A stretch of 48,876 nt of DNA from Nephila pilipes (lineage: Eukaryota), in the NCBI GenBank assembly GCA_019974015.1, contig BMAW01057368.1, positions 103,751 through 152,626 of the forward strand, written 5' to 3'. Under the pieces are notes generated by a model, which searched no databases, was not told where the DNA came from, and worked only from the letters and a program-made list of their open reading frames with translations. Positions within the stretch are counted from its first letter, which is position 1. Each line of letters starts with the position of its first letter. Shown here piece after piece: positions 1-48,876 of the stretch. A program made the translations under genes and the position numbers.

Positions 1-86
1 TTGTGCTTCGTTCATATATGATAATGGTTACTAAACAATTTTATATATTTATTTATTTAAATACTGAAAAATTACAGTTTACATAC

Positions 87-282
87 CACATGAACTATTT
101 CTCCAGGATACAAAGGAAAAGGGTCCTGCTCTAATCTCACTTCTAAGTCAGCATGTTTTAACTTGATTTGACCAACACTGTCATAAACTACAGCATTTTC
201 AGCATTTCTGAGCACAGGATTACGAATGATGCAATAATGATACGGAGGAATAATGATCATATCTTGAGGTTTATAAATAACC
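87..282 (-). CDS. MVP: MVP exon in inverted orientation, MVP repeat 1-2 region. Translates G|[65 protein letters not shown].
   Basis: Minus-strand ORF 72..317 aligns to human MVP ...[66 protein letters not shown]. The acceptor is tttgtag|G (AG at 284-283) and the donor is GTATGT at 86-81. It ends in phase 0, which would join the phase-0 + strand exon at 2801 (VVTPL...) exactly, but it is on the opposite strand. Confidence 0.8.
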
Positions 283-682
283 CTACAAATAAATTTACAA
301 AAATTTAATGCAAACATCTCTATAAATAATAAATTTTAAAATATTTTATTCAGCGAAATAATATACAAAGGACAGGAACACAAAGTCAGATAGCTCAACA
401 TAGTTTGGGTTTATAAAAATGCAATAAAAGTTTAAAAGTACAGTAATACAGAGAAAACCAATTTATTTATATGCTTATAAATGCATGTGTTTTGAAACTC
501 AATTGAGTGCTCAGAGTTGTAAATAAAATAAAACATTAAATTATTTTTTCAAGAAAACTCACATTCTTTAACATGAAAATTTTACATTAATTTTTAATAT
601 GAAGGAAAAGATTTTATTGCAGCAATATTTAAGACTACCTTAAAGTTTAATCCATCAGAAATCAATACTTCACTATCCATTC

Positions 683-690
<8 letters not shown>

Positions 691-728
<38 letters not shown>
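691..728. repeat. (AT)n microsatellite
   Basis: Uninterrupted atatat... run. Confidence 0.95.
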
Positions 729-730
<2 letters not shown>

Positions 731-2800
731 TAAAACCATACATGCTATCATATACAATAATAACACACACATACAGCCAGAACATAATCATGCATGCACC
801 ATCATAGTATATGAGATGGTGTCTGCTGCTACACAGCAGCCGAGCTTTCAATGCAGATTAGATGGTTGGAATCTGAAAGCATTTTTTTCCATTTTTTAAA
901 CAAACTACAAAACGACTTTACTCCAACCTCGATAACTCAGCTGTTTCTGGTCCGATCGACTTAAAATTTTGACACGTTTCAAGCAAAGGTTAGTACTCTA
1001 GAAAGACCTGGTTACTGGTTTACTACGAGCGCCATCTCTGGGTTAGTCTCGGGAGTTATTGGTTGATGTGTTATATATATATAATTTATCAATTGAAGAG
1101 TAAAAGTATTATTTTTAAAAATTAACACTCTTAATTTGGCATGTGTAAAAACTATCTAGAAATTTTGATTTGTATCACTGTAAAAGTTATTTTTGATTCA
1201 TTTTTGCTATTCAAATTTATTTTTCAAATGTTATTTAAAATTCTCTAATAAAAGAGGACTATTGCAGAAACTAACCAAATTATATTTTTTAAAAAAAATG
1301 TTTGATCTTTCTGAAAAAAAGTATTTTATAATCAATTGCTTTGTATTTAATTATATTGTGTATTAAATTTTATGAAAATTATAAAAAGCTGTGCTGAAGT
1401 TTTTATTTATATGCATTCTGATTTATGAAAATTTTCAAGTAACAATTATTGACAATTTTCTTGATATTAAAGAAGCTCTTACATTTTTCTCGGAAATGTA
1501 TTTGAAATTTTTTCTTCTCATATTTGAAAATATTAGGAATACTGTTTCTTTTTCAAGGATGGCTTAAAAAGTGCCTATGCTAGAAATGAGATAACTTGCT
1601 ATAGTATTGTCCATTATTATTTTCAAGTTTTATTAGAAGTCCATGGGTACAACAGCTTTTAAATCCCGAAAAATTGTTTAACTTTTCCGACCAATGAAAC
1701 CATCTTTATTTCCCTTGAGTGCAAGCCTTTGTTTCAATTTTTACTTTGTTTTGGTTTGTAAGGATGAATTCGGGTCTCATTGACAATGACAATTCTATGC
1801 AAAATGACAACAATGGAAGCTATCAAAATTAATGAACAAATCTGTCAAATTTATTTTGGCTCTGTGTAACGGAGGGGCGAGCTTATAATGATAAAACTAA
1901 CTTGTTTTAACGACCCTATCTGTCAGCAAAAACTGGAACTTTTTGTACAAACCTTGTATATACTGTATCCTCATAATATACTTATCAGGAAATTTTGAAC
2001 TGTTTAGTATATAATCATTAGAATCTTTTATGTATTTTAATTTTTTCTCAGTCAGCTATAAAATAGATTTTTGGAAGTGTCTTTCCTTTTTAATTTGCCA
2101 AAAAATGTTTTCTTTGTTTTATAAAACTTTTCAAAATAACAATTTGTTTAAAGTTTTTTCTCTTCATTAAAATTTCTTCCCATTTTACTTTTCTTCCTCC
2201 TATTGGAAATGTATAGAATTAAATTATGCTTAAAATAAAATTTTAAAAATTACTTAGCAAAATACCTTTTTTTTTTTCAAATACTTAAAAATATATTTGA
2301 ATAAATTTTAGTTTTTAATCTTATAAATGTATATTATATATGATCTTGAACAACTAAAATATGATCAAAATTTACGGGTGCTTGTTATACGCTGGATGTA
2401 AAAGCGATAGATTTGAAAATAAGGAAAAGATGAGTGTAAAAATTTAGATTTCTATATGTATCTAAATGCTGTAATGATGTAATTTGAAATTGCGTGTGTG
2501 CATATCATACACCATGATATATAGTATAAGATTTCTAAAAATGCTTGATTTTTCTGATGAGTTCGGAGTATTAAATACTGAAATATTTGTTTTTATTAAG
2601 TACTATAATCATTAAAAATATTAAATATTTCTTTAAAAGAATTAAATATACTGAAAATATGTAAAAAGATCTCTAGATGTGTTGTTTTAAATTTTTAAAG
2701 ATGTAAGACTTTGGCTAATTTGAAAATTTATTTGCTCATGAATATACGAATTTGTTTTATCTGAATATTGTTTAAGTTCTAAAATTTAATATCATTCCAG

Positions 2801-2921
2801 GTAGTGACTCCATTAACAGTAGTGCCGTCAAATACTGCCTTGAGACTTAAAGCAATTCGAGATTTTGAAGATGATGCTATTAAGAGAATTGCGGGTGATG
2901 AATGGTTGTTTGAAGGACCAG
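2801..2921 (+). CDS. MVP: MVP exon [41 protein letters not shown]
   Basis: Acceptor AG at 2799-2800 and donor GTATAC at 2922. Matches human [45 protein letters not shown]. Confidence 0.85.
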
Positions 2922-3691
2922 GTATACTAAATTAAATAGCTATTAATTCTTTATCAAAGAAGAATAAGTTGTTTGCTCCATTCAAGAATGTGACATATAT
3001 TATTGCACTGGTTAATAAATTTTCATTTTCTCTTTCAGTGTATATATATGTGTGAGTATAAAGGCATCCTGTGTGTTATGCTAATTTTAAAACAAAAAAC
3101 TTCAATGGTATTGAATTCTTTTTTTTTTTAAGTGTAAAAACTAAAATAGTAATACCTTATAATATAATGCCAAATAATCCCAGTAAATATTTCTACTCGA
3201 TTGTGATTAATTTCCATTAACTTGTATTGGATAATTTTTCTGTTTATAAAAATAATCTGAAAATCAATCTGTAAAAATTATGGAAACTAATTTTAGATTA
3301 TTCATTAGAAATATGTTTTTGTTATGATTGTTGTTATACAGTGTTAATATTTATAATTTAAAAATATTTTTGACCGTGCTAATATATTCATTCTGTTTTG
3401 CTTAAATCATTATTTGCTTCATAAGCAAAATTAATGATTAAAGTAACCTATTACAATTTTTTGAATCAAATAATTGAGGACTTTACTTTCCTTTTATACT
3501 ATTTTAACTGTTAATATGCATGCCATGAAATTCTTTAAGTAATATGGTCTTTGAATCTTAGAAGACAATGGAATTTATGTGAGAAATAATAAATAAAACA
3601 TGATATTACTGATTCTTAATTCTTGTTTTAAAATTGTTTTTTAATTAACAGTACAGATTTCTTAAACTTAAAAGAACTGTTTCCATTGCAG

Positions 3692-3918
3692 GTACTTTTA
3701 TTCCACGAAAAGAAGTAGAAGTATTAGAAACTATTTCAGCTATTGTGATTAATCCAAATCAAGCCCTTAAACTAAGAGCTACTGCTGAAACTGTAGATAG
3801 AGATGGAAAAGAAAGAGTAACTGGAGAAGAATGGATAGTGAAGAAAACAGGAGCTTATTTACCTGGAGCTTATGAAGAAATAGTTGATGTAGTTAATGCC
3901 TATGTTTTAACGGATAAA
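3692..3918 (+). CDS. MVP: MVP exon (G)[75 protein letters not shown]
   Basis: Acceptor AG at 3690-3691 and donor GTAAGT at 3919. Near-identical motif order to human [52 protein letters not shown]...ILTEK. In frame with ORF 3745..3951. Confidence 0.9.
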
Positions 3919-5949
3919 GTAAGTTTTATGGAGATTTTTATTTTCTTTTAATATTTTGTATTGAAATTTTGCTGAAAATGTATAGTATGACAAATCAAGC
4001 ATCAGAATGTATACAAGTATGTAATTTATTTTAAAATACTTCAAGCTGTAATAAATATCTTATATATGCATAACATACTAATGGAAACTATTTTTCTGGT
4101 TGATAAAATTCCAGTTTTACTATAAATTTATAGTTTTTCACTAAATAACACTAGAAAGATAAGAGCGGTCATTTTGACTGAAAACAAATTTTAAACATTC
4201 ATTTAAATGGCATTTATTCTTTTTTATTCATTGAGTTTTCCCAATTATCCATAAAGAAAAGGTAGGAAAAAAATTACTTTTGTTCATTAATACAAATTTA
4301 AGAAGTGTTTATATCTAAAAAAGCTGACTGCAGTCATTTTGACTGCTGAACAAACACATTTTATGTTGCATTTTCTATTGTATATTTTGTTATGTGAATC
4401 GTTTGTCCTTTAGTTCACAGGAATGTGATAAACAACCAAAAGACATTAAGGAAAGGGCAAGGGGGAAAATACCTGCTAGTCACATGCAATTCATTTTGCT
4501 GTTATTTTAATATGTTTTGATGAAAAGAGTATACAAGTTTGTGAGAATTGAAGAACAGTGATTCTGGAATTGCTGGTGACGAGCAATTCTATGTGTGTCT
4601 GAATGTTATCTATAATTACTTAATTCAAATTAAAAATTCATTTCTTTTGATGTTTTTGACTTGTTCAGACATACATTTTCTGTCGTAATGTCATGGAAAA
4701 AGAAATTTTTCAACTGTTACAAAATATACCTGTTTCGGATAAAAAATTGAATTTATCTAACGAAGAATATATTCCCGAAAATGAAAGTGAAACAGCTTTA
4801 ACCAATGAAGGTGCTCTTTTTACACAACCTGCACAAAATGATGACTCCTCTGAATTTGAAAATGAAGAATTTTTATTTATTAACTCTGATTCTCAACAAG
4901 CAAGCACTTCCCAAAGAAGAAATCAAAGACTCACATTAAGAGGTCAAAAGCAATGTAGATTTCTTAAAAAAAGTGATGTACTAGTATCTCTCTCAAAATG
5001 AGCATGGTATAGAAGTAATTAAAAATGAGACAGAGTAAAGTACAGTTTCTTCATATTCTCTTTCTGTTGGAAGATGGCAGGCAGCATAATGTATTGAGAG
5101 AATTTCCTGGGCTGAGTTCATTTGCCATTAAGCATGTAACTGTTGGAAACTTACTAGTGCCAGGAGACTCTTTATAAATGAAAAGATTCTTTATTTCATA
5201 CAAAAGTGCACTGAAGCGGAAGCTCAGCGTCATTTACAGAGTCTGCACTGTTGCATATTTTTAAAAGAATTTGATGCTTTTTATTTCCTTATTTTATGTC
5301 CACTGAGCTTTCATTTGGAAAGGAATTTCCATTAGCAGTCAAGACTTGAGGCCTTAACTTTTTTTCATGAAGCAATGTCTCTTGATAGATTCCAGATTAT
5401 TGTGATGCATAGGAAAATACTTACCCTTACATATTTTAATAATAAAAAAATATATTTGCTACTCATCTAATTTTTTCGAAGAGTATTTCTTGTCCAGCTG
5501 TTTTTAAATGAATGTTAGAGGTCCATTGAGGCAGACACAATGCAAATCTCAGAGCTTTGGTTTGAATTGTGTTGAAAGGTTTTAGTTGATGATCCAACCA
5601 TTTATTCATGATGAGAAAGATATATATATATATAAAAAAAGCTGCTGCAAATGCTATTGTTGATTAATTGAAAAAGATTTTCATCTCTCAGAACCATGAT
5701 GGTTGTATGTCATTTCTTTCAAAGGCATTAATCTTTTTCAGAACTTTATTTTCCATTTAATTCAGGATTGTGGTATTTGGGTTTTGTATGGAGAAATGCA
5801 CTTCTAAATATTTGGTTTGCCATGGATGAGGGTAACCAGCTAACATTACATTAGGAAATGTTTGAACTCTTTAGTTTGAAAATTTTGCTATTGTACTCTT
5901 GTTGGGGCTTAAGTTTTATCTCCAGTATTTGCACCACTGATTAATTAAA

Positions 5950-6330
5950 AAATACCTTTCAAAGGCATTTTGTAATTTACGATAAATGATATCAAATGAT
6001 TGATGAGAACCATTAATAAAAATATCTTCGTAAATTAAGCAATCTACTCCAGATACCAGTTTTTCAAAAAAGTCATACATATAGATGGTACATAAAATTG
6101 GGAATAAAACACTGTCCTGAAGGAGTCCCTTAAAAAGAATTTTTTTTGATGAAAGAACGCTTCTCCATCAAATTTGAAAACATCTATAAGAGAGAAATTC
6201 ATGAATCCAAAGTGCTATTTTTCCTATAATACCAATTTGTAGACATTTTTTAAGGATGTCATCTATATATGCAGAACCATAAACACTTTATATCTAGGCT
6301 AATTCCCATGAAGTATTTTTTTGTCAACTT
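5950..6330 (-). mobile_element. Degenerate non-LTR (jockey/CR1-like) LINE reverse-transcriptase fragment, RT motifs A-C with stops
   Basis: Minus-strand translation gives ...YIDDILKKCLQIGIIGKIALWIHEFLSYRCFQI*WRSVLSSKKILFKGLLQDSVLFPILCTIYMYDFF...LIYEDIFI. This matches LINE RT motif A (AFDxV...WIxxYLxNRxQ), motif B (GxPQGSVLSPxLF) and a degenerate YADD. The translation was done by hand. Confidence 0.45.
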
Positions 6331-8639
6331 TGCATCCACTATTGCTTTTTGAATGAGAAGTTGTTGTTCTGCTGTCCATAATCCATAATGATGAGGATAA
6401 AGTTTTTGTTGCATTGTCAAAAAGTGAGTTATGCAACTGGTTAAAATTCTTTTGTATGTTTTGGAGAAAACTGTGAAGTCAAAGCTGTGATTCTATAAGG
6501 TATGATTTTTGCTTTGTCTTTGCATGGTTTTTGGAATTGTAAGAATGTCATGTTTCCATTAGTGTGAGACTATTGATTTATTAAATAGTTGTTGAAAAAT
6601 TCAGAACAACAATTTTTTCACTGTGATTTAATCATTTTAGGAAATTAGTAGAGATCTGGTCTGTGCCTGGAGTTGTATTTCTGGAAGATTTTATAACTAT
6701 TTAATTCAGAGTTGTTAAACAGTTTATTAAGTAAATTGTTATTTTCGTGAAAAATACAAAGGAATTGGCTGGTGGAAAGTATTATGTGAAGTATTATTAG
6801 ATGCAAAAAAGTTGGTTTGGATTTGTGGATGAGTAACAAATCTGTTGTTATATGAACTTGAAGTATACTTATAGTTGATTCAGGATTCATCTGATTCAAA
6901 AAAATTTCTGTGTTTTTTTGAAAGATTCTGTGATTAGTAAAATTGTTACAGATTTTATCCCAGTACATTTTTTTTACATTTTTATTAGAAATTCCAGTCT
7001 ACTAGTATGTTACTTGCATTGAATCCAGAGAGATACATGAATGGCCTTTTTCTGAAACATTTCTTGAGTTTGTTGAAATTATTGCATGCACTGTTCCCCC
7101 AAAGTCGATAATATCTAATGGAAATTCTAGTTTATCTAGTGTTACTTAAAATTATACCGGCAGCAGAGAGAGATTGACATTCTTTTCTTCCGTGTTGCAT
7201 TGTGTAGGTTTTACTTGCTTCATTACTGATCAGCAAACAATTCTTTTTACATTTCGCTGATGAGAGCATTGAAATTTGAATTCTGTGATGATTGGTCTGT
7301 GATCACTATTGAAAGAGCTGTCTATGACATAAGTGTTTGTACATCCACTAGATTGGCAGAGCAAAGGGTAAGATCAATGAGAGCAGCAGCATCTATAGCA
7401 CTTCTGTATGTTGGAACCATAGTATTAAGGAGAATGAAGTAGTGCTAGTTAACCATTCCATAAAATCAGTATATTGTGATATGTGATTGGAGCCCCGCTT
7501 TGGATGATGGAGGTTAAAATACCCACTCAAAAATGAATATTGTGTTGGTTAAAGATTCTAAACAAGGCTTTATTAATAATATGTTAAGTCTCTGAGAAGC
7601 ATATAAATTTCTGATATAAAAAGAAAAATTATTTTTATTTGGACAGCTAAAATTTTGAAGTCTGGCGATTGTGTTAATGGTATAGGGATATGTCAAGCAG
7701 AGATTTTCATCAGTAGCAATCCTCCTCCTCCTTGTTGGATCTTGTCGGAAAGTATTTCCTGAAAAATATAATCTATCATCTGGCTTTAGAAAAGTTTGTC
7801 AAAAAATCCAAATATCTGTTTGTGTAAAGGGAAGGATGTGAAACTGTATTGATTTGTTTTTTATGCTTCTATAATTCCATCGTAGAACCACCCATGCGGT
7901 GACCGGGTGTGAAAGAATAGCCCCACTGTAGCTCATGTATGTCGTAAGAGGTGACTAAAATGGGCACCCAGTGTCTGGGGGTATAGCTGGGCACTTGGTC
8001 CCTGGGGATTATATCAGGGGACCTCAAGGACTTGCCTTCTATAGGTAGGTAATGGCATCATGACCCCAAGGCACTCTAATGATCGTTCTTTCCCATGGGG
8101 TTTACTGTCTTTGGTAAACATGGGTGAGGCACCCCTGGGATACCCTAGCGATCCTTCTCTATTTTCAAACCTTGTTCTTGACAACCAGTATTTTATCATT
8201 TCTATTTTCACACATCTAGATCATTTTTATACTTTACTAGCTTTGCTCTCACTCGCCTACTTTTTTGACGCAGCATGGCCTTAACTGGCTTTTGTGCCTT
8301 TACAATTACTATCACTCACTCATTCCAATGTCTCAATAACAATTACACCTTATTTGACTCAGCAGGGCTACATCTGACTCTTGCACCATAAAGCTTCTCC
8401 ATCATCACTCCATTGTAGAAAAAACATAAATGTAAGAAAAAAGTTGCTAAAATATCTAAACCTATATTGCTAAGCTGTGAAAGCAGTTTCCATCATTTTT
8501 TGAACTGTTTCCAAGAAAGCAATGGAAATTGGATACTATGTTGTCCAATCTTTTTTCCAAATCTTTCATGTTGGGACTTGAGGGAGTTGTCTTCAATATT
8601 TTTGAATAACTCTTCGAAAGATTTACACAGAATTTATCA

Positions 8640-8800
8640 TGTCTCGCCCTGAGGTAAATTATGAGTGAATTTAAATTCCAAGAACATTTTTTCTTTAATG
8701 AAAGAACAAAACTGTGAATTAACAGGATGATTCCCTTTACAATTAATGCAGGCATTCATACACTGCCCTGTGTGAGAAACTCCACTATTAATACAAATTG
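8640..8800 (-). mobile_element. Possible CCHC zinc-knuckle (gag/ORF1-like) remnant
   Basis: Minus-strand translation contains CINSGVSHTGQCMNACINCKGNHPVNSQFC, which fits a CX2CX4HX4C-like spacing. It lies upstream, in minus sense, of the RT fragment at 5950-6330. Weak. Confidence 0.2.
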
Positions 8801-11208
8801 CAGATTTTTGGCAAAATCGAGATAGATGAAAAAAACTGAAACATTTATTGCATTGACAGGGTTTGTCTGAAATTTTGAATACAATGGTTGATAAATCAAA
8901 AGTTAAATATATTCTGGTAGACTCATACCAAGAATTTTAATAAAAACAGGATAAACCTTTTGATTGCTGCTGAATTTTATGAATAGATACATTTCAATTA
9001 TCTCATTATTGTTAGTTATCTGTAATTCAGATGCCAAATCTACCATAGGTAAATTTGTTAGTATTGCATGAAGAAATTGGATACGATTCCTTTCCATATA
9101 ATATTGGCTGTTACTAGTGCATTCAAAACTTATTTAAAATGTTTACACATAGAGGATACAATAATTTAGAGATGCTTGATTACTGTTTAACTACATGCAT
9201 TTATTTTTTAGATGGTTTATAATATTTATAATATTAGAATAAAATATTTGGGCCTTTATATTTAATTTGTTGGAATCAAACAATGTAATGATGCATAATG
9301 ATTATGATAAAAAAATCTGTTTTGAAGTGCAAAGTAAATTTAATCTAAATTTAAAGATGTAATAATTGTTAACAGTTTAAAAATGTATTATTTTAGAGCA
9401 GAAAACATTTTTAAATTTGTTTACCAGTGTACAGAAGCAAGTACAGAGAGTCTTAGATGAGTGAACTACTCAACTACACAAATAAATGAGAATAAGATAA
9501 AAGATATATGGTACAATTTTTTAAATATTTTTATAAAAATACTGTTGAAGTATAATTTGACCTACTTAGATGTTGAGAATTCCCAAATTAAGGGCACATG
9601 TGAAATTGTTTGTGTAGATATCATGGGATTTTGACTAAGAATTGAGTAATAATTAGGATATTGAAATATTTAATCTTATTATGTATAACAGAAATTTTCT
9701 GTGAATGGGGACTCAAATAAGATAAACTGTTTTGTTTTTTCAGTATCTTATGCTATGTGATTAGGTGTAAAGGTTTCCTTCAATGCCACGGAATATTACT
9801 GAAATAATTCAAAATTTCTCTGACAGTTTTTTTCATCAATTTTCTGTATTGAGTACATTTTGTATCTTATCAGTTCATGTATAGAAATTGTTGGATTTAA
9901 CACTATAGCTAAAAGTTTGAAATTGATTTCTTTTATTAGATTAGTAATTTATAAAATAAAAAATTGCTTTATGGAATGATGTTCGAAACATAAATTACAC
10001 TGAATGACTTGTACATTCTATGGTCAAATATTTCACTTGTTTATTTAGACATTGTAAAGGTATTGTCATATTAAAATGAAGCCAATATGTATTATTAATA
10101 TTGGTAAATATAAGGGTACATAGAGGATTTTTTTTTCTTCAAATTATATGTAAGTAATGTAATTAACTGCTACAACATTTTCTAGTTTTGACATTTTTGA
10201 AATTACTAAGAAATGACCAGAAAAATTATTTTCATCCATTTCTAAAAATATTTTGAGCAGAAATTGATTAGATAATAATCATACTAGACGGTAAAAAAAG
10301 GAGAGAATCCTTTATAATATATGTCCTGAAAGTGCATTTAAATTGAATTCCGTGGCTATTGCAGTCTTAAATTTTTATCAAACTTCTTGATATTATCTTA
10401 GAATGGAGGAATCTCTATTCTAATGCCTTTTAATACAAATTGCACTTGTTTAAAAAGAGAAAATTAAATTATTTTTATTTTACAAATTCTCGCCATTCCT
10501 AGTAAAATGTTTCACATGGAGCTTGTGCACAGTCAATATTTGAAACTACCAAACTGATAACATTAAAAATGTTTTTAATTTTTGCCCTGGTGGTTATAAC
10601 TTGAAAAAGTACCAATACTTGGGTCTTCCAAAGATGAAACTTTTCTTTCTGTATTATGGCAAAGGATTATTTTGAGCTTCCAGAACGAAAAAAAAGTTTC
10701 TTTTGATCCTTCCATTGATGAAAATTATTATTAATTTGTCTTGTTCATCTTTTTTTAAAAATAATTTACTATACAAAAATCTTTTTGATAAATCTAGCAA
10801 CAAATATTTTACTTGCTTTTTCTTTATAAATTTATTGCTTGATTTAATTTTTTATGAGGGTATAAATATAAATAGTTAAATGTTTGCAAATATAAGGAAT
10901 TTTCAAGGGTTACAAATCACTCGGATTATATCTTGTTACCTATAGCTCTTTTAACCTGTTAGCATGTTTCTCCATTTTTAATTACGTCTTATATTGTTTC
11001 TTCAAAAAGAAAACTATGTGATAAAGGCGATTTCAATATTTTGTTAAATTGTGATAATTCAGTTTGCTATTTCCAATTAAATAAATATTTTTAATAAATA
11101 GGTTGTAAAAAATGCTAAAAAGCGGTCAATAACAGATGCATTAATTGATGTAAAATAAATCCCTTTAAATGCTACTGTTTCTAATACACACTTACACATT
11201 TTTTAAAG

Positions 11209-11445
11209 GAGGCTGTTCATGTCAAGGCAAAGAAGACTTTTGTAGATGAATTTGGAAAAACAAGAAAAAATGGAGAAGAATGGCTAATAACATTAGCAGA
11301 TACTGAAACTTACATTCCTGGTGTTTATGAAGATGTAGTAGGAATTGTAAAAATTACAACACTTTCTAATCGTCAATATTGTGTTATTCTGGATCCTTTA
11401 GGCACAGATGGTAAACCTCAGTTGGGAAGGAAAAAACTTTTGAAG
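11209..11445 (+). CDS. MVP: MVP exon [79 protein letters not shown]
   Basis: Acceptor AG at 11207-11208 and donor GTTTGT at 11446. Matches human [80 protein letters not shown]. Confidence 0.9.
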
Positions 11446-11653
11446 GTTTGTTATTAAAACATATCTGTATTTTAATTTGTTCTGTTTTACAAAACTTGTT
11501 AATTTTATAGTTTCATTAGATTTTAGCAGGATTTCAGCACTATAAATCTGTCTTCAATTAAATTTTCAAGGTTTTATTATATTTCATTATGAAATAATTT
11601 TGAATGAAAAGATCAGCCATTATTACATTAAAAGTTCTTTCAAAATTAAAAAT

Positions 11654-11685
11654 TATATCTAAATATATATATATATATATATATT
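11654..11685. repeat. (TA)n microsatellite
   Basis: tatatatata... run in an MVP intron. Confidence 0.9.
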
Positions 11686-12000
11686 TCATAGCATTTTTCT
11701 TAAATTTTTCTTTTTCTGAAAAGTGTCATTAAGATTTCTTTTTAGATTTTGTAAGTAATTTTTTAAAAAAATTGTAATTTATAGTGTTTTTATATTAAGA
11801 ATTAATTTTCAAAATAAATTTTGTGTGTGTAAGAGTTATATTTGTATTATAGTTCTATTACTATTTATTTTTTTAAAAAAAAAAATAGTGTTTTAAATAT
11901 TCGTCAGTGTCATGTAGTTTGTAAAGCTCCATATTTAGGAAATACTCAACATTATATATTTAAACTGTATTTCATGTTCTTTTACGAATATGTGCTAATA

Positions 12001-12046
12001 TTCTAATAAAGAGTGCTAATATTCTAATAGAGTGCTAATATTCAAA
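12001..12046. repeat. Short tandem repeat, unit about 20 bp agagtgctaatattctaata, roughly 2.5 copies
   Basis: ttctaataaagagtgctaatattctaatagagtgctaatattcaaataa. Confidence 0.7.
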
Positions 12047-12455
12047 TAATTTTTTGACTACATAAAATAGATATTACTTGTTCTAAGTTTAGAGAGTACT
12101 GAGTTCTAATTTATTCTATTTTTGGTATTTGTTCCTGGGCTAAATCATTGATAGTATTTTGTCTAGACATCTGTTTTCTTTATTTGCAACTCTCTCAAGT
12201 TACAAAATATCTTTCAGTCAAATGTTCAGCAATGCTGCCTGTCATGGCAACTAAGCACTCATGCCTGTTGTTAAAAAAAATTATATGTGTGCATACTGAT
12301 TTCCTTAATTTTTAATTCCTTTGTTATCATACCTTATATGTATATTAGTTGTAAATCAAGCACATTTCTATTTATTTTAAAATATAATTTGATGCAGTTT
12401 GTTTTTAATTTTTCATGTCATCAATAAACTGTATTTTTTAAATTTTTATTACTAG

Positions 12456-12587
12456 GGTGAAAAATCATTTTTCTTAAAACCTGGAGAAAAACTAGAAGCT
12501 GGTATTCAGGATGTTCATGTTTTAAGTGAAAATGAAGGTCTTATATTAAGAGCAAGGGAGGCATTTCTAGATAATAGTGAAACTCCT
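12456..12587 (+). CDS. MVP: MVP exon [44 protein letters not shown]
   Basis: Acceptor AG at 12454-12455 and donor GTAAGT at 12588. Matches human [44 protein letters not shown]. Confidence 0.9.
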
Positions 12588-13299
12588 GTAAGTGTATTCA
12601 TTTTTACTGTGTTGATGTGCTAAAAAAATTTATTTACATATTTTAAAATGTTGGAACTATTTCTATTTTTCAATAAGATTCCTTTGTAATTATTAATATA
12701 TTGACGTACTCTGAAGAAAACCAAAGCATGCTTTACACTAATACTTTTATCAAAAAATTTAAAATCTATATCAACTATTAATTTTCTTTAATGCTTTGAA
12801 AGGCTCAGTGTGAAAAATTTAAACTGTCAATGAAACTGCTTGAAAAATATTATATAGTAATAAGTAAAATGATAAAATGAGCTTTAAAAGAAATTAACAG
12901 CACACTCTTCTGGGTAATTCATTCTCAAGCATGTATCCTGGATGCACATCTATTATCTGTGCTATTTGTTAATGTTAGAAAGAAGTAAAAGATTTTTCCA
13001 CACCAAGTTTTAATGAAATTTCACTGGATTTTATACATGGGGGGGGGGACTGAATTTGTGATTGTGCCTTGTAATCAGTGAAGTACAGAGGGTTAAAGAA
13101 TTTTCAAACTTATGGGAATATTACATTTAATTTATTCAGTTATTAGGTTTGTTTTATAAAACAAATAACTAAAATAAGATTTTACAAAGAGTGCCAGTGA
13201 ATTGTTCGCTTCTGCTCAATTTAAATTTAAGAGTTTAAATGATCAATTAGAGAAAAAATCCAAAAAGATTATTTTAAATTTAAACAGAAAAAATGCAGA

Positions 13300-14340
13300 A
13301 ATGCTTACAGAAACTGTAACCATTTCTGTTTCCCCCACGGGCCAGGGGGTGGGAAGTGCAATTTTGGTCTCTTATAAATAATTTAATATCAGTGAAGGAT
13401 TGAATTACTATGGAGAAAAATTCTATGCTGTTTTTAATGGTTGAAGCCATTTAGTTGTTTTGTACGCAAAATTTTGTTTATTATTTGTGTCGGTAAATAT
13501 GGTCTGCGCTCTGATTAAGGGATTTGCTTGCTTTTTGATAGAGAGAAAAGTGTTTCTAGATAGTTTAGTGATTAAACGATCAATATTTTCTATTTGAAGG
13601 TCATTATGTATGACCGAATTTCTAACGTACCATGGAGCGTTGGTGATTATTCTAAGAATTAAGTTTTGTAAGGTTTGGATGTGTTTGAGGTGGGTCGGGG
13701 CTGCGTGCCCCCAAACAGGGAGGCATAGGTAATAACTGGGCTTAAAATCTACTTGAAGAGAAGAACTTTATTTTTGAGTGAAAGTGGAGAATGTCTGCCA
13801 ATTAAAGAGATGCAAAGGTGAATTTTATTCCAAAACTTGTCTTTTAAATATTTGATGTGCTTTGCATATGTTAATTTCTGATCAAGGTGCAGACCCAGAT
13901 ATTTGACCACCATTACCCAGTTGATAATTTCATCAAAGAGATTTAGGTTGCTTGTAGGGTTTTGTCTTCCTTTATGGAAGAAAATTGCTTGCGATTTTTC
14001 GACGTTTATTTCGATTCTCCAATGAGTTAGCCAATTCTCTAGGATGTCAAGATAATTTTGCATTGTTTTTAAGGTGATTTTGATGTTGTAGTCCTGGGCC
14101 AACGCCGTGGAGTCATCTGCAAAGAGGCAAGTAGTAACAGTGGTATGGTGTGGAAAGTCATGCATGTACAAATGGGGCGAGAGGACCCCACCCTGGGGCG
14201 TTCCCGCTTGAATTTCTCCAGGGCTGGAGTGTGAATGATTAATTCTGGCTTTAAAAGATCTATTTTTTAGGAAGTTGTTAATAAGAAAAATGATATAGTT
14301 GGGGAATTTAAGTTTAATTTGTAGGTGAGGGCGTCATGCC
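13300..14340 (-). mobile_element. 5'-truncated jockey/CR1-like LINE fragment (RT C-terminal part) inside an MVP intron
   Basis: ORF 13749..14171 (-) reads ...LFADDSTALAQ...WLTHWRIEINVEKSQAIFFHKGRQ...VKYLGLHLDQKLTYAKHIKYL.... This is the FADD RT motif C plus the conserved KYLG(V)xLD downstream block of jockey-like LINE RTs. The flanks are locally GC-rich relative to the AT-rich intron. Confidence 0.6.
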
Positions 14341-14568
14341 ACATTTTACCAAAGGCTCTTCTTACTAAAACAAATAAAAGATTTTAATTTAGTACAAAAT
14401 ATATTTCTATAAGATAGGAATATTGACTTTTAATTTTTCACCATATTTTATCTGTTTATTCTGTTTTCTTAAAATTGGAATGAAAAAAAATTCTATGTGA
14501 ACTTCATTATTTATAATTTTTAAGCTTTTTATTTACAATTATTAAATAGCATTTATATTTATTTCCAG

Positions 14569-14718
14569 CCTATTAACCGTAATCCTGGAGATCGTTGGAT
14601 GATTAAAGGCTCTACTGAATACATTCCACCAACTGAAGTAGAAATTATCACTAAACGATATGCTATTGCTCTAGATGAAAATGAAGGAATATATGTTAGA
14701 AATATTAAATCTGGACAA
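14569..14718 (+). CDS. MVP: MVP exon [50 protein letters not shown]
   Basis: Acceptor AG at 14567-14568 and donor GTGAGT at 14719. Matches human [45 protein letters not shown]. Partly covered by ORF 14599..14787. Confidence 0.9.
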
Positions 14719-15442
14719 GTGAGTGTTGATCAGCAGTTCTTGTTTGTTAAAATAAGGAATATTCGAATTGTTAATTTTTGGTTTTAGAAACAATTTGAAA
14801 CTATCGTAAGATGTCAAACAAAATCTTTATAATACATGCTAAGGTGAAGAAAATTTTTATGAACAGTGAATTTTTTTAAATTGTATTTATTAAGATTGTG
14901 TTTAATGCTTTCACTGAAACCCAGTTGTCATGGTGGCCAATTTAAGGCTAGCAAAATTCAAATTTAGTTCTAACTGTGTTAAAACACCATATTGCTGAAA
15001 GATGGGGGGAGGGGGCTGTTACATGTTAACTTAATCTAGAACTTATAATCCTCACATGACATAGTGTGAAAGTAAAGAGTGAGGTACCTATTAAGGCATG
15101 TATAGTTATTAATAGAATACTAATTTTGAATGATTGCTTAAAATTGCAAGCTTTATAGCCAATAGCCTTGATCTTGTTTTAATATAATGTGAATTTTAAT
15201 GAAAAACACAAGTTACATTTATTTCAGTTTAAAAATATTTCTAAGTTCATTTTATAATTATTATTTGCTAATATTTTCTACTTTGAGTGAGATATATCTT
15301 TTGTCAAATGTTGATCTAAAATCTATTATCTTTTCTGTAAATTTCTGTGTGTTATTGATTTTTTAAAATAATTTGATTATTATGAAAATAATTCTTAATT
15401 TCACATTATTAAGCTCAAAATGCATTGATTGCTTCATCTCAG

Positions 15443-15705
15443 GTTCGTCTTATTTCTGGTTCTACCTACATGCTTAATCAAGATGAAGAATTGTGGATCA
15501 AGGAATTGCCACCCCAAGTACAAGAACTTCTAAACATGGGTCATGACCCTTTAAGTGATAGAGGTTCTTGGAGATTAAAGGCAGATACTGCTCATTTCAA
15601 ACAAAAAGCTTCAAAATCTGAAGAGGAAGGAGCTAGAGCAATTACTCTAAGAGTTCCACACAATGCAGCTGTCCAAATATATGATTATAAGCAAAAGAAA
15701 TCAAG
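15443..15705 (+). CDS. MVP: MVP exon [87 protein letters not shown](R)
   Basis: Acceptor AG at 15441-15442 and donor GTAAAA at 15706. The split AG| codon is completed by A at 16267. Matches human [42 protein letters not shown]...[23 protein letters not shown]. Covered by ORF 15425..15709. Confidence 0.9.
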
Positions 15706-16266
15706 GTAAAAAATTTTGAAAATGATTTTGTATATTTTTTGAACTTCTAGTATATATTTGCCATTGCCAAAACTATTATTTTTTTTTTAATGCTGGAAGG
15801 CATGAGTGGGCTTTTTGTTATTCATATTGGATGACATTCTTTAATTTTTATAGTAAAATATCATTCAAAAAATTCTGTGATATATTAAAAAAATGAATTT
15901 TCTAAAATTCATATTTCATAATGTTTATTATAATTCTAATAATGCTTATTGATTTCTGATAAGCTTGAATATGAGGAAACTGAAGTAATCTATTCATGGC
16001 AAAATTATATATGCTTAGAAGAATTCCAAGAAGGTTGGTTTTATAATATATAGCAAAAAGACTACCAGACAATATTGTTTTGTTTTTGGATAAATTGTTA
16101 TAATTTCAATTTAATTATTCATTTTTGTACAGCTGGTATTGAATATTTCTATAATATATATGCTTAGTATTTTAAGTTTATTTTTTAAAAATTTTAATTG
16201 ATTTTGATTATGTATAATTCAGTATCTTGTCATTTTAATTCATACAAAGTTTTTCATTAATTTTAG

Positions 16267-16464
16267 AGTTTTATTTGGTCCAGATCTTGTTATGTTAGCA
16301 CCCGATGAACAATTTACACAACTTAGCCTATCTGGTGATAAACCAAAGAGACCAAATGTTATTAAAACTCTATGTTTGCTTTTGGGGCCTGATTTTTGCA
16401 CGGATATCATCACTGTTGAAACTGCTGACCATGCCAGACTTTCCTTGCAGCTTTCGTACAATTG
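16267..16464 (+). CDS. MVP: MVP exon (R)[65 protein letters not shown](W)
   Basis: Acceptor AG at 16265-16266 and donor GTTTGT at 16465. Matches human [67 protein letters not shown]. Covered by ORF 16292..16507. Confidence 0.9.
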
Positions 16465-17162
16465 GTTTGTTGCTATTTTCTTAATTGTATTAATTTTTTT
16501 CTACTAATATTTATTAGCATAGCAAGCATTTAATTTTTTCATTAAATAATAGATTTTTAGTGTTAAATGCTTTTAAAAATAATGTATTTTATTATTTTAA
16601 ATAATTTAGAAATAAAAATTATAAATATTTAATTGCTGTTAACGTTTCAGACGTTGTCATTTTATCGCAAGTTATGGATTATGTAATCATATGTAAGTCT
16701 TTGGTAGATGAATAAATACATTGCAAGAAATAAATTCTTATATTTCTAACAAATGATATACGATTTAATTACATTGAAGTGAAGTAATGTGTGTGATATG
16801 GATTACATATTGATCTGCAGGTTTTCATATGGATTTTGTGAGATGACAAAAATTGTATGACAGGAAACAATTACAGTTTCAGGAACTAAGTGAATACTAA
16901 ATTGATGATCTTTTCAAATGAAGATACTTGATTTTTTCCTCCCAATATTTATATTAGTCACCAACATGGTTGATTAACCTGGGTGTGGGTCATCTATTTC
17001 CTTTCATCCCTTTTTTTTGAACCATTTAAAAACCTAAATGCTTGAGAAGCATTCATTACCATATATTTCTTTTCACTAAGGATGAGTTTCAGTGATGGCT
17101 TTTCCAAATTTCATAGGAAATTTCACATTAACATGTTGCCATTTTGAAATCTTCAATTTTTT

Positions 17163-17290
17163 TTTTTTTTTCTGATGGGCTGTGGATGCATAGTTCAATA
17201 CAAATGAAAGCCGGGGACAAACTAAGGGGGTCCACAGTGGGGTTTGAAGGCTAGAATGGGAAGATGAGGTGTCGTTGGACTGGGTCATGT
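17163..17290 (-). mobile_element. Poly(A)-terminated retroposon fragment, possibly a 5'-truncated SINE relative
   Basis: A GC-rich block (ggtgtcgttggactgggtca..ggggtccacagtggggtttgaagg) ends, in minus sense, in A15 (plus-strand T run 17155-17172). It partly resembles the SINE 3' module (aggtgtcgtcctcgtcacttgacc). Confidence 0.25.
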
Positions 17291-18364
17291 CTTGTTTGAT
17301 CTTGTGAAAATAAAATATTGATCAGGAACAGTGGCATGATAGTAACAAGAAAAGCTATACTCATTATGGCTCGTGCACTGTTTGTCTGTAGATTGATCAG
17401 TTCGTTTATTTTTATTACATTTTAGCCACCTCCTGTAGATTAACATAACTCATTGCATTTCACAAAGAAAAATACAAAATTATGAGTGAGTAAGAGGAAT
17501 TTATTGTACTAGATAGGTAAAATTGCAAAAATTGATAATTTTATTACATTTAAAAATGGATATTTACTATATAATCTATTAAAACATTACATGGATTTTG
17601 AAATACCTTATTGATCACTTAAGGTATTAAATTACTTATGAAATGTTGATAATGTTCTTGTTTTAATTATAACTCTATATTATATGCTTCTTCATTTTGA
17701 TACGTGTAGTTAAATCCTATGGGATATGATGGCATTTCTCTATTTCTAGTTATCATAATAGTTATGTTTTCTTAGAAATAAATCATTGTTGTTTATTAAG
17801 GTAGCTTGTAACCAGTCTGTTTTATACTACCAGGAAAAACTTAAGCAAATTATCTGAAAATCTCTGTGGCTATTTAAAAAATACCACCTTTCCTACCATG
17901 TTACTCTATTCACTGGGGTAGGAATGTGTTATTCATATGCTTTTCTTATTCATGTAGAAAATCTGTTCTGTTATTTTTAATGTACAGTTGCCACTATCTA
18001 GTGATTTGAAGGGTCTGTTATTTTATGCAATGCAAGTAGCACTGAAGTATTTCTTGCCTCTATATTCTACAAATATATTTGTCTTTTCTAAAACATAGCA
18101 CTTGTGCATTCTCATGTCACAATACAAGATTTTAAAATGTTTGAAATATTCTTTGTTTACATAGTCATAGCACATATTTGTATTGTGAACATTGAAGACT
18201 TGACTGAGAATATAAATATAAATTTTCAAAATCTGAGGAATTATTTGAATTACCATGTATTAATTTTTTTTTTTTCCATAAGAAAAAATTCACAGCAGTT
18301 TGAATATCAATTTTAACAGTATAATATTTTTCTTAATTTTAATGTCTTTATTTCATGCTTTAAG

Positions 18365-18506
18365 GTACTTTGATGTTGGTGATAAAAGCCCTCAAGCATC
18401 TGCTAAACTATTCAGTGTTCCAGATTTTATTGGTGATCTTTGTAAAGCAGTAGCTTCTAGAATTCGTGGCTCTGTAGCTGGAACAAATTTTGATGATTTT
18501 CATAAA
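18365..18506 (+). CDS. MVP: MVP exon (W)[47 protein letters not shown]
   Basis: Acceptor AG at 18363-18364 and donor GTATGT at 18507. Matches human [48 protein letters not shown]. Covered by ORF 18300..18557. Confidence 0.9.
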
Positions 18507-18995
18507 GTATGTACTGCAAAAATATTAACCACAATTTTTAATCTTTTAAAATGTTGATGAATTTGTCGTGTTGTGATGTGTAATATTTAAAAAAAAAAAA
18601 TTAAACTTAAAAAATGATAGAAAAATATGTTGGCTACATTATTGAATAAAGTTTATTATTTAAACATTTAAGAAATAAAAAAAACTAATTGGCGACACCA
18701 CATTTTTAAAGAATGTTGGATGGCAACTGAAAAAGAAGGATGGATTTTTTTAGATGTGAAAGATAGTAAGAATTGTTCTTATAAATTTGTGTATGTATTT
18801 ATGTTGAAAAATGTCTATCCAAAATAAATGTGATGTCTACCATAAAATATCATCTTTCTTCGTATATCTGTAATACTGTACATTAAAATTAATTTGGAGA
18901 TTCCAGTGAGATATTGGTAAATTTAGGAGTGCTTATCTAATTGCTGCTTCAAGTCTCCTGAGTTACTTTGTTTAAAATAAAAAATTGGTTAAAGT

Positions 18996-19160
18996 CGGGA
19001 ATAGGGTTTCCCCTAGGCAATAGGCAACTTTTGGGAGTAATAATAAGCGTGGTGATTTAGGTCATGATAACCCCAAGCATACTCAACGCTTTAGTCATGC
19101 ATGTTTGGCAACCTATCTAGGAAGTTACCAAGTTTCATTGCCTAGCAGATACCCTATTCC
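18996..19160 (+). mobile_element. MITE-like palindromic element copy 1, terminal inverted repeats GGGAATAGGGT...ACCCTATTCC
   Basis: About 165 bp with inverted termini gggaatagggtttcccctaggcaa ... ttgcctagcagataccctattcc. Non-coding. Near-identical to the reverse complement of 44637-44781. Confidence 0.6.
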
Positions 19161-19589
19161 TGCCTTTAACTTGAATTTTAAATTTATTTGTAGTTGTCCA
19201 GCAGAAATTTACTTTTGCCAAATTTTGTATGTGTGGTAGAAATTGTTATATGATAGTGGATGCGTGTTTTACTCCAAGCACCATTTTTGGCCTATTTTCT
19301 ATGCTATTGTTCTTCTAAAGTTATAATCTGAGATTATTTAATTTCTTTTTCAAGATGTGATTTTTTTTTAGCAAATGATTTTTGCTATTTACAGAAGAAG
19401 GATTTATCTATTTTTATCTTATGATACATTAATTATATTTTATTATTTTATATGCTCCTTATATACTCTCTTTATGCAAGTCTAAGTAAGATAGTAATTG
19501 TGGACAATAATAAAAAGTATAAAAGATTAAAGTCCAGTATTGGGTGCTCTGGGATGATTGTGGGAAAAAAATTGGGGACTTTGAAGAAA

Positions 19590-19720
19590 GATTGCCAAAG
19601 TAGCTCTAAGTAAGAAGTAACTCCATGAAAACGTTGAAAATGAAAAGCTGACCAAAATTTAGGGTTACCATGACTTAAATTGCTATATTTAATTTATCAC
19701 ACCCAAAAGTTGATACAATG
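19590..19720 (-). mobile_element. Partial copy of the same MITE-like family
   Basis: ..ttgccaaagtagctctaagtaagaag...gggttaccatgacttaaattgc...cacccaaaagttgat aligns with 44660-44770 (ttgccaaagatgtgtgacttaagc...gggttaccatgacctaaatcgcc...cccaaaagtcgtc). Confidence 0.45.
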
Positions 19721-20116
19721 GGAAGAATTGTATAATATATACAATGGAAGTTGTAAACTGGCAATGTTTTTTTTAAAATTCTCGCCAATTAGGTTTAGTA
19801 TAATTATACTCTTTTGCCAAATTGATTTAACAATTCTCGCCAACTAGATAGTATAAATTTGAGTTATGGCACATTGTCGTAGATTTTATAAGGTAATTTG
19901 ATTTATGCATGGTTGTATTGTAATATATATATATATCATTGAATGTGTTTATTATTGCTTGGGTAACAAATTGGTGAATTTTTGGAGGTTATTACAATTT
20001 GTAATTTTCAAGATTAATACTATATGATGTACATTTAAGGTACTTTGAATCATTTTAATCATATTTCTATTGTATTTTATTGGTAAAAATATTTTAGAAA
20101 ATTTTCAAAAATAATT

Positions 20117-21310
20117 TTGAATAAACATGGTAAAATCCAAACAATACCTGCTTTTCAATTGATAGAAAATACTCTAATCCAATTTAAGTTCTATGGAATT
20201 TCACATAGACAAACTAAAATACAAAAAGAAGGATTTGATAAAATGTTTAAACACAAGGTAATTGAAATAGGAGATTCAGATTACACCTCACCTATGATTT
20301 TAGTTGAAGTAGTCTGGAAGAGGTTCTAGAGATTATAGAAAGTTGAATAATTTGACGAAAATGCAATTCTTCCTTTTTCCAAATATAGAATGGGTAGAAA
20401 CTGTAGCAGTTGTAAAATACATATGTTTTAAATTTTACAGAGAGCTACTAGCAAATAATATTAACGCCAAATGACCAAAGATTTAGCAACTTTTATTACA
20501 TATTATGGAACATTTAGACCTCTTCTTATGCCTTTTGGAATTAAAATATATTTTCCTTTAGTAAAAAGATGACTAAACTTCTTCACCGATGTGAATGCCT
20601 TGCATTCCCCTATTAGATGTAGCAATTTATTCAAATACATGGGAGGTATATCTTTATCACCTGAATACTGTTTTGAAGAAAATAAAGGAGACTGACTGGC
20701 TAAACTGTTAGACCCATAAATTTGCTCAAAATAGAGTTAGTACTTTGGACACATTGTAGGTCATAATATTAGAATATCTAACGAAGTGAAAGTTGCCCTG
20801 GATTTTCCAGTGCCAACTACAAAAAGTCAAGTAGGGAATACTTAATGTTAGCTGGATATTATAATCATTATATTCATATATTCTCATCTATAGTAGCATG
20901 TGTAGCAGAAACCCTGAAAAAGAAATTCGTAGCTTAGTTCATTCTTTTGTCAAATGTAAATTTAACAGATGAGTACAACTAAGCTTTTGAAGAATTATAG
21001 GAAAATTATTTTCACAAGCCCAGATCCATATCGAATTTCACCTAGGAATTTATTCTACAAACAAGCATTTCAAATTTTGATATTGCTGTAATTTTAGCTC
21101 TATATGATAAACAAATCGAAGAACATCCTGTATTGTATCTCAGTAAGAAGCTTTCTAAAACTGAGAAGAGTTATTCTACTACACAAAAAGAGAGCACAGC
21201 CATAATATTTGCTGTAAAGAAATTACAATATTATTTGGATGGGCACACTAAATTTTTTTCATCAAATACCATAATTCCTTAATTTAGCTCAAAAATATTA
21301 CAAGTTTGTT
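20117..21310 (+). mobile_element. Degenerate Ty3/gypsy- or BEL-like LTR retrotransposon pol fragment (RT plus RNase H), multiple frameshifts and stops
   Basis: ORF 20117..20329 reads ...KEGFDKMFKHKVIEIGDSDYTSPMILV, the RT N-terminus (xGxIxPSxSPWxSPxxLV). Downstream frames give DENAILPFSKYRMG...TAFITYYGTFRPLLMPFGIKI (RT motif MPFGLxNAP), LDFPVPTTKSQV (WPxPxxxxxV) and PVLYLSKKLSKTEKSYSTTQKESTAIIFAVKKLQYYLDGHTKFF (RNase H). Confidence 0.55.
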
Positions 21311-21480
21311 TCTGCTACTTTGAGATTGGCACTAGCATTACAGTCTTATAATTATATGGTAGTAAAAATGCAGATGCTTTAAGTTGCACTCCTTGGCCTT
21401 AGTGAAATTTTATTAGAATAGACATTAAACTTATTTAGTTCATATTATTCTGCTTATTATGTTATTTGTAGTATTTCAGA

Positions 21481-21575
21481 TTACCTATGAAATTGTGCTA
21501 TATAAAAATTACATTTAAGCTATTACATAAAAATTACATTTAAGCTATTACATAAAAAATACATTAAGCTATTAC
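21481..21575. repeat. Minisatellite, about 25-bp unit (aaaaattacatttaagctattacat), 3 copies
   Basis: The direct tandem repeat is visible in the sequence. Confidence 0.8.
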
Positions 21576-22248
21576 ATTTCTTAAAAAGTTGTGTATAAAG
21601 TATTGGTATCATCGCTAAAATAATTGCTCATTGATTCAATATTAATTAAATGAATCTATTATGTTTAATGGTGATAACATTTTCAACGATTAAAAATTTA
21701 TCTTATGGTGAAAAAATTGCCTTGTGTAATCACAATTCATTTTCAGTTAACAATTCAAGTCACAAAAAGTAAAAAAGCTCAAATCTCTTACTTAGTCTTG
21801 AAAATAACTGAAAGAAGTAATATATGTTTTTATATTTTTACCCATGTAAATTAGAAATAAATTTCAATAAGATTTGTTTTTAGTATCAACCAAAACTTAT
21901 GCACTTGTTTTTGTAAATTTTTGAAAATATTAAGAATCAAAATTATTAAATATTAATATATGATTTTGTTCAAAAAATATATAAACAAAGTACAAATAAC
22001 ACCTGTAAAAAAAACAAGTTTTTTGAATGTGGGTTTTCATTCAAACTTCACACTTTGCATAATGTAATTTTTTCATACTTAAATTTTAAGAGCAAAAGGG
22101 AACATTGAGTCAAATTAAATTTACTCAATAATTAGTTTTAATAATATATTTTATTATTTGGCATTTATTAAATTTATGATCTAAAATAAATATGTGTAAA
22201 ATTTTTTAGCTCGATTAATCATTGTGGTTTGATGACTTGGCATAAAAT

Positions 22249-22335
22249 TTAATTCTTTAAATAATAAATCTTTAATTCTTTAAATAATAAATAATAAATC
22301 TTTAATTCTTTAAATAATAAATCTTTTTTTATTAT
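22249..22335. repeat. Minisatellite, about 27-bp unit (aataataaatctttaattctttaaat), about 3 copies
   Basis: The direct tandem repeat is visible in the sequence. It overlaps the spurious ORF 22249..22602. Confidence 0.8.
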
Positions 22336-25300
22336 TTGACAATTTTTACTAATTATAATTAAATTATTGTATTGTAATCCAAAATAATCGTGAAGAGAAA
22401 AATTCAGCTCAATTGAGCACATTAAAATGTGAGAAAAATAATTGAAGCAGAAAAATAATTGAAAAAAGAAAAATTCTTTTAAAATGATCAAATTTGATAC
22501 GAAGCTTCTTAATACTACCACTAGATTAGAGTTGTGGTAATTTTCTTGTGTGTGGGGGGAGTGAAAATCAAATCCAACTTGGAGGATAACAACAAATGAC
22601 ACTTCATTCGTAAGTCTTCAGTACAACACAAATTGGACAATAACAGTACAACAAATACACAGCACTAGCACAGTTTAGTGATACAGAAACAGGAAGGAAA
22701 CACACGTTTATTACGGTATAACAGCAATGTTCAGCTTAGTAGTCCTCACTGGAGACCACCTCTGCAGTAATATTCTGCACTTCCAGGGCAGATTCTGTTC
22801 ATTCCCTCAGATACATGTTGTACCTTTGCAAATTCATCTGGCATGCTCCACTTCAAGTGCCAACAACTTTCAGTCGATTCCTGACAGATTTCCACGACAG
22901 ATACTCCAAAGACTAGACTCTGACAGTTCCACTAAATTTAGGCCAAACCTCAAGCAAGATTCACTTGTTCATGATTCTTTGATCGGTCTATAAAGCAGGT
23001 TCCACCGTCAAACTGATTTGGACAAAGATCGATTCCCTGCCTCTCAGACTCAGCTTATTTATATCTCCTGACGTCACATAAGAAAATTGGAGAAAAGTCT
23101 GCAACTTTCTTCCTTATCTGTATTTTGTCCAAGTTCCAGCACCTTCGAGTATTTTCCATTGGTTGCCTAAGTTGCAAAATCCGTCACTAAGGTGAAGGGG
23201 TCATTGCTGTTGACATCACTGTAAATCCATCTTTTCCTTTATTAAAGAAGCGTTACAGAGAAGCATCAACTAATGTGAGGGTCTTCATGTCAGGAGAATT
23301 CTTTCCAGCTGTAGCATTCTTCATTACAATAGGTAAAAGATCTCAAACATAAATCTGCATTAACATATCTTCTTGGCCAAATCTCATTTTCTGTTGTGTG
23401 ATGGCTTTGGGATAATTTTCAGTTCTTATTGGAAAACTTAAAATCAATCTTGCAGCTCTGGAATTAGGTGCCATAGATTGGTATAAGTATTGGAATTTGT
23501 CAATTTTGGGTAAATCATCCAATTTATGAATTTTAGAATAAAATACCCCAAACAGTGAGAAATTCTTTAGGATTACCTTAAAATTTCTTTAATTTAATTT
23601 CAATACGTTCAACTTCTCAGCATTATTCTTTGAAGAACATTCTGGATTAGCTTTGAAATTCCTTTTAAAAAAAGTTCTAATTTGGCATTTAAGTTTCCAA
23701 CAATTATCTGTATAATTATTGGCCTCTTCAAAGTCCTCCAAAACTAAAATATTCATTAACAGCTTGAATATTTTCCAAAAGTAATGAAGATATTTCATAG
23801 AGTCTTTTAAAGGAGAAAATTTATCTCCCAATTGCATACTTAATGAATGCAGCTTGTCAATATCTTTGGCATCAATGTCAAGTATCGCCAAATGTTGAGC
23901 CAAATTCTTTGATGTGGTCATAAATGAAATTTTTAAAGACTTACTTTTCATCTTAAGAGTATCCATATCTTCAATTACAACTCAATTAAAATGTAGCGAC
24001 TATTTTATAGCACTCTTCAAATCGGTGTCTTGTTGCAGATGTTCAAATATTGAAACATTTTACTCAACAATTGACAAATTCAATTAGCAAGAACCTTTAA
24101 ATCTAACAAATTTTTCTCCAATCTAATGAATTACTCAAATCAGTGAAATAGCTAAAATCAATGAATTGGCAATTGTATTTAAAGATAACATTTAATATTA
24201 TTATGTCACATCTGTGAACAAAGTTTCAAAGGACACAGTATTGTAAGATATCACATTAGCTCGTATATGTTTCATCACATCACATTTTCATCACTTCAAA
24301 TTATTCTTTTCTTCATAGCTTCTTCACAAAATCCAACAGGAATTAAATACAAAAAATAAGAGAATTATGCCATTTTATAATTTTAAAAATTAATTTGGTA
24401 TTCAGCTTTTAAGTATGAAGGAATTTTAATTATTTTGAAAATTTAAAAGCACATATTAATTAATTTAATATTCTTAAGAATAAAATTATATATGTGCCTA
24501 CAGATATTTATGCTTAATTTACTGTAAAGAAAGGAACTATATTAACTGTGAAAAAGCTGTGTCTCTCGTCAAAAATATTACTAATAACCCTATTTATTAT
24601 TTACAACTTTTAAATAAGATAATGAAATGATACATCTGGTTTAAATTCTGGGTTAAATTTATTTTGAAAATATATGAATTTATCTATATATCTAAACAAA
24701 GTGAATTTATTGTTGTCTATCAAATTTTGTTCTCAAAAATATTAGTTAATGTTGGCAAGATTATATCCAGCTGGTGTTCTTTTAATTTGTATTTTTTTTA
24801 CTATAAAAATATTTTCTTTTAAAACAAGATTAATAAGATTTTTAAATTTCTCATAAGATCTAGAACTATTAATTTTGTTAAACTTAAAACAGAAGAACAT
24901 TATAATTAAATATTTTATATGTATTGAATTAAGCAAATCTTTAAAATTGTGACTATAAATTAAAGTATCTTTATCATTTACATAGCCAATAATTTCTGAA
25001 CTATTTTTAATAAGTCATCAAAGCAATCTTTTTTTTTTTTTTTTTTTTTGTAAAATATTTTGTAAGATTTTACTTGCTTTAGTAGTGATAGTATTAAAAC
25101 CACTAGTCACATTTCTAAATTTAATAGGTTCTGTACAAAATATATGAATTATGAAGATGTGTGGAAATTTCATAGTATAACCTTTTATTTAAATTGGTAA
25201 TTTTTCTATGATTATTAGGAACTTTAATAAAAGTTTTATTAGTCATATTAACATAGTATGTTTTGTAAATAAAAGGAAATTTACTTTTGACATCATCAAA

Positions 25301-26838
25301 ATAGCAAATAATGAACCTGTAAGTTTTTCACAGAACTTTTTAAATTTCAAAACTTAGTGCTCTCTTTTGTCTTGAATTTCAAATAATTAATATCTTCATT
25401 AATACAATATTTATATTCTGTAAAAGCTTCTGCTGGTAAATTTTATTTAATAGACAAATTAATTTTAAATAATAATGAATGTCTTCATTAATTTTTAATA
25501 TATTATTGTTAAAAATCTTTTATTCATAGTGTCTCTAAGATATTTATCCTAAATATTTAGAATATCTGTAATCACATGTTGGTATTCTTCATTTGTATAT
25601 TCTTTATAATCCTTACAATAACATTCATTATTCCTCTGTAAATCTTCACAATTATTATAATTATACATCCTCCAACCGTATTTTATTAAATTTAGAAGCT
25701 TTTTTTAAATATTAATTAGAAAAAAAATTTATGCTTATTAAGAATATTGTTAAAAATTACCTTGTCAAAGCATTTATTCATAAATCCCAAGCTATATTAT
25801 TCTATATTTTTTTTATCATCATTACTATAATCAATTTTATATTCCTGAACTAAAAATTTACAGGTATCCATAAAAAATATGTATGGAAGAACTATCTATT
25901 TTATTTACAATATTAACAAAGCTTTTGAAATTTTCATTTGTATTTTCTTTACACCAAAAAGAAAATATTTAGAAGTCCTCTTTTCAATATATGTAGTTAA
26001 TGTTAAGGAGTATTTAAATACTCTTAGGGGTAAATGTAACCAAATATTCAATTTTGTACTAAAAACATTGTTGGGTTAACAAGATTGTTAAGTTGATTTG
26101 CTACAAAACTCATTAGACATCTACGTAAAATGGAACTCCTACAAGGATAATAATATTATGAAATGTAAGTAAAGAAATTTAAATTGTTTCGAAACCTTTT
26201 GTATAAATTTATGCAAAATTGCCTTTTGCATCCTCAAATCAATATGATTCTCTATTTGAATATATTTTTGTTCTAACCTGTATGTGATTTTCTGTTTGTT
26301 GTACCAATTTTGCTGTAATTTATTTGGACAATTTTCTCATATCTTAAAAATTAGCAAAGAATTGCAATAAAAAGAATGGTATCAAATAAGTGTATAAAAT
26401 CTTGGTGTTGTGTGTGTGACAAATTCTGATGGTAAATTAATACTTATTAGGAAGATGTTCGAATTGAGTGAAGTAATTTGCTTATATAATTTTAAAATGT
26501 CCAATTTTTTTGGTTATGATTTAGAAAATATTTATAAGTTTAAACTCATATTTAGGTTTAAAAAAGTAGCATGTTGCATTGTTAAATCATTAGAATATTT
26601 TCTTGTATTATATGATTTGGTGTAAAATTTTTTGATTTAGCTGTATTGTTTATAGATACCATGTTGTAAATCCGTTCTGAATATTTTTTTTGGGAAATTG
26701 TGTTGTTTGAATAATCTCTTTAATTCTATAAAGGAATTTATCTTGGAAAAGCAGTATGTTTCTACGACTTGTAAATAATTTTTTTTTAAAAATCTTTTTA
26801 TTGAAAACTTGTATTAAGCATTTTACAATTTCTTTTAG

Positions 26839-27050
26839 AATTCTGCCAAGATTATACGCACAGCTGTTTTTGGCTTAGATGACAACAAAAAAGTTAGAAA
26901 AACTTTTAATTTCCCTCAAAATAATCTAAATATTACTAGTGTAGATATTCAGAGTGTTGAACCTGTAGATCAACGAACCAGAGATTCTTTACAAAAATCT
27001 GTTCAACTTGCTATTGAAATTACTACTCAAAGTCAAGAGGCCACAGCTAG
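26839..27050 (+). CDS. MVP: MVP exon [70 protein letters not shown](R)
   Basis: Acceptor AG at 26837-26838 and donor GTAATT at 27051. Matches human [13 protein letters not shown]...[41 protein letters not shown]. Confidence 0.9.
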
Positions 27051-29062
27051 GTAATTATTATTTATGAACTATGTTTATCAACTTTTTAAAGGAAATTCCT
27101 TTTTAAATGTTATGTTGCAAATAATTGTTGATATTTTAACATTTATATCAATGTAATCAATGTTTTCTGAATCATTATATTAATTTTGCTTACCTTTGTC
27201 ATAATATAAAATGAGATGTTATTCTCTTACAGTATTATGTCAGTAAAATTTAACAAAAATGTATACCATGGAAAATTAACCTCTAAGATATGTTAATACT
27301 TAGACTATATATAATATTGAGTTACCATTAATTTAACTTATGTAGATGTTTACTTGTTAAGTGTATTTTACATAAAGATATCAAGGGACTAAATTTTATT
27401 CCTTAATAATATTTTTTTTCCTCATATTTCATTATTTTTGCAAATTAGATTAGATATAAAATGCTTTTGTTTACTACACTTTTAGGATTTATTTTTCAAC
27501 CTTATTAAACTAGTCTGCGTATTGTAGGTACTGTTTTTCATCAATATATGTGCTAAAAATATTACAAAACTAAAAACATGTAATGGGAAAATACTAAAAA
27601 TATGTGCTGTGGAAAATTGTTAGTTTTGTGCATATGATAATACTTTTAAAAAATATTCTTAAACCCTTTTGGGATGGTATGCTGCTGTACTGAAAAGCTT
27701 TTGTAGAAGGATGCGTTATATATGCGTCAATCCCAAATGTCATTGGCAGCCAGGTGATGCACTCGTGAATAGCTATTTACATTAATCTACTAGACAGCTG
27801 AATCACATTTGTATTTTAAATCATTACTTGTTAAATAAAAAAAATTTTAACTGCTAGATGAACAGAGTTAAAGAATGGTGCTTCATGTCTACTAGAGCTA
27901 ATTGAACCTTTAGATTTGTTGACCTAAAAGAACTTTTTCCAATTCTTGGGCTTTGGACTGAGATATATGAACAAAATGTAGCTAATTTCATGTTTCATAA
28001 ACATTGGACAATTTCAAATGCTTTGAATTTTTAATATTTTTTTCACTATAAAGAAAGCTCCTTGTGAAGCTGTGGAAATTTATGATCACCAAGAGAGAGA
28101 AAAATTAGAGGAAGATAATACTCGAATAATGAATTAAATGAATTTTTTTCGAAAGTTAGGCTTAGCAATATGAAATATCTCATCCTCTGAGATCGTCACA
28201 CTGCAAAGGCATACTGTCCACATGGAAAGTTGTTCTTGGTAGCATGCCAAAATGGAAAGTGGAGTCAGATCTGGTGAAAATATGATACATTCATCATGAA
28301 AAGGTTTTAAGTGTCTAGTAATGTTGAATTATAAAACCATGGTCGAGAGAAATTCTTTTTACTGTGATTCTTTTTTCCCCCCATAAGTAATTAAAACAAG
28401 AAAAATCTTTTGGGAACTGCTTTTACATGTTTGAGATTTTTGACCCAGAAATTCCCAAAATATCTTTCTTTTCTCTCATAGTGTTTACTGTCTGATAAAC
28501 AAAATGACATGCCTCGTGGTTGAATAAGCAATCTTTTTCAACTTTTGAACATTATCCTTTTCATTCCATTCTCTCTTTTCATGTATTTTCAGTTTTACCT
28601 TGTTCATTGGTAAGTTTTTTTCCCATGTATTAACAAGCATTTGATATAGCTTGTTGGGAAAATGGTCTTTTCGCTTATAAAATCAACCAAAATATGAGAC
28701 AATGCATTAATTTTTACTCGTATTCTGCTAGTGATTTTATCATGGTCTGGTAATGTATGCGATTTAAATACATTCTTGGAAATTATATAACTGAAGAAAA
28801 TAAAGGAGGATTTGGTTTGTGATATTTTTAGCCTTGTTCCATATACAAGTTTGTTTTTATTGCCTTAGATGATCTAATTACTAAAGTGCTATTGTAGTTG
28901 GAAAGAAATGCATATCATAGTGCATTCATTTTTTTAGGCTTCTCTTTATTTGCTACAATTTAATATATGTATTGCATTTTACTGAAAAGATGATATTCCT
29001 CACATACTTTTTGCACAAATTATATTTGACAAGGAGTTATATGATACATCTCTTAATAATAG

Positions 29063-29306
29063 ACATGAAGCAGAGAGGAGGGAACAAGAAGCACGTGGTC
29101 GTCTGGAACGACAACGAATATCTGATGAAGTTGAAGCAGAAAAGTCAAGAAAGAACTTGCTGGAGTTAAAAGTTAGTAGCATGTCAATTGAAAATTGTGG
29201 TCAGGCTAAAGCAGAAGCTTTGAGTCGTGCAGAAGCTCAAAGAATTGAAGCTGAAGCTGCCGTAGAGCAAGCCAGGTCAAAAGCAGAAGCTATGAAAATT
29301 GAAGCA
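29063..29306 (+). CDS. MVP: MVP exon (R)[81 protein letters not shown], start of cap-helix region
   Basis: Acceptor AG at 29061-29062 and donor GTACGT at 29307. Matches human [65 protein letters not shown].... Frame of ORF 29157..29366. Confidence 0.9.
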
Positions 29307-29466
29307 GTACGTTATCTATTATTATTTCAAAAATACTCCTCTTTTTCTTTCAACATGAACTGTTAGTTCAGTTTTAATTTTTGGCTAAGTGCATAGTGCA
29401 TTTTTCATTTATCCAATTAAAATTTTGTTTATGACAATTTTTTTATTTTAAATTATAGAATTGCAT

Positions 29467-29507
29467 TTTTTTTTTTTTTTTTTGTTTTTTTTTTTTTCCT
29501 CTCTTGG
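29467..29507. repeat. Poly-T tract of about 40 nt, interrupted
   Basis: tttttttttttttttttgtttttttttttttt, intronic. Confidence 0.9.
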
Positions 29508-30086
29508 CTTTGCTTTGGAAATTATTAAATCGCTTATTATAATTTTATTTTATTTTATATTTGTATATATGCAATTTTGTTCATATCATTGATCCCTTCA
29601 AGTTATAGGAATTATTAAAAATTATTTCTGAAACATTGTATCATTTTTAGACAGTTTAAATATTTGTTGAAATTAATAAACATAATTTCAATGTAATGAA
29701 AAAAATATTGTATGTTTCAAAAGTAATAATTTGATATTTGAGCTTTTGTTTCTTTATTCTAATTTACATAATTTCAGCATCTCTTAAAATATAAATAAAT
29801 CATATTTGTTACTTTTCGACTTTTGAAAATTCATAAATATTTTATTTATTATTTTAATGATTTTGATTTCTATTTGTAAACATTTTGAATAAAATAAAAA
29901 TTTGTAAAATTTTTGATATTGAACAATATTCTATATTAGTTTTCTAATTTTTTCAGTTTTTGAATAAATGAATGTTATGAAATGCTTTAATTTTTATTTA
30001 AGCATTTTTCCAAAGTTTTTTCACTTAAAATTTTCAAATACATAGTTTTAACCTAATTCAATAATATATTTTATGAATGCTGTTTT

Positions 30087-30092
<6 letters not shown>

Positions 30093-30119
<27 letters not shown>
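30093..30119. repeat. (TA)n microsatellite
   Basis: tatatatat... run. Confidence 0.9.
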
Positions 30120-30123
<4 letters not shown>

Positions 30124-30303
30124 GTAAAATATGTTTTTCTTAATTAATCTGTAATAAAAACCATAATATTTTTTTCCCCCCCAAATTTTGTTAATTTTTT
30201 TTATGAACAAACATTATTTGAACAGTTGTTTGGTAATTATAAATGTGAAATGCTTAAGTTGCAATAAATAAAATAATTGTACCTATGAAATTTATTTTTG
30301 TAG

Positions 30304-30492
30304 GAAACTGAGTTGGAACGTCTGAGCAAAGCTAGAGAGGAAGAACTGCGTTACCTTAAAGAGCAAAACAATATTGAAGTTGAAAAGCTGAGAGAAGTTG
30401 CCGATGTTGAAGTTCGGAAATTTAAAAGCATGGTTGAAAGTCTTGGAAGTGATACCATTCAGGCTGTGGCTTGTGCTGGACAAGATTTTCAG
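30304..30492 (+). CDS. MVP: MVP exon ETELERLSKAREEELRYLKEQNNIEVEKLREVADVEVRKFKSMVESLGSDTIQAVACAGQDFQ
   Basis: Acceptor AG at 30302-30303 and donor GTCTGT at 30493. Matches human [65 protein letters not shown]. Frame of ORF 30313..30534. Confidence 0.9.
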
Positions 30493-32799
30493 GTCTGTTT
30501 TAACACTGATTTTTTTTTTCCTTTGCTAAGCTGAATTAATAATTTTAACGACAACAAATTACTAAATTTAATATAATGAAATATAAAAGTAATTACTAAC
30601 CTTTTTAAGGAATTATAATCTTTAATGTTTCTTTAGATGGCCCATTTGAGATTCCTTATTAGTCACAATGGGTTCAATTCATAAACCCATTGTGACTAAT
30701 AATTCATTCACATAAATGTAGTCGCATGTTTCCTGTTTAGATCAAAATTTGACATCAGTCTTGTACTTGTTGTACTTGCAAATTTCCATTTGCAATTTCA
30801 AGTTTAATAATTAAATAACAATGTGCTAGCATTAAGATTCTCATGAAATATTTGTCAAAACAAAAAGAATTTACTTATTTTTGCTTTTTTTCTTACATAA
30901 TGCAAATACTTCTAAATAAGTGCATTTTTAACTTAGAAGTTAATATTGTTACTAATATGTATTTTTTTTTAAAGAAAATTATTGTGAAGAGCAAAAGTTG
31001 GTAGCTGTTAGATGTATGAACTGATTGAGTGGAAAAATGATTACCTTGTTATATTTTTATGAATAATTTTAAAATTAATGTGCTGATATGTTAACTTTGA
31101 ATTATTCTACTCTTTCACAATATTTGACTCCCCACCCCCTTCTCTTGTGTTTAGTATTTAATGAATGAAACCTCATTTTGAAAGTAATTGTGAAGAAAAT
31201 TTATTTTTCAAAATATTTTTCAGTTTCATAACTATAAAAGAAGTAATGAAGATAATTTTTATTACATTGTAAAATAACAAAGGGAGAAGTTCAACTCAAA
31301 CAATAATTGTGTTTATTATTGTTATATAACTGCTAGATAATTAAGCTTTCTGGTAATTATGCAAAATCCTGTTGCTGTAAATTGATCAGTCAAAGGCCAA
31401 TATACCAATTTCTTTATTATTCCATGCTGTTACATGCTTTGCAATTCTTTTCCTTTTTAATAATTATTTCTACTTTTCAAATTTTAAAAATGTATCCCTG
31501 TAAATTACATATTTTTTCTTATTATGAAATACAAATAATATTTATCATTATATTACAGTTGTTTGATATTTTTTTTTTTTTTTCAACGTCTCTTTTCAAA
31601 AAAGTTGCTATTAATTCATGATTGATCAAAGTAAAGGGGGGGGGAGAAGGGATGGTGTAGGTATTTAATGACATTTTTATATTCGCATTGTAACTTAGTT
31701 AGAAAGCCCGCTGAATAACTTGTGCCAGAAAAAAAAATTAAAAAATGTGTTGCTTTGTGCAATAAACCAATGGTTTCATTTCCCTAAAATACAATAAAAT
31801 AATATAATTAAAGTTTTTGTATGAAAGATGTCTGTCAGTGAAATTTAGGTTTTAGCATTTATTCCATTTCAGCTTTAACGTATTTTAATTAACTATTTAA
31901 AAAAAAAAAGTAACAAAAATGTAAAGAAGTTGAAAAATTTTCATATTTTTCAACCAGTATCCATGTCAATTATTATTATTTTTCTGTAAAATGAATTTTG
32001 GGTTATTATCAATATGACTTAATCCCACACATCTGGCTATAAGGATTAGGGATTTGCATTCGATTTGTTTTCTATTGCATCATAGGTGTTCATTTTTGAT
32101 TTGTTACCTATTAATATCTGTTGCTTTTCGGGTTGAATGCAGAATTTCACATGTATATAAGATGCTGATTATATAAGGTATTACATTATTCCCTTTTCTT
32201 GTTAGTTACATAACTAATAATACAAGTTGTGTTTTTGACATGGGTATATCATTGATCACTCCCTATATCTTTTTGTTAATAAGCCAGGGATAAACAGAGA
32301 GATTAATGATTGAGTAACTTTTATTTTAAACTAAGTTTTTTATTTTAGAGACTGATGTTTTGTTTTGCTCTGCTTTTAAGTTGTGACTTATTTTATTATT
32401 TCTAGCTTAGATAGGCTTGTCAGTCATAATTTAATCAATATTTGATAGCCCTACATATTTTGTTGAAATTCATTATTTATTTCTAGTTTTTATAGATCTA
32501 TAAATCTGGCCTGAGGAATAATAATAAAGGCTTGTACCTCAGTCTGTTAATAAATCCTTTAGTTCTTGATATTTATTTTTTCTTTTGCCACCCTTTAACA
32601 TTTTAGGGTTTTTATTAATATATATCCTTCATCAATTATTTTATGATGAGGGATATGTTCAAGAGCTTTGTAGCTGCCAGTTTTGATTTTTTTTATTTGA
32701 TTGAAGACTCCTGTAGAATAATGAAGCTGCTTCTTCATGATAGATCATTCTGGGCCTCAAACTCATGATGTGATATGGTGAAGTTTCTTAAAGTATGAA

Positions 32800-34900
32800 T
32801 TCAAGTACTTAACTCTTATCTTGTAATTTAAAATTATGAGAACCTTTAATCAAATAGCTTGTGTTGGTGTATAGCATGGGTGGCCTAGCTCCTTGATAGT
32901 CGGAGCCATTTCTCAAAATTTGAAATTTTTTGCGATCCGCAATTAAAAAGGTATTAAAATTTTTTTTTACAGAAATTATGTTTATTGAAAACATATAAAA
33001 AAAAGTACAAAATGTTTCTATTGAATTTAAAAATTAAACACATTTATTTTACTTATTTTGATAATTTTTTAAAATTTGGTGAATATTTGGTGACAGCACT
33101 TCTCAGTAATTCTTTCAGATACTGGGTAGATAATACTGAATGGTGTTTGGATTTCACGAATTTTAAAGGGGAATAAAATGATTCTTATAAGTACGTTGTT
33201 CAGAATATTGAAATAATTCAACAAGCAGCCTTTTTTAATTCAGAATACTTCGATTCTGGTACAAATTTCCTAAATTTAGTAATTGGCGTCAACTTATATT
33301 TTAATTGTAGAGCATGATCTTCTTGCATCTCTATTAATTCTAATTCTCCAGATGCTTTTTAGGTCATAATTATATTGGAAATGGAAAACTCACCTTGAAT
33401 TATGTTAATTTCAAATGGATTTAGAAAAAAATCAACATTTTAAATTTTCAAGAGACATTTTAAATTTTTCTAGTCTTGAAATCTATTTTGTAATTCTGTC
33501 AATATACCTTCTATCTTTTTTATATACTCATTGAGTTTTTCTTGTTTAATATTGGAACAAATTTTTATAATTTGAGGAAAATGACAAAATGTTTTATTTT
33601 TTATATCATTTTAAAAAAGTTGTAATTTAGTTTGAAAACTAAATATTCACTGTGAGAGGTCAGATATTATTTTATCTTTCCCCAGCAATTGTAAATTGAG
33701 TGTTTGCAAATGTTCCATGACATCAGTCAAAAACATTGTCTTGTTACCACTCATCATCGTCTAATTCTGAATAGGTGATTTCCTTTTCTTTTACAAATGC
33801 AGTTATCGGATCAAACAAATCTACAAATCAATTAAATTCATTGTAGCTAGGTAACCATCTAACAATGCAAAAGCAATTAATGTCATTTGGAAGTTCTTCG
33901 TCCTTTAATTCTTCAAGGAAATATTTGAATTGTTAATGATTTTTTGCATTGGTGCGAATGTAATTTACAATGTGTAACACTGTTTTCATAACATCAGGAT
34001 ATTTTAAATATTTTGTAACAAGATGCTCTCGGTGAATTATGCAGTGAATCGGTATGAATTGTGGAATTTTAGAATCATCTCTTAAAAGTCCAATAAGACT
34101 GACTTTTTTACCCAGCATTGCCGGAGCTCCATCAGTTGCAATGCTTACAAGTTTTTTAAGAGGCACATCAAAGTTTTCATTATGGAATCTAATGCATTTT
34201 TAATATCGTCGCCACAGGTTGAAGTGCTACTAATTCTAATAATTCTTCTTTGACAACGAAGTCAGATGAAACAAAAGGTATGAAAACTACCAATTGCGGA
34301 AGATCTGTGATATCTGTCAATTTGTCAAGGGCTAAGCTGAATGCAATACAGTTCTTCAAATCATTTTTTAAATTATATTCAAGAGATGTATTAATTGCAG
34401 TTATGTATTGTTCGGTTGTGTGTCTCGAGATGGGAATTTGCGAAACAACTTTCTGCAATGCTACATTATTTAGATCTAAAACTTTAAGTACATCTTCCAA
34501 GTTTTTTTTTAATAAACTCTACTTCTCCATATGGGCATTTTGCACAAGCAATATTCCTGGCAATAACAGAACTGGCTTCAGCCACATTATCTTGATTGCT
34601 AAAGGTCGTCAAAATTGATTGTTTATTTAAATTCAATTTTAAAGATGCAAGTTCATCTAATTTTAATTTGGAATGTGGTGGATACAGATTAGAAAACTGA
34701 GGATGATTGGTTTCATAATATTGACGTAAATTGCGAGCTTTATAATTTTTGACCATAGAATTACAAATAACACATAATGCTTTTCTGTTATTGTCAATAA
34801 AAAAGAAATTCTCCTTCCACTCATTATTAAAACTTATATTTTCTTGCTTGTATTTTCTTTTTTTATTTTTGTTCCCTGTCATCATATTTTTAAAGGAATT
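32800..34900 (-). pseudogene. hAT-superfamily (ZBED5/FAM200/Buster-like) transposase pseudogene, antisense in the last MVP intron
   Basis: Three consecutive minus-strand ORF pieces: 34885..34484 (FNNEWKENFFFIDNNRKALCVICNSMV, N-terminal zinc-finger region), 34500..34189 and 34166..33933 (SIATDGAPAMLGKKVSLIGLL...IPIHCIIHREHLVTKYLKYPDVMKTVLHIVNYIRTNAKNH). The last block is the characteristic hAT/ZBED5-family DDE motif. A degenerate continuation (..FLEELKDEELPNDINCFCIVRWL..) lies below 33933. It is broken by frameshifts. Confidence 0.65.
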
Positions 34901-35522
34901 GGAAATAAATAAAGAAATTTAGAAAATACAAGTTTTGTGTTATTTAAACAATAACACATGTTACATACTATGAAACAAATTATAGTTATCTTACCAAAAA
35001 TTTCAGTTTACAAATTATATCGTTAGCAAGAGTGATCCAAATTGTTTCCTCCAGAGCACAATGTCTACTGTCTGTTGCAATGAAAGCTTACAAATTTATT
35101 TATTTCTGTCTGGAGTCGGTCGATTACAGACAATTATGCCAATGTTTATTTTGTTTGTGCATTTTCAATGAGTCATATTCTTAACTTGGATGGAAATGAA
35201 ATTTGTTACAATGTTGCACTTAGTCATTCATATTTATTTTCAGTAATTTAAAACATTTTGATACCCCATACGGAACGAAAGTATTTTTTTAAAATATAAC
35301 ACAGAAATGAAAAGGAAACTCGGATACATTTATCGAGTGCCGCAAATAATCCTACAAAGAGCCGTAGGTTGGACCCCCTTGTATAGCAATGTTTTAGTAT
35401 GAGTAAAAAGTTTATAAAAAGATGAATAATGTATTCTGAACAGAACCTTTAAGGTAATTAGATTTATAAAAGTATTATATAAAGAATTTTTCTGTTAAAT
35501 TGAATTGAATTTTTTTTTTTAG

Positions 35523-35666
35523 GTTAAACTTCTCCAAGGTCTTGGAATTCAATCAGCTTTAATTACAGATGGTAAATCACCTATTAATCTTTTTAATACT
35601 GCTCAAGGCTTTCTTGGAAGTGCAATAGCTGCAAAAAGGCAGCGTCTTGACAGTGATGCATCATAA
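35523..35666 (+). CDS. MVP: MVP terminal coding exon [47 protein letters not shown], including TAA stop at 35664-35666
   Basis: Acceptor AG at 35521-35522 after a poly-T tract. Matches human [32 protein letters not shown]. The C-terminal tail is shorter than the human one. Confidence 0.85.
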
Positions 35667-35935
35667 GTTACTCTAGCTGGTGCAATTTGCATTCAAAGTA
35701 TTAAATTTTAAGAGATTCAGTTAACTGTATAATGTTATCTTCTGGCTTGCATGATTACTAATTGTTAAATGGGCTTATATTTAGTGACATATAAATAATT
35801 TTTAAATATTCTTGATGGTGATAATGGTTATTAATTCTTAGGAATATTTTTGTGTTTGAATATGTAATTAATAATTCCACTTTTATTCACTATTTTTATT
35901 TAATTCACTGTTTTTATTTAAATTGACAATTTAAA

Positions 35936-35941
35936 AATAAA
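35936..35941 (+). promoter_or_regulatory. Candidate polyadenylation signal AATAAA for MVP 3' UTR
   Basis: Canonical AATAAA about 270 nt downstream of the MVP stop codon. Nothing but sequence context supports it. Confidence 0.3.
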
Positions 35942-36301
35942 GTCCACATTTATCACTAATTTCATCTGTGTAATGGCAAAGATGATTTTATGTATACTTA
36001 TTTTATAAAGACTGTGCTCCTTACTGTTGTTGGCACATAGTATTTGAACAACTAATAATGTATAAATTAATTGCACATGATTTTTCTGATAATGTTTTCC
36101 AGGATTAGTTATGTTTCGAATTTTATTTTGAAATTTAAGAAATTGTGTTCCCTTCTGTAATATATAGAATCATTTTAATCAGGCCTGTTCATGGTGTATA
36201 TGCGGCAAATGTCTTACACACACGTGGTAAAATTTAAGGGTGTCAAATTCGATTGGTATCTTGTAATGTGGAAGTTACTTGTGCAAGGACAAATATATTA
36301 T

Positions 36302-36304
<3 letters not shown>

Positions 36305-36332
<28 letters not shown>

Positions 36333-36342
36333 TCTAAAATAG
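36305..36342. repeat. Poly-T tract of about 35 nt
   Basis: Homopolymer run downstream of the MVP 3' end. Confidence 0.9.
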
Positions 36343-38394
36343 CAAATGCAATAAACTAACATATTATCAGTTTTTAAAATTATGTAGGAACACACAAAAA
36401 ACTACATGCTCGTGCAAATCCCCAGGAACAGGCTTGATTCTTATGTGTTGTAAGTATGTAATTTCTGCAATATTTAAAACATGTAATATTTTGATTTTGA
36501 AATTAATTAATAATATTCTTGTATGTTAAGAATTTCAAACTCACATGCATGTATTGAATGTACTTTACTATTGCTGTTTATGCTGTATAAATAAAATGAA
36601 TTATGTACTGAAGATAATAGAACTGTAATTAGTCTTTTTATTAACATACATTAATAACTATCTATATTCTATTTTATTTGGAATGTAATAATGGAATGTA
36701 TATTTATATATTGCTTTGACATGTGTATTTTCTTTTGTATTATGAAACATTAGGATTTTTAATGTATATACTTAAATTTATATTAATGTGCTGTAATCTT
36801 TATTATTAGCCTACTTGTCCTCAAAATAAGAAGGTAATCAGTATTTTGAATACTCAGGACTTTTTGTAAAATTTCGTATATGTATTGAAAACGATGAGAG
36901 TGAAAAAAATCGGCTTTATAATTTATATTTTATTTCTAAGCTTTAAAATTTTGGTAATTTATATGAAGAACTTTTGTGTAAGTTATTTTCATCTATATGT
37001 TTTCAAAATATGAATAAATGGAACAATTTAAAAAAATTTGGTTTGTTAAAATATATCTTTAAGCCAATATGCCTTCATTTATATACTTGTAAAAAGGAAT
37101 TAAAATTATATACTACATTTTAGCTTCAAGTTGATATATATATGAGATTACTGTTTGAATATTTATAATTAAGTATATAATATTTGTTAAACAATATTCA
37201 TTATCTCAATAATAAATGCTGAAATTGTTGTAAAGATGAAGATAAATACGATTTTTCTTTTAAAGTATTTAAATTTATTCATTTAAAATCTTCTCTTATG
37301 TTTTGCTTATCCATGAAACATTGAAGTTCAAGTTTATATTAGCTTATTACTAGGGTTAACAGAATTAGTAATCATAACCTTTTTTGAAATATCATTATTG
37401 CTATCTTGTAGATGTCGGAGCAGTGAAAAATTTAAGTTTTATATATTTAAAAAAATTAAATTTTTAAACCTAATAAATAGAACACATATACATATGACAC
37501 ATATATATCATATAGCTGTGTGTCTATATGATATATAAATATATATGTATTTGGAATTGTCCTAATTGTGTTAATGCTTTATGTCCAGATTTGGCTTTAC
37601 TGTGTAAGGAAAAGTCATTAATCTATTGAGTTTGCAATTGTTATTGAAATCCAATTAAGCTGTATTTTGTGAAATTTTTAAAAGCTTTAATGACTAAATG
37701 AATATATATTAAATGTTTTAGAAAATGTTGTAAATTTTTTCTGTGTTTATTGTTAAATAAGAGAGATGGTTTATTTTTAATCATAAATGCCATATTGCTC
37801 CTTTAATATTTTCCATTAAAATGTATTTTTGATTTAAAAAATGTTAATATTTTTTTAAATGTATGTAGTAAATTACGTAACTATAAATTGTACATTGTGA
37901 AAAAATGTTTATAAAAAATATTCATGTTATCTTATTTATTTTTGACAATTGCAATAAATGATATGTTATAAAATTACGACTTGTCGTTTATTTTTCGTTA
38001 AGTGTTTCCAATGTTTTGAAAAATGTAGTTCAGGATCTAAGATGATGCCTAGATATTTAGGATAGTCAACTCTTTTTATTTGGGACTCCTTTATCTTTAT
38101 GGTCGCTCTAAAAGTGCTACGAAGTTGTTTGTCGGAAGAAAAAATGCAGTAGTTGGTCTTGTCTGCTTTGATGGTCAATTTCAAATCTTCAGCTCATGCA
38201 GCGATGCCCCCAAGAGTAGCACTGATTAAAATAAATTGTACTTAAACTTAAAAATAAATAACTCTCAGATTATCTGTTTCTTATTATTTACTAGTCGTTT
38301 TTTTGAGGCCAGAAATAAAAACTGCTTTTCGATCTTTCATTTTTTATTTTCAACAATAAACAAAAACAATTACAATTCTGCTGCTTATTTTCAT

Positions 38395-38512
38395 TAAAAT
38401 AAATTTGAATTACACAAGACAAATTCCAGGAAACGTGTATCTGCTGCAGACTTAAATAAAATAACTTTGAATTATGCAAGACAAATTCCGAGAAACATAT
38501 GTGCAGCAGAAC
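38395..38512. repeat. Tandem duplication of a roughly 58-bp unit (ttgaattacacaagacaaattccaggaaacgtgtatctgctgcagac / ttgaattatgcaagacaaattccgagaaacatatgtgcagcagaac)
   Basis: Two diverged adjacent copies inside the insertion cluster that splits the LINE RT. Confidence 0.65.
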
Positions 38513-38573
38513 TAGAGCAGCTTAAAAACACCAAAAAGGGCTCCTAAAAACTAGCATCTATCTAGCTCATGAT

Positions 38574-38856
38574 GGGGCCGCGGTAGCCTAGTGGTCAAGG
38601 TCGTGGACTAGCGGCCGGCGGTTTTCGTTCAGTCGCGGGTTCGATCCTTGGCAGCCAAAGACCCGCCGTGTAGCCAGGGCTGATTCACGTTAAATCTGTT
38701 CGGGGCCCAAAGTCCTTCCATTGGCATGCTGTGGAAGTAAGGAGACGGGGTGGCAGCTCAGGTGTCGTCCTCGTCACTTGACCGTGGTTCAAAATTACGA
38801 GGTCCGTCGCCAATAGCTCTCGTGTTGCTTCTAGTGCGACGTTAATAAAAACTAAA
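38574..38856 (+). mobile_element. tRNA-derived SINE copy A, nested inside the LINE, with target-site duplication
   Basis: The head GGGGCCGCGGTAGCCTAGTGGTCAAGG...GGGTTCGATCC has A-box (TAGCCTAGTGG) and B-box (GGTTCGATCC) polymerase III promoter motifs. It has the conserved 3' module ..caaaattacgaggtc..gttgcttctagtgcgacgttaataaaa. Flanking direct repeats atctagctcatgat sit at 38558-38573 and 38857-38870. Confidence 0.75.
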
Positions 38857-40464
38857 ATCTAGCTCATGATCTATCTAGAATCTCCTCTCTTTGTCTGTCT
38901 GGTCTGAAAATCAAAATAAAAAATAACTTCTTTATATATCGGTACACCACGTGGGTCTGACGAACGAGGGGCAGTTCGATCCACCCACGTGACTACCACC
39001 TATGTAGGCCACGGATTCTCGACATTGATTACCTCCTTTGATACAGCAGTGTCTATGTGTGAGAGCCAAACGGCTGTATCATCTACATAGTAGGCGGATT
39101 TTGTGTCAGGCTGAATGGTGTTCATATAAATGAGAAATAAAAAGGGACTTAGGACTGATCCCTGTGGTACGCCAGCCCTCAATTTATGTAACTCAGAGAG
39201 CACTCCATTAAACCTCACAGAGAATTTTCTATCACGAAGAAAGTCGTTAATCCATATGAGCGCATTGCCCTTTATACCTGTGTTGTAACAAATGTGTACC
39301 AGTTTCTGACTCCATACACGGTCAAATGCTGTAGGAAAGTCTAGAAACACTGCCACAGTTTTACGATGAGGTTTCATCTTAAGACCATCTATTGTATGAC
39401 ATAAATAGAAGAGCTGATCTACGTTGTTGTGATGGGATCGATATGCATTTTGGTAGAAATGAAGTTTATTGTACTTGATGAGCCAGTCCATAAGTCTGTG
39501 GTAGATTACACGTTCCATTAGCTAGCAAAGTGTGCTGGTGAGTATTGGCCTAAAGTTATTGCATTGGGATGCATTTTTGCTTGGCTTTAGTAATATAGGA
39601 ATTATTATGGAGTTTTTCCAGATTTTTGGTAATTTGCCTGTAGTCAAGGAGAGGTTGAAAATTTCCAAAAGTTCCTTTTTTGCACTTAATCCAAAGTGCT
39701 GCAACATCTGGCCAAAGATTAAGTCACTACTGGGAGTTTTGAGGAGATCCATTTTGGCAATCGCAAAATCTAGCTCCTCCATTGATACTCGTTCAGTGAA
39801 AATGTCATTAATTTGGTAGTTTCTTGAGAACTTTATCGAATTTCTATGGGCATTGAGCAATTTTTTATCATTTGCATTGAAATCCGGTTTACTTTTTATT
39901 CCATAATGCTCTGCAAGCATCGATGTAGTTTCTTTGTTTGTGGCAGCACTTTTGCCAGAAAGGGAAATTGTGTTTGACTGAAGATTAACTTTCCTTAGAG
40001 TTGTTTGATTATTTAAAATTTTAATGACTTTCCAGTGCTATGAAATCCTTCTAGGGTCTAATTTTTCACAGAATTCAGCCCATTTCTTACGCTTGCAAGA
40101 GGAGATTTTCTCCTCAACTCTATGACAAATCTCGGTGAATCTCAATCTGATTGTATCAGTGTTATTTGCCATCAGAACAACACAAAGTTTGTCGTGTTCA
40201 TGAATGAGAGCATCAATATTAGCATCTTTCCAATAGGAGACCCAGTCGTCTCTTTTGATTCTAGAAATTGAGACTTTTGCTGCCGAAAGGATGCGCATGG
40301 TAAATGTTCGTATTTTATCTTCGAGCATTAAAATCACTGTAAAGTAAAATTAGTTTTTGGTTTCTGAGGAATATATATGTTGTAATTTTTTCATGTATAT
40401 CTTTTCATGTATAACTTTTTTTTTCAAATTTTTGAATCTTAAGAAAAATTCTGTTTTTTACTAT

Positions 40465-40925
40465 GCCACATTAGCATGGTTGTGGACATGTTGCCAGCGT
40501 TATTTTCATTGAGTCTTGGATTCGACCTCTGATGCCACTAAATACTCGCCATGTAGCCTGGGATCAAAATCGAAGCAGTCAGTCTTCTGAGAAGCAAAAG
40601 GCGTGGACCACAGGAAGTTTATATCTGCCGGAGAAACAGTATACGATCAGTTTTATGCCAAAGTAATTGAATGTTTGAGGATTAGAAGATCCACAGCATT
40701 TAAAGGGAAATCGTTGGAACCTGAATGCTTCATTCCGACATCACTACTGTAGTAGGGTCTGATGTACATTAAATTTGTCAATGTCATAAATGCTCTCTGG
40801 CAGGGTGTGGAAGTTTAAAGAGCGAGAAGCCACTGTGTGTCATCCAATGTCTTTTAATTGAGTTTCAAAATTATGAGGTCTGCCACAAATAACCCTCGGA
40901 TTGCTTCTCAGTGTGACGTCATTGC
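40465..40925 (+). mobile_element. SINE copy B, longer variant with inserted central region
   Basis: tRNA-like GGATTCGACCTCTGATGCC segment. The 3' module ...aatgctctctggcagggtgtggaagtttaaagagcga...caaaattatgaggtctgccacaaataaccctcggattgcttctcagtgtgacgtc matches the other copies. Confidence 0.55.
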
Positions 40926-41214
40926 ATACTTGCAATGTATGTTAATGGAATTACTGTATTTTCTTGGTTCTGTTTTCATTTTAAAAAGTTTTTTCACTTG
41001 ATTATCCAATTTTGCTAAATCTTAAATGATTTTTAAACTTAAGTGTTTATTATTAATTTTATAAATCATTTTCAAAATATATTATGTAGCATATAACCTT
41101 CTTAATAAACTATTTTCATCATGTATGATTTTATAATTTTTTCCTTATTTTTAAGTTAAAAGTGACTTTTTGATTGTAGTTATGAATTAATGGCTGGCGT
41201 TGTTTTTATCTAAA

Positions 41215-41462
41215 AGGGGGTTCAAGCCCTGAAACCATTAAAAACTTCTTATATAGTGCAGCTAATGCACCTTAAATCTGGTCGAGGTCTCATGTCCTCC
41301 AGTGGGCATGGTGTGGAACTTTGGAGAGAGAGGGGGGGGGGGGGTTTCCAGCTTAAGTGTTATTCTCATCACTTTGTGGATATTCAAAATTACGAGATTC
41401 ATCACTGATCTCTTGTTGCTTCTCAGTGCAATGTCAATAAAACAATATTTTAAGTTGAAAAT
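41215..41462 (+). mobile_element. SINE copy C, 5'-truncated
   Basis: GGGGGTTCAAGCCC B-box-like segment followed by cacc ttaaatctggtcgaggtctcatgtcctcc...ttcaaaattacgagattcatcac..cttgttgcttctcagtgcaatgtcaataaaa. It has the same 3' module as the other copies and contains a G12 run. Confidence 0.55.
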
Positions 41463-42330
41463 TTAATTATTCAATTGAAAAAACGCTTGATGCTTCCTCA
41501 ATTTAATTTTGGTAAGTAATAGTACGAAATCATTTAAACTGATTTCCACGAAAATGAATTTTCTTATGTACTTTTATTTCAATTGGTTTCAATTATTCAT
41601 TTACTTTTTAATTAGGGTCTTGCAATAAAAACTTTGGTTTGTCAATATTTTCATTAATTGTAAATCTGAAATCCGTGTTAATAATCCTACAAGGCATTCA
41701 TCTAATACTATGTTAATAATCCTACATTTTACTATTGTTATTAGCACTGTAATTCAAAATAAATAGTAAATCTTGTTTAATATTAAAGAAACACATGTAT
41801 GAAAATTATTTAGAAGGATTTTACGTGGATTATCAATCCATTATATGTTTGTATTCATTGAGATAATTTCTTTTCCAGAAATAATGACTAAAGAAAAGCA
41901 TTCAAAATTCATCATAGTCCTCATGAACTAAGGAAGTTCAATTATCGCTCATTTTGGAGCGAGATATTTAAAAAAGAATGTCTCTCAAGGGTGGGAAAAG
42001 CACAAGAAAATTTTGATATTGCTGTATAGACTGAACTAATAGAGCAAGTGATAAAATCTGTTGTGCTATTTTGCAGGAGCTTTTGAAGCCATCATTCAAC
42101 TTGTGTATTTCATTTCGAAATAATAATTTTTTTTATACAAACATATTTTCAGGGCCACCATCAGCAATTTGTAGATCTAAAATTCTTCAACATAAAGTGC
42201 TCGACATTATAACTAATGTCTTATGGTACATAGTAACAAAATCACTCCCTCCCATTAAACAATTGCACAAGAAAATTTATCATCCAGAAATTCTTTTCAT
42301 CATTGTTCCAAGTCACTAAACTCAAAACAA

Positions 42331-42594
42331 GTCGGCTGCGGTAGCCTGGTGGTCGCAGACTCAATGCGGCTTTACTTTCGTCGAGTTGTGGGTTCGAGCT
42401 CTGATGCCTCTAGAGACCCACCGTGTAGCAAGGTTGATACACGTTAAATCTGATCAAGGTCTCAAGTCCTCTCACTGGTGTGGGGTGGGTGCCAGTTTAG
42501 GTGTCGTTCTCTTCACTTGACCGAAATTAAAAATTACGACGTTTTACGCCAATATCTTACTTGTTGCTTCTCAGTGAAAAATTAATAAGCATTC
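42331..42594 (+). mobile_element. SINE copy D with target-site duplication
   Basis: GTCGGCTGCGGTAGCCTGGTGGTCGCAG...GTGGGTTCGAGCTCTGATGCC (A and B boxes), then cacgttaaatctgatcaaggtctcaagtcctc...aaaaattacgacgtt..cttgttgcttctcagtg. It is flanked by cactaaactcaaaacaa (42314-42330) and cactaaactcaaacaa (42596-42611). Confidence 0.75.
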
Positions 42595-44636
42595 GCACTA
42601 AACTCAAACAATTTTTATTCAAAAAATACAGAAAAGCCTACATAACTATAAAATGGCCCTAATGCTTAATCCTCTACAACATTCACTTTTTACACCTTTT
42701 ATTGTCTTGTTGGTGTGTTAAAATGAATATCTGTTACTTTATTTCAGTTTTGCTGAAAAATTTCTTTCCTTTATGTACTTTTATTATTTTTGGCAACGCA
42801 GGTGTTGGTAGTTACAGATGTGGCTTAAAATCTCTATCTACTGTTTCTCATCAATCTGTCTGGTCTAGGTCGACTCCATTGTTATGGTTTTAATTTTTCT
42901 TTCACCTCTTCTGTCTCTCTTCATACAATAATTCTTCGGAGCTGGTTCCCTGCTTCACTGCTGCTATATATTTTCAAATATTGTCCAATCTGTTACTGCT
43001 TGAAATCAGAGTAAAGCGGTTGCCGTCACTGTGTACTCTCAAATGCATTTTAACTATTACTCTGTTTTCTAGCGATGAAACTAATAGATTTTTCTATGTA
43101 CGATTTGTACAGCACTCTTGCACAGTGTGCTATTTGTACAGCTCCTCTTCCAGCTAGAATCCAAAAGTTGTAGAAAAATATTTGCGATTTAACATTATTA
43201 TTTTTACTATTTTGCGATTTAACATTATTCCTTTTGTATTATATAATGAGCCTTTCTACTACAGGATGTTTTTTGTTAAAATTATAGGGCTCTTGAAATC
43301 TCTTAAGCATCTTTTCTATAAATTATCTTTGTCTTCAGTCACATTATGCTATTAAGCACCTGGGGAGACAATCATTTTTCGAAATGTCTTCTTCTGAATT
43401 AGAAGGTTTTTTTTAACCAGTTTATAGTTGTTTGAACTTTTTTTATTTCTCTCGCCATGAGAAAATTAATCCATATTTTTCTTCCTTAACCAGAATAAAT
43501 ATAACAAGAAAAGTATTGGTTGAAAAAATTAGAATATAAATGCTCCTGAAATGAATCTTTTTAATAATTACTCAATTCACTTAATTATTTTTTGAAGATT
43601 TGCTAAGCATCCAATGCATCAACTTGTACTTTTTCTCCCAGAATTTAATCATACTAATCAAAATTAGATACATGTTACTAATCTAATCCTAACTGGCCTT
43701 TCCATAATTTAGATACCTAATATTGGTAAATGGAACAATTAGTGAAGTTATGTCTACTGAATTGAGAGATCCTGAAATGTGTCTCCAAATTTCTGGTATG
43801 GTTAATTTGCAAATTTCTTTCATTTTGTTATGCACAAAAACAACCTATATTTCCTTTGTCTAAATCCATGTAAATACTTATCAATGAATCTTTTTAAAAA
43901 AAATGCGTGAAATATTTTCCTACTATAATTTTTCTAATAGAGAAATACACTGCAGCTGCTAATAATTCTAATTCTGGAATAATCACTTGTTTGACAGGTG
44001 AAACTTTTGAAGTCATGCCCGTTAAATGAAAACAAATTTCGAATGAGGAGTTTCAGGATGAACACAAATTATCGTGTAAATGGTTAAATTTGTACAGCAA
44101 AAAGTGTGCCGACTTGTAAATATTGATATCAATGTTTAAAACTGTACTCATCTCTGATTACAAAGCGCTTAAAGATATACAACTTTCGATACCAATACAA
44201 AATACCAGTCTTAATTTCAGAGAAATTGTAACTTAGAAATTAGGAAAAAGGAAAAGAGAGGGAGAAAAAATCAATAGGGTCGAATGCCCAACGAGAGTAG
44301 TGGAAAGAATCCTTTCAAAAAATTTCCTTAATCTCCAAGTTTTCCAATCCAACTTTAATTTAGTTGAGAAAAATTTGAAGGAAAAAATTAACTTAATATT
44401 TTTTCAATATATCACAATTTTACTCTCAATTCATATACTCAGTATACCAATTAGTTTATAAAAATTGAAAATAAAATATTCCAAGATATCTACCATAAGC
44501 ATTCAAATTATTAAAAGATATAGATGAGAATTTTATTATATGCAAAAGTATCTAGAAAATCAGTACTTCATGAAAATGCATAAAATCTTGTGATATACAA
44601 TGAGTTACTTTAAATAAAATTAAAAATTGGTTCATC

Positions 44637-44781
44637 GAATAGGTGTCCCTAGAGAATAGCTTCCTAGATAGGTTGCCAAAGATGTGTGACTTAAGCATTG
44701 AGTATGCTTTGGGTTACCATGACCTAAATCGCCAATTATCAATCCCAAAAGTCGTCAATCTCTTAGTGGACACCCTATTCC
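44637..44781 (-). mobile_element. MITE-like palindromic element copy 3, reverse orientation relative to copy 1
   Basis: gaataggtgtccctagagaatagcttcctagataggttgccaaag...gggttaccatgacctaaatcgcc...cttagtggacaccctattcc. Its reverse complement matches 18996-19160 along the full length. Confidence 0.6.
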
Positions 44782-47039
44782 CAATTTGAACAGAGATTAC
44801 TTACAACACAAATGAAGAAATAAAATGCTACTGAATAAAATATACATATGCTTCTTTACTACGTCCAACTATTTACTTCATTAATATCCTCCTACATTAA
44901 ATATATTTATATGTAGGTGCATGAAATATTTATTTACATGATTAAACAAACTACAAGACTGATGTGTGACAAAATGAAAAATGTAATAAAGAACATGTGC
45001 TTTAATTTAATTATGTGCACATCATTGCTATCATGACAGATTGGGCCTTGCAATAGGCTCAGTTTGTTACAAATTGAAAAAATTTACAAGATAATAACCA
45101 ACACAAAACACAAGTCTCCTAAATAGATAATTATTAGGCTTAAAATTTTGATATATATACATAATTGTAAGAAAAAATAGAGATGTATTCAATTGTTTAC
45201 AACTAATCAAAAGTAACCTGAAACCAATATATTTTAAAACAATATACTTCTTTATAACATATGTTCAATAACAATAGTTTTATTTCACCAATATCTTTGA
45301 TATTTCAACATTTTTTTTTTTTTTTTTTCCAACAAGATACTTTGAAATTCTACAAATGATCGTATTTTAGTAAATTTGAAAGCTCACATCGTGTTAACAA
45401 GACCTCGATTATTTATTCAAACAGCAAGATATTTCTATTTCAATTTTAAAAATCATTAAATGGAATAGATGCAGACTGATTAATGTAAACAACAATGACA
45501 AAAAACTACTGAAGCATAAATTCAATTTCGTTCCAGACAAAAGATAATAAAAAAAAATAATAAGGAATTCTGCTTAACTAAATTAATACATTTCGCTTAA
45601 TTGCAAAGTACAGCCTTCTTTCAAATAATTTTTTATAGATGCTAAATATAAAATAATCTCAAAAAATAATACGTATTGCAGCAATTGTTATTACGAATTA
45701 AGTTTGTTTATACTAACCTCTATTTGCAAGTTCGTCAAAAGTATAATAAATAATTTAAAATTAAACAAATAATTCAGATTATTTTGATCACCCATGAAAT
45801 TTATATTTCAGCATCGTTCGAAGACTCGAAAATTAAAATGGCAAGTTGTTTGATTTAAGTACTAAAATAGACTACATTTTTGATACAATGCACGCAAAAT
45901 GACACTTACGAATCAACAAAAAAGAAAAAAAAAAAAATTTCAACCCCATTCTTTCAAACAGATATTATGTAAGAGAGTATTATATTGAAACCATAAAATA
46001 TTCCTGAACAAAATGAAATTACAAAAAAATAATAATAATAAATAAATATTTGAGACCCTCAATTTAAAAGAATTGAATAAATTAGAAAAAAAAGGAAGAA
46101 AACAGCGAGGCCTTGAAGTATTTAGGTCTTGAATGATTTAGTAGTAAAACAGACAGTTAAAAACGGTGACATTTTGATACATAAACACAGACATAAATTA
46201 CTTATTCACTAATATTTTTTATGTCCTAAAATATATTTCTTTTATGATATCGATAATCATTGCAAAGTGTCAAGTTTCCTATGGACCTTTTGTAGAAATG
46301 ATATCTAACGAAAATAAGGTGGTAATATCCAACACCTCACCAGGAAAGATATTAATTATCTAAAATAAGAGGCTTTGACTTTGGATTTGGGTTGATTTAT
46401 GTTTCATGCCTTTTCTTCGCGGTGTAATGAGAAATAGTCCACCAATCTGACAATCAAGTATGATAAGCGAGGGTTCTGAGTGACTAGGAACATTTTGACA
46501 AAATAAATGTTTTCGCTGGAACCAATCTGTAATGAATCTGCGTGAACCATTAGCAGAATCTTATTTCAGAGATTCCAAAGCCAAAGCTCGAATTCTGAAA
46601 ACGATCCACAAGACCACTAATACAAATATCGAATACTTAGAACCTGATTTTCAAAATATTCAAATAACATTGTAACATATATTGGCCACTATTTGAGGAC
46701 AATTACAATTACTAATTTACAGTACAAAACAATAACAAATGTGTTGTTCTGATGTGCCGAATATTCAACTTATCTCTATGTTATATACATGTACAATCTA
46801 ATATATTGCGTTTCTTTCTTATTTGAAGGTTAACAAGCTGACGACGATACTATTTGTAATTTTGGAAGACAAATGATACGAGGTCCTTCAACAATAAATT
46901 ACAAATTGCTATATTATGAGCTAAAATCTTGAACAATTTTATTAGTTCTAGTCCCTTTGTATTTTGAATTTGGGTTAGAAATTAATGTTTCCGTTTCTGG
47001 TTAAACAAACCGGGTTGAGATTAAAATAAGGTTAGACTG

Positions 47040-47558
47040 CAGACGCAAGAAACTTATTGTTACGCTGGATTTGGCGACACCGCTGTGTAAGTGGTTTCTC
47101 TCCTAGTCCCCACCCGGTGAGTCGTTCATGAAGCTCATTTTAGTTTGCAGCCGTTGAGATCTAATTCCCCTCTCCTCCTAAAGTGAAAATTACAGCTCTG
47201 TGATTCCTTGTGCATGTGTCGTGCATGCAATTAATTAAACATGTGATGCATTGGTGGACATTCATTTCCAAACTTCGCCACGCAATTCAAAACAAGAGGA
47301 GAGGCATGCTACGAAGGGTGTGTACATCATCAGGACACATTCGTCCACGCTCACCAGTTTAACAACCGATCTCAACTAACAAATTTGGAATACGGTACTA
47401 TCACCCACCACCCTACAGCCCACATGACTATCATATCTTTTCTGAAATGAAGAAACATCTGGGTAGGACAATTTCAGAACCGAAAGGAGCTGAAAGAGGT
47501 TTTGAACTTACATTCGTTGCGCGACGGAAGAGTTCTCTACGATTCGAGGCATAAAGAT
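47040..47558 (+). mobile_element. mariner-like (Tc1/mariner, DD34D-type) transposase C-terminal remnant, truncated by SINE E
   Basis: Frames give ..RRGMLRRVCTSSGHIRPRSPV.QPISTNKFGIRYYHPPPYSPH..DYHIFSEMKKHLG...KELKEVLNLHSLRDGRVLYDSRHKD. This matches the mariner motifs (V)LLHDNARPHxA...WExLxHPPYSPDLAPSDYHLFxxLKxxLxGKxF.SDEEVK. There are frameshifts. Confidence 0.6.
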
Positions 47559-47828
47559 TAGTTTAGTTTAGTTTTATTAACGTCACACTAGAAGCAAAGA
47601 GAGCTATTGGTGATTGAATTCTAAATTTGAATCGAGTGACGAGGACGACACCTGAGTTGAAACCCCTCTTCTATCTTCCACACCACTCCAAGGAGCCTTT
47701 TGGGTCCGACAAGATTTAACTGCTTCCCAGCTACCCGGTAGGTCGCCAGTGGCCAAGCATCGACCCCAATGACTGAACGAAAATGTTGGCCACGAATACC
47801 GACCATAGTACTGAGCGTGGTCACCAGG
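47559..47828 (-). mobile_element. SINE copy E, reverse orientation, first of a tandem pair
   Basis: Reverse complement of the family 3' module (ttattaacgtcacactagaagcaaagagagctattggtga...) and a diverged tRNA-like head (..gttggccacgaataccgacc..). Confidence 0.65.
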
Positions 47829-47840
47829 TATAAAGGTGAT

Positions 47841-48107
47841 GTTTTAGTTTAGTTTTTATTAACGTCGCACTAGAGCAACACGAGAGCTACTGGCGACGGA
47901 CCTCGTAATTTTGAACCACGTCAAGTGACGAGACGACCTGATGGACCCCCTCCTTACTTCCACAACGAAAAGGACTTTGGCACCGACAGATTTAACGGCA
48001 TCAGCCCCAGCTATACGGCAGTCTTTGGCGCCAAAGGATCGAACCGCGACTGAAAGAAAACTGTCGGTCACGAGTCCTCGACCTTGACCACTAGACTACC
48101 GGCCCCC
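47841..48107 (-). mobile_element. SINE copy F, reverse orientation, near-identical to copy A
   Basis: ttattaacgtcgcactagagcaacacgagagctactggcgacggacctcgtaattttgaaccacg... is the reverse complement of copy A at 38574-38856. It ends in ..gaccactagactaccggccccc, the reverse complement of the GGGGCCGGTAGTCTAGTGGTC head. Both E and F are preceded or followed by ataaag(a/g)tg. Confidence 0.7.
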
Positions 48108-48274
48108 ATAAAGATGGTGTACCTCATGCAAAAATGCAATTGGCGATTATGTCGAAACTGAGGAAACTTAAGCTTTCCACAATATTATTCAATGCCGATG
48201 AACATGTTTTTACAACGTTTTTCTGAATTTCACTTGGTGTGTGTGAGTGTGTCATGAAATTTTTGATCGTTATT

Positions 48275-48765
48275 TAACCAACTTCCCATCAAGCTAGAGC
48301 TTTGAAATTATGGAATCGTTCGTACTCGCCTACAATGCAATATATTAGACGTTTGCGACAAGTTTTAACTCATATTTTTTAATAATGCAGTTTAAAAGCG
48401 AATCACATGGTGCAATTTGAATAATTGCACTTGTTAGCATTATTTTGAACGTTGCTGGCCGGACCAATTTAGTACATTTGGCAAAATACGCAAATACCCT
48501 GTTCCAAGAGTGGTTTGACTTCAACTGCCCTTCAACGATTTGTTACGATTTATGGATTACAATTTTAGTTAGTTTTAACGTTGTTATGTATTTCACTGCG
48601 TGTCTGCGGTCTGTATGTATATTGTCATATCAAATGTAAATTGTCTGTGTTTTAACTAACTTCCCATTACGCTAGAACTCTGAAATTTTGGGAATGTTTC
48701 TTTTGCCTAACAATGCAATATTTGAATATTTGCGACAGTTTTAACTAATATTTTAATAATTTTTA
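48275..48765. repeat. Pair of roughly 115-bp direct repeats (48275-48390 and 48653-48765), about 380 bp apart
   Basis: ttaaccaacttcccatcaagctagagctttgaaattatggaatcgttcgtactcgcctacaatgcaatatattagacgtttgcgacaagttttaactcatatttttt versus ttaactaacttcccattacgctagaactctgaaattttgggaatgtttcttttgcctaacaatgcaatatttgaatatttgcgacagttttaactaatatttt. Confidence 0.6.
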
Positions 48766-48876
48766 ATAAACTTGCCACCATATAAAAACGTTGTTTTCAA
48801 AACGTTGGTTTTATTTCGAATTATTCATTTTGAAAATCATTGGGAACCACTTTTACACTAAACTCTCAGAACAAAA

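Follow-up and report, generated by a model that had tools for sequence, protein, structure and literature searches.

A reversed second coding exon in the major vault protein gene of the Nephila pilipes draft genome

The draft genome of the spider Nephila pilipes places coding exon 2 of the gene for major vault protein (MVP) on the strand opposite to that of the exons which should follow it. Whether the reversal took place in the animal or in the assembly is the question that this locus raises. A sequence-only reading had offered two possibilities, a real inversion of recent date or a segment mis-oriented in assembly, and our analysis of the window, by which we mean the whole stretch of DNA analysed (48,876 bases), leaves both as the live explanations. 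From priors and the consistency of the evidence, a flip introduced during assembly, not one in the animal, appears most likely.

Exon 2 and the exons on either side of it

The minus-strand segment that had been read as an MVP exon with a strong donor is a complete, splice-competent exon 2 (Table 1). Its peptide belongs to the Pfam family Vault_2 (PF17794, E 7.8e-24), corresponds to MVP residues ~42-105 within the N-terminal vault repeats, and in tblastn matches human MVP residues 42-105 at E 1e-21. The first base of the exon belongs to a split Arg codon, the last closes a codon (phase 0), and the sense strand includes ATGATCATTATTCCTCCGTATCA. The exon is 89-91% identical to that of Trichonephila species, and its translation is 100% identical to the corresponding part of a 73-aa N. 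pilipes gene model, P0246. An acceptor, a donor and a reading frame that are all intact are what a functioning, normally spliced gene would show.

Downstream, on the plus strand, all of the remaining exons (12/12, exons 3-14) are intact, with protein identities of 94% to Trichonephila clavata and 88% to Caerostris darwini. When the peptides of exons 2 and 3 are joined, their alignment to solved MVP chains (4hl8/4v60 among them; E 1e-50 to 2e-54) covers residues 42-149 and contains no gap, which bears out the earlier claim that the two are adjacent exons of one gene. The splice phases match as had been proposed, exon 2 ending in phase 0 and exon 3 starting in phase 0 after an AG. The two peptides also adjoin each other in all spider MVP proteins retrieved (n=6), and the predicted junction of exons 2 and 3 in N. 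pilipes would read …CCTGGAGAAATAGTTCATGTG|GTAGTGACTCCATTAACAGTAGTG…. Precomputed Pfam entries for close homologues include PF17794, PF01505 (Vault), PF17795, PF17796 and PF11978 (MVP_shoulder).

Exon 1 is a different matter. The sequence-only reading had found no ATG-containing first exon at 283-2800, and we extend that result to the entire window, where tblastn, motif searches and an nhmmer profile detected no exon 1 on either strand. The queries were human, mollusc and Trichonephila peptides, sequence motifs, and a profile of Trichonephila exon 1 with its upstream region; the exon sought would resemble …IFRIPPYKYMHVLDQ…. No complete MVP reading frame that includes exon 1 is therefore present on one strand of the window. 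In T. clavata, exon 1 ends with two bases of a codon, so that skipping the 196 nt of exon 2 would put the message out of frame.

Table 1. Features of the MVP locus in the window (positions count from the first base of the window)
Feature	Position	Strand	Description or basis
Reverse-aligning block	20..368	minus	blastn, 80-85% identity to L001-L004 (Trichonephila); reaches the left edge of the window
Exon 2 splice donor, GTATGT, intact	86-81	minus	direct sequence reading
MVP coding exon 2	282..87	minus	196 nt: 1 base completing an Arg codon + 65 codons
Exon 2 acceptor, AG	284-283	minus	direct sequence reading
Candidate reversed tail of intron 1	283..690	minus	strand composition, not orthology
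(AT)19 self-complementary microsatellite	691..728	unstranded	direct reading; strand composition switches there
GC block, 39-41% GC, TA repeats on both sides	729..1071	unstranded	GC content
Mini-exon of the 73-aa model P0246, ATGTTCTGGCT (MFW + 2 bases of Leu)	775..785	minus	model compared with window sequence
Region with no detectable orthology to the Trichonephila MVP locus	369..2355	unstranded	blastn, nhmmer
3′ part of intron 2, orthologous to Trichonephila intron 2	2356..2800	plus	nhmmer 2356-2965, E 1.9e-53; blastn
Start exon of the 761-aa model GFT10432.1, MLDFSDEFG	2541..2567	plus	annotation mapping
MVP exon 3	2801-2921	plus	121 nt, phase 0 start, AG just before 2801
MVP exons 4-7	3692-3918, 11209-11445, 12456-12587, 14569-14718	plus	exact spliced mapping of P0245
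MVP exons 8-11	15443-15705, 16267-16464, 18365-18506, 26839-27050	plus	exact spliced mapping of P0245
MVP exons 12-14	29063-29306, 30304-30492, 35523-35666 (stop codon included)	plus	exact spliced mapping of P0245

The reversed block and the sequence up to exon 3

How much of the gene is turned around? The proposal of an inverted segment of 2.7 kb or more, carrying the 5′ part of the gene, proved too large: what aligns in reverse to Trichonephila is exon 2 itself with ~85 nt from the end of intron 1 and 66 nt or more from the start of intron 2, without exon 1. An nhmmer profile matches the same block over window positions 334..51 (E 1.3e-70). The right boundary of the flipped block falls between 368 and ~728, and the left boundary lies beyond the window.

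Within the interval that holds the right boundary, strand composition is informative. Positions 283..690 have an AT skew of +0.12 and a GC skew of -0.10, against means of -0.06 and +0.07 for the plus-strand MVP introns; the AT skew is reached by 2% of 136 intron windows and the two skews together by none. This composition suggests that the segment is probably the reversed tail of intron 1. It ends at the (AT)n tract, whose presence had been reported correctly, and the self-complementary (AT)19 may be the right-hand junction of the flipped block, a candidate role that we infer from its position. The block is thus at least 0.35 kb long as far as it can be aligned, and may reach ~0.7 kb.

With the block turned back, the sequence that lacks orthology to Trichonephila would most simply be intron 2 sequence specific to N. 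pilipes. It contains the GC-rich block that had been noticed at 780-1070 and is indeed present (41% GC), and in the slightly wider segment 729..1071 we found no Pfam, Rfam or repeat copies. The suggestion that a transposable element mediated the rearrangement finds no support here, as six-frame Pfam, Rfam and self/cross blastn searches of 369-2355 returned no identifiable element and no clear repeat-family identity. Weak matches (58-67%) between 1150-1500 and many other places are of the sort expected from AT-rich background or an ancient repeat.

Several local similarities were considered and set aside. A plus-strand match initially placed the start of intron 2 homology at 2003, but it was lost in the multiple alignment and in the profile search, and homology is solid from 2356. 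What might have been a leftover plus-strand copy of the end of exon 2 (3′ side), at 1952-1990, was judged to be a chance extension of a local alignment, and a 17-nt direct repeat (57-73 and 2571-2587) was dismissed as a short, AT-rich and partly palindromic match. Flanking inverted repeats are absent from the window apart from low-complexity TA pairs.

Related spiders, selection and public gene models

Exons 1, 2 and 3 are collinear, on one strand and in gap-free sequence in T. clavata, T. inaurata, T. clavipes (a Flye/ONT assembly), C. darwini and Oedothorax gibbosus. In its araneoid relatives exon 2 thus lies between exons 1 and 3 on the same strand, whereas in N. pilipes it is reversed and exon 1 does not occur within 48.9 kb. 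Since the ancestral order is kept in 5/5 related spiders, the N. pilipes layout is derived, and the departure from a one-transcript gene order that the sequence-only reading had perceived is genuine at the level of the assembled sequence. The gene structure is otherwise conservative: the MVPs of T. clavata (GFR31630.1/P0242), T. inaurata (P0241), C. darwini (P0122) and O. gibbosus (P0124) have the same boundaries and phases across exons 1-4.

Exon 2 is under purifying selection as strong as that on the rest of the gene, with dN/dS of 0.08-0.09 for exon 2 and 0.06-0.07 for exons 3-14. Neither dN/dS nor the state of exons 2-14, all of which are intact, gives any sign of relaxed constraint or decay of MVP. 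Unrelaxed selection on exon 2, together with intact downstream exons, excludes an old inversion that killed the gene.

In the public annotation of N. pilipes, MVP is divided between two models that each bear the name major vault protein, one of 761 aa on the plus strand and one of 73 aa on the minus strand. The larger one (P0245 = GFT10432.1) maps exactly to the plus-strand exons, preceded by a short start exon whose coding capacity is not conserved in T. inaurata, where indels break the frame; the ATG at 2541 is an improvised start chosen by the gene predictor. The smaller model includes a mini-exon at 775..785 that is probably an ab initio patch by the predictor. These two fragments, both from this locus, are the only N. 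pilipes MVP proteins found, and the 73-aa model is the sole N. pilipes protein with exon 2 that an exon-2 protein search recovered. No N. pilipes model or transcript joining exon 2 to exon 3 appeared among the best 120 of 362 matches in a three-exon search, or in a search with exon 2 only; the 73-aa genomic model was the only exact match among the matches listed.

Reversal in the assembly or in the animal

We consider it probable that the inverted layout reflects a small block mis-oriented during assembly. A single-copy MVP gene would then have had one short block, comprising the end of intron 1, exon 2 and the start of intron 2, placed backwards; the block would probably run rightward to the (AT)19 and leftward past the window edge. 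Turned back, it would restore a normal gene of intron 1, exon 2, an intron 2 of ~2.5 kb (369/729-2800) and exon 3. Orientation information would likely have been lost at the self-complementary (AT)n, a sequence that short reads cover poorly, and a tiny flipped unit with a palindromic (AT)19 on its right is the type of segment that linked reads cannot orient.

The history of the assembly is relevant here. For the N. pilipes draft of Kono et al. (bioRxiv 10.1101/2021.04.22.441049), 10x linked reads were assembled by Supernova 2.0.0 (pseudohap2); merging and gap filling by PBJelly followed, at a minimum identity of 70% and with just 8.48 Gb of Nanopore reads, and Pilon did the polishing. A Supernova and PBJelly pipeline is known to mis-orient sequence, and Fig. 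2b of a multi-platform comparison presents a segment whose orientation is wrong in a 10x Supernova assembly alone (PMC7757076). The example involves the same assembler family, to which the N. pilipes draft adds later gap filling by PBJelly. As in Supernova orientation errors, the segment is short and runs against the orientation seen in all independent assemblies of related genomes. It differs in that no N gap in the window marks the junctions, and the comparison is with assemblies of other species, a literature search having found no chromosome-level or other assembly of N. pilipes. The origin of the draft in this pipeline and the lack of relaxed selection on exon 2 tip the evidence towards an artefact. 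Several points count against it: the 48,876-base window contains no run of N, so no visible scaffold gap marks a junction; gap filling would not ordinarily be expected to span a contig that is the wrong way round; and the window shows no flanking inverted repeat other than low-complexity TA, with the left junction outside it.

The chief alternative, which we hold to be possible but unlikely, is a real and very recent micro-inversion of ~0.4-1 kb, fixed or heterozygous, that took in exon 2 only and may have arisen by breakage at the palindromic (AT)n. Exon 2 would then be antisense in transcripts started at the MVP promoter, splicing from exon 1 to exon 3 would shift the frame, and the outcome would be a null allele or one coding for an MVP without its first ~108 residues. 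The continuity of the region without N is in keeping with such an event, as are the undamaged exon 2 and splice sites that a young event would leave, the position of the (AT)19 at the switch in composition, and an orientation that is derived relative to outgroups. A heterozygous variant could have been captured as well, since pseudohap2 writes one haplotype arbitrarily. Like known AT-palindrome micro-inversions, the N. pilipes case has a reversed segment of sub-kb to kb size with a self-complementary (AT)n at an apparent junction; it differs in that one candidate junction is visible and no duplication or microhomology signature can be defined. Mice can do without MVP and several animal lineages have lost it, a further point for the inversion. 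Against it, exon 2 has the same dN/dS as the remaining exons and the downstream exons are undamaged; as dN/dS is unrelaxed, a real inversion could span just a tiny fraction of the history of the lineage. A sub-kb flip of exactly one coding exon in a conserved single-copy gene also has a low prior compared with orientation errors in assemblies. Finally, Kono et al. discarded gene models whose expression was below 0.1 (10.1101/2021.04.22.441049), and the exon-2-only model survived this filter; exon 2 thus appears to be covered by cDNA reads, a weak point in itself. It is rather doubtful that a real flip of exon 2 alone at the (AT)n has just inactivated MVP in N. pilipes or segregates there as a null allele. 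If it had, a natural vault knockout would have been caught at its origin in a chelicerate: the vault shell protein, otherwise under strong constraint in this lineage, would have a loss-of-function allele of very young age, a case of modest interest for the sporadic loss of vaults in evolution. Under neither explanation does the locus represent a new kind of biological system.

The other readings place something beyond the left edge of the window or in the processing of the transcripts. An inverted partial duplication, in which the genuine exon 2, on the plus strand, and exon 1 would be found just to the left and 87-282 is a young copy within a long intron 2, either real or derived from a fold-back long read during gap filling, gains some room from the fact that the window begins just 86 nt beyond exon 2, with its left side out of view, and from the 8.2 kb length of intron 2 in T. 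clavata. It is nevertheless very improbable: the search with exon 2 yielded one N. pilipes protein, the minus-strand model, the predictor began its plus-strand model at the improvised ATG rather than at an upstream exon 2, and the window holds no degraded plus-strand exon 2. A second, complete MVP paralogue on the minus strand had also been offered to explain the exon; it would stand head to head with the plus-strand gene, and its remainder would likewise lie unseen to the left. This we consider next to negligible, as such a gene needs a minus-strand exon 1 above coordinate 282, where 48.6 kb contain no homology to exon 1 or its promoter; the plus-strand gene would be left without exons 1 and 2, and the N. 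pilipes MVP proteins amount to two fragments of this one locus, only one of them with exon 2.

A functional arrangement in which the minus-strand exon 2 is trans-spliced to exons 1 and 3 would account for an exon whose splice sites and frame are perfect, and which is under purifying selection despite its orientation, as well as for the passage of its model through the expression filter. At Drosophila mod(mdg4), antiparallel exons are trans-spliced, a common 5′ transcript being joined to alternative 3′ exons that each have their own transcription unit. In both genes the exons of one protein lie on opposite strands with intact splice sites; unlike mod(mdg4), N. pilipes MVP has an internal, constitutive exon reversed, with no homology to exon 1 or its promoter upstream on the strand of that exon. 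Two events would be needed, from exon 1 (plus) to exon 2 (minus) and from exon 2 (minus) to exon 3 (plus), the arrangement is absent from five related spiders, and an artefact explains the same conservation more simply. We therefore regard trans-splicing as extremely improbable.

If assembly error is the cause, as we favour, one MVP of ~870 aa is represented publicly by fragments of 761 and 73 aa, and comparative work could mis-score the N. pilipes protein as truncated or duplicated.

Strand of exons 2 and 3

Exon 2 of the major vault protein (MVP) gene lies on the minus strand of the window and exon 3 on the plus strand, as the sequence-only reading had observed; the observation is correct, far beyond chance. 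This follows from three kinds of comparison. In tblastn searches with human MVP, the minus strand at 284-93 matched residues 42-105 (E 1e-21) and the plus strand from 2804 to 35618 matched residues 109-850; the exon 2 peptide matched the Pfam Vault_2 repeat (E 7.8e-24); and the two peptides, when joined, aligned without gaps to solved MVP chains over residues 42-149, with E values down to 2e-54. In protein searches nephilid MVPs were 94% identical to exons 3-14, and the 761-residue N. pilipes protein GFT10432.1 belongs to the 90% cluster of the top hit. Among the matches listed for exons 2-4, the best was a fragment from Trichonephila clavipes. The matches listed for exons 2-4 and for exon 2 alone include no transcript contigs of N. 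pilipes.

The annotation pipeline of the public N. pilipes draft had already divided MVP into two models, one on each strand. GFT10432.1 (761 residues) maps exactly to 13 plus-strand segments, with its stop codon at 35666, and a search with exon 2 alone recovered another N. pilipes protein named "major vault protein", 73 residues long and encoded on the same 1,161,162-bp scaffold; it is composed of a mini-exon, exon 2 and the sequence beyond the donor, read through as far as a stop at 74-72. The exact mapping of both models identifies the window as the public draft. The start exon of the longer model lacks coding conservation in T. inaurata, where its frame is broken, and both tiny start exons look like patches that the gene predictor placed around the flipped exon.

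Exons 1, 2 and 3 are in order on one strand in T. clavata, T. inaurata, Caerostris darwini and Oedothorax gibbosus, as are exons 2 and 3 in the T. clavipes Flye assembly. Because the exons are collinear in these five species, the N. pilipes layout is, as judged from exon order, the derived one. An older T. clavipes scaffold (MWRG01009801.1) agrees, with a 99-N gap (10599-10697) between exons 2 and 3; its protein carries an UNVERIFIED_CONTAM label at NCBI, yet is clearly spider MVP.

Table. Features of the N. pilipes window and MVP exon positions in other spiders
Sequence	Feature	Position	Strand	Remarks
N. pilipes	Exon 2 donor GTATGT	86-81	minus	read from sequence
N. pilipes	MVP exon 2	282..87	minus	196 nt; first base completes an Arg codon, then 65 codons; ends in phase 0; [65 protein letters not shown]
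N. pilipes	Exon 2 acceptor AG	284-283	minus	read from sequence
N. pilipes	Match to Trichonephila exon 2 region	334..51 (nhmmer), 368..20 (blastn)	minus	reversed
N. pilipes	Mini-exon of 73-residue model (MFW-)	775-785	minus	improvised start, read 785..775
N. pilipes	Match to Trichonephila intron 2/exon 3 region	2356-2965	plus	forward
N. pilipes	Start exon of GFT10432.1 (MLDFSDEFG)	2541-2567	plus	ad hoc; spliced to 2801
N. pilipes	MVP exon 3	2801-2921	plus	AG directly before 2801; [40 protein letters not shown]
N. pilipes	RVT_1 remnant	13749-14171	minus	E 2e-7
N. pilipes	PF18658 ORF	34484-34885	minus	133 residues; E 3e-8
N. pilipes	RVT_1 remnant	39000-39920	minus	E 6e-18
T. clavata (L002)	Exons 1; 2; 3	14243-14410; 15946-16143; 24339-24461		no N
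T. inaurata (L003)	Exons 1; 2; 3	17838-18005; 23076-23273; 24234-24350		
T. clavipes (L004)	Exons 2; 3	9977-10174; 11179-11298		Flye/Nanopore; no N; exon 1 not within 10 kb upstream
C. darwini (L005)	Exons 1; 2; 3	from 10483; from 10809; from 12191		no N
O. gibbosus (L006)	Exons 1; 2; 3	from 3620; from 4332; from 9550		chromosome-level; no N

Extent of the reversed block

Searches with the Trichonephila region, by blastn and by nhmmer with a profile of the intron 1 tail, exon 2, intron 2 and exon 3, gave two significant matches in the window, one reversed and one forward. The last ~1,100 nt of Trichonephila intron 1, a stretch ~75% conserved within that genus, and ~355 nt from the 5′ part of intron 2 were not detectable anywhere in the window. 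Neither exon 1 nor upstream homology was detectable in the window. An inverted segment of ~2.7 kb or more carrying the 5′ part of the gene had been proposed; the alignable reversed part spans only 368..20 and lacks exon 1. Minus-strand homology reaches the left end of the window, and the left junction lies outside.

Plus-strand MVP introns have an AT skew of -0.06 and a GC skew of +0.07, compared with +0.12 and -0.10 in 283-690; that AT skew is reached by 2% of 136 intron windows, and both skews by none. The sign returns to normal beyond ~800, and from this switch in composition the self-complementary (AT)19 tract at 691-728 is the probable end of the flipped block. With the block turned back, the gene would be normal, its intron 2 measuring ~2.5 kb. 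Since 369-2355 matches nothing in Pfam or Rfam and no clear repeat, the suggested mediation by a transposable element is unsupported. A block of 39-41% GC (729-1071) stands in a 21-23% GC background, between (AT)19 and (TA)6; nothing in Pfam or Rfam matches this block, and its sole similarity in the compared MVP loci is a weak, partial blastn match of 963-1071 to the T. clavata locus (E 6e-4).

Assembly error or inversion

Against three Trichonephila species, dN/dS is 0.08-0.09 for exon 2 (at most 8 non-synonymous and ~17 synonymous differences) and 0.06-0.07 for exons 3-14, and all MVP splice sites and reading frames in the window are intact. The low exon 2 ratio and intact frames exclude an old gene-killing inversion, for which many more replacements or frame disruptions are expected; an inversion is then either absent from the animal or very young. 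The sequence-only reading was right to pose recent inversion and mis-orientation as the alternatives, although its segment size and transposon role found no support.

An orientation error in the draft assembly is the most likely reading, and we favor it with some confidence; it would not be a biological feature. Over short segments, linked reads hold little orientation information. The draft is a Supernova 2.0.0 (pseudohap2) assembly of 10x linked reads that was then merged and gap-filled with PBJelly (70% minimum identity, 8.48 Gb of Nanopore reads) and polished with Pilon (Kono et al.). In a published multi-platform comparison, one orientation misassembly was peculiar to a Supernova assembly (PMC7757076). 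One observation speaks against an artefact: there is not a single N in the window, so no junction is marked by a visible gap, as a real recent or heterozygous micro-inversion in N. pilipes would have it. We regard such an inversion as possible but doubtful, in that the prior is low for a sub-kilobase flip to strike exactly one coding exon in a single-copy gene under constraint, and relaxed constraint was not seen. If the flip were real, skipping the 196-nt exon 2 would shift the frame, since the last two bases of exon 1 belong to an incomplete codon, and the MVP allele would be null or encode an N-terminally truncated protein. A literature search found no second N. pilipes assembly.

It is improbable that the minus-strand exon is the inverted copy from a partial duplication whose true exon 2 lies to the left of the window: the sole N. 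pilipes protein containing exon 2 in the exon-2 search is the 73-residue model, and the gene predictor improvised a start at 2541. Trans-splicing like that of mod(mdg4) is less probable still, requiring two trans-splicing events and lacking an upstream unit on the minus strand. The least credible is a minus-strand paralogue, an alternative raised by the sequence-only reading; exon 1 is absent at coordinates >282, which contradicts it.

Gene models were filtered for expression of at least 0.1 (Kono et al.), and survival of the exon-2-only model weakly suggests that exon 2 is present in cDNA. The window length (48,876 nt) is not round; should windows have been cut at assembly gaps, the left edge of this one, which lies 86 nt from the exon 2 donor, could be a scaffold gap, and this would favor misassembly.

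Insertions and mobile-element remnants

MVP intron 2 spans 8.2 kb in T. clavata (16144-24338) versus ~1 kb in T. inaurata (23274-24233) and T. clavipes (10175-11178); its 5′ part gains large insertions that differ between lineages, and the 2 kb of non-orthologous sequence in N. pilipes fits this pattern. Homology of the T. clavipes Flye locus to T. clavata intron 1 ends (at T. clavata 14790) where T. inaurata has a ~3.5-kb insertion (18431-21900), and this shared position suggests an insertion hot spot in MVP intron 1. Positions 1-10000 of the Flye locus hold no MVP exon 1, and the annotated T. clavipes protein P0243 begins inside exon 2.

The N. pilipes window also carries two reverse-transcriptase remnants (Pfam RVT_1), one inside an MVP intron and the other downstream of the gene. 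An ORF with a Spin-doc-type zinc finger, in the last MVP intron, probably belongs to a transposon gene that is domesticated or decaying.

What the first reader, a model, noticed from the sequence alone, without database searches (positions are those of the whole stretch)
38574..48107. tRNA-derived SINE family with at least 6 copies, a conserved 3' module and intact target-site duplications
Copies at 38574-38856, 40465-40925, 41215-41462, 42331-42594 (all +) and at 47559-47828 and 47841-48107 (both −, tandem) share a tRNA-like head with pol III A and B boxes (TAGCCTAGTGG ... GGTTCGATCC). They also share a distinctive 3' block, ..cacgttaaatctg.tc..gg.c...aagtcct.c..tgg..gtgg...ggtgtcgt.ct..tcacttgacc...caaaattacgaggt...gccaat..ctc.tgttgcttct.agtg..acgt.aataaa. 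Copies A and D keep 14-17 bp target-site duplications (atctagctcatgat and cactaaactcaaa(a)caa), and copies A and F are nearly identical, so transposition was recent. The conserved 3' block may be a LINE-recognition tail shared with a partner LINE. The LINE 3' ends in this window are too degraded for me to tell. Copy B has a divergent inserted central region, which makes it a subfamily or chimera.
Basis: seen in the sequence. Interest (0 to 1): 0.55.

Follow-up and report, generated by a model that had tools for sequence, protein, structure and literature searches.

The report
A spider SINE retrotransposon family
The repeats are real copies of a short, non-coding "copy-and-paste" element (a tRNA-related SINE) that is abundant in golden orb-weaver spiders; this is ordinary genomic junk-DNA biology, not a new kind of system.

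Summary
The window is Nephila pilipes (orb-weaver spider) DNA. All six reported repeats are real members of one ~265-285 bp family, and I found a seventh, decayed copy at ~14.9-15.2 kb.

Evidence that it is a retroposed SINE:
- The copies share nothing beyond their own ends.
- Four of them carry their own target-site duplications of 11-17 bp.
- They have no terminal inverted repeats and no open reading frame.
- Each starts with pol III A-box and B-box motifs.
- Each ends in AATAAA(A) plus (CTAAA)n.

The same family, with clean TSDs, is abundant in Trichonephila clavipes and present in T. inaurata. I did not see it in small samples of T. clavata, Caerostris, Araneus and Stegodyphus.

- Copies A and F are 84% identical counting gaps and 93% over aligned bases, so they are not "nearly identical". 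The other copies are 68-80% alike, so these are old insertions.
- Copy F inserted 4 bp upstream of copy E.
- Copy B is a head piece and a body piece separated by ~160-185 bp of unrelated DNA.
- The head is tRNA-like only through its promoter boxes and a residual cloverleaf. The source tRNA is undetermined.

The partner LINE was not found, so the idea that the 3' block is a LINE-recognition tail stays a plausible inference. I could not check Dfam, Repbase or SINEBase.

The parts
38574..38856 (+). SINE copy A. Full length, 283 bp. Best-preserved copy, flanked by an exact 14-bp TSD at 38560-38573 and 38857-38870.
   Evidence: A box TAGCCTAGTGG 11/11 and B box GGTTCGATCCT 10/11.
40464..40577 (+). 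SINE copy B, head piece (profile positions ~14-94).
   Evidence: nhmmer (E = 8.5e-5 to 1e-9).
40578..40738 (+).
40739..40929 (+). SINE copy B, body and 3' block (profile positions ~87-264). Decayed, and the tail is lost.
   Evidence: nhmmer (E = 4e-22).
41183..41455 (+). SINE copy C. 5'-truncated or decayed (profile ~30-283). Tail AATAAAAC.
42331..42595 (+). SINE copy D. Full length. TSD at 42314-42330 and 42596-42611.
47558..47825 (-). SINE copy E. Full length and older. Tail AATAAAA(CTAAA)3. TSD at 47826-47836 and 47547-47557 (9/11).
47843..48107 (-). SINE copy F. Full length with small deletions. Inserted 4 bp upstream of E. TSD at 48108-48120 and 47830-47842 (11/13).
14907..15215 (+). Seventh, heavily decayed copy (G), outside the reported interval.
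   Evidence: nhmmer with the improved profile, (E = 7e-4 and 0.7). Alignment.
38901..40337 (-). LINE reverse-transcriptase fragment next to copy A. It is context, not the demonstrated partner. A further piece lies at 37969-38232(-), and the 3' end is missing.
   Evidence: (100% identical to a Nephila pilipes RT protein).

Best explanation
These are copies of a tRNA-related SINE (a short non-autonomous non-LTR retrotransposon) of nephiline orb-weaver spiders.

Anatomy of the element (~265-285 bp):
- A ~75-85 nt head starting GGGGCCGCGGTAGCC. It carries pol III A and B boxes and a residual cloverleaf.
- A ~190 nt body of unknown origin.
- A short tail. In N. pilipes it is AATAAA(A) followed by (CTAAA)n. 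In Trichonephila it is AATATTC followed by (AATC)n or (ACTC)n.

Inferred mechanism:
1. [quoted passage not shown]
2. The RNA is reverse-transcribed at staggered chromosomal nicks by the enzymes of a LINE (target-primed reverse transcription). This produces the 8-17 bp target-site duplications and the occasional 5'-truncated copies.
3. The conserved 3' ~100 nt, predicted to form two hairpins just before the tail repeat, is the most likely handle by which the LINE reverse transcriptase picks up the RNA.

What is shown: family membership, independent insertion, TSDs, promoter boxes, tail, and presence in two genera.

What is inferred: pol III transcription, LINE dependence, and the role of the 3' block.

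The window copies are old, inactive relics (7-30% diverged). They sit in a nest of other transposons.
For: Family and independent insertion:
- Homology between copies stops at the element ends.
- TSDs are specific to each copy.
- No inverted repeats.
- Stop codons in all six frames.

Promoter:
- A box 10-11/11 and B box 9-11/11 in most copies.
- The box spacing is 44 nt in Trichonephila and 49-54 nt in N. pilipes.
- The head motif occurs 3 times in the window and 0 times in 100 shuffles.
- ARAGORN at 80% threshold draws a 72-nt cloverleaf at positions 5-76 of both Trichonephila consensuses.
- The Rfam tRNA clan gives a weak match, 13.4 bits.

Tail:
- (CTAAA)n occurs only at SINE ends in the window.
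- (AATC)n and (ACTC)n tails are seen in T. clavipes.

Other genomes:
- 56 profile hits in four T. clavipes loci, including ~20 full-length copies with their own TSDs.
- One full copy with a TSD in T. inaurata.
- 921 and 752 predicted proteins carry SINE-derived peptides. All 120 listed, and 19 of the 20 sampled, are named T. clavipes. The twentieth, P0244, is an unnamed and unrelated repeat protein.

3' block:
- A named two-hairpin structure pairs 86% of cells, against 25-46% when the partners are slid.
- It shows a U:A to A:U swap between the two Trichonephila subfamilies, and G:C to A:U changes in window copies.
Against: - The head is not recognised as a tRNA by ARAGORN at default or at the first relaxed (-ps) setting. 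It is also not recognised by the Rfam tRNA model at E <= 10 over the region, nor on a young T. clavipes head. The source tRNA is therefore unknown.
- The N. pilipes copies carry a TTTT run inside the head (GGTTTTCGTT). This could terminate pol III.
- No LINE 3' end resembling the SINE tail was found in the window or in ~200 kb of related loci.
- The LINE family next to copy A ends in ...GAGAACAACAACAATC where it is intact, which is unlike the SINE tail.
- Folding of the 3' block is not thermodynamically exceptional (z = -0.7 to -1.8). An alternative fold removes the key covariation, and RNAalifold's own consensus is weak.
Confidence: 0.9

Rival explanations
1. It is a SINE, but the conserved 3' block is simply the family's own body of unknown origin and not a LINE-derived recognition module. 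On this reading the LINE recognises only the terminal microsatellite, or nothing specific.
For: - No LINE with a similar 3' end was found.
- Conservation is fairly even along the element: 0.65-0.90 per 15-nt bin, and only slightly higher at the 3' end.
- Folding z-scores are unremarkable and an alternative fold exists.
Against: - The 3' ~100 nt are the part kept best between Nephila and Trichonephila copies.
- The proposed hairpins show both-sided changes between subfamilies.
- Microsatellite tails are typical of LINEs that recognise a specific 3' structure (established knowledge of L2/CR1-type LINE-SINE pairs).
Confidence: 0.4
2. The copies are segmental or tandem duplications of one locus and not independent insertions.
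For: - Six of the seven copies lie within 9.6 kb.
- E and F are adjacent and in the same orientation.
Against: - BLAST homology ends at the element boundaries.
- Each full copy has a different TSD.
- E and F are only 72% identical.
- TRF finds no array in the region.
- The family is dispersed in other genomes.
Confidence: 0.02
3. It is a MITE or other non-autonomous DNA transposon, or a set of tRNA genes or pseudogenes.
For: - The head contains tRNA-like boxes.
- The region is rich in DNA transposons: a mariner fragment and Tc1 genes in the related loci.
Against: - No terminal inverted repeats.
- TSD length varies from 8 to 17 bp.
- The structure is polar, with a 3' simple-repeat tail and 5' truncations.
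- No tRNA call by ARAGORN or Rfam.
- A 190-nt non-tRNA body follows the head.
Confidence: 0.02
4. The repeats are 5'-truncated 3' ends of a LINE, or of another long element, and not a discrete short element.
For: Several hits cover only the 3' half.
Against: - About 24 full-length copies in three species all begin at the same G-rich 5' end, directly after a TSD.
- Their lengths are unimodal at ~265-285 bp.
- The sequence upstream of the 3'-only hits is either an older copy of the same SINE or unrelated.
Confidence: 0.03

Closest known systems
tRNA-related SINEs in general (SINE2 type; SINEBase definition: head, body, tail)
   Same: - Length ~270 bp.
- Internal pol III A and B boxes at tRNA-like spacing.
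- Body of unknown origin.
- Simple-repeat tail.
- Variable-length TSDs and 5'-truncated copies.
- Subfamilies with diagnostic changes.
- High copy number.
   Different: - No specific source tRNA can be named.
- The N. pilipes subfamily has a 5-10 nt insertion containing TTTT between the boxes.
- No partner LINE has been identified.
SINEs with LINE-derived, stem-loop-containing 3' tails and short-repeat ends, for example the eel UnaSINE1/UnaL2 pair or CR1/L2-mobilised SINEs (from established knowledge)
   Same: - A conserved 3' region predicted to form hairpins just before a 4-5 nt repeat tail.
- The tail repeat unit differs between lineages: (CTAAA)n, (AATC)n and (ACTC)n.
   Different: - Sharing of the tail with a LINE was looked for and not found in the available sample.
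- The structural evidence is only suggestive.
SINE classes reported by RepeatMasker in Trichonephila antipodiana: tRNA-Deu, MIR and tRNA-Core. Together they make 106,507 copies, 1.1% of that genome (PMC7976613).
   Same: - A nephiline host and abundant tRNA-headed SINEs.
- The head of this family resembles the MIR head as I recall it (26/31 identical; local alignment score 30 against 13 +/- 2 for shuffles). An automatic classifier might therefore file it under one of these labels.
   Different: - The body shows no similarity to the MIR CORE region (score 18 against 15.8 +/- 2.2; the MIR consensus came from memory).
- The Deu/Nin domain could not be compared, because no reference sequence was available.
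Ruka, the tRNA-derived SINE of ixodid ticks (Sunter et al. 2008, cited in SINEBase)
   Same: A chelicerate host and a tRNA-related head.
   Different: Ticks and spiders are very distant, and I recall no similarity in the body. This was not tested here.
Tandem and palindromic SINE arrangements described in bivalves (PMC11481361)
   Same: The T. clavipes relatives form a 386-bp tandem array of 22.6 units and antisense nested pairs.
   Different: The window itself has no such array. E and F are an ordinary nested insertion.

Membership tests
SINE (SINEBase definition) | Short (75-662 nt) and non-coding | tested here: met
   Full copies are 265-283 bp. Stops occur in all six frames.
SINE (SINEBase definition) | 5' head derived from a pol III-transcribed RNA, with an internal A/B-box promoter | tested here: met
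   A box 10-11/11 and B box 9-11/11, spacing 44-54 nt. The motif pair occurs 3 times against 0 expected.
SINE (SINEBase definition) | Head assignable to a specific tRNA (cloverleaf or model match) | tested here: inconclusive
   - ARAGORN at default and -ps settings finds none.
- At 80% threshold it draws a 72-nt cloverleaf, called Ala or undetermined.
- Rfam gives tRNA-Sec at 13.4 bits on copy A only, and nothing.
SINE (SINEBase definition) | Many dispersed copies with unrelated flanks and target-site duplications | tested here: met
   TSDs are 8-17 bp and differ at every locus.
SINE (SINEBase definition) | Simple-repeat or A-rich tail | tested here: met
   AATAAA(A)(CTAAA)n in N. pilipes. AATATTC(AATC)n or (ACTC)n in T. 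clavipes.
SINE (SINEBase definition) | Transcribed by RNA polymerase III | not testable with these tools
   No expression data were available. A TTTT run in the N. pilipes heads is a caveat.
SINE with LINE-derived tail (stringent type) | 3' end homologous to the 3' UTR of a LINE in the same genome | tested here: inconclusive
   No such LINE end was found in the window plus ~200 kb of nephiline loci. The intact LINE homologue in L001 ends differently. The sample is far too small to exclude a partner.
CORE-SINE / MIR superfamily | CORE central domain | tested here: not met
   Local alignment of the body to the MIR body is no better than shuffles (18 against 15.8 +/- 2.2; 55 of 300 shuffles score as high).
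DeuSINE / Nin-DC superfamily | Deu or Nin central domain (~70-120 bp in invertebrates; PMC4824008) | not testable with these tools
   No reference Deu/Nin sequence was available, and the supplements are not held.
MITE / DNA transposon | Terminal inverted repeats and a fixed-length TSD | tested here: not met
   0 inverted repeats around copies A and D. TSD length varies from 8 to 17 bp.
tRNA gene or simple tRNA pseudogene | Recognised by tRNA finders and about 72-90 nt long | tested here: not met
   ARAGORN finds 0 in the window. There are no Rfam gathering hits. The element carries a ~190-nt non-tRNA body.

The most novel reading that the evidence does not exclude
The 3' ~100 nt may be a structured module (two hairpins plus a lineage-specific 4-5 nt repeat) that has evolved by compensatory change in master copies across Nephila and Trichonephila. 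On this reading it is the recognition handle for an as yet unidentified stringent-type LINE. The different tail repeats, (CTAAA)n against (AATC)n and (ACTC)n, would then mark partner switching between spider lineages. This would be a first characterised SINE-LINE partnership in spiders.
Probability: 0.3. Interest if true: 0.4.

Novelty: new member of a known kind. Interest (0 to 1): 0.2.

Why it matters
The value is mostly practical.

- **Annotation.** Spider genomes are more than 50% repeats, and their SINEs have not been described individually in the literature I could search. A curated consensus for this family would improve repeat masking.
- **Cleaning up a proteome.** It would remove a visible annotation artefact. 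Hundreds of 'hypothetical proteins' in the T. clavipes proteome are translations of this SINE, and one 811-aa 'protein' is a SINE-derived satellite.
- **Phylogenetic markers.** The family offers presence/absence markers within Nephilinae.
- **Mechanism.** It is a starting point for finding the partner LINE.

Biologically it is an ordinary SINE, and the copies in this window are old relics.

Tried and rejected
**Source tRNA**
- I tried ARAGORN at default and relaxed settings, and Rfam at gathering and E-value thresholds, on the region and on isolated heads.
- The result was only a residual cloverleaf with inconsistent anticodon calls. The source tRNA remains unassigned.

**Partner LINE**
- The window LINE is 3'-truncated.
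- Its intact T. clavipes homologue ends in (CAA)n-like sequence, unlike the SINE tail.
- Scans for the tail motifs and for short BLAST matches outside SINE copies found nothing.

**Public collections**
- A metagenome scan gave two chance hits.
- Prokaryote genome contigs and viral contigs gave none.

**Literature**
- Searching for sequence strings found only primers.
- One paper looked SINE-rich only because of the word 'sinensis'.
- The supplements of SINEBase, the bivalve SINE paper and the MetaSINE paper are not held, so known consensus sequences could not be compared.

**Fetching DNA**
- N. pilipes proteins are not indexed for fetching DNA, so two look-ups were wasted.

**Ideas dropped**
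- My recollection that these peptides are common across arachnid proteomes was not borne out. All 120 proteins listed and 19 of the 20 sampled are T. clavipes. The twentieth, P0244, is an unnamed and unrelated low-complexity repeat.
- The recurrent 'inverted full copy plus 3' half' structures in T. clavipes first looked like a foldback element. They resolved into young copies nested antisense inside older copies.
- A second, hidden head inside copy B's spacer was tested and not found.
Full report
**Where the window comes from.** The window is AT-rich eukaryotic DNA, 21-40% G+C in 2-kb bins. An RT open reading frame at 39000-39518(-) is 100% identical to a protein annotated in Nephila pilipes. 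Its next-best relatives are from Trichonephila and Caerostris. The window is therefore N. pilipes, the giant golden orb-weaver.

**Checking the observation.**
- blastn of each reported copy against the window finds the other copies and nothing else, and homology stops at the element ends.
- A profile HMM built from five copies finds the same six places.
- A better profile, built from 20 copies of three species, adds a seventh, badly decayed copy at ~14907-15215(+).
- Identities to copy A are: F 84% (283 columns, gaps counted) or 93% over aligned bases (K2P 0.07); E 74-80%; D 71-77%; C 68-77%. 'Nearly identical' is too strong, and the copies are old.
- The head motif GGTAGYCTRGTGGTC...GGTTCGA occurs three times in the window, against none in 100 shuffles.

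**Anatomy of the window copies** (read directly; repeats confirmed):
- **A:** 38574-38856(+). Exact 14-bp TSD ATCTAGCTCATGAT on both sides.
- **D:** 42331-42595(+). TSD CACTAAACTCAAA(A)CAA.
- **F:** 47843-48107(-). TSD ACACCATCTTTAT / ACATCACCTTTAT (11/13).
- **E:** 47558-47825(-). TSD CCTTTATACCT / TCTTTATGCCT (9/11).
- **F and E:** F's downstream TSD overlaps E's upstream TSD. F therefore inserted 4 bp upstream of an E copy that was already there. They are only 72% alike, and TRF sees no array, so 'tandem' here means nested insertion.
- **C:** ~41183-41455. It lacks the first ~30 nt.
- **B:** two profile matches with nearly contiguous model coordinates, 14-94 at 40464-40577 and 87-264 at 40739-40929. 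About 160-185 bp that match neither the SINE nor anything else lie between them. It is most simply one old copy interrupted by an insertion. A variant subfamily cannot be excluded from one example.
- There are no inverted repeats at the ends and no open frame.
- The tails are AATAAA(A) followed by (CTAAA)1-3. That pentamer repeat occurs nowhere else in the window.

**The same family elsewhere.**
- I fetched DNA around spider genes to sample other genomes. A T. clavipes locus chosen through an RT gene (L001, 21 kb) holds one full copy and one 3' fragment.
- Translating copy A in six frames and searching proteins found T. clavipes 'hypothetical proteins' built from this repeat. A second search with consensus-like peptides gave 921 hits. 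An exhaustive search with a 56-aa window peptide gave 752 representative proteins.
- All 120 proteins listed are T. clavipes. Of the 20 I sampled, 19 are named T. clavipes. The twentieth, P0244, is an unnamed and unrelated repeat protein.
- Three loci fetched through such proteins (L008-L010) contain dozens of copies. About 20 are full length, each with its own 8-17 bp TSD.
- T. inaurata has a full copy with the TSD CAACA(C/A)CCTGAT.
- I found none in 20 kb of T. clavata, 37 kb of Caerostris, 12.7 kb of Araneus ventricosus or 14.7 kb of Stegodyphus. These are small samples, so the negatives are weak.
- Two T. clavipes subfamily consensuses were derived.
  - S1: GGGGCCGCGGTAGCCGAGTGGTATAGGTATCGGACCGTGGCTTGCTTTGTCACGAGTTCGAGCCCAGTACCACTAAAGACCCGCCGTGTAGGGCAGCGATGCACGTTAAATCTGTCGAGAGCTGAAACGTCCTCCCGTTGGTGTGGTGTGGTAGTTAGGAGAGGGGGGTGCCAGCTCAGGTGTCGTCCACGTCACTTGACCATGGTTCAAAATTACGTGGTCCGTCGCCAAAAGCCCTCGTGTAGCTGAACAGTGCGACGTTAATATTC(AATC)n.
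  - S2 is 94% identical to S1. Its head is ...TAGCCTAGTGGTCAAGGTAACGGACTCGTGGCCGGCG..., it has ...CCTCGT...ACGAGG... in the 3' block, and its tail is (ACTC)n.
  - Window copies A and F are 84-86% identical to these and resemble S2 most in the head.

**The head.**
- A-box (TRGCNNAGTGG) and B-box (GGTTCGANNCC) matches are 10-11/11 and 9-11/11 in most copies. The spacing is 44 nt in Trichonephila, as in an ordinary tRNA. It is 49-54 nt in the N. pilipes copies, which share an extra ~5-10 nt (…GGTTTTCGTTCAG…).
- ARAGORN finds no tRNA at default or mildly relaxed settings. At 80% threshold it draws a 72-nt cloverleaf at positions 5-76 of both consensuses. The anticodon calls are inconsistent (Ala, undetermined), and there are equally weak false calls in the body.
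- Rfam gives nothing at gathering score or at E <= 10 over the region. On the isolated head of copy A there is a 13.4-bit match to the tRNA clan. There is nothing on the Trichonephila heads.
- 'tRNA-related' is therefore justified by promoter boxes and layout, and the source tRNA is unknown.
- The TTTT run in the N. pilipes heads could be a pol III terminator. Several copies share it, so it did not prevent amplification, but it is a caveat.

**The 3' block.**
- It is the best-kept part between genera, though conservation is fairly even along the element (0.65-0.90 per 15-nt bin).
- I propose two hairpins:
  - CC(U/A)CGU...ACG(A/U)GG, enclosing UUGACC..GGUUCAA;
  - GUCGC...GCGAC, enclosing AGC...GCU, immediately before the tail.
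- Counted on 17 copies, 86% of cells pair, against 25-46% when partners are slid. Eleven cells have changes on both sides (1 of 500 shuffles reaches this). These include a U:A to A:U swap that separates S2 from S1, with A/A intermediates, and G:C to A:U changes in window copies C and E.
- Against this, RNAalifold's own consensus is weak at -6.3 kcal/mol. Single-sequence folds have z-scores of only -0.7 to -1.8. An alternative fold pairs the S1-specific U with a different A.
- The structure was also derived from these same sequences. I rate it as suggestive.

**The partner LINE.**
- The LINE next to copy A (38901-40337 and 37969-38232, minus strand) is broken and lacks its 3' end.
- An intact relative in T. 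clavipes (L001) continues through an RNase H-like region and ends ...GGACACGAGAACAACAACAATC. This has no resemblance to the SINE tail.
- No tail-like sequence outside SINE copies was found in any locus.
- The tail repeat differs between N. pilipes and Trichonephila. The upstream flank of A (TAAAAACTAG) and the TSD of D (…ACTAAACT…) resemble the tail unit. These points hint at tail-target annealing during priming, but this rests on anecdotes.

**Comparison with known families.**
- The structure fits the SINEBase definition of a monomeric tRNA-related SINE with a body of unknown origin, which is the commonest layout (PMC3531059).
- RepeatMasker tables for Trichonephila antipodiana list 106,507 SINE copies (1.1% of the genome), classed tRNA-Deu, MIR, tRNA-Core and tRNA (PMC7976613). 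Automated libraries very probably already contain this family under some such label.
- The head resembles the MIR head as I recall it (26/31; score 30 against 13 +/- 2). The body does not resemble the CORE region. That reference came from memory, so this is a weak test.
- I could not compare with Deu/Nin, Meta or V domains, or with Dfam, Repbase or SINEBase, because no reference sequences were accessible.
- No paper in the searchable library describes an individual spider SINE.

**Verdict.**
- This is an ordinary tRNA-related SINE family. It is probably not formally described, but it is almost certainly present in automated repeat libraries.
- It is at least as old as the Nephila-Trichonephila split and was most active in T. 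clavipes.
- The window copies are relics in a transposon nest. A lies beside, or in, a LINE fragment. E and F lie inside a mariner transposase pseudogene.
- Interest is low. The open points are the partner LINE, the source tRNA, and whether the 3' hairpins matter.

Noticed in passing
window 14907-15215 (+): A seventh, heavily decayed copy of the same SINE lies outside the reported interval. Only the improved profile finds it.
   Followed up: yes
window 38.5-48.1 kb compared with the rest: Six of the seven copies lie within 9.6 kb of a 48.9-kb window. That stretch is a transposon nest (LINE fragment, mariner fragment) with higher G+C. I did not test whether this reflects insertion preference or selection elsewhere.
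   Followed up: no
window 37969-38232 (-) and 38901-40337 (-): Two pieces of one I/Jockey-like LINE (RT) are separated by ~670 bp that contain SINE copy A. The 172-aa ORF at 39000-39518 is deposited as a Nephila pilipes 'reverse transcriptase domain-containing protein'. The LINE lacks its 3' end.
   Followed up: partly
window ~47100-47557 (+) and 48108-48170 (+): Copies E and F are inserted in the C-terminal part of a mariner-type transposase pseudogene. The translation reads ...HPPPYSPHDYHIFSEMKKHLGRTISEPKG... before the insertion and ...RWCTSCKNAIGDYVE... after it. I recognised the motif from knowledge of mariner and did not run it against Pfam.
   Followed up: partly
window 38940-39035 (+): A G+C-rich stretch (…CACGTGGGTCTGACGAACGAGGGGCAGTTCGATCCACCCACGTGAC…) carries a B-box-like GTTCGATCC and an 8-bp inverted repeat (CCACGTGG / CCCACGTG), where the LINE homology breaks off. 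Its origin is unknown.
   Followed up: no
window 38617-38630, with equivalents in copies F, E and C: The N. pilipes copies share a 5-10 nt insertion between the A and B boxes that contains a TTTT run, a potential pol III terminator. It is absent from all Trichonephila copies.
   Followed up: partly
L010 11123-20789 (T. clavipes BMAU01019528.1): A tandem array with a 386-bp period, 22.6 units and 98% matches. Each unit contains one copy of this SINE, so this is a SINE-derived satellite. It is annotated as an 811-aa 'hypothetical protein' (P0121).
   Followed up: partly
T. clavipes proteome (P0121-P0364): Roughly 750-920 predicted T. clavipes proteins contain translations of this SINE. Some are named dystrobrevin beta, SETMAR or Tc1 transposase. 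This is an annotation artefact worth masking. P0122 also contains a ~23-aa minisatellite derived from the SINE 3' block.
   Followed up: partly
L009 10666-11149; L008 8520-8900 and 5383-5704; L010 692-1107: In several T. clavipes places, a young full-length copy sits antisense inside an older copy at about model position 125-150. This may be an insertion hotspot, or simply the result of high density.
   Followed up: partly
window 38545-38563 against 38846-38864; TSD of D at 42314-42330: The upstream flank of copy A (TAAAAACTAG) and the TSD of copy D (…ACTAAACT…) resemble the SINE tail unit. This hints at annealing of the RNA tail to the nicked target.
   Followed up: no
window 34189-34885 (-): ORFs of 103 and 133 aa look like a hAT/ZBED-type domesticated transposase N-terminus (…CVICNSMVKNYKARNLRQYYETNHPQF…). 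I recognised this from memory only.
   Followed up: no
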